A DNA stretch of 64,000 bases from Deltaproteobacteria bacterium (GTDB lineage Bacteria; Desulfobacterota; GWC2-55-46; JADFVP01): NCBI GenBank assembly GCA_024275045.1, contig JAJRZX010000036.1:19615-83614 (forward strand). Direction: 5' to 3'. This document shows, one piece after another, positions 1-64,000 of this stretch. How positions within the stretch are numbered: position 1 is the first letter of the stretch; every line of letters starts with the position of its first letter. The translations under genes were made by a program, and so were the position numbers. The notes under the pieces are model-generated. The model was not told the origin of the DNA. It did not search any database and was given only the letters and a program-made list of their open reading frames with translations.

Positions 1-761
1 TGAGCCTCAGCGCCTATCACGAGGGCGGTCATGTGGCCATTGAGGTAAAAGACGACGGCAGCGGCATTGACCCTGAGGCTATATGCATGAGGGCCGTGAG
101 CAAGGGGCTTGTAGATAAAGGGGCGGCGCGGTCCATGAACAGGTCCGAGAAGCTGAACCTTATTTTCCTCCCCGGTTTTACCACTTCTGATGAGATAAGC
201 GCCACCTCGGGACGCGGCGTGGGCCTTGATGTGGTGAGAGAGAATATCGCACTCCTGAACGGCCTTGTAGAGATAGAGACCGTGCAGGGCAAGGGTACAA
301 GGTTTATACTTACCATACCTGTGACTCAATCCATGATAGGCGCCCTTATCTGCGAGGAGGGCGGCAACACCATGGCCATACCCGGCAGCCGCGTAATAGA
401 GATAATGCAGCTCTCTGATGAGGTATCCATAGAAGACGGTTTTATTTGTATTGATAATCTTAGAATGCGCGCAATAAGGCCATCCACATTATTCCATCCG
501 GCTACCTCTTCCAAGGCAGGTTACAGGTACGCTATTGTGACACGCGCGGGCAGGGAGAGGCTCTGCCTTGTCGTGGACAGGGTTATGACAGAGTTTAATA
601 TTATAATCAGACCTCTTCCGCTTGGGCACAAGATTAGCGGAGTTATGGGGCTGACCGAGGCAGATAATAACGACGCCGTGCTGGTCCTTGATGTTGCCGG
701 GATACTGGAGTCTTTATCCGCCGATCAAAAGGCCGGGGCTCTCTCAAAGCGCATAGTTTAG
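1..761 (+). CDS. cheA: Chemotaxis histidine kinase CheA, C-terminal part (HATPase + CheW-like domain). The 5' end lies upstream of the window.
   Basis: The frame is open from nt 3. HEGGHVAIEVKDDGSGID (the CheA ATP-binding box) is followed by a CheW-like domain. Stop at 759-761. Confidence 0.75.
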   Translation, partial: SLSAYHEGGHVAIEVKDDGSGIDPEAICMRAVSKGLVDKGAARSMNRSEKLNLIFLPGFTTSDEISATSGRGVGLDVVRENIALLNGLVEIETVQGKGTRFILTIPVTQSMIGALICEEGGNTMAIPGSRVIEIMQLSDEVSIEDGFICIDNLRMRAIRPSTLFHPATSSKAGYRYAIVTRAGRERLCLVVDRVMTEFNIIIRPLPLGHKISGVMGLTEADNNDAVLVLDVAGILESLSADQKAGALSKRIV

Positions 762-869
762 TTCTTGAGTCATGAGGCGTTCTATGTATATATAGAATAC
801 TCTCTGGTGAGTACGTGTCTGCAGGTGAGGGGATTTTCTCTCTTGTGAGGACATTTAAATAAATTTTTT

Positions 870-1682
870 ATGGTGAATTATAATATGCAAAAAAGACAAA
901 GCGATTTTCGTTGTTCAGGTTTAATATCAGTAAGGAAGTTTCGCCGCGTATCTATTGCGGTTGTCTTTCTTTTTTTTATCTTTACTGCCGGCTGCACCTC
1001 TTTAAGGATAGTGAAAGAGAGTTACAGAAATGCGGAGGAGATGTACAAGACCGGGGTGAGCCAGTATAACTCACTGCATTATGAGGATGCGGAAGGGACT
1101 TTTGAAAAACTCATGGAAAGGTATCCCCTCAGCTCCTATGCCCTTGAGGGCGAGATAATGCTTGCCGATGTCCTGTACATGGATGAAAAGTATGATGAGG
1201 CAAGGGTTTATTATACGGATTTCGTGGCCCTTCATCCTTCACACGCAAAGGCCTCGTACGCTTTATTTCAAAAAGGTATGTGTTATTTTCGTAATGTCCT
1301 TTCTCTTGACAGGGACCAGACCACTACGAGAAAGGCCATTATCGCCTTTGAAGACCTTACCAGGCAATTTCCATTCTCTTCGTATAATGAGAGGGCAGAG
1401 GAGCTTATAGCCTTTCTTAAGAGACGTCTTTCCGAGAGGGAGCTTTATGTGGGGATGTTTTATCTCAAGAAAAAGAACTACAAAGGCGCGCTGGCAAGAT
1501 TTAATACTATCTTGAAGGAGTATCCCGAGTCTGAGGAAATAGATGAGGTGCTTTTTTACATAGTTAAGTCTTATTCCAAGCTTGGCGAGGATGACCGTGC
1601 CCGTGACGTCTTCTCAACCCTTCAGGCGGATTATCCTTCAAGCTCATATACAAAGGCCGCAGGGAAGATAATCGGCGGTTAA
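870..1682 (+). CDS. bamD: Outer-membrane assembly lipoprotein BamD-like (TPR lipoprotein)
   Basis: A signal peptide with lipobox FTAGC is followed by TPR-like repeats typical of BamD/YfiO. Sequence similarity judged by eye only. Confidence 0.55.
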   Translation: MVNYNMQKRQSDFRCSGLISVRKFRRVSIAVVFLFFIFTAGCTSLRIVKESYRNAEEMYKTGVSQYNSLHYEDAEGTFEKLMERYPLSSYALEGEIMLADVLYMDEKYDEARVYYTDFVALHPSHAKASYALFQKGMCYFRNVLSLDRDQTTTRKAIIAFEDLTRQFPFSSYNERAEELIAFLKRRLSERELYVGMFYLKKKNYKGALARFNTILKEYPESEEIDEVLFYIVKSYSKLGEDDRARDVFSTLQADYPSSSYTKAAGKIIGG

Positions 1683-1704
1683 TGCCTATTTATAACATGG
1701 TTTA

Positions 1705-1793
1705 GTGGGCGGCTAATGCGTGCTTGAGTGTGTGTAAGCTCATCCCCCTATTGGTTTTCTTTGCTTACTTTCTTTTTTCCAAAAGAAAGTAAG
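1705..1793. repeat. Copy 1 of a ~90-bp dispersed repeat ending in a perfect 13-bp-stem hairpin (CTTACTTTCTTTT-ttcc-AAAAGAAAGTAAG).
   Basis: Shares ~80% identity over ~85 bp with each unit of the tandem array at 23075-23326. The hairpin half recurs at 35521-35562. It lies between the convergent bamD and alaS 3' ends. Confidence 0.7.
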
Positions 1794-1794
1794 A

Positions 1795-4437
1795 TTATGT
1801 GGAAAGGTTTTTTATCGTCTCATAGGCTTGTTCCAGGGCCTTGTTTATCTTTGTGCCATGGGGCCCGCCTGCTTGAGCAAGCTCGGCCCTGCCCCCGCCT
1901 CTGCCGCCTATAATCGGTGCGAGGTCTTTTATTATCTCACCTGCATTATATTTTTTCGTCAGGTCTCTTGTAACCGCCACAAGTAGTACGGCCTTGTCTT
2001 CTGAGGCGGCACCGATGACTACGATGCCTGAGCCAAGTTTTTGTCTGAGGTTATCGGCCATATCGCGGAGGATTTTCGCCTCTGTATCCTCGGCCTTGTA
2101 AGCAAGCACTTTTACACCGTTTATCTCACACACCTCACTCATGGTCTGGCCGCTCGCTTCTGCCGCGGCCTTTTTCTTAAGCGCCTCAATTTCTTTTTCC
2201 ATAACGCGCTGTCGGGTGAGCATGTTTTTTATTTTTTCACCAACCTCGGTCTTTGATACTTTGAGGGCTGCCGCAGCCTCTCGCAGCGCCTCTTCTTCGC
2301 TAAAGACTGTCTCAAGGGCACCTGTGCCGGTGGTAGCCTCAATGCGTCTAATGCCTGAAGCTACGGAGCTCTCTGCCGTAAGTTTTATAAGTCCGATATC
2401 TCCGGATCTCTGCACATGCGTGCCTCCGCAGAGCTCTTTACTTACCCCGGGCAGACTTACGAGACGTACATTGGCACCGTATTTATCATCAAAAAAAGCC
2501 AGAGCACCGGCCTTGACAGCCTCGTCATAGGCCATGACGGCTGTGTTTACCTTGATGTTTTTTAAAACTCCCTCATTTGCCTTTTTCTCTATTGCCTTAA
2601 TTTCCTCATATGTAAGGGCGGAAAAGTGGCTGAAATCAAATCTAAAGCCATCTGCGCTTACAAGGGAGCCGCGCTGGCGCACGTGATCGCCAATAAGCTC
2701 ACGAAGGGCCGCGTGTACAATGTGCGTGGCCGTATGGTTTCTGCGGATAGCGGAGCGGCGCTCTTCGTCGGGGTGCAGCACAACGCTATCGTCAACTTTC
2801 AACTCGCCTTTGTTTATACGGCAGTGGTGAACGATAATATCAGGCACGGGTTTTGTAGTGTTCATAACCTCTACTTCAAGCCCCTCTGCCATTATTACTC
2901 CAGTATCACCTACCTGACCGCCTGATTCGCCGTAAAAGGGCGTTTCCTCGGTAATTATATCCACCTCATCACCGGCAGCTGCGGATTCAAGGCTTTCTTG
3001 CCCCTTAAAGATGTGCAGAATTCTTGATGATGAGGAGTTTGAATCGTATCCGGTAAAGGCGGTCTTAACCCCTGCGGCTGCAAGGGCACGGTATTTATCA
3101 CTCTCATTAGAGCCCTCTCCGCCTTTCCACGCGAGGCGCGCTTTTTTTCTCTGCTCCTCCATGGCGGTCTTGAAACCAGCATCATCAACGGTAAGGCCGT
3201 CTCTATTTATAATATCCGCGGTAAGGTCAACGGGAAAGCCGTAGGTATCGTATAATTTAAAGGCAAATGGACCCGGCAGTACGGTCTTATTGCTTTTCTT
3301 AAGGTCCCTTACCTCTGTCTCAAGGATCTCCAGACCCCGTTCAAGGGTCTGTAAAAAACTCTCTTCTTCGGCCCTTGAGGCCCGCTGAATAAGACTCTCC
3401 TCTTCTTTTATCTCAGGGTATATGGGGCTCATTAGTTCAATAACAGTGGAGATAACCGGGCCGAGAAAGGGCTCTGTAAGGCCGAGAAAGCGGCCGTGAC
3501 GAAGGGCCCGTCTTATGATGCGGCGAAGTACGTAGTTTCTCCCTGTATTACCGGGCAGCACCCCCTCTGCCATTAAAAAAGTAATAGCTCTGCTGTGGTC
3601 GGCAATGGCCTTTAGCGATATATCGGCGTCAGGGTTTGAGAGGCTGGCCTCGGGGATAAGGTCTTTGATTGTATTGAGTATGGGTACAAAGAGGTCTGTC
3701 TCGTAATTTGAGGTAACGCCCTGCATTACGGCTGATAGCCTCTCAAGGCCCATGCCCGTATCAATGGAAGGTTTGCTGAGGGGTTTGAGCGTGCCGTCGC
3801 TGAGGCGGTTGGACTCCATGAATACGAGGTTCCATATCTCAAGGTAGCGGTCACACTCACAGCCTACGCGGCAATCCGGGGCCCCGCAGCCAAGTCCTTC
3901 GCCCTGGTCTATGAGTATCTCAGAGCAGGGGCCGCATGGACCGGTGCTGCCCATTGACCAGAAGTTGTCTTTTGCGCCAAGGCGCACAACTCTATCTGCA
4001 TTTACATTGCGGTTTTTTATCCATATATCCGCGGCATCGTCATCGTCCTTATATATGGTAACCCAGAGCTTATCAACGGGCAGACCCATGACAACCGTAA
4101 GAAAATCCCAGGCAAACTCCGTGGCCTCGTCCTTAAAGTAGTCGCCAAAGGAGAAGTTTCCAAGCATCTCAAAGAATGTATGATGGCGCGCGGTCTTGCC
4201 TACGTTCTCAAGGTCGTTATGCTTGCCGCCTGCGCGCATACACTTCTGGCTTGATACCGCCCTCTTGTAATCCCTACTCTCTTCGCCGAGAAATACTCCC
4301 TTGAACTGTACCATGCCCGCGTTGGTAAAGAGCAGAGTAGGGTCCTGCGCGGGAATAAGCCCTGATGACGGGACGTGGCAGTGCTCTCTTGCGGCAAAAT
4401 AATCAATAAACGCCTTTCTTATATCCGAACTTTTCAT
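1795..4437 (-). CDS. alaS: Alanyl-tRNA synthetase
   Basis: An 880 aa protein with the class II AlaRS N-terminus (MKSSDIRKAFIDYFAAREH...), an editing domain and a C-terminal DHHA1-like region. Confidence 0.95.
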   Translation of the reverse strand: MKSSDIRKAFIDYFAAREHCHVPSSGLIPAQDPTLLFTNAGMVQFKGVFLGEESRDYKRAVSSQKCMRAGGKHNDLENVGKTARHHTFFEMLGNFSFGDYFKDEATEFAWDFLTVVMGLPVDKLWVTIYKDDDDAADIWIKNRNVNADRVVRLGAKDNFWSMGSTGPCGPCSEILIDQGEGLGCGAPDCRVGCECDRYLEIWNLVFMESNRLSDGTLKPLSKPSIDTGMGLERLSAVMQGVTSNYETDLFVPILNTIKDLIPEASLSNPDADISLKAIADHSRAITFLMAEGVLPGNTGRNYVLRRIIRRALRHGRFLGLTEPFLGPVISTVIELMSPIYPEIKEEESLIQRASRAEEESFLQTLERGLEILETEVRDLKKSNKTVLPGPFAFKLYDTYGFPVDLTADIINRDGLTVDDAGFKTAMEEQRKKARLAWKGGEGSNESDKYRALAAAGVKTAFTGYDSNSSSSRILHIFKGQESLESAAAGDEVDIITEETPFYGESGGQVGDTGVIMAEGLEVEVMNTTKPVPDIIVHHCRINKGELKVDDSVVLHPDEERRSAIRRNHTATHIVHAALRELIGDHVRQRGSLVSADGFRFDFSHFSALTYEEIKAIEKKANEGVLKNIKVNTAVMAYDEAVKAGALAFFDDKYGANVRLVSLPGVSKELCGGTHVQRSGDIGLIKLTAESSVASGIRRIEATTGTGALETVFSEEEALREAAAALKVSKTEVGEKIKNMLTRQRVMEKEIEALKKKAAAEASGQTMSEVCEINGVKVLAYKAEDTEAKILRDMADNLRQKLGSGIVVIGAASEDKAVLLVAVTRDLTKKYNAGEIIKDLAPIIGGRGGGRAELAQAGGPHGTKINKALEQAYETIKNLST

Positions 4438-4470
4438 AGATGATTACCCTTAAAACCCGGTGCGGGCCTC

Positions 4471-4965
4471 TTATTCGACTTCTGTGTTATGGCTCTCTTT
4501 TAAAGGGTAGAGGAGCTTTAGTGCCAGTCCTCCTGTGAAACCACGCGCCTCAAGGTGCCGATATGCGCTTGCAAACTCTTTTTTGTTAAGGCCGCGTTTA
4601 TCTATGCCCCTCTTAAGCATCCACTTTCTAAGGGCCTCTTTAGCGCATTTGGCCACGGTCTCATCGCTTATTTCACTGAGGACGCTCTCTACAATCTCAG
4701 CTGGTATGCCTTTACGGCGCAGATCAAGGGCGATTTTTCGCGGTCCCCAGTTCTTGTTTTTTATCCTTGAGGCCGCAAGCTCCGCTGCAAAGCGGCTGTC
4801 ATTAATAAGCCCCTCTCCCAGAAGGGTCTCTATGGCAGAGGCGATATCCTGAGAGGCAAAACCCTTTTCTTCGAGTTTATCCTCCATGGCGCTCCTGCTT
4901 CTGTCCCTGTAGTAGAGCAGCCTCAGCGCGGCGGCAAGGGCCTTTTCTTTTGTTGACTCACTCAT
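4471..4965 (-). CDS. recX: RecA regulator RecX
   Basis: A 164 aa helical-repeat protein in the conserved position between recA and alaS. Confidence 0.75.
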   Translation of the reverse strand: MSESTKEKALAAALRLLYYRDRSRSAMEDKLEEKGFASQDIASAIETLLGEGLINDSRFAAELAASRIKNKNWGPRKIALDLRRKGIPAEIVESVLSEISDETVAKCAKEALRKWMLKRGIDKRGLNKKEFASAYRHLEARGFTGGLALKLLYPLKESHNTEVE

Positions 4966-4976
4966 GCTCTACGGGC

Positions 4977-6143
4977 TTAGAATCTCTCTATGCCGTTGTC
5001 CTTTTCTTTTGCCTCTGCCTCCTCGGTACTGCTCTCAAAGTCTTCCCACTCAACATCTCCTGTGGAAGTAATGCCCTGGACCTTGAGCTCAAAGTCAGCT
5101 GGGTTGGAGGATTGTCTCAGGGCCTCTTCATAGGAGATAAAGCCTTTTTTCATAAGCGAGAGTATGGACTGGTCAAAGGTCTGCATCCCGTATGTGGAGT
5201 GCCCCTTGGAGATAGCATCGAATAGTCCTTTTGTCTTTTCCTTATCCTCAATGCATTCGCGTACCCTTGCCGTGGTTCTAAGTATCTCCATGGCCGGTAC
5301 CCGCGTGGTGCCGTCGCTTGTGGCAATAAGGCGCTGTGATATTATGCCCCGTACAACGCTTGCGAGCTGAATACGAATTTGCTTTTGCTGGTAAGGCGGG
5401 AAGGTGGTGACAATTCTGTTAATAGTCTCTACGGCGTCAATGGTATGAAGGGTGGAGAGCACAAGATGACCTGTCTCGGCGGCTGTGAGGGCCGTCTCAA
5501 TAGTCTCTTTGTCCCTCATCTCGCCAACCATTATGATATCAGGGTCCTGGCGCAGGGCCCCGCGCAGGGCCTCGGCAAAACCTATGGTATCAAAACCCAC
5601 CTCACGCTGGTTAATGAGGCAGAACTTGTCCTTATGAAGAAACTCTATGGGGTCTTCAATGGAAATTATATGGGCGGAGCGTTTGTTGTTTATGTAATCA
5701 ATGATGGAGGCGAGGGTAGTGGATTTGCCGCTCCCTGTTACGCCTGTCACAAGTATAAGTCCGCGAATCTCCTCGGCTATTGTATGGAATATGGGGGGCA
5801 GGTGAAGCTCCTCAAAGGAGAGTATCTTCATGGGGATGACCCTGAAGACTATGCCGGCGGCGCCTCTCTGGTTGAATATATTTACCCTGAATCTGCCAAG
5901 GCCGGGGACGCTGTACGCAAGGTCCACCTGATGGGTGGTCCTGAAGGTCTCCTTCTGCGTCTCGTTCATGATGGCAAGGGCGGTATTGGCCACCTCCACG
6001 GGCAGCAGACGCTCGTGGTTCTTAATAGGCGCGAGCTGGCCGTTAAGGCGCAGTATGGGAGGCATGCCCGCCTTAAGGTGTACATCAGATGCCTTTTGTT
6101 TAAGTGCAAAGGCGAGTACGCTTGAGAGATCAAGTCCGGCCAT
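4977..6143 (-). CDS. pilT: Type IV pilus retraction ATPase PilT (twitching motility)
   Basis: Walker A GVTGSGKST and the PilT/PilU family signature. 388 aa. Confidence 0.85.
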   Translation of the reverse strand: MAGLDLSSVLAFALKQKASDVHLKAGMPPILRLNGQLAPIKNHERLLPVEVANTALAIMNETQKETFRTTHQVDLAYSVPGLGRFRVNIFNQRGAAGIVFRVIPMKILSFEELHLPPIFHTIAEEIRGLILVTGVTGSGKSTTLASIIDYINNKRSAHIISIEDPIEFLHKDKFCLINQREVGFDTIGFAEALRGALRQDPDIIMVGEMRDKETIETALTAAETGHLVLSTLHTIDAVETINRIVTTFPPYQQKQIRIQLASVVRGIISQRLIATSDGTTRVPAMEILRTTARVRECIEDKEKTKGLFDAISKGHSTYGMQTFDQSILSLMKKGFISYEEALRQSSNPADFELKVQGITSTGDVEWEDFESSTEEAEAKEKDNGIERF

Positions 6144-6146
6144 GAA

Positions 6147-7187
6147 TTACACCTCTTCTGTAGTTGAGTCATCTGTTTTCAGATGGTACTGCTTGAATAC
6201 AGCTTCCTCAATCTCGTCACTAATGGAAGGGTTGTCCCTTAGAAATTTCCTTACGGCCTCTCTGCCCTGACCAAGTCTGTTGCCGTTATAAGAGAACCAG
6301 GAGCCGCTCTTGTCTACGATATCGGATTTTACGGCAAGGTCCAGCAGGTCGCCTTCGCGTGAGATACCCTCATTAAAGAGTATATCAAACTCGGCAATCT
6401 TAAAGGGAGGCGCCATCTTGTTTTTCACCACTTTTACCTTAATCCTGTTGCCTATTATGGCCTCGCCCTGCTTAATCTGCCCAATTCTTCTAATGTCCAT
6501 GCGTACTGAGGCGTAGAACTTCAGCGCGTTGCCTCCCGTGGTGGTCTCGGGGCTGCCGAAGAAGACGCCTATCTTGTGGCGTATCTGGTTGATGAATATA
6601 ACGCAGGTCTTGGATTTACTGATGGTGGATGTGAGTTTTCTAAGGGCCTGGCTCATGAGCCTGGCCTGAAGACCCATATGAGCGTCTCCCATGTCGCCTT
6701 CAAGCTCGGCGCGCGGTACAAGGGCCGCTACGGAGTCCACTACGATAAGGTCTACGCCTCCGCTTCTTATGAGGATATCCGTTATCTCAAGTGCCTGCTC
6801 CCCTGTATCGGGCTGAGAGAGCAGGAGCTCATCAGTGTCTACGCCTATGAGGCGGGCATAGTTCAGGTCAAGGGCGTGCTCTGCGTCTACAAAGGCCACG
6901 GAGCCCCCGCTCTTTTGCGCCTCTGCTGCTATGTGAAGCGATAGCGTTGTCTTGCCTGATGACTCGGGGCCGTATATCTCCACAACACGGCCTCTTGGAA
7001 CACCGCCAATGCCAAGGGCTATGTCCAGAGAGGGCGAGCCCGTGGAGATGGAGGGCGCGTTGGCAGTGGATATGTCTTTACCAAGGCGCATGATGGCGCC
7101 TTTGCCGAACTGCTTCTCTATCTGACTTATGGCAAGGTCAACGGCCTTGTCCTTGTTACTGTCTTTGCTGTTCTTACTCTCCGCCAT
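6147..7187 (-). CDS. recA: Recombinase RecA
   Basis: Walker [10 protein letters not shown], the L1/L2 loops and high overall conservation. Confidence 0.97.
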
Positions 7188-7222
7188 TGGTAACTCCTCC
7201 TGAGTATTATAAAATTCTCTTA

Positions 7223-7792
7223 TTAGGTCCCTGTAAGAGGGAATTCTCTTATCAGACTGTGCACTGCCCCTTGTGGGGCAAGAATACTCTTATATAATAC
7301 GAAGCGCTTTACAACAAAAGCAACCTTTTTTTCAACCTTTAAGCCCCTGGCTGCCTGTGAAATAGCACGTGAAGACTCTCTTGAACGTAACCTGCATAGC
7401 GTAAGGTGCGGGTTGAAGTTTTTTTTCTCTCTCTGCAGACCGATATTAAAGAGCGCTCTCTCCATCTGCGCTCTAAGCGAGTGGAGCTCTGCCGAGCTTT
7501 CCAGACCCAGCCACAGCGAGCGCGGTGCTCTCATGGATGGAAAGGCGCCGAGATTACCGGAGATTAGTCTGAACGGTGCCGCTGCTGAAGAGACCTCCTC
7601 AAGGGCTCGGCAGAGGGCCGGTATATCACTCTCATTAACCTCACCTATGAACCTCAGCGTCAGGTGCATGGTCTTTGGCCTTACCCACGAGGCGCGTATC
7701 TTAGCGCAGCTGCTCTGTAATTTTAACCTCAAATCCCCAAGAAGTACCTTTAGCTCACGGGGCAGCTCTATGGCGATAAATACTCTTATTAT
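7223..7792 (-). CDS. thpR: RNA 2',3'-cyclic phosphodiesterase (2H family, LigT/ThpR)
   Basis: Two H-x-T-x motifs (HLTLRF and HLTLCR). The ORF-track start (TTG at 7732) would cut off a conserved N-terminus ([13 protein letters not shown]), which continues in frame up to a stop at 7793-7795. The true start is therefore probably a non-ATG codon near 7780-7792. Confidence 0.7.
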
Positions 7793-7809
7793 TCACCTCA
7801 TTAGCGCTA

Positions 7810-8289
7810 TTACTTAATAGCGTCTATTAGAAGTCTCATGGCGGCCTCAACGGATTGTCTTCTTATCTCATCGCGGCTGCCCTTAAAGTGAAACTCCTCT
7901 GTAACGGTCTTTTCATCCATGACCGAGAGGGCGATAAAGACCGTTCCAAGGGGTTTATCTGCCGTACCGCCGCCGGGCCCTGCTATGCCTGTTATAGATA
8001 GCGAGACTGTGCTGAAGAGGGCCTTTCGTACTCCCTCGGCCATCTCTGCCGCTGTATTTGCGGAGACTGCCCCGAATTCTCTGAGCGTGTCCGCAGAGAC
8101 CTTGAGTACCTCTATCTTCACCTCATTGGAGTACGATACAACTGCCCCGCGGTAGTACCTTGAGGCTCCTGCCGCTGAGGTTATATGGCTTGATAGGAGC
8201 CCGCCTGTACAGGACTCTGCAAGAGCAAGGGTTAGCCCTTTCTTTGTAAGCGCCTCTCCCAGGTCTTTTGCCGCTCTTAATGTATTCAT
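7810..8289 (-). CDS. cinA: CinA C-terminal domain protein (nicotinamide-nucleotide amidohydrolase PncC-like)
   Basis: A 159 aa CinA_C fold (LALAESCTGGLL motif). Its position next to pgpA and recA is conserved. Confidence 0.8.
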   Translation of the reverse strand: MNTLRAAKDLGEALTKKGLTLALAESCTGGLLSSHITSAAGASRYYRGAVVSYSNEVKIEVLKVSADTLREFGAVSANTAAEMAEGVRKALFSTVSLSITGIAGPGGGTADKPLGTVFIALSVMDEKTVTEEFHFKGSRDEIRRQSVEAAMRLLIDAIK

Positions 8290-8741
8290 CTCAGTAAGTA
8301 CAGTATAATCTGGCCGGTTATATTGGCGTAAATTCCCGCCATAATATCGTCAAGCACCACTCCTGCGCCGCCGGGCACGGTTCTGTCTATATATGAGACG
8401 GGGTATGGTTTTACAATATCAAAAATACGGAAGAGAATAAAGACCAATATGGCGTTAAAGAGCGTGAATGGTATGAGAAAAAACGCAACAAGGTATCCCG
8501 CCACCTCGTCGCAGACCACGGCTGAGGGGTCTTTTGAGGCGAATATTTTTACGGCCTTATGGGATAGAAATATTGAGATTAAGGTGACGAGTATTATTAG
8601 CGCTGCGTGAACCCCTGTGCCTGCGGTGCGGAAGAAAAAGGCGATTATTACCCCCCAGAGCGTGCCGAATGTTCCCGGGGCAAAGGGAATAAGGCCAAGG
8701 TATGTGCCTGTTGCTAAAAAAACTATGATTTTTTTACCCAT
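8286..8741 (-). CDS. pgpA: Phosphatidylglycerophosphatase A
   Basis: A 151 aa membrane protein of the PgpA family. It overlaps cinA by 4 bp. Confidence 0.75.
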   Translation of the reverse strand: MGKKIIVFLATGTYLGLIPFAPGTFGTLWGVIIAFFFRTAGTGVHAALIILVTLISIFLSHKAVKIFASKDPSAVVCDEVAGYLVAFFLIPFTLFNAILVFILFRIFDIVKPYPVSYIDRTVPGGAGVVLDDIMAGIYANITGQIILYLLR

Positions 8742-8816
8742 TTTCTTATCTCTGTCTATACTTTAATAATGCAGGTACGGGTGAGGGGGCCTCAGGCGCA
8801 CCCCTATTAATGGTAT

Positions 8817-9920
8817 TTAAAATATAAACCTTCGCATCCGTATGTTGATAATAAGCCCCATGGAGGTCATGATTACGGCGAGAAAGGAGCCTCCGTAGCT
8901 GATAAAGGGCAGAGGTACGCCCACTACGGGCAGGAGCCCCGTTACCATGGCTATGTTTATCACCACGTGCCAGAAAAGCATGGCAGAGATGCCGAAGGCA
9001 AGTAAAAAACCGAATCTGTCTTTTGATGAGGCCGCGGCGCCAAGCCCCTTGAGTATAAGGGCAAAGAATATGAAGATAACAATAGAGGCACCGATAAAAC
9101 CCCACTCCTCGGCCAGTATGGAGAAGATAAAGTCCGTGTGGTGCTCGGGCAGGAACATGAGTTTGCCTTGCGTGCCTCCGGTGTAACCTTTACCTAAAAA
9201 GCCCCCTGAGCCAATGGCAATCTTGGACTGCAGCAAGTGATATCCTGAGCCAAATGGGTCACGCCCGGGGTTTAAGAAGCTCGTAAGTCGCGCCTTCTGG
9301 TAATCCTTGAGGCTCATCCACGCAAAGGGCATTATGGCCGATAAGGCCACCCCGATGGCTATAATGGTTCTCAGCCTTATGCCTACCACAAGGGTCATTG
9401 AGCAGAAGATGGAGAGCAGGATAATAGAGGTGCCGAGATCAGGCTGTTTCATTATAAGAAAAAAGGGTGCGATGAAGATAAGCCCCGGCACGATGAGGTC
9501 TTTTATATCAAGGCCGCGGCCTGCGAGGTTTTTAAGGCTGAAGTGCCGTGCAAGCATTATGATAAGGGCTATCTTGGCGGTCTCCGAGGGCTGAAGTGAG
9601 AGAAAACCAAGGTCAAGCCACCTCTGCGCACCGCCGCTTGATTTACCTATGGCAAATACAAGGAGCAGCAGCACAATGGAGCCTCCGTAGATAATATAGG
9701 CGTAACGCTCAAGGAAGTGATAGTTTACCACCACGGCCCCTGTAAGCAGGACCAGGCTGATAATAAACCAGTACTGGGCCCGTGTGTATGTAGCGGGGTT
9801 ATTGGAGTACGTGGCGCTGTATATGGAGATTAGTCCGATGATGGCCAGTGTTATGGTAAGGCCAAGTACGGCAAAATCTATGTGCGTAAGCAGTCTCTTG
9901 TCAATACCTGTAAATCTCAT
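8817..9920 (-). CDS. rodA: Peptidoglycan glycosyltransferase RodA (SEDS family)
   Basis: A polytopic protein of the FtsW/RodA/SpoVE family. It overlaps mrdA by 4 bp. Confidence 0.85.
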   Translation of the reverse strand: MRFTGIDKRLLTHIDFAVLGLTITLAIIGLISIYSATYSNNPATYTRAQYWFIISLVLLTGAVVVNYHFLERYAYIIYGGSIVLLLLVFAIGKSSGGAQRWLDLGFLSLQPSETAKIALIIMLARHFSLKNLAGRGLDIKDLIVPGLIFIAPFFLIMKQPDLGTSIILLSIFCSMTLVVGIRLRTIIAIGVALSAIMPFAWMSLKDYQKARLTSFLNPGRDPFGSGYHLLQSKIAIGSGGFLGKGYTGGTQGKLMFLPEHHTDFIFSILAEEWGFIGASIVIFIFFALILKGLGAAASSKDRFGFLLAFGISAMLFWHVVINIAMVTGLLPVVGVPLPFISYGGSFLAVIMTSMGLIINIRMRRFIF

Positions 9921-11824
9921 GGCCTGTCTCCGGGAAAAAGGTCTGCTCTATGCCCTGAAGGCGATGCGGCAGAGGGAGGAGGCGAGGGGGCTTTCTGCAG
10001 CCCTTCTCTGTTGGTAAGGTACGCTTTAATGACTTTTTTTGCTATAGGGGCGGCGGCCCTTGCGCCGAAACCGCCGTGCTCTACGAGCACGGCTACCACT
10101 ATCTTGGGGTCGTCATAAGGCGCAAATCCCACGAACCAGGCGTGGTCGCGGAGTTTATATTTTATCTTCTCAAGGTCGCGCTCTCTCTCAACCATATGAG
10201 CCACCTGTGCGGTGCCGGTCTTACCGGCTATTTTAAGTGTCTTGTCCCTGAGGGTACGCGCTGTACCGGCCTTGTCCGTGACAACACCTCTCATGGCGTT
10301 TCGTATCAACTTAAGAATATGTGCAGGAATATCCACTCTGCCCTTTATCTCCGGTGTAAAGCTCTTCAGTACCTCGCCATTGGAGTCGGTTATCTTTTCC
10401 ACAAAGGACGGCCTGTATACCGTGCCCCCGTTGGCAATGGCGGCAAATGCGCTTGCCATCTGAATGGGGGTTGCCAGCATAAAACCCTGTCCAACTGCTA
10501 TGGAGATGGTCTCGCCCTGATACCACCGTTCTTTTTTTACTCTTTTTTTCCAGGCCGAGCTTGGCACGAGCCCTGGTTTTTCTCCGCCGAGATTTATCCC
10601 CGTGGCACTGCCGAGGCCAAAGGACTTTGAGTGTTTTGCCAGCGTATCAACGCCAAGCAGGAGCCCGAGCTGATAGAAAAAGGTATCAGATGACTCTATT
10701 ATGGCTCTTTTGTAGTTGATAATGCCATGACCCGCTTCTTTCCAGTCTCTGTATCCTCTGCCGGCAAAGCGGAATACAGGGCCGGAGTCAATGAGGGTAT
10801 TGGTTTGAATGACTTTTTCCGTAAGCCCGGAGGCCGCCACAATGGGCTTGAAGGTGGATGCAGGTGGGTACTGGCCCTGAATCACCCTGTTGGTCATGGG
10901 GTGGAGGGGGTCTCTTATGAGGCTGTTCCAGTCTTTGTGCGTAATGCCCGCTGAGATTTTATTGGGGTCAAAGGACGGAGAGCTCAGCATGGCAAGCACT
11001 CTGCCTGTCTTTGGCTCAAGGGCTACAATGGCCCCGGCATTCGCGCCCATGGCCTGCCACGCGGCAAGCTGAGTCTTAATGTCTATTGTAAGGGTTACTT
11101 CATGACCGGGAAAAGGCGGGGTCCAGCCAAGGACGTTTATCTTACGGCCAAGAGCGTCTACCTCAAGGTCCTTAAATCCGTCCGTGCCGCGAAGGTACTC
11201 CTCGATGCTCTTTTCAAGACCGTATTTGCCAAGGTAGTCTCCCGCGTCGTAGCCGCTGGATTTGAGTTTTTTAAGCTCCTCAATATTCAGCTCTCCAAGA
11301 TACCCTATAAGGTGTGAGAGCGCTCTGCCGTAGATGTACTCTCTCTTTGGCGTTACATCAAGCATGACTCCGTTCATCTCGAAGTTAAAGGACTCTATCT
11401 TTACGGTCTCTTCCCAGGAGAGGTCTTCTTTGAGTTTTACGGCTCTAAACGGCGGCCGTCCGCTTGCCCTTTTTAGCCTCTCGTTTATGGTCTGCTCTGT
11501 AAGTCCCGTGAGTTTATTAAGCATGGACTTTGTCCCGGGCCAGTCCGTAACATCCTCGGGGATTATGTACAGATCAAAGCCGGGTCGATTTATCACGAGT
11601 TTAATGCCGTTGCGGTCATAGATAATGCCGCGCGGGGCCTGAGACTTTACTGTACGGGTTTTGTTGTGCCGTGACTGCAGGCCGTAGTACGAGCCTTTCA
11701 TTATCTGAAGGTGCCAGAGCCGTACTATGAGGACGAAGAAGAGTATGGCTGCCAGTATGGTTGCCAGATAAACTCTTTTTTTAAACTGAAGAGGTTCTTT
11801 TTCCTGAAAGTATCTCTCACCCAT
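9917..11824 (-). CDS. mrdA: Penicillin-binding protein 2 (elongasome transpeptidase)
   Basis: An N-terminal TM anchor followed by a PBP dimerisation domain and a transpeptidase domain (SxxK, SxN, KTG motifs). Confidence 0.9.
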   Translation of the reverse strand: MGERYFQEKEPLQFKKRVYLATILAAILFFVLIVRLWHLQIMKGSYYGLQSRHNKTRTVKSQAPRGIIYDRNGIKLVINRPGFDLYIIPEDVTDWPGTKSMLNKLTGLTEQTINERLKRASGRPPFRAVKLKEDLSWEETVKIESFNFEMNGVMLDVTPKREYIYGRALSHLIGYLGELNIEELKKLKSSGYDAGDYLGKYGLEKSIEEYLRGTDGFKDLEVDALGRKINVLGWTPPFPGHEVTLTIDIKTQLAAWQAMGANAGAIVALEPKTGRVLAMLSSPSFDPNKISAGITHKDWNSLIRDPLHPMTNRVIQGQYPPASTFKPIVAASGLTEKVIQTNTLIDSGPVFRFAGRGYRDWKEAGHGIINYKRAIIESSDTFFYQLGLLLGVDTLAKHSKSFGLGSATGINLGGEKPGLVPSSAWKKRVKKERWYQGETISIAVGQGFMLATPIQMASAFAAIANGGTVYRPSFVEKITDSNGEVLKSFTPEIKGRVDIPAHILKLIRNAMRGVVTDKAGTARTLRDKTLKIAGKTGTAQVAHMVERERDLEKIKYKLRDHAWFVGFAPYDDPKIVVAVLVEHGGFGARAAAPIAKKVIKAYLTNREGLQKAPSPPPSAASPSGHRADLFPGDRP

Positions 11825-11833
11825 GTATGGTTC

Positions 11834-12313
11834 TTACCTCTCGAAGGCATGGGTGGATACATGTGACTCAAGGCGCTCGAGAAGGTTCATTACAAAGGGG
11901 GCGAAGACAGCGGTAAGGACGACCTGAACAAGGGTTACGGAGCTGAGCCAGAGGTCGCTGTTAATGGAGGTCATGATGGCGTAGATAAGAAAGACCTTCA
12001 TGGAGGCAAGGCAGAGGGCCGTAAGGGCTCTGACGGCAGGGGCGTTGAAGTGGAGCCTCTTTGTCAGCAGGTATACGGCCACAAATACGGCCATAAAAGA
12101 GAAGGAGGTGGAGCCTATGACACCGCCGATTAATATGTCCTCAAGGTAGCCCATGGCAAAACACACAAACACCCCGGCTGTAGATGGTTTTTTTGCCGCT
12201 ATGTAGAATACGATGATAAGGAGCACATCAGGCAGCGGCACAGAGGGCATTATGGTGCTCTCTATAATGAGATAGAGAATAGATATGAGAAAGAGGCTGA
12301 TGTAATCCCGCAT
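11834..12313 (-). CDS. mreD: Rod shape-determining protein MreD
   Basis: A small polytopic membrane protein sitting between mreC and mrdA. Confidence 0.6.
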   Translation of the reverse strand: MRDYISLFLISILYLIIESTIMPSVPLPDVLLIIVFYIAAKKPSTAGVFVCFAMGYLEDILIGGVIGSTSFSFMAVFVAVYLLTKRLHFNAPAVRALTALCLASMKVFLIYAIMTSINSDLWLSSVTLVQVVLTAVFAPFVMNLLERLESHVSTHAFER

Positions 12314-12359
12314 AATAGTAGTTTCGCTTCTTAAAAGTCTGAGACCCCTCCGGGTGGGC

Positions 12360-13190
12360 CTATTGTTTTGTTCCCGATGGTTTCAGTACTACAAGGACGT
12401 CCTCAATGCTCTTGAAATCAACCTGAGGGGTAACCTCAATGTAGTTAAAGAAGTTGTCTCTGCCTTTTTTAACTGTTGTTACCTCGCCTATTATAAGGCC
12501 CTTTGGAAAGAGACCTGAGAAACCCGAGGTAATGACCTTGTCTCCGGCTCTCACATCATCAAGCTCGCGAACGTATTTTAAGACTATCATGCCTTTGCCG
12601 TTGCCCTCGGCTATGGCCTTTACCCTGGTGCGTTCAACCATGGACTCGATATTGGAGCGCGGATCGGTATTAAGCAGAACCGTTGCCGTTGAGGGAGTGA
12701 CCTCTATAATGCGCCCTACGATGCCCGTTGGACTCAATACTGCCATGTTAGACTCCAGCCCGTCTGCCGAGCCTTTGTTAATCACAGCCGTACTTGTCCA
12801 TTTTGCCGTGTTGTAGGCTATGATGCCGGCAGAGGTAGTCTTAAGGGCGCTCTGCTCTTTATACTGGAGCAGTTCCTTTAACCTGCCAGATAATTTAAGC
12901 TCTTCTTTCAGGCGCTGATTCTCTCCTGCCATGGCCACAAGTGCCTTACGGTACCGCTCGTTCTCTTTTTTAGTGCCAACTACTGCGACGTAATTGTCTA
13001 CCGCGCCCGAACCTGTTCTGTATATGGATAGGATAGAGTTCTGCAGAGGGGTAAGCGTAACTGCAAGAAGCCTTTTTATCACATAACCTCTCTCACCTAC
13101 GCTCGTGTCCGTAAGGGCAAGGTGAAGAGAGAAGAGGGCGAGAAGCCCGGATATGATGATAATATGATTTTTTCTTATAAAGGCGTTCAT
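12360..13190 (-). CDS. mreC: Rod shape-determining protein MreC
   Basis: An N-terminal TM segment, a coiled coil and the MreC beta domain. Confidence 0.85.
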   Translation of the reverse strand: MNAFIRKNHIIIISGLLALFSLHLALTDTSVGERGYVIKRLLAVTLTPLQNSILSIYRTGSGAVDNYVAVVGTKKENERYRKALVAMAGENQRLKEELKLSGRLKELLQYKEQSALKTTSAGIIAYNTAKWTSTAVINKGSADGLESNMAVLSPTGIVGRIIEVTPSTATVLLNTDPRSNIESMVERTRVKAIAEGNGKGMIVLKYVRELDDVRAGDKVITSGFSGLFPKGLIIGEVTTVKKGRDNFFNYIEVTPQVDFKSIEDVLVVLKPSGTKQ

Positions 13191-13486
13191 GACGTATTTT
13201 ACCTGTGAGCGGAGTAGTTGTTTAATCTCTGTCTGAGTGATGCCGCGGGCAGCGCCCGGCTGAGTGAGAGTGTGGATGAAAACCGCAAGCGTGAAGCGGT
13301 AGTTTTTTACAGCGGGCCCTGATTCTCTGTCAATGCCCAGGGGGTTTTATTTTTTGAGCCGTACCCAATATGCCTTGGCCGCCCTTTTAGTGCCTTCGTG
13401 CCCCTCTTGTGCCTTTGTGCCATCCTGCTTCCCATCTGCCCCTTAGCCGAGTATTGCCCCTTTATACCATTTTGCTTCCCACTTGC

Positions 13487-13620
13487 CCCTCTCGCCCTTT
13501 CGCCCAATTACTCTCTCTCCCACTTGCCCCCTCTCGCCCTTTCGCCCCATTACTCTCTTTCCCACACGCCCCTCGCCCTTTCGCCCCATTACTCTCTTTC
13601 CCACACGCCCCTCGCCCCTT
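13487..13620. repeat. About 3.5 tandem copies of a ~40-bp C-rich unit (G-rich on the mre coding strand) in the mreB-mreC intergenic region.
   Basis: The unit is ctcgccctttcgccccattactctctttcccacacgcccc. Copies fall at ~13491, 13533 and 13573, with degenerate copies flanking. The ORF-track ORFs 13398..13703 and 13409..13630 are translations of this repeat. Confidence 0.8.
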
Positions 13621-13626
13621 GGTGCC

Positions 13627-14658
13627 TTAGTTGGGCAGGGTTACTTCTTTTAAGAGGGTTATCTCGTCAAGGAGTCTGCCCGCGCCTTTTACAACGCATG
13701 TGAGAGGGTCCTCGGCAATGGTTACGGGGAGCATGGTCTCTTCGCGAAGTATTACATCAAGGTTTTTTATAAGCGCCCCTCCGCCGGCAAGTACAAGACC
13801 TTTGTCAACAAGGTCTGCGGCAAGCTCCGGAGGAGTGGTCTCAAGTACGTGTTTTATGGCGTCAATGAGTGCGCTGATAGGTTCGTTCATGGCCTCGCGT
13901 ATCTCCTGACCGCCTATCTCCAGTGTGGTGGGTATGCCTGTGATGAGGTTGGAACCCTTTATCTCCATTCTGGCGGTATCGTCATCAGGCAGCGGCAGCC
14001 CGAAACGCATCTTTATGTTCTCGGCGATACCTGTGCCCACGGCAAGGTTGTATTTTCTTTTAATGTACTGCGAGATTACCTGATCAAGCATGTCTCCGCC
14101 AACGCGTATTGACTTTGAGCGCACTATGCCCGCAAGTGAGATAACGGCTATCTCCGAGGTGCCGCCGCCGATGTCCACTATCATGTTGCCCGAGGGCTCT
14201 GTGATTGGAAGACCCGCTCCAATGGCCGCGGCCATTGGTTCCTCGATAAGGTAGACCTCTGAGGCCCCGGCGGAGTAGGCTGATTCTTTAACTGCTCGTT
14301 TCTCCACCTGCGTAATGCCCGAGGGTACGCCTACGATGATGCGGGGGCGCACAAAGAACTTTCTGTTGTGAACCTTGGCGATAAAATATTTCAGCATCTC
14401 TTCGGTTATCTCAAAGTCGGCTATGACGCCGTCTTTTAAGGGCCGTATGGCTGAGATATTGCCCGGGGTCTTGCCGAGCATGGCCTTGGCGTCTTTGCCT
14501 ACAGCAAGAACGCGCTGACTCCCGCCGTCGCGTTTTACGGCAACCACTGAGGGCTCGTTGGTTACTATGCCTTTGCCTTTTACGTATATAAGGGTGCTTG
14601 CCGTGCCAAGGTCTATGGCAAGGTCATTTGAGAATATATTCAGAAATTTGTTAAGCAT
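13627..14658 (-). CDS. mreB: Actin-like rod shape-determining protein MreB
   Basis: A highly conserved actin/Hsp70 fold (DLGTASTLIYV..., DIGGGTSEIAVISL). Confidence 0.95.
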   Translation of the reverse strand: MLNKFLNIFSNDLAIDLGTASTLIYVKGKGIVTNEPSVVAVKRDGGSQRVLAVGKDAKAMLGKTPGNISAIRPLKDGVIADFEITEEMLKYFIAKVHNRKFFVRPRIIVGVPSGITQVEKRAVKESAYSAGASEVYLIEEPMAAAIGAGLPITEPSGNMIVDIGGGTSEIAVISLAGIVRSKSIRVGGDMLDQVISQYIKRKYNLAVGTGIAENIKMRFGLPLPDDDTARMEIKGSNLITGIPTTLEIGGQEIREAMNEPISALIDAIKHVLETTPPELAADLVDKGLVLAGGGALIKNLDVILREETMLPVTIAEDPLTCVVKGAGRLLDEITLLKEVTLPN

Positions 14659-14734
14659 GGTCTCTCCAAGGTAAATTTTTATAACTTTATCAGAAGGATG
14701 TGTCTTTTGGCAAGGATAAAAAACAATAAAAAGG

Positions 14735-14763
14735 TTGCACTGAGAGAGAATATTCCTTAATAT
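14735..14763 (+). promoter_or_regulatory. Putative sigma70-type promoter for ppiD (-35 TTGCAC, 17 bp spacer, -10 TAATAT)
   Basis: A sequence match in the mreB/ppiD divergent intergenic region. Confidence 0.35.
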
Positions 14764-14837
14764 TTAACACTAATACAGGTGCTCAAATATGTGACACTTA
14801 TTACAAACGCCGTTGTAACTGGAGGAAAAACAACTTT

Positions 14838-16763
14838 ATGCTTGAGAGTATACGTCAAAAGACAAAATCAATCTATGTTTTGTTTGTTTTCGCCGCCATT
14901 ATTCTGGTCTTTGTCTTCTGGGGAGTTGGCCCGGGAGGCGGAGGGCGTTCGGGTAACGCCGTGGCAGTCGTTAATGGAGATTCCATAGATATGAAGGAGT
15001 ATCTGGGACTTCATAAGAGGCTAACAAATTATTACCGAAATATGCTGAAGGGTAATTTTACCCCTGAGGTTGAGAAGAGCCTTAACCTTAAGGATAGCGC
15101 CGTATCTATCCTTATAGACAGGCGTCTGGCTGTTATGGCGGCGAAGAGCGAGGGGGTGAATGTCTCCAAGCAGGAGATTCAGGACGCCATAGGTTCAATG
15201 GAGGCCTTTCAGAAGAACGGCACCTTTGATCAGGATACTTATTTTAAGGCCCTAAACGGTGAGCGTATAAAACCCGCGGAGTTTGAGGAGGATGTTCGCA
15301 GAGACATTCTCGTGGACAAGGTGAGGGCAAAGGTTGTTAAAGACGTCACTGTTACCGAGAGTGATGTGAAGAATGCCTTTATGAAGGAGAATAGAGAGAT
15401 AAACTTTTCCTATGCCCTTATAAACGCCTCGGATTTGAAGGGGGCAGTGAAGGTTACGGATGAAGAGGCCCGGCAGTACCTTATGGAACACTCCACGGAT
15501 TTTGTCCTTCCCGCCAAGGTGAAGGCTGTATACGTCTATGGCGAGTTCAAGGCATTTAAAAAGGCTGCGGCCGTAAGCGATAAAGATATAAAGGAGTATT
15601 ACGAGAAACACAAGGAGTCTTTTACGGTTCCGGAAGAGATACACGCGCGCCATATTCTGATACGCCCTGACATAAAAAAAGGTACGGACCGCGATGCCGC
15701 CCGTAAGGCCGCCAGAGAAAAGGCCGAGGGTTTACTTAAGAGAATAAAGGCAGGTGAGGACTTTATTGAGCTTGCCAAGAAGTACTCAGGGGACCCCGGT
15801 TCCGCAAAAAAAGGCGGAGATCTTGGCTGGTTTCCACGGGGTGTAATGATGAAGGAGTTTGAGAAGGCTGCTTTTGTTTTAAAGAAGGGTGAGGTGAGTG
15901 AGATTGTTGATACTCCCTTTGGCTCTCATATCATCAGGCTGGAGGGGCGAAAGCCTGCGGTTGCAAAACCCTTGAGTGCTGAGCGTGATTCAATTAAAAA
16001 GATACTTGCCGTTGATAAAGCAAAGGAAAGGGCTCATAGCGCCATAGAGTCCATTGAAGGTGCTTTTATGAAGAGCAATGACGTAAAGGTACTGGAGCAG
16101 GCCGTTAAGAAGACAAAAGGTCTGACCTTTCATGAGACAGAGCTCTTTGACGCCAGGCATTTTGAGCCTACCCTTGCAGGATTGGCGCAGGTAAAGGACT
16201 CGCTCTTTCTCATGAACATGGGTGACGTGAGCGAGACTATAAAGACCCCTGAGGGGTATTACCTTGTAAAGGTCGTTGAGAGAGTGGACGCAAGGATACC
16301 TCAGTTCGAAGAGGTGAAAGACAAGGTCACGGCTAAGCTTATTGCGATTAAATCCGTAAGCGCAGCCAGGAGAGAGGCCGAGGCAGTGCTTAAGGCATTG
16401 AAAGAGGGCAAGAAGCTCAAGGACGTGGCCGCCGAGAAGGGGCTGAAGGTGGATGAGACAGGGTTCTTTGCCATTACCAACGCAGGTATACCCGGCACAA
16501 AGCTCTCTACCGCTGCCTACAGCGGGCTCTTTGACCTTAACGCCGAGAAGCCCGTATTTGAGAAAACCCTCTCAGCCGGTGACAAATTCTATGTCATGGT
16601 CTGGAAGGCATCAAAAGAGGCGGATATAAGCAAGTTGACCGGCGACTTGAAGAAGGCTTTTACAGAGAGGCTTCAGGCGTCTAAAGAAGATGAGGCGATA
16701 AATAAGTGGATAGGTACACTTAGAAAAAAAGCAGACATACAGGTATTCCAGGACCGTATGTAG
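14838..16763 (+). CDS. ppiD: Periplasmic chaperone and peptidyl-prolyl isomerase PpiD (parvulin domain)
   Basis: An N-terminal TM anchor, a SurA-like N-domain and a parvulin PPIase motif (HILI...GGDLGWF). Confidence 0.75.
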   Translation: MLESIRQKTKSIYVLFVFAAIILVFVFWGVGPGGGGRSGNAVAVVNGDSIDMKEYLGLHKRLTNYYRNMLKGNFTPEVEKSLNLKDSAVSILIDRRLAVMAAKSEGVNVSKQEIQDAIGSMEAFQKNGTFDQDTYFKALNGERIKPAEFEEDVRRDILVDKVRAKVVKDVTVTESDVKNAFMKENREINFSYALINASDLKGAVKVTDEEARQYLMEHSTDFVLPAKVKAVYVYGEFKAFKKAAAVSDKDIKEYYEKHKESFTVPEEIHARHILIRPDIKKGTDRDAARKAAREKAEGLLKRIKAGEDFIELAKKYSGDPGSAKKGGDLGWFPRGVMMKEFEKAAFVLKKGEVSEIVDTPFGSHIIRLEGRKPAVAKPLSAERDSIKKILAVDKAKERAHSAIESIEGAFMKSNDVKVLEQAVKKTKGLTFHETELFDARHFEPTLAGLAQVKDSLFLMNMGDVSETIKTPEGYYLVKVVERVDARIPQFEEVKDKVTAKLIAIKSVSAARREAEAVLKALKEGKKLKDVAAEKGLKVDETGFFAITNAGIPGTKLSTAAYSGLFDLNAEKPVFEKTLSAGDKFYVMVWKASKEADISKLTGDLKKAFTERLQASKEDEAINKWIGTLRKKADIQVFQDRM

Positions 16764-16793
16764 CCTGCTGTTGCCGGGAGATAAAAAAAGAAT

Positions 16794-18512
16794 ATGCGTT
16801 TTTCAAGGATGCTCCTGCCCACGTTAAAGGAGTCGCCCGCTGATGCCGAGGTTATGAGCCAGCGTCTCATGGTACGTGCGGGTATGATAAAAAAAGTCGC
16901 TGCCGGGATTTACGAGATACTTCCCCTTGGTCTGCGTGTGCTTAGAAAGGTAGAGAACATCGTGCGCCAGGAGATGGACAGGGCAGGGGCCGCAGAGGTG
17001 AGCCTTCCTGTTGTCATACCCTCTGAGCTCTGGAAAGAGAGCGGCAGATGGGATAAGTACGGTCCTGAGCTGCTGCGTGTAAGAGATCGTCATAACCGTG
17101 AGTTCTGCATAGGCCCAACGCACGAGGAGGTTATCACCGATATGGTGCGCGGCTCGGTGCGTTCATACCGTCAGCTCCCTCTTAACCTCTATCAGATACA
17201 GACCAAGTTCCGTGATGAGATACGCCCGCGTTTTGGACTTATGCGCGGCAGAGAATTTGTCATGAAGGACGCCTATTCCTTTCATGCTGATGAGCGGTGC
17301 GCTGAGGCTGAGTATAAAAACATGCTCGAGGCATATACACGGATATTTCAGCGCTGCGGCCTTGAGTTTCGCGCCGTGGAGGCTGAGTCCGGGGCCATTG
17401 GCGGGAGCTTTTCACATGAGTTCATGGTCCTTACCGATACAGGCGAGGACGAGGTGGCGGCCTGCGGGTCCTGTGAGTACGCAGCAAACGTGGAGCGTGC
17501 CGAGGTGCGCCCTCCGGTTGATAAAGAGCCATCTCTATCGGAAAAAAGCATAAACCCAATAGAGTCCGTAAGCACACCGGGAAAAAAGACCGTTGAGCAA
17601 GTGAGCGCATTTCTCGGCGTAGAACCTGCGGCTCTTATAAAAACCCTTATCTACGATACCGACAAGGGCCCTGTAGCGGCCCTTGTGCGCGGAGACCTTG
17701 AGCTCAATGAGATGAAGCTCGCAAGGGTTTTTGATGTCTCTGATGTGGCGCTTGCCGATGAGGAGACTGTCAGCGATGTAACAGGCGCGCCCTCGGGTTT
17801 CGCAGGTCCCGTGGGGCTGAAGATTCCCATATATGCTGATTACAGTCTGCTGGGGATGTGCGGTGCCGTAACAGGCGGTAATGAAGCGGATACTCATATT
17901 CGGAACGTCTTGCCGGGCAGAGATTTTGAGGCTACATACTGCGACCTTGCCTTTGCGCGCACAGGTGACGGCTGTCCGCGATGTGAGGGAACTCTTACGC
18001 TTAGAAGGGGCATAGAGGTTGGCCACGTCTTTAAGCTTGGCACAAAGTACAGCGAGTCCATGGGAGCCACTATTCTTGATGCCAATGGTAAGGAGCGACC
18101 CATGATAATGGGGTGTTACGGCATTGGCATCGGCAGGACAGCGGCGGCTGCCATTGAGCAGAACCATGACGAGGCGGGTATAATATGGCCCCCGGGGCTT
18201 GCCCCCTTTGCCGTAGAGGTCCTTGTGATTAAGGTGAAGGACGAGACCTCCATGAGCGCTGCCGAGGGTATTTATAATGAGCTTACAGAGGCCGGTGTTG
18301 AGACGCTCTTTGATGAGAGGAACGTAAGGGCGGGGATAAAATTCAAGGACGCGGATCTAATCGGTATACCCGTAAGAATTACCATAGGGGAGAGAAACCT
18401 TGCCGAGGGCCTTGTTGAGGTAAAGGTGAGGGCCACGGGCGAAGAGAACAAAGTCAAGGTGGAAGATACCGTTACCGAGGTGCAGAGGCTTTTGAAGGAG
18501 CTTGGCGGGTAG
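16794..18512 (+). CDS. proS: Prolyl-tRNA synthetase (bacterial type with editing insertion)
   Basis: A 572 aa class II aaRS with motifs 1-3, an INS editing domain and a C-terminal anticodon-binding domain. Confidence 0.95.
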   Translation: MRFSRMLLPTLKESPADAEVMSQRLMVRAGMIKKVAAGIYEILPLGLRVLRKVENIVRQEMDRAGAAEVSLPVVIPSELWKESGRWDKYGPELLRVRDRHNREFCIGPTHEEVITDMVRGSVRSYRQLPLNLYQIQTKFRDEIRPRFGLMRGREFVMKDAYSFHADERCAEAEYKNMLEAYTRIFQRCGLEFRAVEAESGAIGGSFSHEFMVLTDTGEDEVAACGSCEYAANVERAEVRPPVDKEPSLSEKSINPIESVSTPGKKTVEQVSAFLGVEPAALIKTLIYDTDKGPVAALVRGDLELNEMKLARVFDVSDVALADEETVSDVTGAPSGFAGPVGLKIPIYADYSLLGMCGAVTGGNEADTHIRNVLPGRDFEATYCDLAFARTGDGCPRCEGTLTLRRGIEVGHVFKLGTKYSESMGATILDANGKERPMIMGCYGIGIGRTAAAAIEQNHDEAGIIWPPGLAPFAVEVLVIKVKDETSMSAAEGIYNELTEAGVETLFDERNVRAGIKFKDADLIGIPVRITIGERNLAEGLVEVKVRATGEENKVKVEDTVTEVQRLLKELGG

Positions 18513-18663
18513 AGGGGGCCGCGGTTTGTTGTTTTTCGCTTACGCTCTACCCAACCTCTTTTGGCTTGACAGCCAAGACTGTATCTGCAGGGCTGATCTT
18601 ATTACCTGGATTTTTAAGAGAAGAAGAAAACTCTGCGAGAAGGGGGAGGAGCTTTTAAATTAA

Positions 18664-19092
18664 TTAATCACCATAAACAGTATATCCATTACGCCTTAAC
18701 CATCCGTGTTGATCGAAGCTGAGGCGTCTCGTTGAGCTGTAGTTATTGCAACCAAAAATCCTGGCCCAACCAGTTGTTTCCAGTTTATCCACCTTAATAC
18801 CGAGCACATAGGCGGCTAACTTGTCATGATAGTAGGCCGGGCATCCGTAGAACCGGCCCTCACGTGAGAGCCATCCGGCCTTATATTCACTGTTGTAGAG
18901 CGGAGTTCTGGACCAGTCAAGATCTGTTATCTCGTCAATATCCACTTTCTTGGAGATTATATCCAAGGCATCTTTTGCGGGATATTTGCCCTTTACGAAG
19001 TTCTCCCATTTATCTCCACTGTCTCTCATCCAGAAGAACGGCCGTTGCGTCATGTCTTTGTCTTCCGCAAGCGAGACAAGATAATAGACCAT
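18664..19092 (-). CDS. Hypothetical protein (142 aa when started at MVYYLVSL... behind an AAGGGGG RBS). No recognisable domain.
   Basis: An ORF in the low-GC island, divergent from the transglutaminase-like gene. The longer ORF-track start at 19146 lacks an RBS. Confidence 0.4.
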   Translation of the reverse strand: MVYYLVSLAEDKDMTQRPFFWMRDSGDKWENFVKGKYPAKDALDIISKKVDIDEITDLDWSRTPLYNSEYKAGWLSREGRFYGCPAYYHDKLAAYVLGIKVDKLETTGWARIFGCNNYSSTRRLSFDQHGWLRRNGYTVYGD

Positions 19093-19120
19093 GACAATAC
19101 CCCCCCCCCTTAAAAGTAAT

Positions 19121-19144
19121 TTCGCAGGGTGAGCATGGCCCACC
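19121..19144 (+). repeat. 24-bp direct repeat R1 (AGGGTGAGCATGGCCCACCAATAC)
   Basis: Matches R2 at 19965-19988 at 22 of 24 positions. Together they bracket the transglutaminase-like gene. Confidence 0.7.
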
Positions 19145-19269
19145 AATACTAAATTTAGATGAGAATGGATTTATTCTACCTTAATTTTCAGAAAGATACA
19201 ATAAACCTTTTTTACTAACCTTCTTTTTCTCGTTTTTATCAGCCGCGCAGGCTTGATTGTACTCTTAAC

Positions 19270-19863
19270 TTGAAAACAATTATGGAAAAATACCTTAAAT
19301 CAACAGAGATTATTGATTGGACTAACCCTTCAATAATGGAATTAGCTGAAAAGCCGTCTCATGGCGCTGTCTCTGATGAAGTGGTTGCAAAGAGGACCTT
19401 TGAATGGGTGAGGGATAATATCAGGCATAGCCTTGATTTTAAGCTGAACCCCGTAACCTGCAAAGCTTCTGAAGTCCTATTACATAAGACAGGTTATTGT
19501 TACGCAAAGAGCCACCTTCTTGCCGCCTTGCTTCGTGCCAACGGCATTCCAGCCGGTCTATGTTATCAAAGGTTAAGTATTGACGGCCATGGAAGCCAAT
19601 ACTCACTTCACGGCCTTAATGCGGTGCATTTGAAGAATTATGGATGGTACCGTATTGACGCGCGCGGCAACAAAGCGGGTGTTGACGCCCAATTCTGCCC
19701 TCCTCAGGAACAGCTGGCCTTTACAACAGATATGAGGCTTGAGGCGGACCTGCCTGAGATATGGGATGAGCCTTTAAAGGTTGTTGTTGAGACGCTATCA
19801 AGGTGTAAGACATATCTTGAGGTATATAAAAATCTGCCTGATATGGCGGTTATAAAACCGTAG
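19270..19863 (+). CDS. Transglutaminase-like cysteine protease superfamily protein (TGc)
   Basis: A Cys-His-Asp triad in the right context: GYCYAKSHLLAALLRANGIPA ... HGLNAVHL ... YRIDARGN. Confidence 0.6.
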   Translation: MKTIMEKYLKSTEIIDWTNPSIMELAEKPSHGAVSDEVVAKRTFEWVRDNIRHSLDFKLNPVTCKASEVLLHKTGYCYAKSHLLAALLRANGIPAGLCYQRLSIDGHGSQYSLHGLNAVHLKNYGWYRIDARGNKAGVDAQFCPPQEQLAFTTDMRLEADLPEIWDEPLKVVVETLSRCKTYLEVYKNLPDMAVIKP

Positions 19864-19964
19864 TTTTGTAGGATGGGTGAAGTGAAACGTAACCCATCAA
19901 ATCATGATCTTCCAAATCAACCTCTCTTGCTCTTTCGCCCAATCGTTTTATTAATTGTTTTGTA

Positions 19965-19988
19965 TAGGGTGGGCATTGCCCACCAATA
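19965..19988 (+). repeat. 24-bp direct repeat R2 (AGGGTGGGCATTGCCCACCAATAC), containing the palindrome TGGGCA-T-TGCCCA.
   Basis: See R1. Confidence 0.7.
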
Positions 19989-20057
19989 CAAATGATTCTC
20001 CCGCCATAAATCAGTACCCGCTCCGCATGGCAAATAAAACTCTGATATAATAAAATT

Positions 20058-20615
20058 ATGACAATATCCATCCTTCACAGGGATGACCTGCCACTTGGCG
20101 GCTTTGCCGGGCTTAAAGAACATCGCCTTGTTACTGACCCTAAACTTTTTGGCGAATACGCGGCCACAGGCGCGTGGTCGGGGCTTGGCAGGTTCGTTTA
20201 TCTGGCTGACGCGCGTTTTAACCCAAAGGGTGAGACGCATATGCATGACCATAAAGAGATTGATGTTATCTCCGTAATCGTGAAGGGTCGTATCGCACAC
20301 GAGGGCACGCTGGAGCACGGGCAGGGTCTTGCCGCCAATGACGTGCAGGTTCAGCGCGCAGGCGGGGAGGGTTTTTCACATAATGAGATAAACCCCGATG
20401 ATACAAAGAACCGCATGATTCAGATATGGGTCTTGCCTGAAAAAAAGGGAGAGCTCTCAGGGTACAAGGTATATAAACCGGGCCCAGGTCTTACCCGCGT
20501 ATACGGCGGTGCGGTCGGGCAGAGTGATACCTTTGCCGCCAAAACCGTAGTGGAGGTTGCACACCTTTCCGTAGGCGAGAATGTGGCTGTAAAGGTCCTT
20601 TCATGGCCTATATGA
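20058..20615 (+). CDS. Pirin-like cupin protein
   Basis: Cupin metal-binding residues HMHDH...E and a pirin N-domain-like sequence. 185 aa. Confidence 0.55.
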   Translation: MTISILHRDDLPLGGFAGLKEHRLVTDPKLFGEYAATGAWSGLGRFVYLADARFNPKGETHMHDHKEIDVISVIVKGRIAHEGTLEHGQGLAANDVQVQRAGGEGFSHNEINPDDTKNRMIQIWVLPEKKGELSGYKVYKPGPGLTRVYGGAVGQSDTFAAKTVVEVAHLSVGENVAVKVLSWPI

Positions 20616-20845
20616 CCGTAGGCAGGGCAAAGGCAGGTGAGCTTGAGGTGAGAGACGGCGACCTTTTAAGAGGCGAAGACCTTGAACTCAGGGCACTTGA
20701 AGATGCGCAGGTAATTCTAATACATACCCTCTAAGAGAAGAACCTGGCCTAGCATATTTCCCGTAGGTCTCTTCTATAATCTCTCTATCAAGAAATAGAA
20801 TAAAATATTTTCTCGGTATTGCCGACCTGCGTGGTTATGGTTTTT

Positions 20846-22000
20846 TTAACCAACTCCTTTACTCAGGCTTTTACTGAGGATTTTGTTTCTGTAATTCATG
20901 GCCGGCCTGTCAATAACTCGATAGACAAGGGCGGAGATGAGTAATACGGCACCAAAATATACGACAAAACTTATTATGAAACCAGTGATGCTTGGTTGAA
21001 ATCCAAAATATTTATGGACCTTGATTATAATCTCTCCAACAGGGAAGATGAATATCAAGTGGTAGAGGTACATAGTATAACTCAGCCTGGCTACAAGGGT
21101 GAAAAACTTCTTAAGGTATCTGTGTATATATAAATCAAAGGAGCTGATGACTAAGGATAAGGTTAAGGCGGCAAAGCCAAAACCCGTAAAAGAAAAGAAC
21201 CAGCAGGTATTAAAGTAACCATTAGTCTCATTATCTACAGCCATGAAGACCACTATGGCAGCAAAAGAACTTAAAAAAAGCATAACTCTGACTAAAGATG
21301 AATCTTTAAGTTTTCGATTATAAAATATAAAAAGATATGCCGCCAGTACTCCAAATAAGAGGCTGTCAAATCGTGTTTGAAATGGAAACCTTATATCGTA
21401 TAACCAGTTTACACTCGGAGTATAGAGTAAGAATCTTATGGTCATGGCCAGTAGTATCAGCCCAGTTAGAATCAGGGTGAAAAAGGGCTTGAAGTATCGC
21501 CATACTATATAAAGAAGCACGGGAGCCAGTATGTAGAACTGTTCCTCAAGAGCAAGGGACCAGTAGAGACCTGCCTGCAAAATAGGTGGTTGGATATAGT
21601 TTTGCAGATAAAACACATGATATAGAAGTGCTCGCAGGATAATCGGAGTCTCTTTTGTTGACTGTATGACGTTGTTATCTGCTAAACCGATGAAGTATAT
21701 TATTATAACTATGAGAAGAGAAAAGTAGTATGGAGGGAATATGCGCCAGAAGCGTTTAATATAGAATATTTTAAAGCTGAAAGAGTCTCTCTGCAGCGCC
21801 TCTATTATCTGCCCCCCTATTAGAAAACCGCTTAAAGCAAAGAAAAGCCCAACGCCGTTCCAACCCTTGGAGACAAAAAGCTGAAAAAAACCTGTTTTAG
21901 GCAGGGGGTATAGTTTTGCGTTAAAGTGCGCGAGCATGACAAGAGTAATGGCGATTGAGCGCAGCATATCAAGGCAGGGATAGTGTTTGTTGAAGAACAT
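20846..22000 (-). CDS. Membrane O-acyltransferase, acyltransferase-3 (OafA/YrhL) family
   Basis: About 10 TM helices and an N-terminal LRSIAITLVMLAHF motif. GC is roughly 38% against ~55% for the flanking DNA. Confidence 0.75.
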   Translation of the reverse strand: MFFNKHYPCLDMLRSIAITLVMLAHFNAKLYPLPKTGFFQLFVSKGWNGVGLFFALSGFLIGGQIIEALQRDSFSFKIFYIKRFWRIFPPYYFSLLIVIIIYFIGLADNNVIQSTKETPIILRALLYHVFYLQNYIQPPILQAGLYWSLALEEQFYILAPVLLYIVWRYFKPFFTLILTGLILLAMTIRFLLYTPSVNWLYDIRFPFQTRFDSLLFGVLAAYLFIFYNRKLKDSSLVRVMLFLSSFAAIVVFMAVDNETNGYFNTCWFFSFTGFGFAALTLSLVISSFDLYIHRYLKKFFTLVARLSYTMYLYHLIFIFPVGEIIIKVHKYFGFQPSITGFIISFVVYFGAVLLISALVYRVIDRPAMNYRNKILSKSLSKGVG

Positions 22001-22318
22001 GGAATATTATCCATCTTTGTATAGAGTTATTCCCTGCATCCGGATCTCATTTGAGATAAGAGAAGGGTATATGCTTTGAGAGAGGGGGGTAGTATCCTGG
22101 CCTGTAACATTTTATTGATCCAGGCATGTCCTCTCGTGTCCCGTAGATTTTACGATGGACTTGTACTTTTTTCAAGCTTCCTACAAAAAAGTATGCGAAA
22201 GAGTATCTGTCTGTTTTTTAGCCCCAAACCAGCTTTTCTCCCGTATACAGGCTAATTGAGGCAGGCTTTATACGGCACTGTTTTTGCCTTTGTTTGCTTA
22301 AAAAAACCTAAAAACACC

Positions 22319-22347
22319 TTGACACCCCTTGATAAATGAAATAATAT
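22319..22347 (+). promoter_or_regulatory. Putative sigma70-type promoter for rplU-rpmA (-35 TTGACA, 17 bp spacer, -10 TAATAT)
   Basis: A consensus-like match 32 bp upstream of the rplU start. Confidence 0.45.
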
Positions 22348-22378
22348 ATAAAATTCCAATAATAACGGAGGCATAACA

Positions 22379-22690
22379 ATGAAAGCGGTAGTCAAGACAG
22401 GCGGCAAACAGTATACAATTACAGAGGGCGATACCTTAAGGGTAGAAAAACTTTCAGGCGAGGTTGGCGCCACCATAAATCTCGAAGAGGTTCTCTCCGT
22501 GGGAGAGGGTAAAGACTTCAAGCTTGGTTCTCCCGTAGTGGAAGGGGCCAGCGTAAAGGCCGAGATAGTGGAGCACGGCAGGGGTAAGAAAATTATAGTC
22601 TTCAAGAAAAAGAGAAGAAAAGGTTATAAGAAAAAACAGGGTCACAGGCAGGATTTTACGGGAATAAAGATAGAGGAAATAAAGTACTAA
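22379..22690 (+). CDS. rplU: 50S ribosomal protein L21
   Basis: [12 protein letters not shown]... Confidence 0.95.
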
Positions 22691-22709
22691 TACGAGGGAG
22701 GCTACAGAG

Positions 22710-22961
22710 GTGGCTCATAAAAAAGCAGGCGGAAGCTCAAGAAACGGCAGGGACAGTAACGGGCAGAGAAGAGGAGTAAAGTGCTTTTCAGGGCAGACGG
22801 TACCTGCGGGTTCCATTATAATAAGACAGCTCGGCACCAGGGTGCATCCCGGTGATAACGTGGGAATGGGCAGAGATTACACTATTTTCGCCCGTGTTAA
22901 CGGTACTGTTCAGTTTGTTGATAAGGGTAAGAGAAAGTTCGTAAACATATTACCCGTATAA
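22710..22961 (+). CDS. rpmA: 50S ribosomal protein L27
   Basis: [16 protein letters not shown]... Confidence 0.95.
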
Positions 22962-23018
22962 TATCAGGGTTTTATTAAGGTTACGGGGCGGAGTAAGGGG
23001 AGTTTAATATCAAAGCCG

Positions 23019-23070
23019 GGCGGAGTAAGAGGAGATAGTGAACCTCTTAATATTCCGCCCTTTTTTATTT
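23019..23070 (+). terminator. Rho-independent terminator after rpmA
   Basis: An imperfect GC-rich stem (GGGCGGAGTAAGAGG ... CCTCTTAATATTCCGCCC) followed by TTTTTTATTT. Confidence 0.5.
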
Positions 23071-23074
23071 GTGA

Positions 23075-23326
23075 GTCCTGTGGGCAGATAATGTATCGTT
23101 AGCCGGTTGTAAGCTTCTCCCTTTGGTTTTCTTTATCTTACTTTCTTATATAAGGTCCTGTGGGCAGATAATATATCGTTTGCCGGCTGTAAGCTTCTCC
23201 CTTTGGTTTTCTTTGTCTTACTTTCTTATATAAGGTCCTGTGGGCAGATAATGTATCGTTAGCCGGCTGTAAGCTTCTCCCTTTGGTTTTCTTTGTCTTA
23301 CTTTCTTTTTTCCAAAAGAAAGTAAG
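23075..23326. repeat. Three tandem 80-bp units (period 80: starts 23075, 23155, 23235). The last unit ends in the 13-bp-stem hairpin of the dispersed repeat family, which abuts and overlaps the obg RBS.
   Basis: The unit is gtcctgtgggcagataatgtatcgttagccggctgtaagcttctccctttggttttctttgtcttactttcttatataag. Units differ by 2-4 substitutions. The hairpin is at 23297-23326 and the AAGGAGG RBS at 23324-23330. Confidence 0.85.
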
Positions 23327-23340
23327 GAGGTTTTTAAAAG

Positions 23341-24372
23341 ATGAGATTTATAGATGAGGCTGTAATTACAATATGCTCAGGGGACGGCGGCAGCGGCTGT
23401 GTAAGTTTTCGCCGTGAAAAGTTCATTCCCAGAGGCGGTCCTGACGGCGGTGACGGCGGCCGCGGCGGCGCAGTGATTATGCGTGCCGATCCTAACCTTG
23501 CGAGTTTGTTGGATTTTCGATACAAGCGCAGTTATGCGGCGGATTCGGGAAAGAGCGGCATGGGCGGTAATAAGTCAGGTAAAAAGGGTGAGGATATAGT
23601 GCTTGGCGTCCCTTGCGGCACATTGATATTAGACGCGGCCTCAGGTGTTGTTATCGCCGATATTACGGACCTTGATGATGAGATACGTATTCTTGAGGGC
23701 GGCAGAGGCGGCAAGGGTAACGCGCACTTTAAGAGTTCAAGGCAGCAGGCCCCGAAGTTTGCCCAGCCAGGTGAAGAGGGTCAGGAGTTGGATATAAGGC
23801 TTGAGCTCAAGCTGCTTGCTGATGTGGCTATTATAGGGCTGCCAAACGCCGGTAAATCCACGTTAATATCTCGTATCTCGGCGGCCAAACCTCGCATTGC
23901 CGATTATCCCTTTACCACGCTTACGCCCATGCTGGGTGTGGTAAAAAAAGACAATTTTTCCGAGTTCATCATCGTGGATGTGCCCGGCCTTGTAGAGGGT
24001 GCCCATAGCGGCAAAGGGCTTGGCATAAGGTTTTTAAAGCATGTTGAGAGGACGAGTTTTCTGCTCCACCTTCTTGACCTATCTCCTTTTACGGGCAGGG
24101 ACCCCAAGGAAGATTTTTTCATGATAAACAAGGAGCTTGCGTCCTTTAACGAGTCGCTCTCAAAGCGGCCTCAGGTTGTTGTACTTAATAAAACCGATAT
24201 TACCGGCACAGAGGAGCTGGAGGAAGAACTCTTGAGTTTTTTCCATGCTTCAGGTATAAAGGTTTTTTCAATCTCAGCTGTAACAGGCAAGGGTGTTGAA
24301 GTGCTTGTAAAGTTCGTAGGCGCCGAGCTTGAGAGGATGAAGCAGGGAGAAGGGGGGCTGGCAGGGCGGTGA
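23341..24372 (+). CDS. obg: GTPase Obg/CgtA
   Basis: An Obg fold with a glycine-rich N-domain and G1-G5 motifs (GLPNAGKST, DVPGL, NKTD). Confidence 0.95.
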   Translation: MRFIDEAVITICSGDGGSGCVSFRREKFIPRGGPDGGDGGRGGAVIMRADPNLASLLDFRYKRSYAADSGKSGMGGNKSGKKGEDIVLGVPCGTLILDAASGVVIADITDLDDEIRILEGGRGGKGNAHFKSSRQQAPKFAQPGEEGQELDIRLELKLLADVAIIGLPNAGKSTLISRISAAKPRIADYPFTTLTPMLGVVKKDNFSEFIIVDVPGLVEGAHSGKGLGIRFLKHVERTSFLLHLLDLSPFTGRDPKEDFFMINKELASFNESLSKRPQVVVLNKTDITGTEELEEELLSFFHASGIKVFSISAVTGKGVEVLVKFVGAELERMKQGEGGLAGR

Positions 24373-24405
24373 TTCTCTGCCTTAGCCGGATAAGGGGTAT
24401 AAAGA

Positions 24406-25509
24406 GTGGAAAAGATAGTTAAGGGCGCCAGGCGCCTTGTATTAAAGATAGGCAGCGCTGTCTTGGCCGGGGACTGCGATATTTTTCGTAGAATCGCGGC
24501 TGATGTGAGAGGCCTTAAGGCCGGGGGCAGGGAAGTTGTCATTGTGTCCAGCGGAGCCGTTGCCATAGGCATGAAGGTGCTGGGCCTTGGCGCAAGACCC
24601 GCTACCATTCCGGAGACTCAGGCCGTTGCATCTGCCGGTCAGCTGAACCTCATGCTGAACTACAAAAAGGCCTTTTCCGCAGAGGGCCTTCTCATGGGGC
24701 AGATACTTCTTACTCATGATGATTTAAAAGACCGAAAGAGGTTTCTGAACGCCCGTAATACCATCAGCACGCTCCTTAAGATGGGCATTGTTCCCGTTAT
24801 AAACGAGAACGATACCGTGGCCACAGAAGAGATAAAACTTGGCGATAATGACGAGTTATCGGCCCTTGTTACAAACCTGGTTAACGCTGATCTGCTTATA
24901 ATTCTTACTGATATCAACGGGTTGTATGATAGTGACCCGAGAGCTAATCCAAGGGCCAGGAGGATAGCGGTTGTTCGTGACGTAGGGGAGACCATACCTG
25001 AGTCTGCCGGGGATGTTGCGGGCCCGTTGGGTTCCGGGGGAATGCGGAGCAAGATGCTGGCCGCGAGTATGGCCGCGCATTTTGGCGTTGCTACTATTGT
25101 GGCAAGCGGCCTTAATAGCGATGTTATCAAGAAAATTTTTAAGGGTGAGTCTATTGGCACGCTTTTTCTGCCCGCCAAACAGAGGCTTACGAGCCGCAAG
25201 CACTGGATAGCCTTTTCCACGCGCCCTACAGGCAGGGTTATTATAGACGAAGGCGGGCGCAGGGCACTGCTTGATGGTAAAAAAAGCCTTCTGCCCTCAG
25301 GTATTCTGGAGGTGGATGGTGTCTTTGAGTCAGGCGAGGTCATACACTGCGTAGATGCCGAGGGTATGGAGTTCGCCAGAGGGCTTACCAATTACAGCTC
25401 AGAGGAAATAAAACTAATCAAGGGCTTTAACAGCCGTGAGATTAAGGATAAACTCGGTTATAAGGTCTACGACGAGGTTATCCACAGGGATAATCTGGTG
25501 GTGCTGTAA
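24406..25509 (+). CDS. proB: Glutamate 5-kinase with C-terminal PUA domain
   Basis: An amino-acid-kinase fold followed by a PUA domain. Confidence 0.95.
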   Translation: MEKIVKGARRLVLKIGSAVLAGDCDIFRRIAADVRGLKAGGREVVIVSSGAVAIGMKVLGLGARPATIPETQAVASAGQLNLMLNYKKAFSAEGLLMGQILLTHDDLKDRKRFLNARNTISTLLKMGIVPVINENDTVATEEIKLGDNDELSALVTNLVNADLLIILTDINGLYDSDPRANPRARRIAVVRDVGETIPESAGDVAGPLGSGGMRSKMLAASMAAHFGVATIVASGLNSDVIKKIFKGESIGTLFLPAKQRLTSRKHWIAFSTRPTGRVIIDEGGRRALLDGKKSLLPSGILEVDGVFESGEVIHCVDAEGMEFARGLTNYSSEEIKLIKGFNSREIKDKLGYKVYDEVIHRDNLVVL

Positions 25510-25539
25510 TAACTTTAAAAGTTAGAGAGGGACAAGACA

Positions 25540-26796
25540 ATGAGCATTACTGAAGAGCTTACTGCCCTTGGCAGAAGAGCGAGAGCAGCGGGACGTATTG
25601 TGGCCAGGCTCTCTACAACGGTGAAAAACAACGCGCTTCTGGCCATGGCCGATGGCATCCTGAGTAAAACGGACTTTTTGCAGGCAGAGAACGAGAAAGA
25701 TCTTGCTGCGGGAAGGGAAAAGGGCTTAAGTGATGCCATGATAGACAGGCTGAGGCTCTCGGATAAGGTCCTGAACTCCATGGCAGTAAGTTTACGTGAG
25801 GTGGCGGCATTGGCTGACCCCATAGGCGAGGTTACGGGGATGTGGAAAAGGCCAAACGGGCTTCTTGTAGGCAAGCAGCGCATTCCTCTTGGCGTAGTGG
25901 GCATAATATACGAGAGTAGGCCCAATGTAACAAGCGATGCCGCTGCGCTATGCCTTAAATCAGGTAACGCCGTAGTACTTCGAGGCGGCTCCGAGGCCAT
26001 TCACTCAAACCTTGCCGTAGCCTCTGTGCTTCATGAGGCATGCGAGAGGGTTGGTGTGCCAAAGGCGGCAATTCAGGTTGTTGAGACAACAGATAGAGAG
26101 GCCGTGCTGGCCATGCTGCGCCTTGAGGACTATATTGATGTTATTATCCCCCGCGGCGGCGAGGGGCTTATACGTTTTGTGGTAGAGAACTCCAAGATAC
26201 CCGTAATCAAACACTACAAGGGCGTATGTCATGTATATGTAGATGAACACGCTGATATGGAGATGGCACTGGATATTGCCTTTAACGCCAAGGTCTCACG
26301 CCCAGGGGTCTGTAACGCAATGGAGACCCTTCTGGTGCATAAATCCGTTGCAGGTGAGTTTTTGCCCTTATTGTATAAAAGGCTCAGCGCCTCAGGTGTT
26401 GAGGTACGGGGCTGCACGGAGACATGCCGTATTCTGGATGGTGTAAAAGAGGCCGCTGAAGAGGACTGGGCAACCGAGTTTCTCGGCCTTGTACTGGCGG
26501 TAAAGGTAGTTGATGATTTTTCCGCTGCTGTTACGCATATAGAGGAGTACGGCTCTCTCCATACGGAGTCCATTGTTACCAAAGACTATGCCACTGCGCA
26601 GAGGTTTTTACGGGAGGTCAACTCCTCCACTGTCATGGTTAATGCATCAACAAGGTTCTCTGACGGCTTTGAGCTTGGCCTCGGCGCGGAGATAGGCATA
26701 TCCACCACCAAGATACACGCCTTTGGCCCCATGGGGTTAGAGGAGCTTACAACACGTAAATTCATTGTCTACGGCGAGGGCCAGATTAGAGAGTAG
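25540..26796 (+). CDS. proA: Gamma-glutamyl phosphate reductase
   Basis: An ALDH-like fold characteristic of ProA. 418 aa. Confidence 0.95.
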   Translation: MSITEELTALGRRARAAGRIVARLSTTVKNNALLAMADGILSKTDFLQAENEKDLAAGREKGLSDAMIDRLRLSDKVLNSMAVSLREVAALADPIGEVTGMWKRPNGLLVGKQRIPLGVVGIIYESRPNVTSDAAALCLKSGNAVVLRGGSEAIHSNLAVASVLHEACERVGVPKAAIQVVETTDREAVLAMLRLEDYIDVIIPRGGEGLIRFVVENSKIPVIKHYKGVCHVYVDEHADMEMALDIAFNAKVSRPGVCNAMETLLVHKSVAGEFLPLLYKRLSASGVEVRGCTETCRILDGVKEAAEEDWATEFLGLVLAVKVVDDFSAAVTHIEEYGSLHTESIVTKDYATAQRFLREVNSSTVMVNASTRFSDGFELGLGAEIGISTTKIHAFGPMGLEELTTRKFIVYGEGQIRE

Positions 26797-27076
26797 GCAT
26801 GAGTTCAGCGGTAATTCTTTAACCTCCACTCAACCTCCGTGGTCGTGACATTGGCCTTGGAGGTCTTGGTTTTAGTTATGTGTTTTTATGCCTCCCAAGT
26901 ACCCTCTGATATGACAAAAGTTACAGAAGTATGAAAAAAGTGCGTTTTTATTCACACCCCTCTCTCTTAAAACCCATATAAAACAAGCACTTGACTTTGG
27001 CATATCTTTTGCATCTTATACTCTCATGATTAGTTAGATGCCTGTTGTACTCCACACAAAAAAAAGATTTTAAGTA

Positions 27077-27493
27077 TTGATTCAAGAGGATGTTATGAGC
27101 GTAAAAGGCAGACTTGCCGATATAAGACCACGGGATATCCTGGAGATATTTGTGGCCGAGCACAGGACCGCGGCCGTACACCTTACCTCGCCCCTTGGTT
27201 TCGGTCATATATATATAAGCGACGGCGTAATTGTTCATACTGTTTACCGTGATAAGACCGGGCGTGAAGCGCTGCGCGAGCTTTTATCATGGAAGGACGG
27301 AGAGTTCGAGGTCGAGCCAGACGCGCCGGCACCGGAGCACTCCATTGATGAAGATGTCTCTGCCGAGATTCTTGATGAGAGTGGAAGCGGGTTTTCCGAG
27401 GGCATTGATAAGGCGGGGCTTATGGATTACGCCGATGATTCGGTAAGCCTTTTTGATAAGCTCCTTAAGCTCAATATACTGGAGAGGATTTAG
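27077..27493 (+). CDS. DUF4388 (PATAN-like) domain protein
   Basis: Matches the DUF4388 pattern: DILEIF...HRTAAVHL...GHIYISDGVIVHTVY...GREALRELLSWKDGEFE. It ends 3 bp before the next gene. Confidence 0.5.
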   Translation: MIQEDVMSVKGRLADIRPRDILEIFVAEHRTAAVHLTSPLGFGHIYISDGVIVHTVYRDKTGREALRELLSWKDGEFEVEPDAPAPEHSIDEDVSAEILDESGSGFSEGIDKAGLMDYADDSVSLFDKLLKLNILERI

Positions 27494-27495
27494 AG

Positions 27496-29805
27496 ATGGG
27501 TAAGAAACATGTAGCCATCATAGGCGCCAACAAAGAGGCTCTGCGCCTTCTGCCCATACTCCTTGCGGACAGTGATACTGATATACGCATTATCGCTGAC
27601 AGCAACAGGGATGCCATGATATTCAAGCTCAACGAGCTGGGGTACAGGTTATCGCCGCGTTTAAATATTACTACTACATACAACCTCTCGGATATTAAGG
27701 TTGATACTGAGGTCAACGCCATTATAGATACTCAGCAGGATAGCGAGAGTATTGAGTTCTTGAAGTCCCCGCATTTTGTTGAGATGGAAAAATTCGGTCC
27801 CCTTAGCGCAAGGCTCCTCTGGGAGGTGCGCGGCTCATTTGAGCAGGGCAAGGAGGGCGGCAACAAGGGCGCTATATTTACCTCTCTAAGAGAGATAGTG
27901 AACGCTCTGTATCTTATTACCGACAGAAAAGAGCTTACCTCCGTAATATTAAAGCTTGTAGTTGAGTTTACCGGTGCCCAGCGCGCCTCCATGATGCTTG
28001 TCAATGAGGCTGAGAACAACCTGCGCGTTGATTCGGCATGCGGCATGGATGAAGAAGTGATAAGAAAGATACGCGTACCCATTGGCTCCGGAGTATCCGG
28101 TTATGTGGCGGGCAGCGGCCATGCCGTTATTATATCAGGCAAGGCAGATCCCGTGCAGTACGTAAGGCCAATGGAGAGGGATGACGCCAAGAGCGCCATG
28201 AGCGTGCCTCTTAAGATTGAGAATAAGGTCATAGGGGTGATAAACGTAAGCTCCAGTGAGTCCTCGTCCCTGTATTCCAATGAGGATCTGGACTTTTTAT
28301 CTGGTTTTGCCGTACTTGCGGCAAAGGTAATATATAAATCCCTTGAGTACGAAGAGATTCGTTCAGACGCGGCCAAGTTCTCCTTCTGGAAAGAGATTGA
28401 CGGCATGATGTCCTCTGAGAGGCCCGGAGAAAAAGACCTTACAGCCATAGTTAAGAGGATAGCCCGTGAGGTTCCCGGGCTTACATGCCTGCTTTATCTC
28501 TATAATGAGAAGACAAAGAGCCTCATACTGAAGGCATCAAGCACAGGCGGTACGGGCGGGCTCGGGCTCTTTGGCGGCATCAGGCAGGGCCACGGCATTG
28601 AGGGTTTTGCCATGGATACGAAAAAAGACGTCTTTCTCGTAGACAGAACAGAGGAAGACAATCTGAAAAAACTGTATATCTCACTCCCAATGGTCTGTAA
28701 CGGCCATTTTGTAGGTACTCTCAGCGGTCAGGTTGTCTCCGCAGAGGGGTTATCCACGTATCATGAGTCTTTTCTAAAAGACATCAGAACGCTTGTGGCC
28801 GAGAGCGTGTACAGGTCCATGCATGTGGATATGGAGAATCGCCGTGAGAAGAAAGTATCAAGCATAGATGATTTCGGTCTTGAGCTTATTACGGTTACCG
28901 ATAAGGTAAAGCTCACGCGCCTTATAGCCAGAAAGGCCGCGGATGCCGTTGCAGCGGACGGCGCTCTGCTGAGACTTGAGCAAGATGACAGGCGTTATCA
29001 GACAGCCGCCTCTTACGGCCTTGATGAGTCCGGGCTGAGACAGGAGTTTCATTACATTGAGAAAGAGACCGTACTTGAGGTTCTGCGTAAAAAAGAACCT
29101 GTCTCACGCGAGTTCTCTGAGTCTGCTTCGCCTTCCATTAAATGCGTTTTTTCCGTACCCCTTTATATTGATGGTGAGATAAAAGGCGTACTGACGCTCT
29201 TTCACAAGACATATGAGGATACAATGTACTCGGGGGCCTTCTCTGATGAGGACGCCACTATACTGCAGAGATTCCTCCTCTTTGCCGAGCGCGCACTTGA
29301 TGTAACCGTATTCAGGGCCCTTGGTGAGGGCAGAGACGGGCACAAGGAGCGCGAAGTGGCGCCAATGGCCGCACTGGAGATTAAAGTTGAAGAAGAGCTT
29401 AACAGGGCAAGACGTATGGATAAGCAGTTTATCCTCTCCACTCTGCGTATTGTGGGGCCTGAGGATATATCAAAGAATAAGATGAAGGCCATATCGGCAA
29501 AGTTCTTTGAAATAGTAAAAGACGAGTCGAGAAATTTTGATTATGTAGTAAGGCTTAGTGATGATGTCTTCGGATTAATCTATCCGCAGACTGCCGGTGA
29601 TGTAAGGCGTGTTATTGAGGCCGTTGTCACCGCCATAAAAGACACACCTCTGCTCAACAAATCCTTCCTCGAAGAAAACCTTCAAGCCTACTATGGCTCC
29701 GCCCAATTCCCTACCGATGGAGATTCCTTTACCGCACTCTTTGCAAAGGCCGCGAGACGTGATATTATAAATCTTGACAGGACCTTTGACCACAAGGTGA
29801 AGTGA
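27496..29805 (+). CDS. Multi-GAF-domain regulator with a C-terminal degenerate GGDEF-like domain
   Basis: Three GAF-like segments at ~aa 140-290, 300-460 and 470-610. The C-terminus aligns to the GGDEF fold, but the signature is RLSDDVF instead of R-x-GG-D/E-EF. Confidence 0.65.
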   Translation: MGKKHVAIIGANKEALRLLPILLADSDTDIRIIADSNRDAMIFKLNELGYRLSPRLNITTTYNLSDIKVDTEVNAIIDTQQDSESIEFLKSPHFVEMEKFGPLSARLLWEVRGSFEQGKEGGNKGAIFTSLREIVNALYLITDRKELTSVILKLVVEFTGAQRASMMLVNEAENNLRVDSACGMDEEVIRKIRVPIGSGVSGYVAGSGHAVIISGKADPVQYVRPMERDDAKSAMSVPLKIENKVIGVINVSSSESSSLYSNEDLDFLSGFAVLAAKVIYKSLEYEEIRSDAAKFSFWKEIDGMMSSERPGEKDLTAIVKRIAREVPGLTCLLYLYNEKTKSLILKASSTGGTGGLGLFGGIRQGHGIEGFAMDTKKDVFLVDRTEEDNLKKLYISLPMVCNGHFVGTLSGQVVSAEGLSTYHESFLKDIRTLVAESVYRSMHVDMENRREKKVSSIDDFGLELITVTDKVKLTRLIARKAADAVAADGALLRLEQDDRRYQTAASYGLDESGLRQEFHYIEKETVLEVLRKKEPVSREFSESASPSIKCVFSVPLYIDGEIKGVLTLFHKTYEDTMYSGAFSDEDATILQRFLLFAERALDVTVFRALGEGRDGHKEREVAPMAALEIKVEEELNRARRMDKQFILSTLRIVGPEDISKNKMKAISAKFFEIVKDESRNFDYVVRLSDDVFGLIYPQTAGDVRRVIEAVVTAIKDTPLLNKSFLEENLQAYYGSAQFPTDGDSFTALFAKAARRDIINLDRTFDHKVK

Positions 29806-29920
29806 GAGGTAAAGGAATCTCTACCCTTCTTTTCTTGTTCTTTTTATCTTTGATGAAGTTGCCGCAGGTGTGCTTTTTGATACCTCATAAACCTCAGATG
29901 TTTGGAGATATTATTCTTTT

Positions 29921-30169
29921 ATGATTGAGGTACGGTTTTTTGCCATGCTGAAAAAGCTCTCCGGTACCGGCGCCAGGCAGTACGAGGTGAGTGAGCCCAT
30001 TACTGTGCTTGAGCTTAAACAGTTGCTAAAAGAAGACATGCCCGCGCTTTCAGAGGTCCTTGATTCGCGCTCTGTGCTGGTCTCGGTAAACGAGGAGTTC
30101 GCAAGAGATGATGAGCTTGTGGCAGACGGCGATGTGGTGGGGCTTTTGCCGCCTTTTTCAGGCGGTTAA
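29921..30169 (+). CDS. moaD: Molybdopterin synthase sulfur-carrier subunit MoaD
   Basis: An 82 aa ThiS/MoaD fold ending ...FSGG-stop, immediately upstream of moaE. Confidence 0.8.
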   Translation: MIEVRFFAMLKKLSGTGARQYEVSEPITVLELKQLLKEDMPALSEVLDSRSVLVSVNEEFARDDELVADGDVVGLLPPFSGG

Positions 30170-30202
30170 TATTATTTAAAAACAGATACTTAGGGTAAAA
30201 AT

Positions 30203-30628
30203 ATGAGTACGCTTATTGCGATTCAGGAAGGTCCTTTTTCAGTAGATACGCTTCAGGCCGAGGTTAAGAAAACCTCAAAAGGCATTGGCGCGCTGGTGAG
30301 TTTTACAGGCACCGGCAGAGACCTCTCAAAGGGCGTAGATATTAAGGGCCTTGATTTTGAGCACTACCCGGGCATGGCCGAGAAAAAGCTCATGGATATA
30401 AGAAAGCGTGCCCTTCTGAACTTTGACATTATAGAGATGGCCATAATTCACAGAGTGGGTCACATTGATATAGGCGAGGATATTGTGCTTATTGTAGCTG
30501 CCTCTGCCCATCGAAATGATGCCTTTATGGCCTGCGAGTGGGCTATTACGGAGTTAAAGCGCACCACCCCAATATGGAAGAGCGAGACTACTGCCACAGG
30601 TGATGTCTGGGTTACGGACACCCCTTGA
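30203..30628 (+). CDS. moaE: Molybdopterin synthase catalytic subunit MoaE
   Basis: A MoaE family protein of 141 aa. Confidence 0.85.
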   Translation: MSTLIAIQEGPFSVDTLQAEVKKTSKGIGALVSFTGTGRDLSKGVDIKGLDFEHYPGMAEKKLMDIRKRALLNFDIIEMAIIHRVGHIDIGEDIVLIVAASAHRNDAFMACEWAITELKRTTPIWKSETTATGDVWVTDTP

Positions 30629-30634
30629 TAGCGT

Positions 30635-31156
30635 GTGAATATGAGTGATGTAAGAGATAAGTCCATTATAACCGCGGCCATACTTACTGTCAGCGACAAA
30701 GGTTCCATTGGTGAGCGTGAGGATAAGAGCGGACCGGAGGTTGCGTCCCTCATAATAGATCTGCCGGCGAAGATAGTGGCTCGTGATATTGTTGCCGATG
30801 AAGTCTCTCTTATCAGTGAGAAACTCATTGATTATATAGATAATCAGGGAATAGACCTTGTGATTACCACCGGCGGTACGGGAGTTACGCCAAGGGATGT
30901 AACGCCTGAGGCCACAAGGGCGGTCCTTGAGAGGGAGCTGCCGGGCATGAGCGAGGCCATGCGCGCCGAGAGCCTTAAAAAAACCCCTTATGCCATGGTA
31001 TCACGGGCGCTCTGCGGTGTACGCGGCACTTCTCTTATCATAAACCTGCCGGGCAGCCCCCGCGCGGTGCGGGAAAACCTGGCAGTGGTTATACCTGCCA
31101 TATGGCACACTGTGCTGAAGATAAAAGGCTCGTCTGAGGACTGCGGCGCAAATTAA
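30635..31156 (+). CDS. mog: Molybdenum cofactor biosynthesis protein MogA/MoaB
   Basis: A MoCF_biosynth fold with the GGTG motif. Confidence 0.8.
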   Translation: MNMSDVRDKSIITAAILTVSDKGSIGEREDKSGPEVASLIIDLPAKIVARDIVADEVSLISEKLIDYIDNQGIDLVITTGGTGVTPRDVTPEATRAVLERELPGMSEAMRAESLKKTPYAMVSRALCGVRGTSLIINLPGSPRAVRENLAVVIPAIWHTVLKIKGSSEDCGAN

Positions 31157-31214
31157 AGCGCTGTTTCGCCACTCTGATAAGCTCTTTTTTTAAAACCTCT
31201 TTTAAGTGCCGCAC

Positions 31215-32063
31215 TCAGTCCAGCAGGTTTCTTACCACAAAGTAAATATTCTCTTTTCTCTCCCTTAGACGGCGCAGTACATAGGCGAACCAGTCTTTGC
31301 CGTAGGGCACATATATCCGCACCTTATAACCCTCATCTGCCAGGGTTTTTTGCTGTCTGCGTTTTATGCCGAGAAGCATCTGAAACTCAAAACTCTCTCT
31401 GCTGATATTGTGTTTCTGCGTAAAGTCTTTGGCCGCCTCTATCATGGCCTCATCGTGTGTTGCCACTGCCGTGTTTTTGCCTTCAAGAAGCAGACGTTCC
31501 ATGAGGGAGATATAATTTACGTCAACGAGTTTTTTCTCCTGAAAACCAATACCCGGGGGCTCCATGTATGCGCCCTTTACAAGGCGAACGCCTGCGCCGG
31601 CCTTGATAAGTCTTTTTACATCCTCACTGCTTCGTACAAGGGCGCTCTGGATGGCAATGCCGGAGTCTGGAAAATCCTCATGCACTTTAAGAAAGAGATT
31701 TATCGTATCCTCTGTGTACTTCGAGCGCTCCATATCAAGGCGAGTAAAAATATTCAGTACATAGGCTTTTTTAAGGATTTTTCTAAGGTTGCTCTCAGTA
31801 AGCTCACGGGAGATATCAAGGCCAAGGTGAGTTAGTTTTAAGGAAATGGAGGCCTCTATGCCGGTACTGCGTATATCATCAAGAAGTGCAAGGTACTCTT
31901 GTACTGCCTCTGATGCGTGCTCTTCATCAGTAACGCCTTCGCCAAGTACGTCAATGGTAGCCAGGAGCCCGAGTTTATTAAGTTCGCGGCAGACCTTGAC
32001 GGCATGCTCTCGTTCTGTTCCCGCAATGTATCTGTGTGCAAGGTATTCGGTAAAACCTCTCAT
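31215..32063 (-). CDS. Proline dehydrogenase (monofunctional PutB-like)
   Basis: Aligns with bacterial ProDH: RLVKGAY, FEFQML.G, Y.PYG.DW..Y..RRL.ER. 282 aa. Confidence 0.8.
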   Translation of the reverse strand: MRGFTEYLAHRYIAGTEREHAVKVCRELNKLGLLATIDVLGEGVTDEEHASEAVQEYLALLDDIRSTGIEASISLKLTHLGLDISRELTESNLRKILKKAYVLNIFTRLDMERSKYTEDTINLFLKVHEDFPDSGIAIQSALVRSSEDVKRLIKAGAGVRLVKGAYMEPPGIGFQEKKLVDVNYISLMERLLLEGKNTAVATHDEAMIEAAKDFTQKHNISRESFEFQMLLGIKRRQQKTLADEGYKVRIYVPYGKDWFAYVLRRLRERKENIYFVVRNLLD

Positions 32064-33391
32064 GATGGTCTCTTTGCCGTGGTTTTTAGAAACTCATTAA
32101 TACGCTCCTTTAGGCCGTGTTCCTGAAAATCGTCTATCTCATAAGTGATTCTTAAACACGGTTTTTTTATCTCTATAATCTTTGTCAGGTCTATGGGGGT
32201 GGCGATAAGCACGGCATCACATGGCGTGGCGTTTATGGTCTCACGAAGGTCTCTTACCTGTGAGGCGGAGTATCCGATGGCAGGGAGCAGGTTTTTTATA
32301 TGCGGGTATTTTGTAAAAGTATCCTTGATGGTGCCGCAGGCATAGGCGCGCGCATCAACAGGAACCCATCCGTGTTTTTTTGCGGCCGCCCCACCAGCGC
32401 CAAAGGCCATGCCCCCGTGCGTCAGCGTTGGGCCGTCCTCAATTACAAGTACTCTTTTGCCCTCTGCCAGGTCTCCGTCTACATGAAGGGCAAAGGCCGT
32501 TTCTATTATGGGGGCCTCAGGGTTAAGCTCTCTGAGACTTGCTGTAAGGGTCTTAAGGGTACTCGCATCTGCGGAGCGGGCCTTGTTTATTATTATAAGA
32601 CCGGCGCGTCTTATATTTGTCTCTCCCGGATAGTAGGAACGCTCGTCTCCCGGACGCAGGGGGTCGGCTATGGCTATCTCAAGGTCTGCTTTATAAAAAG
32701 GCGTATCATTATTCCCGCCGTCCCATATTATAATATCAGCCTCTTCCTCGGCTTTTTTTAGTATGTTTTCGTAGTCCGTGCCTGCGTAAACTACGAAACC
32801 CTCGGCCACAATAGGCTCGTACTCCTCCATCTCTTCTATGGTGCATTTTTCACGTTTAATATCATCAAGGCTTGCGAACCTCTGAACGCTTCTTGCGCTG
32901 TTAAGGACACCGTATGGCATGGGGTGGCGTATGGCAACGGGACGTAAGCCTGCTTTTTTTATAATGCGTGCCGTAAAACGTGTCAGCGCGCTCTTGCCGC
33001 ACCCTGTTCTTACGGCGCATATGGAGATTAGGGGGAGGCTTGAGGGCAGCATTGTTTTCTCGCTTCCAGGGAGTATGAAGTCGGCTCCAAGTGAGTTCAC
33101 AAGGGCGGCCATACTCATAAGCGCCTTATATGAGATATCGCTGTATGAGAATATGACCTCGTCTATGGAATGTTTTTTTATAAGTTCAGGCAGCCGATCT
33201 TCAAGGTATATGGGTATGCCGTGAGGGTAGAGAGTGCCGGCAAGCTCGGCCGAGTAAGACCTTGAATCTATAAAAGGTATCTGCGTTGCCGTAAAGGCCG
33301 CCACCTCATACTCGGGGTTATCCCTGAAGAGCACGTTGAAATTATGAAAATCTCTTCCCGCTGCGCCCATGATTATTATTTTTTTCTTCAT
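32060..33391 (-). CDS. P-loop NTPase family protein (Walker A RTGCGKS). Possibly related to cyclic 2,3-diphosphoglycerate synthetase/DUF1611-type proteins.
   Basis: 443 aa, overlapping the ProDH gene by 4 bp. The product name is a tentative recollection of an architecture, not an alignment. Confidence 0.35.
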   Translation of the reverse strand: MKKKIIIMGAAGRDFHNFNVLFRDNPEYEVAAFTATQIPFIDSRSYSAELAGTLYPHGIPIYLEDRLPELIKKHSIDEVIFSYSDISYKALMSMAALVNSLGADFILPGSEKTMLPSSLPLISICAVRTGCGKSALTRFTARIIKKAGLRPVAIRHPMPYGVLNSARSVQRFASLDDIKREKCTIEEMEEYEPIVAEGFVVYAGTDYENILKKAEEEADIIIWDGGNNDTPFYKADLEIAIADPLRPGDERSYYPGETNIRRAGLIIINKARSADASTLKTLTASLRELNPEAPIIETAFALHVDGDLAEGKRVLVIEDGPTLTHGGMAFGAGGAAAKKHGWVPVDARAYACGTIKDTFTKYPHIKNLLPAIGYSASQVRDLRETINATPCDAVLIATPIDLTKIIEIKKPCLRITYEIDDFQEHGLKERINEFLKTTAKRPS

Positions 33392-33733
33392 AAAAAGAGG
33401 ATAGCCCTATTAAGGGTGAAAATCAAGCATGAGTACAGGCAGGCAAGGGCAGGGGGAGGCCGAGCGGCCTGTGATTTGACAATTTTTATGATTGGATGTA
33501 ATATATTTATACGCAATACAAAAACATAGAGACTCTTCATTAAAGATCATCAGCACCTGATATGAGTAGTCTTTTTGTCTAAGCAGTCTCGCTGCGAGCG
33601 CATGCCTTAGCCAGGTGATGCAGGTATTTGTCTGCGCTCCGTACTCTTTAAACACCTAACACCCCTGTCTTCTGAGGGGTTGGAGTACATGTATATCTTT
33701 TCATCAAGCAACTCTCAACCGGAGGTTATCGTC

Positions 33734-35458
33734 ATGAATCGATTATCAAACTTCTTGAAGTTCTCAGCGGTATTCTTATTTACGGTTTTTGTATTTGCCT
33801 CCCTCAGCACGGCGGCGGTCTTTCCCGTGCCGGGACTTGAGTGGAGGTGGAACAGCACCCTTGCGGAACCAACATACATTCAGGTAATGATGTCTCCCGA
33901 GTCCGCTGACCTTGACGGTGATGGAATACCGGAGGTAATTTTTATTTCATATCAGCATCGCGCCTGGCAGGCCGATGGTATACTGCGTGCCCTTCACGGC
34001 GCCGACGGCACGGAGTACTTTAACGTACTTGACCCGGCGTTAAGAGCGGCTCCTGGTTCCGACCTTGCCGTAGGGGATATTGATAATGACGGCCTGCCCG
34101 AGATACTGGCCATTAAACAGACGGGCGAGGTGATGTGTTTTGATAATGACGGCACTTGGAAGTGGACGAGCAAGGTGATAGTGGGCATCAGAAAGGCCGT
34201 GGCAATAGCCGATATTGACAACGACGGCGTGCCCGAGGTTATAGCAGGCCGCACTGTACTTAATAACGACGGAAGCATGCGCTGGGTGGGAACGGCAGGC
34301 TCAGGATACGACTCTGTTGTAGCGGACCTTGATCTTGACGGAGTACCGGAGATTGTATCCAGTAATGCGGCATACAGAAACGACGGGACTATCTACTGGT
34401 CCGCTGTAATGGGTACGCGTCACGCAGTGGCAAATTTCAATAAAGACCCTTTTCCAGAGGTGGTTGGAGTTGGTTCACAGGGTGTATATATGGTAGCTCA
34501 TGACGGCACGCCCATCTGGGGCCCCATCGCCTTACCCTCGGCCGCAGGCGGCATAGGCCCTCCTCTGGTAGCTGATTTTGACGGAGATGGTCTGCTTGAT
34601 ATAGGCGTTGCAGGGTACGATTTATACACTGTATTTAACCAAGACGGAACCTACAAGTGGAAGGCCCAAATTCATGACCTCAGCTCCGGTGGCGCCGGCG
34701 CAACGGCCTTTGATTTTGACGGCGACGGGGCCTCTGAGATTGTGTACAGCGATGAGCAGTTTCTGCGCATATTCAGCGGTGTGGACGGCTCGGTGCTCTT
34801 TCAGACCGAAGGCCCCTCGGCTACGCTCTTGGAGCAACCCATAGTACTTGACGTGGACAACGATGGTTTTGCCGAGATAGTAACCGCGCTTAACAACTCA
34901 GACAGGCCCAACCTTAACACGGGCATCGAGGTCTATGGGACTATCCAGCGCTGGCCTCCCTCCAGAACCATCTGGAACCAGTACACATATCACGTCACTA
35001 ACATCAACGACAACGCCACGATACCCATTGCTGAGAAGAATAACTGGGGGGTTTTCAATGACTTCAGGGCCCAGACCTATCAGGGCATTGACCCTGTGCC
35101 GGATCTAAAGGCAAACGGCTCTGATGTCCCTGTTACCGTAACCGCGGGTAACCTTGTCTCTGTAGACGGGGGCATGATACCGAGTATTTATTTTGGTGAT
35201 AATGCTGACTGGTGGGTATGGGCGGATTCTATATTTGGCTCATACTGGTATACGCTGAGTTCAGGGTGGGTGCCTTCGGTTACGCCTGTAATTACCTATG
35301 CCGGGCCGCTCGTGCCTCTTGCTACACGTAATATATTCTCCAGCTCCACTCTTCCCGTAGGCGCTTATGCTGTTCACTTTGATTTAGACATGAACATGAA
35401 CGGGGTTATGGATTTCCCCATGTTCTCTGATAGCGTCCTTATCGATGTTACGCCATGA
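33734..35458 (+). CDS. Secreted FG-GAP/VCBS-repeat beta-propeller protein
   Basis: A signal peptide and at least 7 D-x-D-x-DG-x-x-E calcium-binding FG-GAP motifs (DLDGDGIPE, DIDNDGLPE, DIDNDGVPE, DLDLDGVPE, DFDGDGLLD, DFDGDGASE, DVDNDGFAE). The start is placed at the ATG 7 nt after GGAGG; the ORF-track start at 33680 is upstream and lacks an RBS. Confidence 0.75.
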   Translation: MNRLSNFLKFSAVFLFTVFVFASLSTAAVFPVPGLEWRWNSTLAEPTYIQVMMSPESADLDGDGIPEVIFISYQHRAWQADGILRALHGADGTEYFNVLDPALRAAPGSDLAVGDIDNDGLPEILAIKQTGEVMCFDNDGTWKWTSKVIVGIRKAVAIADIDNDGVPEVIAGRTVLNNDGSMRWVGTAGSGYDSVVADLDLDGVPEIVSSNAAYRNDGTIYWSAVMGTRHAVANFNKDPFPEVVGVGSQGVYMVAHDGTPIWGPIALPSAAGGIGPPLVADFDGDGLLDIGVAGYDLYTVFNQDGTYKWKAQIHDLSSGGAGATAFDFDGDGASEIVYSDEQFLRIFSGVDGSVLFQTEGPSATLLEQPIVLDVDNDGFAEIVTALNNSDRPNLNTGIEVYGTIQRWPPSRTIWNQYTYHVTNINDNATIPIAEKNNWGVFNDFRAQTYQGIDPVPDLKANGSDVPVTVTAGNLVSVDGGMIPSIYFGDNADWWVWADSIFGSYWYTLSSGWVPSVTPVITYAGPLVPLATRNIFSSSTLPVGAYAVHFDLDMNMNGVMDFPMFSDSVLIDVTP

Positions 35459-35489
35459 GTTGCAGCATTAACCTGTACATGTGAAAAAA

Positions 35490-35526
35490 GGGGCGGCCAT
35501 GTAAGAGAGGCCGCCCCTTTTTGATT
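35490..35526. terminator. Bidirectional Rho-independent terminator between the convergent FG-GAP and PAP2-GT genes
   Basis: A 9-bp GC stem (GGGGCGGCC / GGCCGCCCC) with an A6 tract upstream and T5GATTTT downstream. Confidence 0.6.
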
Positions 35527-35562
35527 TTCTTTGCTAACTTTCTTTTTTCCAAAAGAAAGTGG
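35521..35562. repeat. Partial copy (distal ~42 bp) of the dispersed hairpin repeat family
   Basis: ttgattttctttgctaactttcttttttccaaaagaaagtgg aligns with 1751-1793 and 23283-23326. Confidence 0.6.
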
Positions 35563-35566
35563 AGGT

Positions 35567-37726
35567 TTATTCTTTCCTCAGCAGCGCGAAGTCATGCCCT
35601 TTATCTATAAGAGTAAAATCAGGCAGCTGTGTTATGCGTTCTGTTTTTGTAATGAGAAGTAAGGTTTTATTCTTATCCACGTGCAGTTTTTCAAGTGTAC
35701 TGCCTTCGAGTTTTAGTATCTTTTCTCCCGCGTAATAAAAAGCAATAGAGGGCTGGTTTATCTCGTATGTAGCAAGGGCTGCTCCCGTGTTTTTCGCGTA
35801 TGTTGCGAATTCATAGAGGTCTCGCTGCATAAAGGAGTTTACAGGAGGGATGGCGTTGAGGCGCAAGAACACAAGAAGCGCTACAGAGGCGGCTGCGATA
35901 AGAGGGGCGAACCTGCGTGGATTTTTAATGGAGAGCGCGGAAAAAACACCTGTTAGGAGAAAGATTACTCCAAGGCCCGTAAAGAGAGTTGAGGGAAGGG
36001 GTATCTCCATTTTTACGCCAAGGTGCGGTGTTAAAAAGGCGGCGGCAGAGAGTATAAAAGCAAGAATCGCAGCACCTGTAAAAGCAAAACCCCTGCCATT
36101 GCCGCGCTCTAAGGCCCTTGCCACGAGCAGACCTGCAAGTACGGAGCAGGCAGGTATGGCAGGGAAGATGTAGTTTGGTAGTTTTGTTTTTGAGATTGAG
36201 AAGAAGATAAATATGAATAAAAACCATATCGCTGTAAATAGAAAAATATCTTTATTCTCACGCCCTTTGCGTGCCCCTTTAATTCCTTTTATTACGGCAC
36301 CGGGAAGAAACGTAACCCATGGAAAAAATCCGATGAGCAGTATAAGCACGTAAAAATACGGGGGCCCTCCGTGGCTTGAGATAACTCCGGTAAAGCGGTG
36401 AATATGGTGTTTTATAATAAAGGCGTCTATGAATTCCCAGCCCCGCGCGTTGTACTCAAGGAGAAACCAGGGCATGGAGATAAGGAGAAATAATAGTATG
36501 TACAGTGGGTTGCAGAAGCGTTTTATAGAGGAAAAATCTCTTATTACAAGGAGGTAAATAAATGTTATGGAGACGGGAAATAGCAGTCCTATGGCCCCTT
36601 TTGTAAGCATGGCAAGGGCCGAAGAGGCCCAGAACCCCATGTAGAGCCACTTGTTCCCTGTTTTTATCGCACCGTAGGCTGAAAATAAAGCCCCTGAGAT
36701 AAAAAAGGCCAGCGTCATGTCTGTTACCGCGGAGTGTGAGTATACAAAGAACTCAAGGTTCAGCAATAGCACGAGGCTGCTCCAGAGCGCCGCGTTAAAA
36801 CCCTTGAAGCGTCTCACAAATACAAAGGTTAAGAGGACAAGCAATGCTACAAAGGCGGCAGAAGGAAACCTTGCCGAGAACTCCGAGGTACCAAAGAGTT
36901 TAAAGGCCCCGGACATGGCCCAGTAAAAGAGTATGGGTTTGTCATATCGAGGCTCGAAGTTATATGAGGGGGTAATGAGGTCGCCTGTTACCACCATCTC
37001 ACGCGAGGCCTCGGAGAATACGGCCTCGTCCACGTCAAATACAAGGTAGCCCCCGAGCTTGAAAAAGCATATTGAGATGACAAGGAGCGCAAGGGCAGCC
37101 TTAACCCACTTTTTTTTATCAAAATCAGCACCCCTCCCTCTGGTTAGCAGCCAGCCCACGGCCAGGCCCAGCACCGCGCCGCCAACTACGTCTGAGGCGT
37201 AGTGAGAGCCCAGCGCGATTCTGCTCAGCCCGATGAGTACGGCCGTAAGGTACAGAGGAGGGCGAAGGCGCGGGTATCGCCTGCCAAGCACCACGGAGAT
37301 GGCAAAGGCCGTTGCGGTGTGTCCTGATGGAAAGGAGTTGAACCTGCCGGTAAGATCAAAAAAAGACGGGTGCGAGAGGGCGTGAAGTATGTACTCTGAA
37401 ACATGCGCTAAACGGGGCCTCTCAAATACTGCCTTTAGCAGCTGCGCAATAACCCCGGAGAGCAGTATGGCGTAGAGGGCCTCTTTTCCTGCGGCGGCAA
37501 GATGAGTGTTTTTAAGCTTTCGGCCAATACCCATTAGTATGAGACTTACGGGTATTAAGACTCCGCCGTTACCAAGGAGGCTGAAGAACTCGGCAACAGA
37601 GGATGTAAGGGTGCCCGGGTTAAGGGAGGCGAGTCTTGAGTCAAATGCGGCCGATATCAGAAGGACCGTAAGCGCACCGGTAAGGGCTAAAAAGACCTGC
37701 CTTGAAGAAGGCTTTTCGGCTATCAA
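35567..37726 (-). CDS. Fusion membrane protein: an N-terminal PAP2 (acid phosphatase/undecaprenyl-PP phosphatase-like) domain plus a GT-C glycosyltransferase of the ArnT/PMT (GT39/GT83) type
   Basis: PAP2 motifs are PSGH and SR-x5-H-x3-D (SFPSGHTATAFAI...SRIALGSHYASDV). The GT-C module has the DE-x-x-F/Y signature (DEAVFSEASREMV...KPILFYW). 719 aa with ~14 TM helices. Confidence 0.65.
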   Translation of the reverse strand: MIAEKPSSRQVFLALTGALTVLLISAAFDSRLASLNPGTLTSSVAEFFSLLGNGGVLIPVSLILMGIGRKLKNTHLAAAGKEALYAILLSGVIAQLLKAVFERPRLAHVSEYILHALSHPSFFDLTGRFNSFPSGHTATAFAISVVLGRRYPRLRPPLYLTAVLIGLSRIALGSHYASDVVGGAVLGLAVGWLLTRGRGADFDKKKWVKAALALLVISICFFKLGGYLVFDVDEAVFSEASREMVVTGDLITPSYNFEPRYDKPILFYWAMSGAFKLFGTSEFSARFPSAAFVALLVLLTFVFVRRFKGFNAALWSSLVLLLNLEFFVYSHSAVTDMTLAFFISGALFSAYGAIKTGNKWLYMGFWASSALAMLTKGAIGLLFPVSITFIYLLVIRDFSSIKRFCNPLYILLFLLISMPWFLLEYNARGWEFIDAFIIKHHIHRFTGVISSHGGPPYFYVLILLIGFFPWVTFLPGAVIKGIKGARKGRENKDIFLFTAIWFLFIFIFFSISKTKLPNYIFPAIPACSVLAGLLVARALERGNGRGFAFTGAAILAFILSAAAFLTPHLGVKMEIPLPSTLFTGLGVIFLLTGVFSALSIKNPRRFAPLIAAASVALLVFLRLNAIPPVNSFMQRDLYEFATYAKNTGAALATYEINQPSIAFYYAGEKILKLEGSTLEKLHVDKNKTLLLITKTERITQLPDFTLIDKGHDFALLRKE

Positions 37727-39000
37727 GTGAGGGCCTCTTTGAATATCTCGATAGCAAGCAGGAGCTCGGCCTTTGTTATATTAAGTGGAGGGATAAGGCG
37801 GGCTACGTTTTTATTTACCCCGCAGTCAATAATTATAAGCCCTTTATCAAGGCATTTGGCCATGACCTCCTGAAGGAGAGGCGCATCGGCTGTGCCGTCT
37901 TTCCTTATAAACTCAACGCCTATCATCAGCCCCATGCCGCGCACGTCGCCAATGCATGGGTGTGAGCGGGCTATTTTTCTCAGCTCTCTAAGAGCGACTT
38001 TGCCGAGTTTTTGCGTGTTTTGTAAGAGCCCCTCGCTCTCAATGACGTTAATGGTGGCAAGTGAGGCGGCGCAGGAAATGGGGTTGCCGCCAAAGGTGGT
38101 GCCGTGGGCGCCGGGGGGCCATTTGGACATGATTTTTTTTGATGCGCCAATGGCTGAGAGGGGCAAACCCGAGGCTATGCCCTTTGCCATGGTGAGAATG
38201 TCCGGGTTTACGTCGTAGCTTTGTGCGGCAAACCACTCTCCGGTTCTGCCAAAACCGCTCTGCACCTCATCGAATATGAGCATGATGCCGTGTCTTGTAC
38301 AGAGCTCTCTTAACTTTACGAGAAACTCTTTTGGGGCAGGGCAGTATCCGCCCTCTCCCAGCACAGGCTCGATTATCATGCAGGCCACCTCTTCGGGGGT
38401 AATCTCACGAGTGAGCATGGTCTCAAGGTAGGTAAAGCACTGCACGCTGCATTTTTTCGGGGTATCGCCAAGGGGACAGCGGTAGCAGTAAGGATAGGGG
38501 GCATGATAAACGCCCGGCAGCAGAGGGTGGCAGCCTCTGCTGTATCTCGCGCTTGAGGTGGTAAGTGTTATGGCCCCGAAGGTGCGGCCATGAAAACCTC
38601 CGAGAAAGGATATGATCCCCTGTCGTCCGGTGGTGATTCTCGCAAGTTTTATGGCCCCCTCAACAGCCTCTGCACCGCTGTTTGAGAAGAAAAACTTGTC
38701 AATACCCTTCGGGGTTATGGAGGCAAGCCTCTCTGCAAGGTCCACGATGCTATCGTAGTGGAAGATACAGCCCGAGTGGATAAGGTTCTGCGCCTGCTCT
38801 GTAATGGCGCGGACGACCTCGGGGTGCGCGTGTCCGATATTGGAAACAGCAAGCCCTGAGGCAAGGTCCATGTAAGTACGTCCGTCCGATGCCTCCACAT
38901 AAAGGCCGTGGGCTGATAGGGCCTTAACCGGTGTGTGAAAGACAAGGGCGGAGGTTAGAAAATTTTTGGCTTTTTTGAGATGCGATTTGGAGTTGGCCAC
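37723..39000 (-). CDS. Class III PLP aminotransferase (ornithine/acetylornithine/GABA aminotransferase family)
   Basis: The AT-III fold with the PLP lysine in the TMAKG context. It overlaps the PAP2-GT gene by 4 bp. Confidence 0.8.
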   Translation of the reverse strand: MANSKSHLKKAKNFLTSALVFHTPVKALSAHGLYVEASDGRTYMDLASGLAVSNIGHAHPEVVRAITEQAQNLIHSGCIFHYDSIVDLAERLASITPKGIDKFFFSNSGAEAVEGAIKLARITTGRQGIISFLGGFHGRTFGAITLTTSSARYSRGCHPLLPGVYHAPYPYCYRCPLGDTPKKCSVQCFTYLETMLTREITPEEVACMIIEPVLGEGGYCPAPKEFLVKLRELCTRHGIMLIFDEVQSGFGRTGEWFAAQSYDVNPDILTMAKGIASGLPLSAIGASKKIMSKWPPGAHGTTFGGNPISCAASLATINVIESEGLLQNTQKLGKVALRELRKIARSHPCIGDVRGMGLMIGVEFIRKDGTADAPLLQEVMAKCLDKGLIIIDCGVNKNVARLIPPLNITKAELLLAIEIFKEALT

Positions 39001-39107
39001 TTTAACTCAGTTAGATGGGGGGTTATATGAGTAAGGAGGTCAGGTATAACTTCCCCTCTGTCTTTATCTCTGTTGAGTAAACATAAGAATAACAGGTATG
39101 AAAAAGC

Positions 39108-39356
39108 TCAGTCCGCGTCAACAGGCACAGGCTCGCAGAGCATGGTATCGTATATGGCAAGCCTTCCGCATTTTTTGCAGATATACTCTATCTTGTCCAG
39201 CATGGCGCCGCAGACATGGCGCGCATCATCTATGGTCTTATCGCAGAACTCGCAGGTAAAGGGCATGGCCTCGGTCCTGGGGTGGCAAAGGTGTCCACGG
39301 CCGCTGGCAAGTCCGTCGCATGTAGGACAGTGGTATGTCTTGACGTATTCGGTCAT
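39108..39356 (-). CDS. Small Cys-rich metal-binding protein (9 Cys, several CxxC pairs). Possibly a rubredoxin/zinc-ribbon-like partner of the adjacent ferritin-like protein.
   Basis: 82 aa containing CPTC, CEFC and CKKC pairs. It is well placed between same-strand genes. Confidence 0.4.
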   Translation of the reverse strand: MTEYVKTYHCPTCDGLASGRGHLCHPRTEAMPFTCEFCDKTIDDARHVCGAMLDKIEYICKKCGRLAIYDTMLCEPVPVDAD

Positions 39357-39393
39357 GATATATCAACTCCTGGGTTATTGAAGCGCGCCGGCC

Positions 39394-39885
39394 TCAGCTG
39401 TACTCTTTTCTGAGCTCAATGAGTGTCTCAAGGTGCTCTTCTTCCTGCTTTATAAGGGCCGCGAGCACGGGTCTGTCTTTTTCCACTATTACCTTCTCGT
39501 ACTCGCCGTAAAAAACAAGAGAATCCTTTTCCATGCCTATGGCAAAGTCAAGCACCTCGGCGGGGTTAGCTATCTCACCGGCAAACTTTCCGCCGTCTTC
39601 GGGGCTCTTAAAGACCTCGCTGTCTGCCATGGAGCGAAGGTACTCAGAGGCCTCGGTGATGTAAGGGTCAAAACCCTGGGATACGTACTCATCGGATACG
39701 AGTTCTTTCATATCAGCGAATATTTTTATATGGTGCCCTTCTTCTATGGCAAGTCTCTTAAAGAGGGCTTTTGTAGTCTCGTCTTTAGCGGCCTTAAAGG
39801 CGTCCGTGTAGAATTTCAGACCGTTTTCTTCTATTTTTAAGGCCATTTCTATGACCTCGCTACCAGTGAACTTTACAGAGCTCAT
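39394..39885 (-). CDS. Rubrerythrin-family ferritin-like diiron protein
   Basis: Two E-x-x-H-containing helical halves (EEGHH and EEEH). 163 aa. It has no rubredoxin domain of its own. Confidence 0.5.
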   Translation of the reverse strand: MSSVKFTGSEVIEMALKIEENGLKFYTDAFKAAKDETTKALFKRLAIEEGHHIKIFADMKELVSDEYVSQGFDPYITEASEYLRSMADSEVFKSPEDGGKFAGEIANPAEVLDFAIGMEKDSLVFYGEYEKVIVEKDRPVLAALIKQEEEHLETLIELRKEYS

Positions 39886-40032
39886 GGCGACCTCCTATGT
39901 GATTTTGTGGCGATTATATCATCGGCCAAATCCTTTTGCAAATATCTTTGCCTTTTATATTACTTATTTCCCTTTGTTTTCATCTTACTGGCTGTGCGGG
40001 GCAGCAGGGCCGAGGGCTTATTACATAACCCC

Positions 40033-41529
40033 TTAATCAATCTGAGCCTTCTGCAGCGCTCCGCTGTAGTCTCTGTATACCACCTTCATTCGGGTAAACA
40101 TATCAATGGCCCCGCAGCGGCCACCGGCCTCTTTGCGTCCAAGTCCGCTCCTGCCGGTGCCGCCAAAGGGCAGGTGTATCTCAGCTCCGATAGTGGGGGC
40201 GTTGATGTAGACAATGCCTGCCGTAAGGTCCCGTTCGGCTACGGCAGAGGAGTTTACGTTATTAGTGTATATGGCCGAGGATAACCCGTACTCCACGTTA
40301 TTGGCGATATTAATGGCATGTGTGAGTGAATCTGCCTTGATTACGGATACAAAGGGGCCGAATATCTCTTCTCTGGCTATGCGCATCTCAGGGGTGACGT
40401 CGCCAAATATTGTTGGCTCCATGAAGAATCCGTCTTTAAGATCCCCATCAGTAAGGGCGCGGCCTCCAAGCACAAGGGTTGCCCCCTCGTCCAGCCCCAC
40501 CTTGACGTAGGAGAGGGCCTTGTTGAGCTGGTCTTTATTTATAAGGGGGCCTACATCTACGGCGGGGGTGAGGCCGTTGCCAATGGTCAGTTTTTGCGTG
40601 GCCGCTTTGAGCATACCGAGAAACTCATCATAGACCTTTTCATGGACAATGAGCCTGCTTGCAGCCGTGCAGCGCTGACCCGTAGTGCCGAACCCCCCCC
40701 AGAGCGCCCCTTCCAGTGCAAGGTCAAGGTTGGCGTCCTCCATGATGATTATGGGGTTCTTGCCGCCCATCTCGCAGGAGACTTGTTTCTTTGGCCCGGC
40801 GCAGAGCCGCGCGAGTTTCTCTCCAACGGCAGATGAGCCTGTAAAGGAGAGACCGTTTACACCCCGGTGAGTGGCAAGGTACTCTCCAACGGTACGCCCG
40901 TTACCGTGCACAAGGTTAAGCACCCCCGGCGGAAGCCCGGCCTCAACAAGTATCTCCGCAAGGCGCGCCGCTGCCGCCGGGGTATAACTTGAGGGTTTAA
41001 ATACCACGGTGTTGCCTGCGATAAGGGCGGGAAATATCTTCCACGCGGGTATGGCCGTTGGAAAGTTCCATGGCGTAATAAGGGCGAATACCCCTATGGG
41101 TTCTCGAAAGGTCTTGCAGTCCTTTGACGGCAGCTCCGAGGGCATGGTCTCGCCGGTGAGGCGTCGGCCTTCGCCTGCCATGTAAAAGGCCATGTCAATG
41201 GCCTCCTGCACATCTCCAAGACCCTCGGCGAGAATCTTGCCCATCTCACGGGTAACAAGGGCGCCAAGGGTTTTTTTGTTTTCCTGCAGTAACTCGGCTG
41301 CGCGAAAGAGTATCTCTCCCCTTACTGGAGCAGGGGTGAGGCGCCACCCCTCATATGCCTCCTCAGCGGCATGTACCGCCTCATCCACCTCTGCCTCTGT
41401 GGAGACAGGTACGTGCGCCACAACATCTGAGGTATCCGCGGGGTTAAGGTCCTTGATAAAAGAGCCTCTGCTCTCCAGCCATTTTCCATTTATGTGATTT
41501 CTGAGTTTTTTCGTGCTCGCCGGAGTCAT
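40033..41529 (-). CDS. NAD(P)-dependent aldehyde dehydrogenase, plausibly 1-pyrroline-5-carboxylate/semialdehyde dehydrogenase given the neighbours
   Basis: An ALDH fold with a catalytic Cys and a Glu in ELGGKNP-like contexts. 498 aa. Confidence 0.8.
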
Positions 41530-41681
41530 CTTTGGCCTCCTCTTAGAGGTAAGCAGCCCGTGGAAATGGGCCTTATAACGGATTTCGAGTATATAGAAAA
41601 TATACCATTATTCCCGTTAATTGCAAGGACGGCTTATGCGCATGCGTTGGGGCGGAAGATTGTATTCTTGGAAAAAGTCAG

Positions 41682-41755
41682 TGGAGCGGGCGATGGGAAT
41701 CGAACCCACGTGTGCAGCTTGGGAAGCTGCCATTCTACCATTGAATCACGCCCGC
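41682..41755 (-). tRNA. tRNA-Gly (anticodon CCC) with encoded CCA
   Basis: The reverse complement folds as a cloverleaf: acceptor GCGGGCG/CGCCCGC, D-arm ATTC..GAAT, anticodon stem GCAGC/GCTGC with loop TTCCCAA, T-arm GTGGG-TTCGATT-CCCAT. Confidence 0.85.
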
Positions 41756-42034
41756 ACGGGATAACCTCTGTAACTGCCGCCTGTAGAAAAGGCGGTGACC
41801 TGTGAAGAGTACCTTATACTATATTTGCCTTACCTCAGTCAAGGGCTCGTGAGGGTGCCGGTTATAAGATGCGCGACAGGAGGCGGCGCGGGGCAGGGCT
41901 CTGCGGTAAAAGAAAAAATTTTGGAGGCTTACCGGTTTTTCTGTTATTCTATAAAGATATGATTTTAACATCTTAACTTTAATTATGTTTAATCCGCGTC
42001 TTGATTTTGTAAGTGCACGGAAAGAGGTGGTTTA

Positions 42035-43087
42035 TTGAAGGTCCTTAAAAAAGTCTTACCCATTATTGCAATACTTGTCATCCTTGGCCTTGTATTTCTT
42101 TATCTTGGAAGGAGTAAAGACAGTGGCACGGCCAATGCCATGAGCGGCACCGGGACTATAGAGGCCACGGAAGTGGCCCTCTCGCCAAAGATAGCCGAGA
42201 CCATAGACTGGCTCTGCTGTAATGTAGGCGAGAGGGTTACCGCTAATCAGGTTGTGGCGCGTCTTGACAAGAGAGAGCTGGAGGCCCTTGCGGCAGAGGC
42301 CCATGCCACTGTTGCGGCCTCTGCCGTTGGCGTAAGAGAGGCCCGTGTGGCACTTGAGAGCAGGCGCGTGGCCGTAGAGACCGTGGGTTTTGAACTTGAG
42401 TCCGCACGCGCCGAGGTGGAGAGAGTAAGGTCTCTTGCCGCAGACGCAGAGAAGGAGTATAAACGCATCTCCGTTCTTGTAAAAAAAGGCTTTGTATCAA
42501 GCAGCGAGTTTGACAGCGCAAAGGCCGCGTATGAGTCTGCAGCGGCCTCTTTAAATTCGGCAGTCGCACGGGTAAAGGCAGAGGAGGCGCAGCTTAGAAG
42601 CGCCCGTGTGGCCGTAAAGAGTGCGGCAGCTGCCATTAGCGCGGCAGAGGCGGGGCGCGCCAAGGACGAGGCCACGGAGCAGGTCTTGCTGACAAGGCTC
42701 ACTTACGCCGTGCTTAAGAGCCCAATAAACGGAGTGGTTGCGTATAAGGCATTCGAGGCCGGTGAGATGAGTGTGCCCGGCAAGGCCATATATACCGTAT
42801 ATGACTTTCAGGATATGTGGGCAAGGGTGGATGTAGGGGAGACTGAGCTTGCGCGTGTAAGACTTGGTACCCGCGCGGAGGTAAGCGTGCCGGGTCTGCC
42901 CGATCGTGTCTTTAAGGGAGAGGTAAGCGAGATAGGGCAGATGGGAGAGTTTGCAACGCATAAAGACGTCATCAGGGTGAGCCACGATATTAAGACCTTC
43001 AGGATAAAGGTACGCCTCCTTGAGTCCAATGGTTTGTTAAAACCCGGCATGACGTGCAGGGTGAGGATTTTTTTTGGTGATAAGTAG
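42035..43087 (+). CDS. HlyD-family periplasmic adaptor (membrane fusion protein)
   Basis: An N-terminal TM segment, a long coiled coil and a beta-barrel domain. A TTG start is assumed. Confidence 0.75.
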   Translation: MKVLKKVLPIIAILVILGLVFLYLGRSKDSGTANAMSGTGTIEATEVALSPKIAETIDWLCCNVGERVTANQVVARLDKRELEALAAEAHATVAASAVGVREARVALESRRVAVETVGFELESARAEVERVRSLAADAEKEYKRISVLVKKGFVSSSEFDSAKAAYESAAASLNSAVARVKAEEAQLRSARVAVKSAAAAISAAEAGRAKDEATEQVLLTRLTYAVLKSPINGVVAYKAFEAGEMSVPGKAIYTVYDFQDMWARVDVGETELARVRLGTRAEVSVPGLPDRVFKGEVSEIGQMGEFATHKDVIRVSHDIKTFRIKVRLLESNGLLKPGMTCRVRIFFGDK

Positions 43088-43117
43088 AGCGGCTCTGCCT
43101 CTTAGTGGGGCTTTTAT

Positions 43118-44119
43118 ATGAGCCTTGCCATAGAGACGCGAAGTCTTAAAAGAGTGTATGGAAAGAAAACCGCCCTTGACGGCGTGGATTTATCCGTGCC
43201 AATGGGTGATTTTTTTGGCCTCTTAGGGCCTAACGGTGCAGGCAAGACCACGCTTATAAGGATACTCTCCACGCTTATTAAACCCTCAAGCGGCAGCGCC
43301 GCTGTAGCGGGTTTTGATGTAGTCAAGTCCTGTAATGACGTGCGCAGGCAGATAGGCGTGGTGCCTCAGGCCATGACCACGGATCTTGACCTTACGGCGC
43401 GTGAGGTCCTTGATATATACGCAAGGTTCTACGGTTTATCGGGTAAAAAAAGACGCGCGCGTATTGATGAGCTCCTTGAGCTCGTGGGGCTCACGCAGCG
43501 ATCCGCTGACCTTGTGGCTACTTTCTCAGGAGGCATGCGTCGCCGTCTTGAGATAGCCCGCGGTCTTGTTCATATGCCCACGCTCCTTATCCTTGACGAG
43601 CCCACTCTGGGCCTTGACCCTCAGACACGCCATGTTGTATGGGATATCCTCCGTAAATTCAGAGAGGAGTCCGGCCTTACCGTGCTCCTTACCACTCATT
43701 ACATGGAAGAGGCCGAGTCGCTCTGCGACCATGTGGCTATTATTGATAACGGCAATATCGTGGCCCTTGATACCGTAGCCGGGCTTAAGGCCATGATACC
43801 CAGTGAGGATGTTATTGAGTTAAGCCTCTCGGGTATAACTCCGGGTGAGGCAGAGTCCTGGATAACCTCCATAGAGATGGTGCATTCATGCACAGCGCGC
43901 GGAGACGACTTCGTAGTATCCGTGGCAGACGCCGTAAGTGTTCTGCCCGTGCTTCTCGAGGGCCTCAAGACCCGCGGGGCCACGGTATCGAGGATGGTGC
44001 TTAAAGAGCAGACCCTTGAGGATGTATTTATCCACTTTACGGGGCGTTCCATCAGGGAGGAAGGGGCAAAGAAGGTGAGCTTTTTTATCGGCGCAGGTGT
44101 TCCAAGAAAAATGTCATAA
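43118..44119 (+). CDS. ABC transporter ATP-binding protein (ABC-2/DrrA-like)
   Basis: Walker A GPNGAGKTT, the signature SGGMRRRL, and Walker B ILDEPT. Confidence 0.9.
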   Translation: MSLAIETRSLKRVYGKKTALDGVDLSVPMGDFFGLLGPNGAGKTTLIRILSTLIKPSSGSAAVAGFDVVKSCNDVRRQIGVVPQAMTTDLDLTAREVLDIYARFYGLSGKKRRARIDELLELVGLTQRSADLVATFSGGMRRRLEIARGLVHMPTLLILDEPTLGLDPQTRHVVWDILRKFREESGLTVLLTTHYMEEAESLCDHVAIIDNGNIVALDTVAGLKAMIPSEDVIELSLSGITPGEAESWITSIEMVHSCTARGDDFVVSVADAVSVLPVLLEGLKTRGATVSRMVLKEQTLEDVFIHFTGRSIREEGAKKVSFFIGAGVPRKMS

Positions 44120-44172
44120 GTCTAAACCTCTGTTCTTTATAAAAGCAGGGCAGGGGATTAAGAGGCCGTCTC

Positions 44173-45294
44173 ATGCATCGTATATACGCCTTAATAGAGA
44201 GAGATCTCAGGAAATTTATCCGCAACCCCTTTGTGGTTGGCGTATCCATAGCCATGCCCATAGTGTATCTCATTATCATGGGTTCGAGCTTTCAGGGAGA
44301 GCTGAAGAGTCTCTCCGTAGCAGTGGTGGATCAGGATAACGGCGAGTACGGGCGCAGTATCCTCAGTAACCTTCGCGCCGTGCAGCATGGCCCCGCCACT
44401 ATACGCGTTCTTACCGTAACAGACAAGTCCTCTGCCATGGAGGCCCTTGCCGACGGCACCTTCAAGGCCGTGCTTATCATCCCCCGTGATTTTTCAAAGA
44501 AGGTCATACGCGGCGAGACCGCTGATGTGGGGTTATTTCTTGATAACGTGGAGACTATATCCTCGGCTACCATTGAAAAAGCCGTAAGAGGGGCCGTGGG
44601 AGAGGTCTCCGTGGACTTTATTCCCGTTAGAGAGGGCCGTGGTCATGTCTTTGTACGGGCCATAAACACCTACGGCAAGATTGACTACGACCAGGGCCTT
44701 ATACCCGGCGTTGTGATTATGGCCATCTTCATAGGGGCCATGACAACAGGGGTCTTTAACGTGGTGATGGACAGATTTCTGGGTATTGACGAGAGTTATT
44801 TTCTAACCCCCTTATCCAAACTCGATATAGTCGTGGCCCTTGTTATAAGCGGGCTTATGGTCACTACCGTCCTTGCCGTTATCGTGCTCTTTTTAAGCAC
44901 ATTGACGGCAGGCATGTATCTCTGGGAGCTGCTGAGCCTTACGGGTTTTTTCTCTGTTCTTGCCGTATTCATCCTCTCGGCCTTATCGCTTCAGGGCTTG
45001 ATGTTCCTTGTCATGGGACGGGCCACTCACCCGAGGATTCTTGGCATTATGGGAGGGTTTCTTAACGTCATATTTTTCTTTCCAAGCGGGGCCATTTATC
45101 CGGTGGAGAGCTTTCCTCTGTGGCTGCAGTACTTTGCCGCCGTAAACCCCGAGACCTACTCCGTGCACGCCCTTAAGGCCGTAATATTCAAGGGCGCCGG
45201 GCTTGCCACCATTACCGGGGACCTGCTCTTTCTTGCTGGTTTTTCTTTTGTCGCCCTCACGGTAAGTATTATTTCATTTAAGCGAACGCTCTAA
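44173..45294 (+). CDS. ABC-2 type transporter permease
   Basis: Six TM segments and the ABC-2 membrane family pattern. It lies downstream of the ATPase. Confidence 0.8.
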   Translation: MHRIYALIERDLRKFIRNPFVVGVSIAMPIVYLIIMGSSFQGELKSLSVAVVDQDNGEYGRSILSNLRAVQHGPATIRVLTVTDKSSAMEALADGTFKAVLIIPRDFSKKVIRGETADVGLFLDNVETISSATIEKAVRGAVGEVSVDFIPVREGRGHVFVRAINTYGKIDYDQGLIPGVVIMAIFIGAMTTGVFNVVMDRFLGIDESYFLTPLSKLDIVVALVISGLMVTTVLAVIVLFLSTLTAGMYLWELLSLTGFFSVLAVFILSALSLQGLMFLVMGRATHPRILGIMGGFLNVIFFFPSGAIYPVESFPLWLQYFAAVNPETYSVHALKAVIFKGAGLATITGDLLFLAGFSFVALTVSIISFKRTL

Positions 45295-45420
45295 TGCGGC
45301 AGCATCTGAGAGAACCCTTCGGTATTTTTTACAGTAATAATTTTGAGAGGGCAAAGAAAAGTATACTCTGAGACAACGGTGCCTGAGGCGGTCTCTATTG
45401 AGATCTATTTAATAATAGTG

Positions 45421-45449
45421 TTGACAGGGTTATAAAAATATATTAGAGT
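45421..45449 (+). promoter_or_regulatory. Putative promoter (-35 TTGACA, 17 bp spacer, -10 TAGAGT) driving the S-box leader
   Basis: Sequence match about 25 nt upstream of riboswitch P1. Confidence 0.35.
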
Positions 45450-45473
45450 TATCAATACAATTGAATAATGGAT

Positions 45474-45632
45474 ATCTTATCCAGAGTGGCGGAGGGACTG
45501 GCCCGATGAAACCACAGCAACCGGTACCGTAAAAGGTATGACAGGTGCTAAATCCAGCAGAGACGGTTAAACGTCTCTGGAAGATAAGAAGAATTACTGG
45601 ACACTCTTCTTATTAAAGAAGGGTTTTTTTTT
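45474..45632 (+). ncRNA. SAM-I (S-box) riboswitch with intrinsic terminator
   Basis: P1 runs 5' ATCTTATCCAGAG to 3' CTCTGGAAGATAAGA. Conserved cores present are GGCGGAGGGACTGGCCCGATGAAACC, GCAACC and AGGTGCTAAATCCAGCAGAG. An 8-bp terminator stem with a T9 tract follows. The antiterminator is GATAAGAAG pairing with CTTCTTAT. Confidence 0.85.
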
Positions 45633-45733
45633 GCCCAAGACCGCTCTCTCAATGTGTGAACAGGGGGCGTGGATACAGGTGGTTTTGTAACTTTAAATAT
45701 TTAACGTAAAGTCATTCTACAGGAGATGTTTAT

Positions 45734-46987
45734 ATGAAGTACATGAAAGGATTAAAGTGCAGGGAGTGCGCAAAGACATATCCCCTGGACCCCATCCATG
45801 TCTGCGAGCTCTGTTTCGGCCCACTTGAGGTGGATTATGATTATGATAATATTGCCAAGGTGCTTACAAAAGACCTTATTACAGGCAGGGCGCCCAATAT
45901 GTGGAGATACAGAGAGCTTCTTCCCATAGACGCCGAGCCCTCGGTTGGCCTTAACTCGGGTTTTACGCCTCTTATACGGGCCTATAACCTCGGCGAGGCA
46001 CTTGGTGTAAAGGAGCTTTACATTAAGAACGACGCCGTGAACTTTCCCACGCTCTCCTTTAAGGACCGCGTGGTCTCCGTTGCCATTTCGCGTGCCATAG
46101 AGATGGGGTTTGACGTAATAGCCTGCGCCTCCACGGGCAACCTTGCCAACTCCGTTGCCGCAAATTCCGCTGCCTGCGGCCTTGACAGTTACGTCTTTGT
46201 GCCCTACGACCTTGAGCAGACCAAGATTACGGGCACCATTGTCTACGGCACCAACCTTGTTGGCATAAAAGGCACCTATGACGAGGTGAACAGGCTCTGC
46301 AGCGAGATAGGCGGTAAATACGGCTGGGCCTTTGTAAATATTAACATCAGGCCATTTTACGCAGAGGGTTCAAAGACCTTTGGTTACGAGATAGCCGAGC
46401 AGCTTGGGTGGAAGCTGCCGCAGCACGTTATCGTGCCAATGGCCGGGGGCTCTCTTATTACAAAGATATGGAAGGCATTTAAAGAGTTCAAGGCCCTGGG
46501 TTTTGTTGACAGCGCTCCTGCCAGGATATACGGAGCGCAGGCCACGGGCTGCGCCCCCATAGTAACTGCCGTAAAGGAAAAGAGCGAGCTTATACGTCCG
46601 GTAAAACCCGATACCATCGCAAAGTCTCTTGCTATCGGCAACCCCGCGGACGGCTTTTATTCAGCCCGTACCATTCGCGATAGCGGCGGCTGGGCAGAGG
46701 ACGTATCTGATGATGAGATAATCGAGGCAATGAAGCTCCTGGCCGAGACAGAGGGCATATTCGCCGAGACAGCAGGCGGCGTGACGGTAGGGGTGACAAA
46801 GAAACTCATTGAGCAGGGACGCATTGCCCGTGACGAGTCCATTGTTATCTCTGTTACGGGTAACGGCCTTAAGACTCAGGAGTGCCTTGCGGGCAAGATC
46901 TCAGAGCCTCCTGTAATAGAGGCGAAGCTGGCCGAGTTCGACGCACTTGTGGATGGCGGCAAGATGAAAAAAGCCGCTATCAAATAA
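45734..46987 (+). CDS. Threonine-synthase-family PLP enzyme with an N-terminal zinc ribbon. It may be a genuine threonine synthase or an O-phosphohomoserine-dependent homocysteine synthase (MetM-like).
   Basis: PLP lysine in the SFKDR context, a Trp-synthase-beta fold, and an N-terminal C-x2-C...C-x2-C. It sits directly behind the S-box. Confidence 0.75.
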   Translation: MKYMKGLKCRECAKTYPLDPIHVCELCFGPLEVDYDYDNIAKVLTKDLITGRAPNMWRYRELLPIDAEPSVGLNSGFTPLIRAYNLGEALGVKELYIKNDAVNFPTLSFKDRVVSVAISRAIEMGFDVIACASTGNLANSVAANSAACGLDSYVFVPYDLEQTKITGTIVYGTNLVGIKGTYDEVNRLCSEIGGKYGWAFVNINIRPFYAEGSKTFGYEIAEQLGWKLPQHVIVPMAGGSLITKIWKAFKEFKALGFVDSAPARIYGAQATGCAPIVTAVKEKSELIRPVKPDTIAKSLAIGNPADGFYSARTIRDSGGWAEDVSDDEIIEAMKLLAETEGIFAETAGGVTVGVTKKLIEQGRIARDESIVISVTGNGLKTQECLAGKISEPPVIEAKLAEFDALVDGGKMKKAAIK

Positions 46988-47207
46988 GACGGGCTCTTAA
47001 GCGGCGGCGGTAAAGTACAGCGGGGATTATTAAGTGAAGTCCTGAGGCGGCGGTTCTTTCTTGTCCTGTTATAGAGGGGCGAAGTTCTCTTTTACCGCTG
47101 CTTTTGTTGTAATCAAAGGCCCTACTCTGTTATAATAAAAAAATTAACCTCATAATGCTACTTCTTCCCCTTTAAGTACGAGGGGCTTATTCAAGGAGGC
47201 CACTTAG

Positions 47208-48194
47208 ATGACGGACCATTACATAGAGGATAAGACTAACAGGGTTGACCTTGACCTTGAGAAACTCAAAGGAAAGGTTAACTTCAATGACCTTAAATCC
47301 GGGGGGTTTATAAAGCAGAAGCAGAAAGACCTCTTTACCGTGAGGCTGCGCTGTCCGGGCGGCATGATGACCACGGATAAGCTTATTGAGATTTCAAAGC
47401 TTGCCAAAAAATACAGCAAAGAAGGCATGGTGCATTTCAGCTACCGTCAATCCTTTGAGATACTCTATGTGGATTACAGGGACTTTCACGCACTGGTTTC
47501 GGAGCTTGAGGCGCTGGGGCAGAAGGTTGCCTCTTGCGGCCCCCGTGTCAGGGTGCCTACTGCCTGCGGTGGATGCGAGTACAACCCCAACGGACTTATA
47601 GACGCGCAGGCCATGGCCCGTATGGTGGACAAAGAATTCTTCGGCACAAATACGCCCCATAAGTTCAAGACCTCTTTCTCGGGCTGTCCCATTGATTGCT
47701 CAAGAACCGTTGAGATGGACCTTGGTTTTCAGGGCGTTGTAGACCCCGAGTGGGTGCAGGACCTCTGCACGGGCTGCACCATCTGCTCTGAAGCATGTAA
47801 GGAAGGCGCCATTGAGGCCCATCCCGATACAGGTGAACCAATATTCGATGTTAATAAATGCCTCTACTGCGCTGACTGCATTCGCGCCTGCCCAACAGAG
47901 GCTTGGAAGCCCAGGCGTCACGGATTTATCGTACGCATAGGCGGTAAACACGGCCGTCACCCCCTCGAGGGCGTTGAGGTATGCCGCTTTCTCCCTGAAG
48001 ACAAGGTAAGTCATGCCATTGATATGACCGTAAAGTGGTACAAGGCAAACGGCAAGAGTTTCGAGAGGATAGGAAGCACGCTTCAGAGGCTTGGCATGGA
48101 TAGTTATGTTAAGCACATGGCCCCGGTATTTGGAGACATGGCCGTGGTTCCAGAGCATCCGCCTACTGACAGGCCCCTTATAGACCAGGGCTGA
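47208..48194 (+). CDS. Small dissimilatory-type sulfite-reductase-like protein (Dsr-LP/alSir-like) with an inserted 2x[4Fe-4S] ferredoxin domain
   Basis: Putative siroheme/Fe-S Cys cluster ...TACGGCEY...SGCPIDC, followed by two ferredoxin motifs CTGCTICSEAC and CLYCADCIRACP. 328 aa. Confidence 0.55.
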   Translation: MTDHYIEDKTNRVDLDLEKLKGKVNFNDLKSGGFIKQKQKDLFTVRLRCPGGMMTTDKLIEISKLAKKYSKEGMVHFSYRQSFEILYVDYRDFHALVSELEALGQKVASCGPRVRVPTACGGCEYNPNGLIDAQAMARMVDKEFFGTNTPHKFKTSFSGCPIDCSRTVEMDLGFQGVVDPEWVQDLCTGCTICSEACKEGAIEAHPDTGEPIFDVNKCLYCADCIRACPTEAWKPRRHGFIVRIGGKHGRHPLEGVEVCRFLPEDKVSHAIDMTVKWYKANGKSFERIGSTLQRLGMDSYVKHMAPVFGDMAVVPEHPPTDRPLIDQG

Positions 48195-48359
48195 TATTAG
48201 TAGGGGCCGGTCTGGTAAAGACAGCTTATAAGCAGGTGGTACTTAAGAGAAACGTTAAAAGAATCAAGAGCGCCAAGACCGCGGTCGGCTTTATGTACCG
48301 CTTAGCGAGATGATATAACCTCCCTCAGGGATAACGATTAAGAAGAGCAGTGATAAAAG

Positions 48360-48605
48360 GTGGATATGGACGATATAACGGCAAAAGAGAGCATTGATCT
48401 ACGGGGCGTAATGTGCCCCACCAACTTTGTAAAGACAAAGCTTAAGCTTGAGGCCATGGACCCCGGGGATATTCTTGAGGTGGTTCTTGATGCAGGCGAA
48501 CCCATTGCCAACGTGCCAAAGAGCGTCAAGGAAGAGGGACATAAGATTGTCAAGGTAATTAAAGACGACGGCTCATTCAGGATTATGATAGAAGTCTCTG
48601 AGTAG
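48360..48605 (+). CDS. TusA/SirA-like sulfurtransferase (two-layered alpha/beta sandwich)
   Basis: 81 aa with the conserved Cys in LRGVMCPTNFVKTK (TusA CPxP-like position) and a DILEVV-type pattern. Confidence 0.55.
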   Translation: MDMDDITAKESIDLRGVMCPTNFVKTKLKLEAMDPGDILEVVLDAGEPIANVPKSVKEEGHKIVKVIKDDGSFRIMIEVSE

Positions 48606-48634
48606 CCTGTAATTCAACTTTTAAGGAGGCCGAA

Positions 48635-48919
48635 ATGCCAGTAAAGGTAAGGATACCAACACCGCTCAGAAAGATAACAAAGGACAACGATGAGGTTCTG
48701 GCCGAGGGGACTACTGTTACCGAGGTTATAGAGGACCTTGAGAAGAACTACCCCGGCCTCAAAGAGAGGATCTGCGAGGACGACGGCAACCTCCGCCGTT
48801 TTGTAAATCTTTATCTCAATGACGAGGACATACGTTTTAAGGATAACCTCAATACCAGCGTCTCTGATAATGACGAGTTATCCATTATCCCGGCCATAGC
48901 CGGCGGAGGTGCGGGTTGA
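48635..48919 (+). CDS. ThiS/MoaD-family sulfur-carrier protein with the C-terminal extension ...AGGG-AG
   Basis: 94 aa with a beta-grasp pattern. A Gly-Gly is followed by two extra residues (AG) before the stop. The stop overlaps the TTG start of the next gene (GTTGA). Confidence 0.6.
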   Translation: MPVKVRIPTPLRKITKDNDEVLAEGTTVTEVIEDLEKNYPGLKERICEDDGNLRRFVNLYLNDEDIRFKDNLNTSVSDNDELSIIPAIAGGGAG

Positions 48920-49152
48920 AAAAAAAGGTCTATCTTACTTATCCCTCCGATAAGGTTAAGGAGCCTCTTCTTTGCCTGTGTTCGCGCAAATTCAAGGTCT
49001 TAACCAATATCAGGCAGGCTTCTGTAACGGATAAGATTGGAATAGTTGCCCTTGAGCTTGAGGGCGAGGCCTCTGAGATAGAGAAGGCCATGGACTTTTT
49101 TACGGAAAACGGTGTAATGGTCGAGCCTATTGAGATGGATATTATAGTTTAG
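48916..49152 (+). CDS. NIL-domain (MetN C-terminal-like, ACT-fold) small protein
   Basis: 78 aa. RKFKVLTNIRQASVTDKIGIVALELEGE...GVMVEPI parallels E. coli MetN C2 ([30 protein letters not shown]...VKVEVLGYV). It is translationally coupled to the carrier gene. Confidence 0.5.
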   Translation: MKKKVYLTYPSDKVKEPLLCLCSRKFKVLTNIRQASVTDKIGIVALELEGEASEIEKAMDFFTENGVMVEPIEMDIIV

Positions 49153-49178
49153 CTCCGTTCTGGTCTGTATGTTTTCTG

Positions 49179-49230
49179 CCCGCTCTTGAGACCATCTGAA
49201 CACATGGCCGAGAGCGGGTATTTTGTATTC
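49179..49230 (+). terminator. Putative terminator after the NIL gene (stem CCCGCTCT...AGAGCGGG followed by TATTTTGTATT)
   Basis: An 8-bp GC-rich stem with a large loop and a U-rich tail. A promoter-like TTGACA follows at 49271. Confidence 0.35.
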
Positions 49231-49402
49231 ATCAGCCTTCTTTTTTCCCGTAAATTCGCTGAAATTATTCTTGACAAATGCGGTAGGGTATTATAAATTT
49301 ATATACTTGATATTTTTACTAAGGTAATAGAAATACCTTATAAAAAAAGGGGTTTTACATGGACTCTCTATTATTGGTCCAATACCGCGGAAGAGGTCTT
49401 GA

Positions 49403-50362
49403 ATGAGAAAAAACAATACACTGGAGAGTTTTGAGGCAGAGAAAGGACCCTCGGCAGGCAAGGCACGGTTCTCGGCCCTTGAGCTTGTTGGTAATACGCC
49501 TCTTGTGAGGATAAACAGGATTACAAAAGACCTGCCGAGCGGTGTTGAGGTATACGCCAAGCTTGAGTCCGCCAACCACGGCGGCTCTGTAAAAGACAGA
49601 CCCGCGCTGCGCATGATTGAAGACGCGGAGAAGAGCGGGCGGCTTACAAAGGAAAAGATAATACTGGACTCCACATCAGGCAACACGGGCATTGCCTATG
49701 CCTGGATAGGCGCCGTAAAGCAACACCGCGTGGAGCTTGTGGTGCCGGAGAACGTAAGCTCAGAGCGAAAAAAGATACTTGACGCATTTGGGGCGAGGGT
49801 GATTTTCTCAAGCCCTTTTGAGGGCTCTGACGGGGCCATACGCCTTGCGTGGAAGCTATACGTGGCTAACCCCGAAAAGTACTGCAAGCTTGACCAGTAC
49901 AACAACCCCTCAAACCCCCTGGCCCATTACTACGGCACAGGGCTTGAGATTATAGAGCAGACAGGCGGGGCCATTACCCACTTTGTCACTACCATCGGCA
50001 CAGGGGGAACCATAATGGGCACCATGCGCAGGCTAAAGGAATTTAACAGCAATATTCAGGTCATCGCTGTAGAGCCTGATAACCCCATGCACGGCCTTGA
50101 GGGTCTTAAACACATGGCCTCATCAATAGTGCCGGGCATATATCACGAGGACTCTCTTGACGGCAAGGTCCCTGCCTCAACAGAGGAGTCTTATGAGATG
50201 ACCAAGAGGCTCGCGAGAGAAGAGGGGCTTCTTGTGGGCCAGTCTTCAGGGGCGGCCATGCTTGGAGCCCTTAAGGTGGCAAGCGGCCTTACCGAGGGAG
50301 TGGTGGTAACCATCTTTCCCGATGGCGGAGACAAATACCTCTCCACACGTCTCTGGGAGTAG
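49403..50362 (+). CDS. Cysteine synthase (CysK/CysM family; possibly thiocarboxylate-dependent, CysM-like)
   Basis: PLP lysine in the SVKDR context, and GNTGIA, GTGGT motifs. 319 aa. Confidence 0.85.
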   Translation: MRKNNTLESFEAEKGPSAGKARFSALELVGNTPLVRINRITKDLPSGVEVYAKLESANHGGSVKDRPALRMIEDAEKSGRLTKEKIILDSTSGNTGIAYAWIGAVKQHRVELVVPENVSSERKKILDAFGARVIFSSPFEGSDGAIRLAWKLYVANPEKYCKLDQYNNPSNPLAHYYGTGLEIIEQTGGAITHFVTTIGTGGTIMGTMRRLKEFNSNIQVIAVEPDNPMHGLEGLKHMASSIVPGIYHEDSLDGKVPASTEESYEMTKRLAREEGLLVGQSSGAAMLGALKVASGLTEGVVVTIFPDGGDKYLSTRLWE

Positions 50363-50695
50363 GGTACATAGGGCGGCAGGGGGGACGTGCGCAGGGGCAA
50401 GTGGGTGCCGGGGTGAGATAACCGGGGTAGTGCGGAGTTTATATGTAGTGGTGCTTTGGGTCCAATAGGAAGTAAGTACCCCATGACGCACGATTTAATT
50501 GTTTTCATTACGTATTGATTTACAAGACCTTCTTAACTTTAAAATTTAAAATCTGAGATTTTTTTAAAGGGCCTTTGCGAGACCCTTTTAGAGTTTTTGC
50601 AGGTAAGAGCATTTTTTTCTACAGACAGATACGCGTAAGAAGAATATGGGGGCAAAGAGCCCTCTTAACTTAAAAATAAACTTAAGGGGTAAGTC

Positions 50696-51163
50696 ATGGG
50701 TCTGCTCTCAAAGTTCAGGAAAAAAGAAAAATTGTATGTTCCAAAGGAATTTTATGACGATATGATTGAGCACGCCAAGCTGGAGTATCCGCATGAGTGC
50801 TGCGGCGTTCTTATAGGCAACTCCATGATGGGGGACAGGAAGATATTTCACACCGAGAGGTGCACTAACCTCAATAAAGAGCGCGCCCATGACAGGTATC
50901 TCATGGACCCCAGAGAGATAAACCTCGCTGATAAGGGTGCACGCGCGCAGTCCCTTGAGATTATGGGGTTTTACCACTCGCACCCGGATCATCCCGACAG
51001 GCCCTCGGAGTACGACCGTGAGGTGGCCCACCCCGGGTACTCGTACATAATACTCTCGGTAAAGGACGGCAAAGAGGTTACGGCAAAGTCCTGGACATTT
51101 GCCGAGCTTGATGAGCCCTTTGTGGAAGAGGCCATTGAGGTAACAGTATCAAAGTGGAAGTAA
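50696..51163 (+). CDS. JAMM/MPN+ zinc metalloprotease (Mec+/HcyD/QbsD-like)
   Basis: The complete JAMM motif E...HSH-x7-S-x2-D (HECCG ... HSHPDHPDRPSEYD). Confidence 0.75.
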   Translation: MGLLSKFRKKEKLYVPKEFYDDMIEHAKLEYPHECCGVLIGNSMMGDRKIFHTERCTNLNKERAHDRYLMDPREINLADKGARAQSLEIMGFYHSHPDHPDRPSEYDREVAHPGYSYIILSVKDGKEVTAKSWTFAELDEPFVEEAIEVTVSKWK

Positions 51164-51286
51164 GAGTTTCTTTTAAGGTATAAATAAAGGTTGTATTTAT
51201 CTTATCATAAAGCTTTTTTGCGGTAGGGTTACATCTATAACCGTGAAATAACTTTTTCTCTTTTTTTTAAGGGGGTAGTTCATAAG

Positions 51287-52096
51287 ATGGACTTTACAGA
51301 TGAGCAGATAGAGCGTTACTCAAGACACATTATACTGCCCGAGGTAGGGGGAAAAGGTCAGACAAAACTCCTTGAGTCCAAGGTCTTTGTCCTTGGAGCA
51401 GGAGGGCTTGGCTCACCGGCGCTTCTGTACCTTGCAGCCGCGGGTGTTGGCACAATAGGCATCGCAGACGGCGATGTGGTGGATGTAAGTAACCTGCAGC
51501 GTCAGATAATCCATGACAACAATACAGTGGGCATGGCAAAGGTGGAGAGCGCTCGTAAATCCATCGAGGCCCTTAACCCCGATGTGGTGGTTAATACCTT
51601 TAACAGCCGTCTTGGTATAGAGAATATCCGCGAGGTGCTCCGTGACTACGATGTTGTGCTTGACGGCTCTGATAACTTTCCAACGCGTTACCTTATGAAC
51701 GACGCCTCCTTTTTTGAGGGCAAGACCCTTATCTCGGGCAGCATGTTCAGGTTTGACGGACAGGTCTCTGTCTTTAAGCCGGCTGATGGGTACCCCTGCT
51801 ACAGGTGCCTCTATCCCGAGCCGCCGCCAAAGGGCATGGTACCGTCCTGTCAGGAGGCCGGTGTGCTTGGCGCTCTTGCCGGTGTTATCGGTGTGCTGCA
51901 GGCTGTTGAGGCAATTAAAGAGATACTCTCCATAGGCAAGGTCCTTGCAGGAGAGCTCTTGATATTTGACGCCCTTGGTATGAGCTTTCGTAAAGTCAAG
52001 GTGCGGCGCGACCCTGATTGCGCGCTCTGCGGCGAAAATGCCACTATAAAGGAACTCTCGCTCTATGAGCAGGCACCCTGTGAGCTGCGTACCTGA
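51287..52096 (+). CDS. ThiF/MoeB-family E1-like adenylyltransferase (no rhodanese domain)
   Basis: Nucleotide loop GAGGLGSP, an RQ motif, and Zn-binding C-x2-C...C-x2-C (PCYRC, DCALCG). Confidence 0.85.
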   Translation: MDFTDEQIERYSRHIILPEVGGKGQTKLLESKVFVLGAGGLGSPALLYLAAAGVGTIGIADGDVVDVSNLQRQIIHDNNTVGMAKVESARKSIEALNPDVVVNTFNSRLGIENIREVLRDYDVVLDGSDNFPTRYLMNDASFFEGKTLISGSMFRFDGQVSVFKPADGYPCYRCLYPEPPPKGMVPSCQEAGVLGALAGVIGVLQAVEAIKEILSIGKVLAGELLIFDALGMSFRKVKVRRDPDCALCGENATIKELSLYEQAPCELRT

Positions 52097-52235
52097 TACG
52101 TTCTGACGGGTCTTTTCCGGTGATAGAAAAGAGGCGTAAAGAGGTCTTACTTTAAAGGCAGGTCATCTTGCCTCTTAAGGTAAACCCTTAACTCCGCTGA
52201 GGGGAGCCGCACCTGCAAGAGGCAGTTGAACTGTT

Positions 52236-53462
52236 GTGATAAGAAAAAATTACTTTAAGAACCCCGGTGCGTTGAAGATAGACCTTATGCTGAGGGGGGC
52301 GGCCATTGAAGACCCTGTTGCCAAGGCGCGGGCCTGCGGGGCCACCGGCATAGACATACTCCTGCCTAAAAAAATACTTGTAAACATACCCTGCGAAGAC
52401 TGGTTTACCGTGCGCTCGCCTTACGTGATTAAAAAATCCGCCGGTAAAAAGGGGTATATCCTTACCAACGGCAGTGACAGCGTACCTGTAAGCATACTTG
52501 ATAGACCGGAGTTTTACAGCCGCAAGACCGCTACCGGGGTGCCTTTTGGTGATATTGCCGTAACGCACGGCAGTTACACCGTTATAACGCCTGATAAGAG
52601 GTGCGGTTTTTTTAAATCCAGCGCCCAGTGCAGGTACTGCGCCGGGAACTTCAGCACCGATGCCGCTGAGAATGGCGGACGCGTCTATACCGTAGAAGAG
52701 GTCCTTGAGACAGTTAAGGCCGTGCTCAAGGAAAAGGCGTCAGGCATAATATACCTCTCCATAGGTTTTAGCGATGGCGATGACGGGGGCATTAAGTTTC
52801 TCGAACCCTATGTAAAGGCGATTAAGTCCCATTTTAACTGCCTTGTCGCGGTAGAGGCCCTGCCCCCTGCCAGTAACGAGTGGATAGACAGGGCATACGC
52901 CTTTGGCGTTGACTCAATACTTTATAATCTGGATATCTTTGATAAGGAGCTTTTTTCTGTAATATGCCCGGGCAGGGCCGGCCTTATAGGAAGACAGCGT
53001 ACTCTTGATGCCCTTAAATACGCCGCTGGTATCTTTGCAAACGGCACAGTGGCCTCGCACCTCATAGTTGGCCTTGAACCCCCGGGCTCTACGATTATGG
53101 GCATTGATTTTCTTACGGACTCAGGTGTTGTGCCTATACTGCCCATATTCCGCCCCTCAAAGGACAGGCCCCTTGATGTGACGGACCTTGATGCAGAGGT
53201 GATAATACCGGTGTACCGGCACCTGTACAAGACGCTTAAGAAAAAAGGCATCAACTTCAACTGGGTCCGTGATATAAGCATGGTTACTACCCCTGTTGAG
53301 GGCAGATATCTTTTAAATGACGAGAAGAGCTCATCGCCGTTTCTTGATAATTTTTACGAGTCCAGGCTTGGCATGAAAACAGCCTGGGGGCTAAGCGCAA
53401 TCAGAAGACGGCTAAGGGTTAAAAAAATTAAAAAAGAGGACCCCCCCGAGGGTTCTCCGTAG
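52236..53462 (+). CDS. Hypothetical protein with a C-x9-C-x2-C cysteine cluster followed by a TIM-barrel-like region. Possibly a non-canonical radical-SAM/Fe-S enzyme.
   Basis: 408 aa containing CGFFKSSAQCRYCAGNF. No canonical C-x3-C-x2-C is present. Glycine-rich (GGG-like) segments follow. Confidence 0.35.
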   Translation: MIRKNYFKNPGALKIDLMLRGAAIEDPVAKARACGATGIDILLPKKILVNIPCEDWFTVRSPYVIKKSAGKKGYILTNGSDSVPVSILDRPEFYSRKTATGVPFGDIAVTHGSYTVITPDKRCGFFKSSAQCRYCAGNFSTDAAENGGRVYTVEEVLETVKAVLKEKASGIIYLSIGFSDGDDGGIKFLEPYVKAIKSHFNCLVAVEALPPASNEWIDRAYAFGVDSILYNLDIFDKELFSVICPGRAGLIGRQRTLDALKYAAGIFANGTVASHLIVGLEPPGSTIMGIDFLTDSGVVPILPIFRPSKDRPLDVTDLDAEVIIPVYRHLYKTLKKKGINFNWVRDISMVTTPVEGRYLLNDEKSSSPFLDNFYESRLGMKTAWGLSAIRRRLRVKKIKKEDPPEGSP

Positions 53463-53480
53463 CAGCAGTGGAGTTGTCCC

Positions 53481-54905
53481 GTGAGAGTAGAGATTGACAG
53501 AAGACCGATATGGGTAATTCTCGCCGGCAAGGCGCTGAGACCTGTTTTCTTTCTCTTGCTTGCACTGGGGTTTATCCTCTTTCTTCAGCTTCCCGTGCCT
53601 GAGGGCCTTGGGACAGGGGGGATGAGGGCAATAGCTGTTTTTTTGCTATGCCTCGTGCTCTGGGTCTCAAACGCAGTGCCCGTGGCTATTACCGGGCTCT
53701 TTGCCATAGTGCTTGTCCCGCTCCTCGGGGTGCTGCCGCGCGGGGCCACGTACTCGCTATTTGGCAATGAGGCAGTGTTTTTTATACTGGGGGCCTTTAT
53801 ACTCTCAGGCGCGGTCATGCAGTCAGGGCTCTCGAACAGAGTGGCCCTGCGCCTCATGGAGAAGCACGGCGGGTCTCCGAAACGCCTTATAATAAGCATT
53901 TTTTTGCTTGCAGCGGCCCTCTCGTTTGTTATGAGCGAGCATGCCGTTGCGGCCATGCTCTTTCCCATTGTGCTTGAGATATCAAAGAGTCTGAAACTCA
54001 GGCCCGGCGAGTCCAATTACGGAAAGCTCCTCTTCTTCGCCCTTGCCTGGGGTTCTGTCATAGGCGGGGTTGGGACTTTTCTTGGCGGAGCGCGTGTGCC
54101 GCTGGCAATGGGAATACTCAAAGAAACAACGGGCTCTACCATAGGTTTTTTGGATTATACCGTGGCCGTGGCGCCCCTTGTGGTGGTCCTCTTAATCGTG
54201 GGGTATATCGTGCTGACGAGGTTTTTTCCCGTTGATATCGATGGTGTGGAGAACGCCCACAAGGTAATCGTGAGGCGCGCGCGGGCCCTTGGAAAGGTAC
54301 GCCCAAGAGAGTACGCCGTTGGTTTAATACTTGGCATTACCATATTGCTCTGGATAACAATCGGCAAGACCGTAGGGCTTGCCGCCATTGCCATGTTATC
54401 TGTTATGGCCCTATTTGTCCTTAAACTCGTAAAATGGCGCGAGATTGAGGAGTACGTGAACTGGGGCATAATACTCATGTACGGCGGCGCCATTATACTC
54501 GGCACTGCCCTTGACAGGAGCGGCGCCGCAAAGTGGATGGTAGACGCCATTATGACGCAGTGGGCTCAGACGCCCATAACGGTTATAGCCCTCTTCTCGC
54601 TCCTGGCAATACTGCTAACAGAGTCCATGAGCAACGCCGCGGTTATCGCTGTTCTGCTGCCCGTGAGCATTGGCATGGCGGGCCGTACCAATATGAGCCC
54701 CGAGGTCCTTACCTATGTGGTGGCCATTCCCGCGGGGCTGGCCTTTATGCTGCCCATGAGTACCCCGGCTAACGCCATTGCCGTATCAAGCGATTACATA
54801 TCGGTTCGTGATATGGCAAAGGGCGGGGTGATAATGTTTTTAACCTCCTGGGTTACATTTAACCTCATGGCGCACTTTTATTGGCCCCTCATAGGGCTGA
54901 GATAG
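53481..54905 (+). CDS. DASS/SLC13-family (ArsB/NhaD-fold) anion transporter, plausibly a sulfate permease
   Basis: 474 aa with about 12-14 TM helices and an internal-repeat architecture typical of CitT/SLC13. It sits in the sulfate-assimilation context. Confidence 0.7.
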   Translation: MRVEIDRRPIWVILAGKALRPVFFLLLALGFILFLQLPVPEGLGTGGMRAIAVFLLCLVLWVSNAVPVAITGLFAIVLVPLLGVLPRGATYSLFGNEAVFFILGAFILSGAVMQSGLSNRVALRLMEKHGGSPKRLIISIFLLAAALSFVMSEHAVAAMLFPIVLEISKSLKLRPGESNYGKLLFFALAWGSVIGGVGTFLGGARVPLAMGILKETTGSTIGFLDYTVAVAPLVVVLLIVGYIVLTRFFPVDIDGVENAHKVIVRRARALGKVRPREYAVGLILGITILLWITIGKTVGLAAIAMLSVMALFVLKLVKWREIEEYVNWGIILMYGGAIILGTALDRSGAAKWMVDAIMTQWAQTPITVIALFSLLAILLTESMSNAAVIAVLLPVSIGMAGRTNMSPEVLTYVVAIPAGLAFMLPMSTPANAIAVSSDYISVRDMAKGGVIMFLTSWVTFNLMAHFYWPLIGLR

Positions 54906-54988
54906 GTCTGTACTTTAAATAGGCGGGTTTATGCAAAATAATGGTAATAAACCCGCCATTTTGGTTTACGAACTCATTTAATTAGGTT

Positions 54989-55459
54989 ATGATGACCAAT
55001 ACTAAGATACTGCTTGTTTTATCCACTCATGTGTACTCTGATAAGGCCATTGAGTACGCCGTCAGGCGGGCCAGGGAGGAAGAGAGGCAGCTTGTAGCTT
55101 TTTTTCTTCTTGAGTCTGAGCTTGCCGAGGAGGCGTCTGAGAGGTTCTCGGACATTGGTTTTACAGGCGACAGGCCCTCGGCCACATTATCTGAGTCTCT
55201 TATGCGCGAGTACCGGCAGAGGGGGTATGAGGCCCTTGGCAGGGCGCAGATAAAGGCCATGGAGGATGGTGTGGACTTTGAGCCTCTGTTAAAAGAGGGG
55301 CCTTATGTATCTACCATACTTGAGGTAATAAGGGCACACGGTATAGGTCTTACCGTTATACAGAGGCGAAAGGAGAGGTCCTTTCTGCATTACTTTAAAA
55401 AAGGTTTATCCGTAAAGGTTAAAGAGGCGGCTTCATGCGAGGTCGTTATCATCGAGTAA
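54989..55459 (+). CDS. UspA-like alpha/beta domain protein (ATP-motif-less)
   Basis: 156 aa with weak USP-like periodicity. No glycine-rich ATP loop. Confidence 0.3.
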   Translation: MMTNTKILLVLSTHVYSDKAIEYAVRRAREEERQLVAFFLLESELAEEASERFSDIGFTGDRPSATLSESLMREYRQRGYEALGRAQIKAMEDGVDFEPLLKEGPYVSTILEVIRAHGIGLTVIQRRKERSFLHYFKKGLSVKVKEAASCEVVIIE

Positions 55460-55486
55460 ATACAAGCTGAATAAAGGGAGGTAGAG

Positions 55487-56191
55487 ATGGCAGGAAAGCA
55501 GTGGAGTGAAGAAGAACTTAAGGCAGTATCCGATGAGCTTGAAGATAAGGGACCCCAGGCCGCCATTCAATGGGCTGTGGATAATTTCGATACACAGGAC
55601 TTATCTCTTGCCTGTAGTTTCGGCGCCGAGGACGTTGCTCTTGTGGATATGCTTGTGAAGATAAAACCTGATGCAAGGATTTTTTATCTTGATACAAATA
55701 AGCTCTTCAAGGAGACCATTGATGTAATGGAGCGCCTTAAAGAGAGGTACAATATTAACCCTGAGAAGTATACCTCAAAGATGAGCCTTGCCGAGCAGGC
55801 CGCCGAGTTCGGCGATGAGCTCTGGGCAAAGGATCCGAAGAAGTGCTGCGACATAAGAAAGATAACACCTCTTAAAGAAGCTCTCTCAGGGCTTAGTGCC
55901 TGGATTACCGGTATAAGAAGGGATCAGGCACCGGCAAGGGCCAACGCCCCTGTAGTTGGCTGGGACGCCATGTTCAACCTTGTGAAGATAAACCCGCTGG
56001 TAAAGTGGACGAGCGAGGATGTGTGGGATTATATCCGCGCCAATAACGTGCCTTACAATGAGCTTCATGACAAGAATTACCCCTCAATAGGCTGTGAGCC
56101 ATGCACCAATGAGGTGAAGCCAGGCGAGGACCCAAGGGCCGGAAGATGGGCCGGATTTAAGAAGACAGAGTGCGGACTTCACGACAAGTAA
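55487..56191 (+). CDS. cysH: Assimilatory adenylyl-sulfate (APS) reductase, Fe-S type (CysH family)
   Basis: The PAPS_reduct fold plus a Cys-Cys pair (KKCCDIRK) and C-x2-C (GCEPCT) for the [4Fe-4S] cluster. The C-terminal ECGLH carries the catalytic Cys. Confidence 0.85.
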   Translation: MAGKQWSEEELKAVSDELEDKGPQAAIQWAVDNFDTQDLSLACSFGAEDVALVDMLVKIKPDARIFYLDTNKLFKETIDVMERLKERYNINPEKYTSKMSLAEQAAEFGDELWAKDPKKCCDIRKITPLKEALSGLSAWITGIRRDQAPARANAPVVGWDAMFNLVKINPLVKWTSEDVWDYIRANNVPYNELHDKNYPSIGCEPCTNEVKPGEDPRAGRWAGFKKTECGLHDK

Positions 56192-56284
56192 TCGTAAGAA
56201 CGCCTGTGAGGTAATTGCGGAAGCATAGTGATTAATATAACTTTATCTCTTGCAACTAAACAGTCTTAGGGAGGATTTTCAAAG

Positions 56285-57448
56285 GTGGATACATTAATCG
56301 CCCCTCATGGCGGGGTGCTTATAAACAGGGTCGTAGAGGGTAAGGCCCGTCTTGATCTGGAAAAAGCCTCGATAAATATGAACACCCTTGTTCTTAATGA
56401 GAGGGAGATCTCAGACCTTGAGATGATAGCAACAGGCGGTTTCAGCCCTCTTGCCGGTTTTATGTGTCACGATGATTATCACTCTGTGATGGATACCATG
56501 ACGCTCACTAATGGTCTGCCCTGGACCATACCTGTTACTCTCTCTGCCACAGAGGCAGAGGCGGCTGAGCTGAGAGAGGGTACGGACGTGGCCCTTAATA
56601 ACGAGAACGGCGAGCTTCTGGCCATCCTTCATCTTGAGCAGATATTCAAGCACGACCCTGAGAAAGAGGCCCTTCGCGTTTACGGAACCCCTGATGAGGC
56701 ACACCCAGGTGTGAAAAACGTCTATGCAATGGGCTCCCAACTCCTTGGCGGCAAGATATCTCTGCTTGAGCGTACCGAGTATGACCAGTTTAACGAGTAC
56801 CGCAGAGACCCCATTGAGACAAGGCAGCTCTTTAAGAAGAACGGCTGGCGCCGCGTTGTGGGTTTTCAGACCAGAAACCCCATACACAGGGCCCATGAGT
56901 ACATTCAAAAATGCGCGCTTGAGACAGTTGACGGTCTGATGATACATCCTCTTGTAGGCGAGACAAAGTCCGATGATATACCCGCGGATGTGCGTATGAA
57001 CTGCTACGAGACGCTTATGGCCAAGTACTATCCAGCCGACAGGGTGGTGCTCTCCGTATATCCCGCGGCCATGCGCTACGCAGGGCCCCGCGAGGCTGTC
57101 TTTCACGCACTTATACGCAAGAACTACGGATGCACCCACTTTATCGTTGGCAGAGACCATGCTGGCGTAGGCGGCTACTACGGAACCTTTGACGCTCATC
57201 TTATATTTAACAAGTTTGAGCCCGAGGCCATAGGCATAGCCCCCATGTTCTTTGATTATACCTTTCACTGCAAGAGTTGCGGCGGCATGGCCTCGTACAA
57301 GACATGCCCCCATGATTCGTCTGAGCACATTACCTTATCAGGCACAAAGGTGCGGGAGATGCTGAGGGCCGGCACGTGTCCGCCGCCCGAGTTCTCAAGG
57401 CCCGAGGTTGCAGAGGTCCTTATTAAGGCCATGAAATCCGGCGCATAA
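56285..57448 (+). CDS. sat: Sulfate adenylyltransferase (ATP sulfurylase)
   Basis: QTRN...H motif ([13 protein letters not shown]), a PUA-like N-domain and GRDHAG. A GTG start is assumed. Confidence 0.9.
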
Positions 57449-57608
57449 GGGAGTTCATGCCGTGGTACCCGGCAGCTCCCCCGTGGGGCTGCCAGTGGTA
57501 TTGCACAAGCTGAGAGAATACCTGCAGGCAAGCGGTGCCGAGAGGCAAATAAAGTGATTGCCTGCTCCGTTACCGGCAGTTCAGCGAGCACAATTCAATA
57601 TATGTGAG

Positions 57609-57643
57609 AGGAGGGGGGTGATTAGCCCCCTTCCTTTTTTTTT
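57609..57643 (+). terminator. Rho-independent terminator downstream of sat
   Basis: A G/C stem (GGAGGGGGG...GCCCCCTTCC) followed by T9. Confidence 0.6.
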
Positions 57644-57987
57644 ACCCTTTTAAACTCATCCCTGGGGTTTTTTTGTGGATTTTCTCTCTCATCTATTACC
57701 CTCAGATGAGCCGCTCCCGCGTAAAAACCTTCTTTTTTCTTTAACTTATTGTTTTCCTCTTAATTTTGCTGTTAATATTACTCTTATGTTATATGATAAG
57801 TTATATTTGTTCTTCTATCTGAAGGCGGAACCTTATTTATATGGTTTTAAGGCTCTATGGGACCTCATGGGAAGAGGGGGGGAAGCAGGCAGGCAGAGAA
57901 TTTTTGTATATGATTCAGAGAGAGCAGAGGGGGGCATATGGCGGCAGTGCGCTCACATTTTTATAAGTCAGGGGCATATTATCTCTT

Positions 57988-58761
57988 ATGATTCGAGATG
58001 GTCTCCGCCTCCTTGGGCTTATACTCATTTCACTGCTTTTGTTCACGGGCTGCGGCGCTACACACGGGGCATATTATATCTCTCCAAACCCCTACTCACC
58101 GATTCGTACTGTTGCCGTATTGCCCATATATAATGCCACTAATGACGTAGGCGGCGCAGAGCTGATACGAAAACAGGTATACGGCGAGTTTGTTTACAGG
58201 CATTACACTGTTATGCCCTTAGAGGACTCTGACCGCTTGCTTCGAGAGAAGATGGGCATTACGCTTGGCGGTCAATTAGGGTACACCACACCTCAGGCCG
58301 TGGCAAAAGCCCTTGGCGTAGATGGGCTTGTGTACGGGTATCTGCTGAATTTTGATGACATTATCACAGGTGTATATAATGTCAAAGAGGTGAGGGCGGG
58401 TTTTAAACTGATTGAGGGTACTACGGGAGATGTGCTCTGGGCCAGAGGGGCCGGTGTTAAGAGCTTTTATGTGGGCGGCAAAGCAGGTACGGCCCTTACC
58501 TTACTTAAGGAGATTGGTTCAGGGTCTGAAGTGCCATCGGGCATGAAGGGGATTTCAGATATACCCGGCCTTGACCGCTGGTATATAATCAGGGTAATAC
58601 CGCTTAGAAAGCTGGAGGAGGCCGCTGTACTCTCCATTGGAGAGGAAATTATAACAAGTATATTCCGCGCTCATCTGAAGTTTGAGACTAACGCCTTACT
58701 GCGGAGAATTTTAAGAGCTCTGCCCGCAGGGCCGGGTAACCGTCCACGGGCCAGCGGCTGA
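57988..58761 (+). CDS. Lipoprotein of the CsgG/LpoB/DUF799 (TolB-N-like) superfamily
   Basis: Lipobox LFTGC, then VAVLPIYNATND...VDGLVYGYL...TGDVLW, the pattern of this superfamily. Confidence 0.45.
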   Translation: MIRDGLRLLGLILISLLLFTGCGATHGAYYISPNPYSPIRTVAVLPIYNATNDVGGAELIRKQVYGEFVYRHYTVMPLEDSDRLLREKMGITLGGQLGYTTPQAVAKALGVDGLVYGYLLNFDDIITGVYNVKEVRAGFKLIEGTTGDVLWARGAGVKSFYVGGKAGTALTLLKEIGSGSEVPSGMKGISDIPGLDRWYIIRVIPLRKLEEAAVLSIGEEIITSIFRAHLKFETNALLRRILRALPAGPGNRPRASG

Positions 58762-58803
58762 GAGTAGAGAGAGACGCAGTTTTATTAAAAAGGAGATTCC
58801 GCC

Positions 58804-59790
58804 ATGACTAATAGAAGATTAGGGACTTTTAAGGGGGCAGCCGTACCGGCGCTGCTCATCTTTGCCTTGTTTTTTATCCTTTCCGGGTGCAGCCCCAGTA
58901 TAAAGGGTTCAGTAAAGGACGATATCAGCCGTACAGGAGAGAGCGGGAGGCTTGAAAAAGAGGGTATTGATTACAGAGGCCCTGCGTATAACGTGGCTAT
59001 TATCGCTTTTAGGGACAAGACCCCGGGTAAGGCCCTTGGTGTTGCCAAGGCTGCCACGGAGATTCTGAGGACGCTTGTTAAACACGCTGGTCTTGAGCCT
59101 GTTGTGCTGCTGAAAGAAGACCTCCGTGAGCAAAAGGCTCTCACGCGTCTTCAGGACAAGGGACTGCTGAAAAAAGGCAAAAAAGACGTACGCGCGGGCT
59201 TTGAGGATGTGGATTTTAGAATCTCCGGCGCTGTTACCTCTTACTCCGAGGTTGAGGAGTCAAGCAACGTGCTGCTTACGCAGTCCAAGACCGTTATCTC
59301 AAGGGTTCAGGTGGATTACGCGCTTATAGACGTTGAGACAGGTAAAAGCCTTGTGGCTGATTCAGGGGCAGGGGAGTACAGAAAAAAAACAGGGGGCTTT
59401 CTTGGTCTTGGCTCAAAGTCTACCTTTGATATGAGCCTTCGTGACGGTGCGCTTCGAGATGCACTTACAAAGGCAATGACAAATATAGTGGCAAAGTTAA
59501 ACTCTCTGCCCTTTAGAGGCAGAGTGCTTGCCGTAGAGGGCGATACCCTCTATGTACGGGCAGGGACAAAGAGCAGGTTAAGCAAGGGTACGGTTCTGTC
59601 CGTATACAGCAGCGGTAAAGAGCTTGTAGACCCGGACACAGGCAGGGTTATCGGTCACGCGGAGTCTAAGATAGGCGAGGTCGTACTCGCATCGCATCAG
59701 GATGAGTCAATATCGCGCGCCACCATAAAAACAGGGAGCGGATTTAAGGTTGGTGATATTATCAGGACCGCTGATAAGGGCTCACGTTGA
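58804..59790 (+). CDS. CsgG-like outer-membrane lipoprotein (curli-type secretion channel family)
   Basis: Lipobox LSGC, then VAIIAFRDKT...DFRISGAVTSY...IDVETGKSLVA and a Gly-rich TM-hairpin-like segment (KTGGFLGLGSK). Confidence 0.55.
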   Translation: MTNRRLGTFKGAAVPALLIFALFFILSGCSPSIKGSVKDDISRTGESGRLEKEGIDYRGPAYNVAIIAFRDKTPGKALGVAKAATEILRTLVKHAGLEPVVLLKEDLREQKALTRLQDKGLLKKGKKDVRAGFEDVDFRISGAVTSYSEVEESSNVLLTQSKTVISRVQVDYALIDVETGKSLVADSGAGEYRKKTGGFLGLGSKSTFDMSLRDGALRDALTKAMTNIVAKLNSLPFRGRVLAVEGDTLYVRAGTKSRLSKGTVLSVYSSGKELVDPDTGRVIGHAESKIGEVVLASHQDESISRATIKTGSGFKVGDIIRTADKGSR

Positions 59791-59818
59791 GACCAAAAAA
59801 CGCGAAAAAGGGTAACTT

Positions 59819-61024
59819 ATGAACCTTATTAAGCCGGGGAGATATTTTTTTGTGCCTGCTCTGCTTCTTATAGCGGTACTTGTTTTTGCGGGCTGCGGGG
59901 GGCCGTCAAGGAAGTGCCTCTTGAAAGAGAGTAATATAAGCACAGAGTATTTTAACGGCATGGTTCATCTGGAGGAAAACAAGCCCGGTCTCGCAACAGG
60001 TATCTTCAATGGCATACTTGCCTGCGATAACCATTATTCCCCTGCCTATAGCGGACTTGCGGTTGCTTACGCGCAGGTAGCCGCCGCCGGGTTTAACCTA
60101 AACAACAAGTCCATTAACGCCTCATTAAGGGCACTTTATTACGCCAAAAAATATGCCTCAGGCAATGAGGATGATTTTAGGCGCAGCATTGCTGCTATTC
60201 GTGCCTATACAACTTATAAATCACCGGGCTGGTTCAGGAAGGTTGAGAACGAGTTCAGGCATGCCATGAAGACACGGGTTGAGCAGAGCAAGCTTGTCTA
60301 TTACGAGAGCAGCGATGCGGCATCGTACTTTATCGGTAATGCCTACTTTGATTCAGGGCGTATAGAGAACGCAATGGCAGAGTATAAGTCCCTGATTGAG
60401 GTGGATAAAGACGGCAGGTGGGGGCGCCTTGCACAGATCGCCTATAACAGGAGCGCTCTGATTTTAAGCAACATAGAACGGGCCGAGGGAGAGCCAAAGG
60501 TAGTGGTCCTTGCCTTTCGCAGTCGTCTTACAAGGGCCGAGGTTGCCGCTATACTCATCGGTGAGTTAAGGGTAGACAGGCTCCTGCAGTCCCATGAGGT
60601 GCAGCTGGGTGTGAGAGGTACGCCTGTGCCTGTTGATATACTTAAGAGCCCTTACAGGGCCGAGATAATGAAGATATTGAAATTAGGTATAAAGGGCCTT
60701 ACCTCCACCTATTCACGCCCCTCGTCTTCGTATCTTTTCAGACCCTTAAAGGTGGTCACCAGAAAAGACTATGCAATTATAATCGATGACATACAGCGCA
60801 GGCTCGCTGCCGGGCCTTCGGCCTTTTCCTTAATGGAGCGCAAGAAGCGGACCTTTGCCGATGTGCCACCAAAGGCGCCGTGGTATGAGGCGGTTATGAA
60901 TATTACAAGCCTTAATATTCTGGTCCCCCTTGACGGCAGAGAGTTCAGACCTTATGACAATCTTGACGGCCCTGATGCATTTAGCGCTGTAATGGGCCTG
61001 AAAGATGGTCTTGAGCCGCAGTAA
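59819..61024 (+). CDS. Lipoprotein with an N-terminal TPR-like region and C-terminal S-layer-homology (SLH) domains
   Basis: Lipobox FAGC. SLH signatures are ...LTRAEVAAIL..., ...F.P...VTRKDYA... and FADVPPKAPWYEAVMNITSLNILVPLDGREFRP. Confidence 0.5.
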   Translation: MNLIKPGRYFFVPALLLIAVLVFAGCGGPSRKCLLKESNISTEYFNGMVHLEENKPGLATGIFNGILACDNHYSPAYSGLAVAYAQVAAAGFNLNNKSINASLRALYYAKKYASGNEDDFRRSIAAIRAYTTYKSPGWFRKVENEFRHAMKTRVEQSKLVYYESSDAASYFIGNAYFDSGRIENAMAEYKSLIEVDKDGRWGRLAQIAYNRSALILSNIERAEGEPKVVVLAFRSRLTRAEVAAILIGELRVDRLLQSHEVQLGVRGTPVPVDILKSPYRAEIMKILKLGIKGLTSTYSRPSSSYLFRPLKVVTRKDYAIIIDDIQRRLAAGPSAFSLMERKKRTFADVPPKAPWYEAVMNITSLNILVPLDGREFRPYDNLDGPDAFSAVMGLKDGLEPQ

Positions 61025-61240
61025 AACCTGTTTTTCACCTCTATAACGGACTTTTTTCCTCTAAAACTCACTTACACCGTGTTTTTCTTCAGGTTTTTTA
61101 CAACCTCATGAAAAAAACAGTCTTTTCATGCCCTTATGGTGACCGTGGTCACACCGTGACTCTGTGCTTTTCAGTATACTTAGGCTGTCCGTTAGAGTAA
61201 GAGTTGTTCGTATTGAACTCACTACAGGAGGCAGGGAAGA

Positions 61241-61996
61241 ATGCGCAGACTTTTTACGGCAATCTTTGTCTTGGCAGCCACGTTTTTTATCAGTTCACAG
61301 GCTTACGCCCTTGTTGACATTGAGGCGAGATACTGGTTTACAAACCTTGACTCAAACGTAACTGCAACGAGCGGCACCGTAGTTGGAACGGACCTTAACC
61401 TTGTGAGCGACCTTGGTTTAGACGACCATGAGAGCTTCCCGGAGGCGCGCATAACCCTTGAACTTGGCAATCACAGCTTTCGTTACGCCTACCTTCCGCT
61501 CTCATGGAGCGGTGAGACCGTTACAGATACCACTATAACCTTTGCAGGCAAGACCTATCCCGTCTTCTCAGCCGTCTCCACTGACGTGCAGGTAGATTAT
61601 CACCGCTTCAGCTACAGGTACGATCTTATCAACAAACTCAATAACCGCCTTGGCATTATCGTTGAGGTAAAATACCTTGACGGCAGGGTGAACCTTAAGG
61701 ACGCTGCCTTTGGTCTTGATGAGTCCACGCGTTTACAGATACCCATACCTGCCGTTGGCATCGGCGGACAGCTGGCCATACCTTTTCTTGCCAATATCAG
61801 GGCTGAGATTACAGGTATGAGCCTTGGGTCAATGGCCTATGTTGTTGACGGTGAGGCTAATGTGGGCTTTCACCCGCTGCCATTTATAAACGTCTCAGCA
61901 GGGTACAGGTACTTGAAGTTTCATGTTGAGCAGAATGATGATACAGGAAGCGTAGCCTTAAGAGGCCCCTTTGTTACTGTATCCGCCAATTTTTAA
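61241..61996 (+). CDS. Outer-membrane beta-barrel protein (OmpW/OmpA-like small barrel)
   Basis: A signal peptide with AYA cleavage site, alternating amphipathic beta strands, and a C-terminal Phe. Confidence 0.5.
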   Translation: MRRLFTAIFVLAATFFISSQAYALVDIEARYWFTNLDSNVTATSGTVVGTDLNLVSDLGLDDHESFPEARITLELGNHSFRYAYLPLSWSGETVTDTTITFAGKTYPVFSAVSTDVQVDYHRFSYRYDLINKLNNRLGIIVEVKYLDGRVNLKDAAFGLDESTRLQIPIPAVGIGGQLAIPFLANIRAEITGMSLGSMAYVVDGEANVGFHPLPFINVSAGYRYLKFHVEQNDDTGSVALRGPFVTVSANF

Positions 61997-62115
61997 TCCC
62001 TTAACGCGGTTAATCTCGTCTTTACTTTTTACTTTCCCCCTCCTTCCATCACACACGGCACAGATTAATTCTCATAATTCTAAGACTCCAATAAGCGCCC
62101 CTCTTATTTTGCTTT

Positions 62116-63240
62116 ATGAGAGCGCATTGTTATGTTAAGTTTTTTTATAGTTTATCTTTCCTCATCCGGCGGATTTACGGTGAGGATTTTTTTCATAAGC
62201 ACAAAGGCGGTCTTGTCACGGCTTTGAAGGTGGTAAAAATTTTTAGGTTAAGAAAATGTTTTATACGTATTAAGTTTATACTTATTAAAAAGCCCTCTCG
62301 CTTTGGCAGGGTATTAACACTCTTTGTTCTTGTTCTTGTGCCCATGTTTTTTAACGGGTGTACGGTTTCAGAAAAAACTTCGGTAATAGAGGACTCTTTT
62401 TTTATAAAAAGAGCTGCTACAATAAGAGAGAGCGGTCATCTGGCCTATCTTGAGGGTGATTATCTAAGGTCTCTTTTAATGTACCGTGATGCATATGTGA
62501 TTGACAGCTCTTCCGGTACTCCGGGTGTACAGGTGGCAGACCTTATTGGCATGGGCAGGGCTTATACCGGTCTTGGCCGCATGAGTGAGGCGGAGCGTTT
62601 TATTACGAGATCCGTACAACTTGCTTTTGCCTCAAGAGATGAGAATAAGCTTGCAGATGCCTATGGTGCTCTTGCGGATTTTTACCTTAAAAAGGGTAAT
62701 ATCTCTCTTGCCGCTCTGAATATCAATGACGCGATACGTCTTCATGATTCACACTCAGCAGGGTACGCAGAGCTGTTAAACCTTGGGGGGCTTATTTATA
62801 TTAAAGCGGAGAGGATTGATGAGGCTGAGGCTGCTGTGCAGAAGGCCATTACCATAATCGGAAGAGCCGAAGGTAAACCATCTCATGTGCTGGCGGATTC
62901 CTACAGGGCCATGGGCAAGGTGCTTGCGGCAAAAGGTGAGAACAGAGAGGCCGGGCTTTATTTTACCAGGGCTTATGATATGGACACGTGGCTGGGTAAT
63001 GATAGAAAAAGGGCCCTTGACCTCTTTGGTCACGCAGTGATGCTCTTTGATTCGCAGCGTTACGGAGAGGCCGCTGAGAAGCTGAAGCTTTCATACAGGC
63101 TTAATATGAAGAGCGCTTTTATTGAGGGAGCAATCAGGGATATTGATAAACTTGTTGAAGTTTACATCGCCATGGGTGATAAAAGAAGTGAGTCTTATTA
63201 CCGCACCATGAGAGAGGCGGTACTCCGAGACAGCAGATGA
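62116..63240 (+). CDS. TPR-repeat protein, probably a lipoprotein. The true start is likely downstream of the ORF-track start, near ...LVLVPMFFNGC.
   Basis: Multiple TPR-like helical repeats (AYTGLGRMSEAERF, LADFYLKKGNISLA, etc.). Confidence 0.45.
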   Translation: MRAHCYVKFFYSLSFLIRRIYGEDFFHKHKGGLVTALKVVKIFRLRKCFIRIKFILIKKPSRFGRVLTLFVLVLVPMFFNGCTVSEKTSVIEDSFFIKRAATIRESGHLAYLEGDYLRSLLMYRDAYVIDSSSGTPGVQVADLIGMGRAYTGLGRMSEAERFITRSVQLAFASRDENKLADAYGALADFYLKKGNISLAALNINDAIRLHDSHSAGYAELLNLGGLIYIKAERIDEAEAAVQKAITIIGRAEGKPSHVLADSYRAMGKVLAAKGENREAGLYFTRAYDMDTWLGNDRKRALDLFGHAVMLFDSQRYGEAAEKLKLSYRLNMKSAFIEGAIRDIDKLVEVYIAMGDKRSESYYRTMREAVLRDSR

Positions 63241-63255
63241 GGTTACGTGTAGAGT

Positions 63256-64000
63256 GAAACCAACTATACTTATCGTAGATGATGATGACAGGAATGTAGT
63301 CCTTCTTACCGTGAAGATGGAGCGGGAGGGGTACATTGTGGAGAGCGCCTCTAACGGCGTCGACGCACTGGAGCGTGTTGCAGCTCTAAATCCAGATGTC
63401 ATACTCATGGACGTGATGATGCCGCGTATGAACGGGTACGAGGTCTTAAAGGTCTTGAAGGCCGATGAGAAGACGCGTTATATACCTGTAATCATGCTCA
63501 CGGGCCTTGGCGAGGTGGAGAACAAGGTGCAGGGTTTTGATGTTGGGGCCGAGGACTATATTACAAAACCATTTAGTCTGCGTGAGGTCTCGGCCAGGGT
63601 GCGCTCCCTGCTGCGCATGCGCGCACTGCAGAAACGTATCAGGGAGAGCGATAAGATGGCTGCCCTTGGCGGCATGGCCGATGGCATCGCACATGAGATA
63701 CGCAACCCTCTTATGGTCATAGGGGGGCTGGCAAGGCGTCTCTGTGACGGCGCGGATGAGGAGAAGTGCAAAAAATACGCCTCTGCAATCTTGAAGTGCG
63801 TGAACAGGCTTGAGAAGATGATAGAGAGGGTTGATGATTATAAAGGCATACTCCTCTCTACATTAAGGCCGGGGGAGATTAACAGAGTAGTAGAGGATGC
63901 GCTGAGGGATGCCGCCTTTCTCTTTGAAAAAAAGGACATAGAGGTAAAGGTATCCTGTATGAAACCATCGCCTGTTGTTAATATGGATTACATTAACTTA
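63256..64000 (+). CDS. Hybrid response regulator/histidine kinase (REC domain then HisKA). The 3' end lies beyond the window.
   Basis: A GTG start gives REC motifs (ILIVDDDD, D...LMDVMMP, T, K) followed by an H-box (ADGIAHEIRNPL). Confidence 0.75.

What the first reader, a model, noticed from the sequence alone, without database searches (positions are those of the whole stretch)
52236..53462. An uncharacterised 408-aa protein with a C-x9-C-x2-C motif and TIM-barrel-like periodicity sits between the E1 and the sulfate transporter
It lacks the canonical radical-SAM C-x3-C-x2-C. Its single clustered Cys triad (CGFFKSSAQCRYC) sits just ahead of a region with alternating beta/alpha periodicity and Gly-rich loops (GGRVYTVEE..., SDGDDGGIKF), reminiscent of non-canonical radical-SAM or Fe-S TIM-barrel enzymes. 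Its location inside a sulfur-trafficking cluster makes it a candidate for an unassigned step such as sulfur mobilisation, Fe-S assembly or siroheme provision.
Basis: inference. Interest (0 to 1): 0.5.

Follow-up and report, generated by a model that had tools for sequence, protein, structure and literature searches.

The report
Variant radical-SAM protein paired with sulfur transporter
This gene encodes an uncharacterised iron-sulfur "radical SAM" type protein with an unusual cysteine spacing; across many uncultured bacteria it sits directly in front of an anion transporter gene inside an operon that makes cysteine and homocysteine from sulfate, so it is probably an unrecognised helper at the sulfur-entry step, but its reaction is unknown.

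Summary

It is gene 9 of a 13-gene operon under a SAM-I riboswitch: ThrC-like, Sir, TusA, ThiS, NIL, CysM, JAB, ThiF, X, DASS, Usp, CysH, Sat.

Across 90 loci and at least six gene arrangements, a DASS transporter gene follows X directly in 78 of 81 testable cases. ThiS, JAB and ThiF usually lie upstream. X::DASS and JAB::X fusion proteins exist.

No conserved auxiliary-cluster cysteines exist, so LipA/BioB-type sulfur insertion is not supported. Siroheme or Fe-S provision gains no support.

About a quarter of clade representatives have lost the Cys triad, and the five such loci examined keep the same context. A conserved C-terminal LRRxLRV tail marks the clade.

Best reading (about 0.4): an active single-cluster radical-SAM accessory protein coupling DASS-mediated sulfur uptake to the ThiS carrier pathway. 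Its substrate is unknown. A regulatory SAM-sensing subunit is the main rival.

The parts
45421..45449 (+). sigma-70-like promoter candidate (TTGACA-17-TAGAGT) for the operon
   Evidence: Consensus scan, 10 of 12 matches. It lies just upstream of the riboswitch. This is a consensus match only.
45474..45590 (+). SAM-I riboswitch aptamer (RF00162) controlling the operon
   Evidence: Rfam hit of 85.6 bits against a gathering score of 44.4, E 1.6e-19, full model length. The same element is found upstream of homologous operons in L003, L015, L019 and L024 (lineage 1) and in L083 and L084 (lineage 2).
45603..45634 (+). terminator-like hairpin plus T-run, the probable riboswitch expression platform
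   Evidence: Terminator scan: 9-bp stem at 45603-45624 followed by TTTTTTTT. Its role as the expression platform is inferred.
45734..46987 (+). ThrC-like PLP enzyme (417 aa) with an N-terminal Cys-rich segment; probable MetM-type homocysteine synthase
   Evidence: PALP domain, E 2e-68; threonine synthase models are the best NCBIfam hits; weak NinF hit at residues 8-32. The MetM analogy comes from the citation in PMC12172450 and is inferred, not tested.
47208..48194 (+). small sulfite reductase (NIR_SIR plus inserted 2x[4Fe-4S] ferredoxin domain)
   Evidence: Pfam NIR_SIR, NIR_SIR_ferr and Fer4 hits.
48360..48605 (+). TusA/SirA-type sulfurtransferase (81 aa)
   Evidence: PF01206, E 2.4e-21.
48635..48919 (+). 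ThiS/MoaD-type sulfur-carrier protein (94 aa), C-terminus ...PAIAGG-GAG
   Evidence: PF02597, E 1.6e-18. Orthologues end PAIAGG plus 0-3 extra residues.
48916..49152 (+). stand-alone NIL-domain protein (78 aa)
   Evidence: PF09383, E 3.3e-13.
49403..50362 (+). CysM-type cysteine synthase
   Evidence: PALP domain; TIGR01138 cysM 367.6 bits (below its 394.2 cutoff) and cysKM family 337.8 bits (below its 344.15 cutoff).
50696..51163 (+). JAB/Mec-type metalloprotease
   Evidence: Prok-JAB, E 2.2e-25.
51287..52096 (+). MoeB/ThiF-type E1 adenylyltransferase without a rhodanese domain
   Evidence: PF00899, E 1.2e-78; 269 aa; NF004281 318.9 bits, above its cutoff of 266.
52236..53462 (+). the finding: variant radical-SAM protein 'X' (408 aa)
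52602..52640 (+). C123-x8-C132-x-Y134-C135 cluster-binding motif
   Evidence: Invariant in 120/120 homologues, including Y134. Cx8Cx2C is dominant in the wider family.
53403..53420 (+). conserved basic C-terminal tail, R390 R391 x L393 R394 V395 (LRRxLRV)
   Evidence: At least 90% conserved in an alignment whose members are 29-69% identical to the window protein. It marks the clade and is retained even in Cys-less members. In the P0164 fusion it leads directly into the first TM segment of DASS.
53481..54905 (+). DASS-family anion symporter (474 aa), presumed sulfate importer; fixed downstream partner of X
   Evidence: TIGR00785 260.4 bits (cutoff 198.6); Na_sulph_symp and CitMHS hits. It is immediately downstream of X in 78 of 81 testable loci. 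The substrate is not established.
54989..55459 (+). universal stress protein family member
   Evidence: PF00582, E 4.4e-8. It is conserved after DASS in lineage 1.
55487..56191 (+). CysH (APS/PAPS reductase)
   Evidence: NF002537 282.4 bits (cutoff 154).
56285..57448 (+). Sat (ATP sulfurylase)
   Evidence: NF003166 570.5 bits (cutoff 387).
57606..57638 (+). strong intrinsic-terminator-like hairpin ending the operon
   Evidence: 14-bp stem with 7 GC pairs, followed by a T-run.

Best explanation
X is a genuine and probably active single-cluster radical-SAM-fold protein of the catalogued 'variant rSAM' class. C123, C132 and C135 (Cx8Cx2C) would hold a [4Fe-4S] cluster whose free iron binds SAM. 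Y134 and an HLIVGLE strand would provide the usual SAM contacts. The BioB/LipA-like core is preceded by a family-specific N-terminal beta-rich domain and followed by a conserved basic C-terminal helix (LRRxLRV).

It is the ninth gene of a 13-gene operon that is switched off by SAM through a riboswitch. The operon converts imported sulfate to sulfide (Sat, CysH, Sir, TusA), loads it on a ThiS-type carrier (ThiF, JAB), and uses it to make cysteine (CysM) and homocysteine (ThrC-like, NIL).

I propose that X is a lineage-specific accessory component at the entry of this pathway. It would work as a cytoplasmic partner of the DASS importer encoded directly after it, probably docking through its C-terminal tail. 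It would use SAM-dependent chemistry on one cluster, with C244 as a likely hydrogen-atom or thiol partner, to process or license the incoming sulfur compound for hand-over to the ThiS/ThiF machinery.

Shown: family membership, fold, motif conservation, operon structure, riboswitch, conserved adjacency and fusions. Inferred: cluster and SAM binding, catalytic competence, physical association with DASS and ThiS, and the nature of the reaction, which remains unknown.

For: Purifying selection on the cluster site: the triad and Y134 are invariant in 120/120 homologues. The triad is also kept in lineage 2, in the Zetaproteobacterial and Myxococcales copies, and in both fusion proteins.

Operon and regulation. 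The riboswitch is conserved in two lineages.

Linkage: the same 13-gene order is found at 57-89% identity. Rearranged operons still keep X followed by DASS (L083-L085, L082, L086, L088-L090, L093). DASS is directly downstream in 78 of 81 testable loci, ThiF is upstream in 63/67, JAB in 56/61, CysM in 55/57 and ThiS in 42/47.

Fusions: X::DASS (P0164, 881 aa, with a clean in-frame linker; P0228 is probably a second case) and JAB::X (P0133). The C-terminal tail is among the most conserved features of the clade.

The published survey of ThiS/JAB/E1 sulfur-assimilation operons lists ABC sulfate transporters and no radical SAM gene. So X and DASS appear together as the distinguishing additions.
Against: No experiment exists for any member of this family, so the reaction is a guess.

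Fourteen of 61 tail-bearing cluster representatives lack an intact Cys triad. The five such loci examined (L088-L092) keep the same context, with ThiS and/or DASS adjacent. The conserved role therefore cannot depend on radical chemistry everywhere.

X is less conserved than most of its operon partners. Its median identity is 63.9%, against 78-80% for ThiF and CysM, across the same 27 genomes. That fits an accessory or regulatory protein as well as an enzyme.

Two contexts (L079 and L087) have ThiS-JAB-X without DASS, so the transporter is not an obligate partner.

Each fusion is seen on a single metagenomic contig and could be a stop-codon loss or a sequencing error. Most of the 90 loci belong to one lineage, so the counts are not phylogenetically independent.

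From my own knowledge, characterised ThiS-dependent Cys/Hcy pathways need no such enzyme. The DASS substrate is not established.
Confidence: 0.4

Rival explanations
1. X is a regulatory or adaptor subunit and not a turnover enzyme. It is a radical-SAM-fold protein that binds SAM (the pathway end-product signal) and/or reports Fe-S or redox status. Through its C-terminal tail it would gate the DASS importer, or scaffold ThiS and JAB at the transporter. This would give fast feedback on sulfur uptake, on top of the SAM riboswitch.
For: The C-terminal tail and the N-terminal LKxDLxLRG motif are more conserved across the clade than the cluster ligands. Cys-less derivatives keep the ThiS-X-DASS context. 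X evolves faster than the core enzymes of the operon. X::DASS fusions exist. The operon is already SAM-regulated in two lineages. From my own knowledge, end-product-binding cytoplasmic domains that trans-inhibit importers are well known, for example the NIL domains of MetNI.
Against: The triad, Y134 and the SAM-type strand motif are strictly kept in the window's lineage and in most other lineages, as expected for a working radical SAM site. No radical-SAM-fold protein is known to act as a sensor (own knowledge). Cys-less members could not sense SAM through a cluster either, so they argue against this model as much as against catalysis. The ThiS-JAB-X contexts without DASS (L079, L087) are not explained by transporter gating.
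Confidence: 0.28
2. X is a non-radical [4Fe-4S]-dependent sulfurtransferase. The free iron of the three-Cys cluster would bind hydrosulfide (from Sir/TusA or from uptake), or the ThiS C-terminal thiocarboxylate, and pass sulfur to or from adenylated ThiS. This follows the logic of the TtuA/TtuB tRNA-thiolation system.
For: ThiS lies close to X in most arrangements and is directly upstream and translationally coupled in L088, L090, L091 and L093. JAB::X fusion. ThiS-JAB-X cassette without a nearby E1 in L079, and no ThiF within 8 kb upstream in L090. The E1 lacks a rhodanese domain. The long Cx8 loop is predicted with low confidence (residues 127-131), and such a flexible loop could admit a protein tail; that last point is inference.
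Against: The fold and motifs are those of SAM-binding radical enzymes, not of the PP-loop ATPase fold of TtuA-type enzymes. TusA is already present for sulfur relay. From my own knowledge, characterised CysO and HcyS systems load sulfide without such a factor. Cys-less members cannot work this way.
Confidence: 0.12
3. X is a radical C-S lyase. DASS would import a dianionic organosulfonate such as sulfolactate, cysteate or sulfoacetate. X would abstract a hydrogen atom to trigger beta-elimination of sulfite, which then enters Sir to ThiS. This would be a radical-SAM counterpart of the glycyl-radical sulfonate lyases.
For: X followed by DASS is the most constant pair, and the two can be fused. 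One cluster plus one widely conserved extra Cys (C244, in 35 of 47 triad-bearing representatives) suits hydrogen-atom-return chemistry. Conserved arginines (R247, R255, R306 and the tail) could bind anionic substrates. From my own knowledge, DASS carriers typically move dicarboxylate-like dianions.
Against: This is entirely inferential. Lineage 1, L086 and L089 place Sat, CysH or CysDN next to X-DASS, which points to sulfate as the cargo. Lineages 2 and 3 show no sulfite reductase within the 8-9 kb examined. The ThiS-JAB-X cassettes lack a transporter.
Confidence: 0.08
4. One reading: X is a LipA/BioB-like sulfur-inserting enzyme, or it supplies siroheme or Fe-S clusters to the sulfite reductase.
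For: The nearest solved folds are lipoyl synthases and biotin synthase. There is a weak LipS2 hit, E 1e-6. A siroheme-dependent Sir is in the window operon.
Against: All characterised sulfur inserters carry a second cluster held by three further conserved cysteines (PMC9585515). X's clade has none, and some members have only 3-4 Cys in total. The LipS2 score is 28 bits against a cutoff of 270. There is no similarity to siroheme enzymes, and the X context persists in operons without Sir.
Confidence: 0.04

Closest known systems
NCBIfam NF045502 'variant_rSAM' domain family; RadicalSAM.org clusters with Cx8Cx2C motifs (Megaclusters 4-6-1, -3, -5, -6)
   Same: The window protein scores above the curated cutoff (169.7 vs 125, residues 60-310). 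Cx8Cx2C is listed as a recognised variant of the radical SAM motif (PMC9477430) and dominates the family.
   Different: The family model is only a 'domain' descriptor with no assigned function. The window protein belongs to a distinct clade marked by the C-terminal LRRxLRV tail and the sulfur-operon/DASS context, which the more distant members lack. I could not map it to a specific RadicalSAM.org cluster.
TIGR04043 MSMEG_0568-family radical SAM protein (the radical SAM member of Nit1C nitrilase clusters)
   Same: It is the second-best named model. The alignment spans the N-terminal domain and the core (residues 16-340, 115 bits). It shares the non-canonical long-spacer motif and is also of unknown function.
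   Different: The score is far below the cutoff (115 vs 303.7). Relatives at 28% identity or less, which carry CxFWxxxxxCKFC-type motifs and which I take (untested) to be the MSMEG_0568-like ones, lack the C-terminal tail. The genomic context is sulfur assimilation, not a nitrilase/GNAT/AIR-synthase cluster.
Lipoyl synthase (LipA/LIAS), LipS1/LipS2 and biotin synthase: sulfur-inserting radical SAM enzymes
   Different: They use canonical Cx3Cx2C plus a sacrificial auxiliary cluster bound by three more Cys. X has Cx8Cx2C and no conserved auxiliary ligands. Structure-based sequence identity is 14-20%. No lipoyl or biotin pathway genes are nearby.
ThiS/JAB/E1/SirA sulfur-assimilation operons (type '4e' of Iyer, Burroughs and Aravind 2006); characterised examples are W. 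succinogenes HcyS/HcyD/HcyF/MetY and M. tuberculosis CysO/CysM/Mec (own knowledge); Streptomyces MetM/MetO
   Same: The window operon has ThiS, JAB, an E1 without rhodanese, TusA (SirA), Sat, CysH and Sir, matching the published description. ThiS carries residues beyond GG that would need JAB trimming. A ThrC-like gene behind a SAM riboswitch parallels metM.
   Different: The published type has ABC sulfate transporters and O-acetylhomoserine sulfhydrylase, and no radical SAM gene. Here a DASS carrier plus X, a ThrC-like enzyme and a NIL protein take those places.
TtuA/TtuB-type [4Fe-4S] sulfurtransferases (own knowledge); a mechanistic analogy only
   Same: A three-Cys [4Fe-4S] cluster with an open iron site works together with a ThiS-like thiocarboxylate carrier.
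   Different: The fold is unrelated (PP-loop ATPase vs radical-SAM barrel). There is no sequence or structural similarity here. The analogy was not tested.

Membership tests
Radical SAM superfamily (PF04055) | Profile score above Pfam's gathering threshold | tested here: met
   30.7 bits against 29.5, residues 131-278. The margin is small.
Radical SAM superfamily (PF04055) | Canonical Cx3Cx2C cluster-binding motif | tested here: not met
   No Cx3Cx2C is present. The only clustered triad is C123-x8-C132-x2-C135. This spacing is a recognised variant of the motif (PMC9477430).
Radical SAM superfamily (PF04055) | Partial (beta/alpha)6 TIM-barrel core resembling solved radical SAM enzymes | tested here: met
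Radical SAM superfamily (PF04055) | SAM-contact motifs: an aromatic residue before the third Cys, and a GxIxGxxE-like strand | tested here: met
   Y134 is invariant and H275-L-I-V-G279-L-E281 is conserved. Assigning these residues to SAM contacts is by inspection and general knowledge, not by a docked model.
Radical SAM superfamily (PF04055) | Binds [4Fe-4S] and reductively cleaves SAM to 5'-deoxyadenosyl radical | not testable with these tools
   This needs anaerobic biochemistry.
NCBIfam NF045502 variant_rSAM | Score above the curated cutoff | tested here: met
   169.7 bits against 125, E 8.8e-50.
TIGR04043 MSMEG_0568-family radical SAM (Nit1C) | Score above the curated cutoff | tested here: not met
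   115.3 bits against 303.7.
TIGR04043 MSMEG_0568-family radical SAM (Nit1C) | Nit1C gene neighbourhood (nitrilase, GNAT, AIR-synthase-like, flavoprotein) | tested here: not met
   The neighbours are sulfur-assimilation genes. The Nit1C composition is taken from the papers found and from my own knowledge.
Sulfur-inserting radical SAM enzymes (LipA, LipS1/2, BioB) | Second (auxiliary) Fe-S cluster bound by three further conserved Cys | tested here: not met
   C53 and C202 are confined to the close lineage and are individually replaceable. Many clade members have only the triad, with or without C244. Some have only 3-4 Cys in total. The requirement is documented in PMC9585515.
Sulfur-inserting radical SAM enzymes (LipA, LipS1/2, BioB) | Family profile score above cutoff | tested here: not met
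   LipS2 NF053743 scores 28.4 against 270. BioB TIGR00433 scores 10.9 against 225.
ThiS/JAB/E1 sulfur-assimilation operon (Iyer et al. 2006, type 4e) | ThiS/MoaD-like carrier, JAB peptidase, E1 lacking rhodanese, and SirA/TusA | tested here: met
   All four are present in the window. The definition is from PMC1779556.
ThiS/JAB/E1 sulfur-assimilation operon (Iyer et al. 2006, type 4e) | Sulfate activation and reduction genes (ATP sulfurylase, PAPS/APS reductase, sulfite reductase) | tested here: met
   Sat, CysH and Sir are in the same operon.
ThiS/JAB/E1 sulfur-assimilation operon (Iyer et al. 2006, type 4e) | ABC-type sulfate/sulfite transporter and O-acetylhomoserine sulfhydrylase | tested here: not met
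   They are replaced by a DASS carrier (plus X) and by a ThrC-like enzyme with NIL.
Glycyl-radical-enzyme activases | Adjacent glycyl radical enzyme; small protein with a canonical motif | tested here: not met

The most novel reading that the evidence does not exclude
A radical-SAM-fold protein is a dedicated cytoplasmic partner, and occasionally a fused domain, of a DASS-family anion transporter. It would either gate sulfur uptake in response to SAM or Fe-S status, or carry out radical processing of the imported sulfur compound at the mouth of the transporter and hand the sulfur to a ThiS-type carrier. Either way it would be the first enzyme-transporter or sensor-transporter coupling of this kind. 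The derived Cys-less forms, with GGHRY in place of the triad and a new CYHxGxxC site, would have swapped the cluster for another metal site or become pseudoenzymes.
Probability: 0.3. Interest if true: 0.75.

Novelty: new variant of a known kind. Interest (0 to 1): 0.55.

Why it matters
ThiS-type thiocarboxylate pathways for cysteine and homocysteine are considered biochemically complete. Here a conserved extra radical-SAM-fold protein is locked to the pathway's transporter in at least 143 species-level genomes of uncultured Thermodesulfobacteriota ("Deltaproteobacteria") and in other phyla. That points to a missing function at the sulfur-entry step in anaerobic subsurface bacteria.

It also offers an experimentally tractable entry into a whole variant radical-SAM family (NF045502 / MSMEG_0568-like, more than 1000 clusters at 50% identity) in which I found no characterised member.

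If the protein proves to gate or serve a transporter, that would be a new role for the radical SAM fold. If it proves to be an ordinary accessory enzyme, it still adds a defined component and a clean gene-context rule (X followed by DASS, behind a SAM riboswitch) for annotating these operons.

Tried and rejected
1. Sequence searches of the PDB, with the profile and with the single sequence at E up to 10, found no meaningful hit. Only fold comparison sees the relationship.

3. Foldseek against AFDB50 was unavailable.

4. A genome scan with the diverse alignment A2 failed because no stretch was conserved enough. The closer alignment A1 was used instead, which biases the loci towards lineage 1.

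5. Literature probes for Cx8Cx2C, MSMEG_0568, and radical SAM together with thiocarboxylate, JAB or ThiS found no description of this protein or association. Alternative spellings of the motif returned only plant DUF26 papers.

6. An auxiliary-cluster hypothesis based on C53, C202 and C244 was rejected on co-variation.

7. Hidden RNA elements or small genes in the long NIL-CysM and CysM-JAB gaps: no Rfam hit at E up to 1 and no credible ORF.

8. Glycyl-radical activase, siroheme synthesis and Fe-S assembly roles were considered and rejected for lack of partner genes or homology.

9. The roughly 165-aa ORF before X in lineage 2 was tested as a divergent JAB. It is not one, and it shows only weak similarity to the ThiF N-terminus.

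10. The metagenome scan for the Cys-less group yielded only 3 loci. That is enough to confirm the context but not to map the group's spread.
Full report
OBSERVATION. Its seven cysteines are at positions 34, 53, 123, 132, 135, 202 and 244. The gene lies between a MoeB/ThiF-type E1 (51287-52096) and a DASS / Na-sulfate-symporter-family transporter (53481-54905). The triad and the aromatic Y134 are invariant in all 120 homologues listed at 57% identity or more; C244 is 98% conserved, C202 90% and C53 86%. The feature is therefore real and under selection.

THE OPERON. The surrounding genes form one co-directional unit. It starts with a promoter-like site (45421-45449), a SAM-I riboswitch (RF00162, 85.6 bits, 45474-45590) and a terminator-like hairpin with a T-run (45603-45624). 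Then come a ThrC-like PLP enzyme, a small sulfite reductase, TusA, a ThiS-type carrier ending ...PAIAGG-GAG, a NIL-domain protein, CysM, a JAB protease, ThiF, X, DASS, Usp, CysH and Sat, followed by a strong terminator at 57606-57638. This is the ThiS/JAB/E1/SirA sulfur-assimilation operon type described by Iyer et al. 2006 as type 4e (PMC1779556). From my own knowledge it was characterised biochemically as HcyS/HcyD/HcyF in Wolinella succinogenes and CysO/CysM/Mec in Mycobacterium tuberculosis. The ThrC-like gene behind a SAM riboswitch parallels the MetM homocysteine synthase of Streptomyces, as cited in PMC12172450. The published type has ABC sulfate transporters and O-acetylhomoserine sulfhydrylase, and the paper never mentions a radical SAM gene. 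Here a DASS carrier, X, the ThrC-like enzyme and NIL are the distinguishing parts.

CONSERVATION OF CONTEXT. The identical 13-gene order recurs in homologues at 57-89% identity. A scan of GTDB species representatives found 143 genomes with a relative. Almost all are uncultured 'Deltaproteobacteria'/Thermodesulfobacteriota MAGs, with outliers in a Myxococcales MAG and a Mariprofundaceae MAG. Further arrangements were found, as follows.
- Lineage 2 (37-40% identity): riboswitch-ThiF-ThrCl-ThiS-CysM-NIL-[about 165-aa ORF]-X-DASS, with no Sat, CysH or Sir within 9 kb.
- Mariprofundaceae (32%): CysK-ThiF-Sir::TusA fusion-X-DASS.
- A third arrangement: ThrCl-NIL-CysM-JAB-ThiS-X-DASS (L088, L090, L093).
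- Rrf2-Sat-X-DASS (L089).
- TusA-X::DASS-CysD-CysN (L086).
- ThiS-JAB-X without a transporter in the Myxococcales MAG (L079) and in L087.
Over 90 distinct loci, a DASS gene starts within 400 nt downstream on the same strand in 78 of 81 testable cases. The exceptions are L079, L087 and L016; in L016 a nucleotidyltransferase-like ORF, possibly a toxin-antitoxin insertion, precedes the contig end. ThiF is upstream in 63/67, JAB in 56/61, CysM in 55/57 and ThiS in 42/47. These counts are dominated by one lineage and are not phylogenetically independent. The weight lies in the persistence of the pair through at least six different gene orders. The SAM riboswitch is conserved in lineages 1 and 2.

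FUSIONS. P0164 (881 aa) is X fused to DASS through a clean in-frame linker that joins X's basic C-terminal helix to the transporter's first hydrophobic segment. P0228 looks like a second such fusion. P0133 (575 aa) is JAB fused to X, preceded by ThiS. Each rests on one metagenomic contig, so stop-codon loss or sequencing error cannot be excluded.

FEATURES THAT CONSTRAIN MECHANISM.
(i) No auxiliary cluster. Characterised sulfur inserters (LipA, LipS1/2, BioB) need a second cluster bound by three more cysteines (PMC9585515). In X's clade, C53 and C202 are confined to the close lineage and are individually replaced in about 20% of close homologues. Many members have only the triad, with or without C244, and some have only 3-4 Cys in total. 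C244, in a CPGR motif, is the only other widely conserved Cys (35 of 47 triad-bearing representatives).
(ii) A C-terminal LRRxLRV tail and an N-terminal LKxDLxLRG motif define the clade and are absent from the more distant relatives at 28% identity or less.
(iii) Fourteen of 61 tail-bearing representatives lack an intact triad. The clearest group (P0163, P0181, P0195, P0215) has GGHRY in its place, a degenerate GxIxGxxE strand and a new invariant CYHxGxxC. Yet it still sits between ThiS and DASS (L088, L090-L092), and the triad-less P0132 sits between Sat and DASS.
(iv) Across 27 genomes carrying all 13 genes, X's median identity to the window protein is 63.9%. That compares with 79.6% for ThiF, 78.0% for CysM, 77.6% for ThrC-like and 69.2% for DASS; only JAB and Usp are lower.

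INTERPRETATION. For the window protein, the strict conservation of the triad, Y134 and the SAM-type strand argues that it binds a [4Fe-4S] cluster and SAM. Its constant position in front of DASS, the fusions and the conserved tail argue that it works with the transporter. Its frequent adjacency or fusion to ThiS and JAB argues that it also touches the carrier system. My best-supported reading (about 0.4) is a single-cluster radical SAM accessory protein that couples DASS-mediated sulfur entry to the ThiS/ThiF pathway. Its substrate is unknown.

The main rival (about 0.28) is a regulatory or adaptor subunit in which SAM and cluster binding is a signal and not a catalytic step. This is favoured by points (ii) to (iv). 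It is disfavoured by the intact catalytic-type motifs and by the lack of any precedent.

Lesser rivals are a non-radical cluster-mediated sulfurtransferase acting on ThiS with TtuA-like logic (about 0.12) and a radical sulfonate C-S lyase acting on the DASS cargo (about 0.08).

NOVELTY AND VERDICT. The protein is a member of an already modelled but functionally blank radical SAM family, and the operon type is known. What appears undescribed in the literature I could search is a clade-specific X-DASS pairing embedded in ThiS-dependent, SAM-riboswitch-controlled sulfur assimilation, with fusions and Cys-less derivatives. I rate it a new variant of a known kind, of moderate interest (0.55). It is a well-defined, testable lead and not a surprise in itself. 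It would become more interesting if a radical-SAM-fold protein turns out to serve or gate a transporter.

Noticed in passing
window 45474-45590 (+), with hairpin 45603-45624: A SAM-I riboswitch (RF00162, 85.6 bits) plus a terminator-like hairpin precedes the 13-gene sulfur operon. The same element precedes homologous operons in two lineages whose gene orders differ (L003, L015, L019, L024, L083, L084). A SAM riboswitch governing a complete sulfate-to-Cys/Hcy operon of about 12 kb is notable in itself.
   Followed up: partly
window 45734-46987 (+): The ThrC-like PLP enzyme has an N-terminal Cys-rich, zinc-ribbon-like segment (weak NinF hit, residues 8-32). It always co-occurs with ThiS and a stand-alone NIL protein. 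It is probably a MetM-type homocysteine synthase that uses O-phosphohomoserine and a carrier thiocarboxylate, and not a threonine synthase, although it passes threonine synthase model cutoffs.
   Followed up: partly
window 48635-48919 (+); L001, L003, L083, L087, L088, L090, L093: The ThiS-type carriers end PAIAGG followed by 0-3 variable residues (GAG in the window; VS, MC, R, AA, V, C or L elsewhere; none in L079). This implies C-terminal trimming by the co-encoded JAB protease before activation.
   Followed up: partly
P0163, P0181, P0195, P0215; loci L088, L090-L092: A subgroup of X homologues has replaced the Cys triad with an invariant GGHRY and gained an invariant CYHxGxxC pair plus conserved His residues, while keeping the ThiS-X-DASS context. 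This could be a new metal site or a pseudoenzyme.
   Followed up: partly
L082 1075-3480: In a Mariprofundaceae MAG the assimilatory sulfite reductase is fused at its C-terminus to a TusA domain (801 aa). This suggests direct hand-off of reduced sulfur from Sir to TusA.
   Followed up: no
L083 8505-9008, L085 8523-9008: In lineage 2 a roughly 165-aa ORF, translationally coupled to X, shows only weak similarity to the N-terminal 68 residues of ThiF (41% identity). It occupies the slot where JAB or ThiF lies in lineage 1. Its function is unknown.
   Followed up: partly
L016, about 11500-12100: In the one lineage-1 locus where X is not followed by DASS, a nucleotidyltransferase-like ORF, possibly the start of a toxin-antitoxin (MNT/HEPN-type) insertion, lies after X before the contig ends.
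   Followed up: no
window 50363-50695 and 49153-49402: There are unusually long intergenic gaps inside the operon (333 nt between CysM and JAB, 250 nt between NIL and CysM). They have no Rfam match at E up to 1 and no credible small ORF. A promoter-like site lies at 49271-49299. In L001 the CysM-JAB gap is only 45 nt.
   Followed up: partly
P0247, P0249 (distant relatives): More distant members of the variant radical SAM family are fused to ATP-grasp domains, which indicates other, unrelated functional contexts within NF045502-like proteins.
   Followed up: no
window 41682-41755 (-) and 42035-45294 (+): A tRNA-Gly(CCC) gene and a three-gene HlyD-like / ABC ATPase / ABC-2 permease efflux module lie immediately upstream of the sulfur operon. 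They are not conserved next to it in other loci.
   Followed up: no
L004 11385-11996: Some lineage-1 operons insert an APS kinase between Usp and a more divergent CysH (about 35-39% identity). This suggests a switch from APS- to PAPS-dependent reduction within the same operon frame.
   Followed up: no

Follow-up and report, generated by a model that had tools for sequence, protein, structure and literature searches.

A conserved cluster of three lipoprotein genes and a beta-barrel gene as a possible outer-membrane scaffold pinned to the cell wall in a deltaproteobacterium

Locus layout and component proteins

Four genes, here termed A to D, lie in the same orientation on the + strand of the window, a 64-kb stretch of deltaproteobacterial DNA. 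Genes A (57988..58761), B (58804..59790), and C (59819..61024) encode predicted outer-membrane lipoproteins of 257, 328, and 401 aa, respectively, with lipoboxes read from the sequence as LFTG-C22, ILSG-C29, and VFAG-C26, and gene D (61241..61996) encodes a predicted outer-membrane beta-barrel protein of 251 aa. The intergenic gaps are 42 nt (A-B), 28 nt (B-C), and 216 nt (C-D), the last being a spacer (61025..61240, + strand; annotated from the tblastn synteny table and its architecture classes) with a single weak terminator-like hairpin at 61147-61161. Upstream, the sulfate-assimilation genes sat and cysH (sat ends at 57448) are closed by an intrinsic terminator on the + strand (57606..57638; a 14-pair stem with seven GC pairs, a 5-nt loop, and then a T-run), which lies about 350 nt before the start of A and forms the upstream boundary of the module. 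The initial annotation had described four co-directional genes after a strong terminator, and the coordinates confirm this. The AT-rich non-coding region in between (57639..57987, + strand) is read from the sequence as the leader or promoter region of the module; no match to the sigma-70 consensus was found on its + strand. An ORF in another frame (57675-58133) that overlaps this leader is probably spurious, and A orthologues start at the same Met as gene A of the window. Orthologues of A, B, C, and D occur in related MAGs at 47-80% identity, indicating that these are true genes and not chance ORFs. The window also encodes BamD (870-1682), from which a classical diderm host is deduced.

The protein encoded by A comprises a GNA1162/DUF799-like alpha/beta domain (residues ~36-165) and, C-terminal to it, a conserved extension of ~90 aa with the motifs IPGL..W, HL..ET, and P.GPG, the latter being extra relative to GNA1162 of Neisseria meningitidis (PF05643; PDB 4hrv), likewise a lipoprotein. 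The window copy of A falls just below the PF05643 cut-off (23.0 versus 25.9 bits); all 29 A orthologues match this model (E <= 0.01, best 2.4e-16). With structure 4hrv also matched over the whole domain by the family profile (E=5e-13), A can be classed by sequence as a GNA1162/DUF799-like lipoprotein. We know of no function for GNA1162 itself, and the match therefore gives A no role. Profile-profile comparison (hhalign) aligned the A and B families in register over 182 columns (E=5e-5). The pattern of the CsgG/LpoB/GNA1162 superfamily that the initial annotation had seen in both proteins is thus attributable to true homology, and A and B are, at the level of sequence profiles, paralogues of one alpha/beta superfold.

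In B, a conserved tether (residues 29-58; low-confidence in the model) precedes a CsgG/PelC/FlgT-M-type alpha/beta domain (residues 60-235) with three strands of 18-19 residues and a FlgT-C/TsaP-like beta domain (residues 238-322), the latter being an addition relative to CsgG. Like CsgG (PF03783; PDB 4uv3, 6lqh), B is lipidated at its N-terminus and retains hairpin insertions at both transmembrane positions (TM1 and TM2), with some amphipathic alternation. Some B relatives are named as CsgG/HfaB family by NCBI. The window copy of B matched no Pfam model, PF03783 included, whereas 29 of 32 B family members matched PF03783 weakly. The counterpart of the CsgG constriction loop (YxxxNF; Y51/N55/F56) is 8 residues shorter in B and lacks the motif, and shortening, by 6 and 8 residues, is also seen in the segments equivalent to the TM1 and TM2 hairpins, in which charged residues (Glu, Lys, Arg) are nearly invariant. 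In structure, B resembles PelC and FlgT, ring proteins that form no pore, just as closely as it resembles CsgG. The assignment of B as a canonical CsgG was rejected on the missing Pfam match, the missing YxxxNF loop, and the shorter, charged hairpins, and the earlier suggestion of a CsgG-like channel was not upheld. The partners csgE, csgF, csgA, and csgB are also missing from the cluster, and the A-D module does not resemble a secretion pore of the curli type.

Gene C encodes a TPR-like helical solenoid (residues ~37-221) and a three-repeat SLH-like domain (residues ~226-398). TPR models matched, and one SLH repeat exceeded the PF00395 threshold (26.2 versus 20.8 bits). TRAE-type motifs are present at 238-241 (TRAE), 314-317 (TRKD), and, in degenerate form, 384-387 (DGPD), and the Arg residues of two of them (R239 and R315) are nearly invariant. 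The AF2 model (pLDDT 86.7) gave its best Foldseek matches to the three-SLH domain of Bacillus anthracis Sap (3pyw, 6bt4; TM by target 0.58-0.64 over 186-193 columns) and also matched the SLH domain of SpaA (7sv4), with E-values for the SLH fold that were modest (2e-3). Internal SLH repeats were recovered by hhalign at P=1e-3 and 7e-3. C is thus modelled as a TPR solenoid joined to a complete three-repeat SLH fold. The earlier reading of C as a TPR and triple-SLH lipoprotein is borne out, which makes wall anchoring plausible; the Sap and SpaA structures were solved with pyruvylated wall-polymer units.

Comparable tethers are OmpM (Negativicutes) and SlpA (Deinococcus/Thermus), which likewise have the outer membrane at one end and SLH on the wall, and the above-threshold SLH repeat of C matched the OmpM-type entries 8bz2 and 8bym (E=0.004-0.03). 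C differs in being anchored by lipid, where these tethers have a porin barrel and coiled coil fused to the SLH part, and in carrying three repeats in a single chain versus presumably one per protomer in OmpM-type proteins, as we take from the single-SLH match regions of 8bz2 and 8bym. The C hosts, moreover, are Gracilicutes, from which SLH with pyruvyl transferase (SLH/CsaB) has been reported to be practically absent (10.1101/2021.05.31.446380). An SLH domain on a lipoprotein is unusual in this group. An insensitive probe for pyruvyl transferase saw none near the cluster.

The product of D has an SPase-I signal peptide (AYA-LV, cleaved after AYA23), a mature length of 228 aa, and a pattern of amphipathic and hydrophobic alternation; the alternation and the length suggest roughly 10-14 strands, against the 8-10 given in the initial annotation. 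As had been noted earlier, the barrel ends in Phe (...SANF), a residue found at this position in 37 of 44 orthologues. D aligned end-to-end with TIGR04219 (52.1 bits, E=5e-14, below the 105-bit cut-off), a model matched by 35 of 37 D relatives, and on this basis is a distant relative of the TIGR04219-type beta-barrel family. A search for solved structures homologous to D found none. Homologues are numerous (1263 cluster representatives at E<=1e-3) and mostly encoded by stand-alone genes outside this cluster, indicating that the link of D to the module is lineage-specific. A further gene, E (62230..63240, + strand), encodes a TPR lipoprotein (lipobox FFNG-C; TPR_12, E=1.2e-12) and is possibly associated with the module. 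Its start is uncertain, as the ORF opens at 62116 but the orthologues agree better with a start at the GTG at 62230, such that the D-E gap is at least 119 nt. The D-E order is confined to the clade of the window (orthologues at 41-59% identity in loci L004-L010).

Conservation and gene content in relatives

Gene order was compared by tblastn across 81 related genome loci, with denominators given as testable cases. A lay upstream of B at 76 of 76 loci, C downstream of B at 55 of 73, and D was present at 41 of 63. The genes were on the same strand with median gaps of 58 nt (A-B) and 11 nt (B-C), B and C often overlapping by 4 nt. This synteny, shared by many uncultured bacteria, spans Nitrospinota and MAGs of Thermodesulfobacteriota and 'Deltaproteobacteria', with the A-B core reaching Nitrospirota and a few Gammaproteobacteria. 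It should be noted that the upstream sulfate-assimilation genes, unrelated to the module, are syntenic in relatives too, and conserved order alone can thus reflect relatedness. The counts support a description of A-D as a dedicated and co-conserved envelope module.

Most relatives encode two additional genes, X and Y, that are missing from the window's clade. X contains an FlgT_N domain (36.5 versus 28.8 bits), and Y, an FlgP/LPP20-like gene that fills the position between C and D, encodes a clear FlgP homologue (9hmf_C, E=2e-14; Vibrio FlgP, 4.5e-9; FlgP range 2e-14 to 3.5e-8). These additions indicate that the ancestral module was made up of disk- or ring-building parts. The Nitrospirota version consists of X-A-B only, without C or D, and SLH wall anchoring therefore cannot be the core function of A and B; D is missing from the Nitrospinota version as well.

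Alternative functions of the cluster

The main rival to the scaffold proposed below, though an unlikely one, is a PelBC/CsgG-like outer-membrane module for the export of a polymer or protein, in which A and/or B would form a ring under an outer-membrane conduit or the conduit itself, D would be the porin, the TPR part of C would correspond to that of PelB, AlgK, or BcsC, and the gene for an inner-membrane synthase or translocase would lie elsewhere. The CsgG matches and NCBI names of B relatives and the retained hairpin insertions of B are in keeping with export, as is the co-occurrence of a ring lipoprotein with a TPR protein and a beta-barrel, which resembles PelB plus PelC (PDB 5t10, 9h80; PMC13631591). 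In this cluster, however, the TPR and the barrel belong to different proteins, the TPR being part of the SLH lipoprotein, a pair of paralogous lipoproteins takes the place of one, and D is much smaller, is missing from two phyla, and belongs to a family mostly unlinked to such clusters. Next to the cluster, in the window and in relatives alike, there are neither pel-like biosynthesis genes nor genes for a synthase, a glycosyltransferase, an amyloid subunit, or a csgE/csgF-like product. Known export modules have nothing corresponding to an SLH wall anchor, and the loop and hairpins of B depart from those of CsgG as described above. Less probable still is that A-D serve a flagellar motor or type IV pilus secretin as an accessory disk or ring in the periplasm, corresponding in divergent form to the H-ring (FlgT/FlgP/FlgO) or to TsaP, with genes that lie apart from the main motility loci. 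The M and C domains of FlgT are matched by B, as is TsaP, the cluster of relatives encodes the FlgP homologue and FlgT_N protein, in likeness to the Vibrio H-ring and the FlgP of the Campylobacter basal disk, and a CheA/CheW fragment and a PilT-like ATPase in the window indicate that the organism may be motile. Yet flagellar rod, hook, L-ring, and P-ring genes were found neither in the 64-kb window nor within 8 kb of the cluster at 83 loci, the FlgP-like and FlgT_N-like genes are exactly those lost by the window's clade, and the H-ring has nothing equivalent to the SLH lipoprotein, the DUF799 protein, or the barrel. B itself lacks the FlgT-N domain, and among 32 family members the Pfam FlgT models were unmatched apart from one FlgT_C case (E=0.017). 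It is also lipidated, unlike FlgT, which we take not to be a lipoprotein. Only FlgH, FlgO, and FlgP are listed as the lipoproteins (10.64898/2025.12.02.691832).

A role of the lipoproteins in regulating or scaffolding the synthesis or hydrolysis of peptidoglycan, with localisation to the wall by the SLH domain of C and in the manner of LpoB (which activates PBP1B) and NlpI (a hydrolase-scaffolding TPR lipoprotein), appears slightly more doubtful again. The LpoB HMM matched 10 of 32 relatives of B and 5 of 29 of A, and the TPR region of C weakly matches NlpI (E about 0.1-0.16), but these are all weak hits that stem from the common superfold. The 30-residue tether of B recalls the flexible tether of LpoB; it is, however, conserved in sequence and not merely flexible, PBP and hydrolase genes are unlinked to the cluster, and MreBCD-PBP2-RodA lies 44 kb away. 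That A-D are simply four neighbouring envelope genes with independent functions and no common complex is very improbable. While the C-D and D-E gaps leave room for separate promoters, the D family is usually stand-alone, and unrelated neighbours are likewise syntenic, A and B are paralogous and invariably adjacent across at least four phylum-level groups, B and C are nearly contiguous, and the genes added in relatives share the same structural theme.

A possible outer-membrane scaffold pinned to the wall

The reading tentatively preferred here is that A-D encode an outer-membrane-anchored periplasmic lipoprotein scaffold that is pinned to the wall by SLH. The alpha/beta superfold of A and B is shared with CsgG, PelC, PqiC, LptE, FlgT-M, and TolB-N, and its members function at the outer membrane in the form of oligomeric rings or plugs (PMC13631591); H-ring lipoproteins provide a case of inner-leaflet anchoring without pore formation (10.64898/2025.12.02.691832). 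We infer oligomerisation, contacts among the four proteins, wall binding, and a tethering role. The lipoproteins A, B, and C would be seated on the inner face of the outer membrane, where A and B would most likely assemble into a ring- or disk-shaped oligomer in the periplasm just beneath it, with the C-terminal beta domain of B pointing wallward. C, its lipid tail in the outer membrane, would bridge this assembly to the cell wall, its TPR solenoid offering a protein-docking surface and its three SLH repeats binding a peptidoglycan-linked, probably pyruvylated, polymer non-covalently. D is likely the integral outer-membrane partner in this lineage. Pal of the Tol-Pal system would be a functional analogue only, by analogy and not system homology, since the wall-binding domain is SLH versus OmpA-like and TolQRA genes are not nearby. 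The net function of the module would then be that of an outer-membrane-to-wall tether or scaffold and not that of a curli-like secretion pore. Its parts are of the kinds found in the flagellar H-ring or basal disk, although its genes lie outside flagellar loci.

Genomic setting and conservation of the cluster

A total of four co-directional open reading frames were read on the forward strand of the window and form the lipoprotein cluster: A (57988-58761, 257 aa), B (58804-59790, 328 aa), C (59819-61024, 401 aa), and D (61241-61996, 251 aa). Their arrangement behind a strong terminator, as described in the initial annotation, was borne out; the terminator is that of the upstream sat gene (57606-57638, forward strand) and consists of a 14-pair hairpin with a T-run, followed by an AT-rich leader of ~350 nt ahead of A. 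Spacers of 42 nt (A-B), 28 nt (B-C), and 216 nt (C-D) separate the genes, good Shine-Dalgarno sequences precede B, C, and D, and lipoboxes were read from the sequence of A (LFTG↓C22), B (ILSG↓C), and C (VFAG↓C). Orthologues of A, B, C, and D are encoded in related MAGs at 47-80% identity, indicating that these are real genes. An ORF in another frame (57675-58133) that overlaps the leader of A is most likely spurious, and scans with Rfam and tRNA models returned nothing within the A-D module.

Elsewhere, the window is the usual chromosomal DNA of a classical diderm. Its genes include those for BamD, MreBCD-PBP2-RodA, RecA, and tRNA synthetases as well as a large block for sulfur assimilation, and its nearest named relatives are Thermodesulfobacteriota MAGs. 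Also encoded are a fragment of CheA/CheW type at the edge of the window (33-761), a PilT-like T2SSE ATPase whose gene is flanked by recA and recX (4977-6143), a 443-aa protein without a Pfam match (32060-33391, reverse strand) that adjoins a proline dehydrogenase gene and lies opposite an FG-GAP repeat protein (33680-35458), and a sole tRNA, tRNA-Gly(CCC) (41682-41755). The long, co-directional sulfur-assimilation and cysteine block (45400-57448, forward strand) encodes, in order, a PALP protein, a sulfite/nitrite reductase-like protein, a second PALP protein, Prok-JAB, ThiF, a radical SAM protein, a Na/sulfate symporter, Usp, PAPS reductase, and ATP sulfurylase. A SAM riboswitch (RF00162, 45474-45590, forward strand, 85.6 bits) lies directly 5' of the gene for a PLP-dependent enzyme (45734-46987). 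The genes for the radical SAM protein, symporter, Usp, PAPS reductase, and sat are also found 5' of the cluster in three related loci (L001-L003), as are cysH and sat in many more delta-lineage relatives. A functional link of the cluster to these sulfate-assimilation genes was nevertheless rejected because the strong terminator separates them and because Nitrospirota and Nitrospinota carry versions of the cluster without that neighbourhood.

When genomes were scanned for relatives of B, one per species, 80 loci were recovered; they belong to MAGs of Thermodesulfobacteriota and 'Deltaproteobacteria', to Nitrospirota (Ca. Manganitrophus and Nitrospira among them), to Nitrospinota, and, in a few cases, to Gammaproteobacteria. 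Among loci with enough flanking sequence, mapped by tblastn and ORF calling, A was directly 5' of B in all 76 of 76, C was 3' of B in 55 of 73, and D was present downstream in 41 of 63, in support of the co-conservation of the cluster; across relatives, the median gap is 58 nt for A-B and 11 nt for B-C. In public annotations, the proteins of the relatives are labelled 'hypothetical', 'CsgG/HfaB family', or 'S-layer homology domain-containing'.

Most relatives encode two further proteins, X before A and Y between C and D (6032-7216 and 10168-11022, respectively, in L002, one of the relatives' loci), with equivalents in ~45-54 loci. X is ~400 aa in length and combines a FlgT_N domain (36.5 bits against a cut-off of 28.8) with a FlgO/DUF6175-like domain. 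Y, of ~284 aa, is clearly homologous to FlgP (E=2e-14 to 3.5e-8 for its profile against Campylobacter and Vibrio FlgP) and has one additional domain at its C-terminus. Of the loci whose flanks were long enough on either side, 25 have the order X-A-B-C-Y-D, the type of most relatives, 9 have X-A-B-C-Y (the Nitrospinota type), 8 have X-A-B (Nitrospirota and Gammaproteobacteria), and 7, from the window's own clade, have A-B-C-D. The latter clade has neither X nor Y, and the C-D spacer of the window (61025-61240) corresponds to the position of Y in relatives. Only in this clade is D followed by a gene for a TPR lipoprotein, termed E (ORF 62116-63240, forward strand, with a probable GTG start at 62230), which has orthologues at 41-59% identity in L004-L010; E may be a functional replacement for X and Y, or it may be unrelated. 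In the Ca. Manganitrophus locus (Nitrospirota; L020, with positions counted in that locus), the gene for a small DUF4412 protein (7486-7926) separates A from B, and B is followed by one for a DUF1499 protein (9140-9916); the three-gene core therefore has lineage-specific additions.

The lipoproteins A and B compared with CsgG and FlgT

The window copy of A scores 23.0 bits against PF05643, slightly below the cut-off of 25.9, but all 29 of 29 A orthologues match this family at E<=0.01 (best 2.4e-16), the L002 orthologue reaches 45.2 bits, and the family profile matches the solved GNA1162 domain (4hrv_A) at E=5.4e-13. The lipid Cys is unchanged across 29 aligned orthologues, and a conserved C-terminal extension of ~90 residues is added in A. 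Together with the lipoprotein signal, these matches place A among the GNA1162/DUF799-like lipoproteins, in line with the initial superfamily assignment. The sequence pattern that was noted as shared between A and B likewise reflects homology of the two proteins (hhalign E=5e-5).

The companion claim, that B is a CsgG-like channel, was not supported as stated. No Pfam family matches the window copy of B at E<=1, and its L002 orthologue scores 18.8 bits against the CsgG family PF03783, below the gathering score of 20.8; among the relatives of B, 29 of 32 match PF03783 weakly (best E=4.3e-9), and the B family aligns with Escherichia coli CsgG at hhalign E=0.024. The AF2 model of B (pLDDT 73) comprises a lipid anchor, a tether of 30 residues that is of low confidence in the model yet conserved in sequence, an alpha/beta domain in which three strands are unusually long, and a C-terminal beta domain. 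The N-terminal lipid anchor and the alpha/beta core fold are traits in common with CsgG. In CsgG, however, 13 residues (GQFKPYPASNFST) lie between DET, at the end of strand beta-1, and AVPQSAT and form the constriction loop with Y51, N55, and F56, whereas in B just 5 residues (PGKAL) separate DKT from GVAKAAT, leaving a loop that is 8 residues shorter and devoid of the aromatic/Asn motif. The TM1 and TM2 amphipathic hairpins of CsgG build a 36-strand transmembrane barrel; the insertions of B at these positions are modelled as long strands, yet they fall short of the CsgG hairpins by 6 and 8 residues, their hydrophobic-face means are 0.31/0.44 against 0.82/0.66 in CsgG, and they contain 5-6 charged residues, with E152 and K194 invariant and E151, K162, and R167 conserved at >=90%. 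Such conserved charges would not be expected in lipid-facing strands. Pfam and NCBIfam scans of the neighbouring genes found no csgE, csgF, or amyloid subunit gene, here or in relatives. Given the missing loop motif, the shorter, less hydrophobic, and charged hairpins, and the lack of a csgE-, csgF-, or curlin-like neighbour, B was not assigned to canonical CsgG.

An identity of B with the flagellar protein FlgT was also considered and rejected. Fold matches to FlgT were obtained, but the FlgT_C model was matched by 1 of 32 relatives (E=0.017) and FlgT_N and FlgT_M by none; moreover, B lacks the N domain of FlgT, and the 1.1 Mb of sequence from the window and related loci yielded no flagellar gene. 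Among PDB entries, the matches of B to CsgG and FlgT came from the fold search. By sequence, B alone had no significant PDB match, and its profile recovered TsaP but neither CsgG nor FlgT.

Identity of B between phyla, from Thermodesulfobacteriota to Nitrospirota and Gammaproteobacteria, is 49-63%, compared to 31-48% for A and 23-33% for C, which suggests that B could serve an important envelope function in these uncultured groups. Within residues 201-220, a G-rich loop is invariant and leads into a helix start of the LRDGALRDA type, and a hairpin tip is conserved as acidic (E151, E152). These features suggest a putative site for a specific ligand or partner.

The SLH lipoprotein C and the barrel protein D

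Pfam detects TPR motifs in C along with a single SLH repeat (residues 345-381; 26.2 bits against 20.8), the only repeat above the SLH gathering score at the sequence level; the L002 orthologue scores 45.6 bits against PF00395. Two more SLH-like units, with TRAE at 238-241 and TRKD at 314-317, are apparent in the family alignment, in which R239 and R315 are nearly invariant and the third repeat has DGPD in place of TRAE. In Sap and SpaA, the Arg of the TRAE-type motif contacts the pyruvate ketal. The internal-repeat signal is weak (P=1e-3 and 7e-3), and the family profile retrieves mainly generic TPR proteins and one SLH repeat from the PDB, such that the assignment of three repeats rests on the AF2 model and its fold matches. 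That model (pLDDT 86.7) consists of a helical solenoid and, after it, a C-terminal domain, with mean pLDDT per ten residues of 90-97 in 221-250 and 271-330, 78 and 54 in the two blocks of 251-270 (below 50 at 261-266), and 82-95 from 331 onward. The best PDB fold matches of the C-terminal domain are to the whole SLH domain of Bacillus anthracis Sap (3pyw and 6bt4, the latter solved with a pyruvylated wall-polymer unit) over 186-193 columns, with Paenibacillus alvei SpaA-SLH (7sv4) also among the top matches; target-normalised TM scores are 0.54-0.64 overall and 0.58-0.64 for Sap, at modest E values (2e-3 to 3e-2). The description of C as a TPR plus triple-SLH lipoprotein is thus supported by one repeat that passes in sequence and by a predicted structure that matches entire Sap and SpaA domains. 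A search for a pyruvyl transferase (CsaB, PF04230) with E. coli WcaK, an insensitive and local probe, gave no match in the window or the 83 loci.

Besides the lipidated Cys26, C contains C33, in a KC near the N-terminus, and C69, in an 'AC' of the first TPR-like helix pair; both are conserved in delta-lineage orthologues but not in Nitrospinota, and a disulfide is possible. In the OmpM/SlpA type of tether, a coiled coil links SLH and a porin barrel within one polypeptide. C was not assigned to this type because it is a lipoprotein of TPR and SLH parts without a barrel, and the barrel protein D is encoded by a separate gene and has no SLH.

D has an SPase-I signal peptide (site AYA↓LV), hydrophobic alternation, and a terminal Phe, and the C-termini of its orthologues are F in 37 of 44 and W in 3. 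The initial view of D as a barrel ending in Phe therefore stands; as a heuristic, alternation and length suggest roughly 10-14 strands rather than the 8-10 first given. D and TIGR04219 align from end to end (9-251 to 5-234 of 234) at 52.1 bits (E=5e-14) against a curated cut-off of 105, and the matches of 35 of 37 D relatives likewise stay under that value (best E=9.2e-24); D is a distant relative of this family rather than a member. The D family comprises barrels of ~250 aa in 1263 cluster representatives. A PDB search found no solved homologue, the OprH match (E=0.33) being noise. Of the distant members, three could be placed on long contigs; each stands alone in an unrelated neighbourhood, and D thus provides no clue to function.

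Candidate functions and implications

The alpha/beta core of A and B occurs in outer-membrane lipoproteins that form oligomeric rings or plugs, including CsgG (9-mer), PelC (12-mer), PqiC (8-mer), and LptE (PMC13631591). Because members of this superfold form rings or plugs and because C bridges a lipid anchor and SLH, the reading favoured here, tentatively and at somewhat less than even confidence, is that A-D constitute an outer-membrane-anchored periplasmic scaffold or ring that is pinned to the wall; for this reading we infer oligomerisation, contacts, wall ligand, and transcription units. Lipid-anchored at one terminus and carrying SLH at the other, C would connect the outer membrane with a wall polymer, the TPR surface in the middle could dock partners, and D would be a lineage-specific membrane partner. 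A more novel proposal, possible but doubtful, is that C represents a new class of tether in Gracilicutes, a Lol-sorted three-repeat SLH lipoprotein ('SLH-Pal') that acts with a non-flagellar, H-ring-like ring or disk built of A and B, and of X and Y in relatives.

Several alternatives to the scaffold reading can be weighed. The CsgG and PelC fold matches of B and a part list of TPR protein, barrel, and ring could together describe a PelBC/CsgG-like export module, but no synthase or substrate gene was found next to the cluster here or in relatives, the CsgG constriction loop is missing, and C and D are absent from part of the family, making export possible at best; were it true, the cluster would represent a new CsgG/PelC-type route across the outer membrane. 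FlgT, FlgP, and FlgO form concentric lipid-anchored rings beneath the outer membrane with no pore (10.64898/2025.12.02.691832), and an accessory disk of a motor or pilus might be composed of similar parts. Rod, hook, and L/P-ring genes were, however, absent from the window and from within 8 kb of the cluster across the 83 loci, and the FlgP-like and FlgT_N-like genes have been lost in the window's clade, leaving such a disk improbable. A role for the lipoproteins as LpoB/NlpI-like peptidoglycan regulators appears slightly less probable still; the LpoB model is matched by 10 of 32 B relatives. That A-D are unrelated neighbouring genes is very improbable, and A and B are paired at every locus where their order could be read.

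Searches of the literature on DUF799/CsgG, on CsgG-like/GNA1162 lipoproteins, and on combinations of FlgT, CsgG, TsaP, and PelC found no paper on the cluster. Nothing in it is categorically new, since every component falls in or near a known family, but the combination of components appears to be undescribed. The occurrence of homologues of H-ring parts (FlgT-M/C, FlgP, and FlgT-N) at a non-flagellar locus bears on the origin of motor embellishments. Attachment of the outer membrane is reported to depend on SLH-bearing OmpM in Terrabacteria and on Pal, OmpA, or Lpp in Gracilicutes, from which SLH and CsaB are reportedly all but absent (10.1101/2021.05.31.446380). An SLH domain on a lipoprotein of Gracilicutes runs against this reported near-absence, and C is kept in Thermodesulfobacteriota, 'Deltaproteobacteria' MAGs, and Nitrospinota, where it is genetically joined to two paralogous ring-type lipoproteins. 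A conserved SLH lipoprotein would thus be an exception to what is thought to be a clean split between the two groups. Among the carriers are environmentally relevant groups that oxidise nitrite or manganese or reduce sulfate. If the SLH-Pal proposal is true, SLH anchoring and the modified wall polymer that it needs would not be confined to Terrabacteria, and parts of the H-ring or basal disk would derive from, or have given rise to, a general envelope scaffold.
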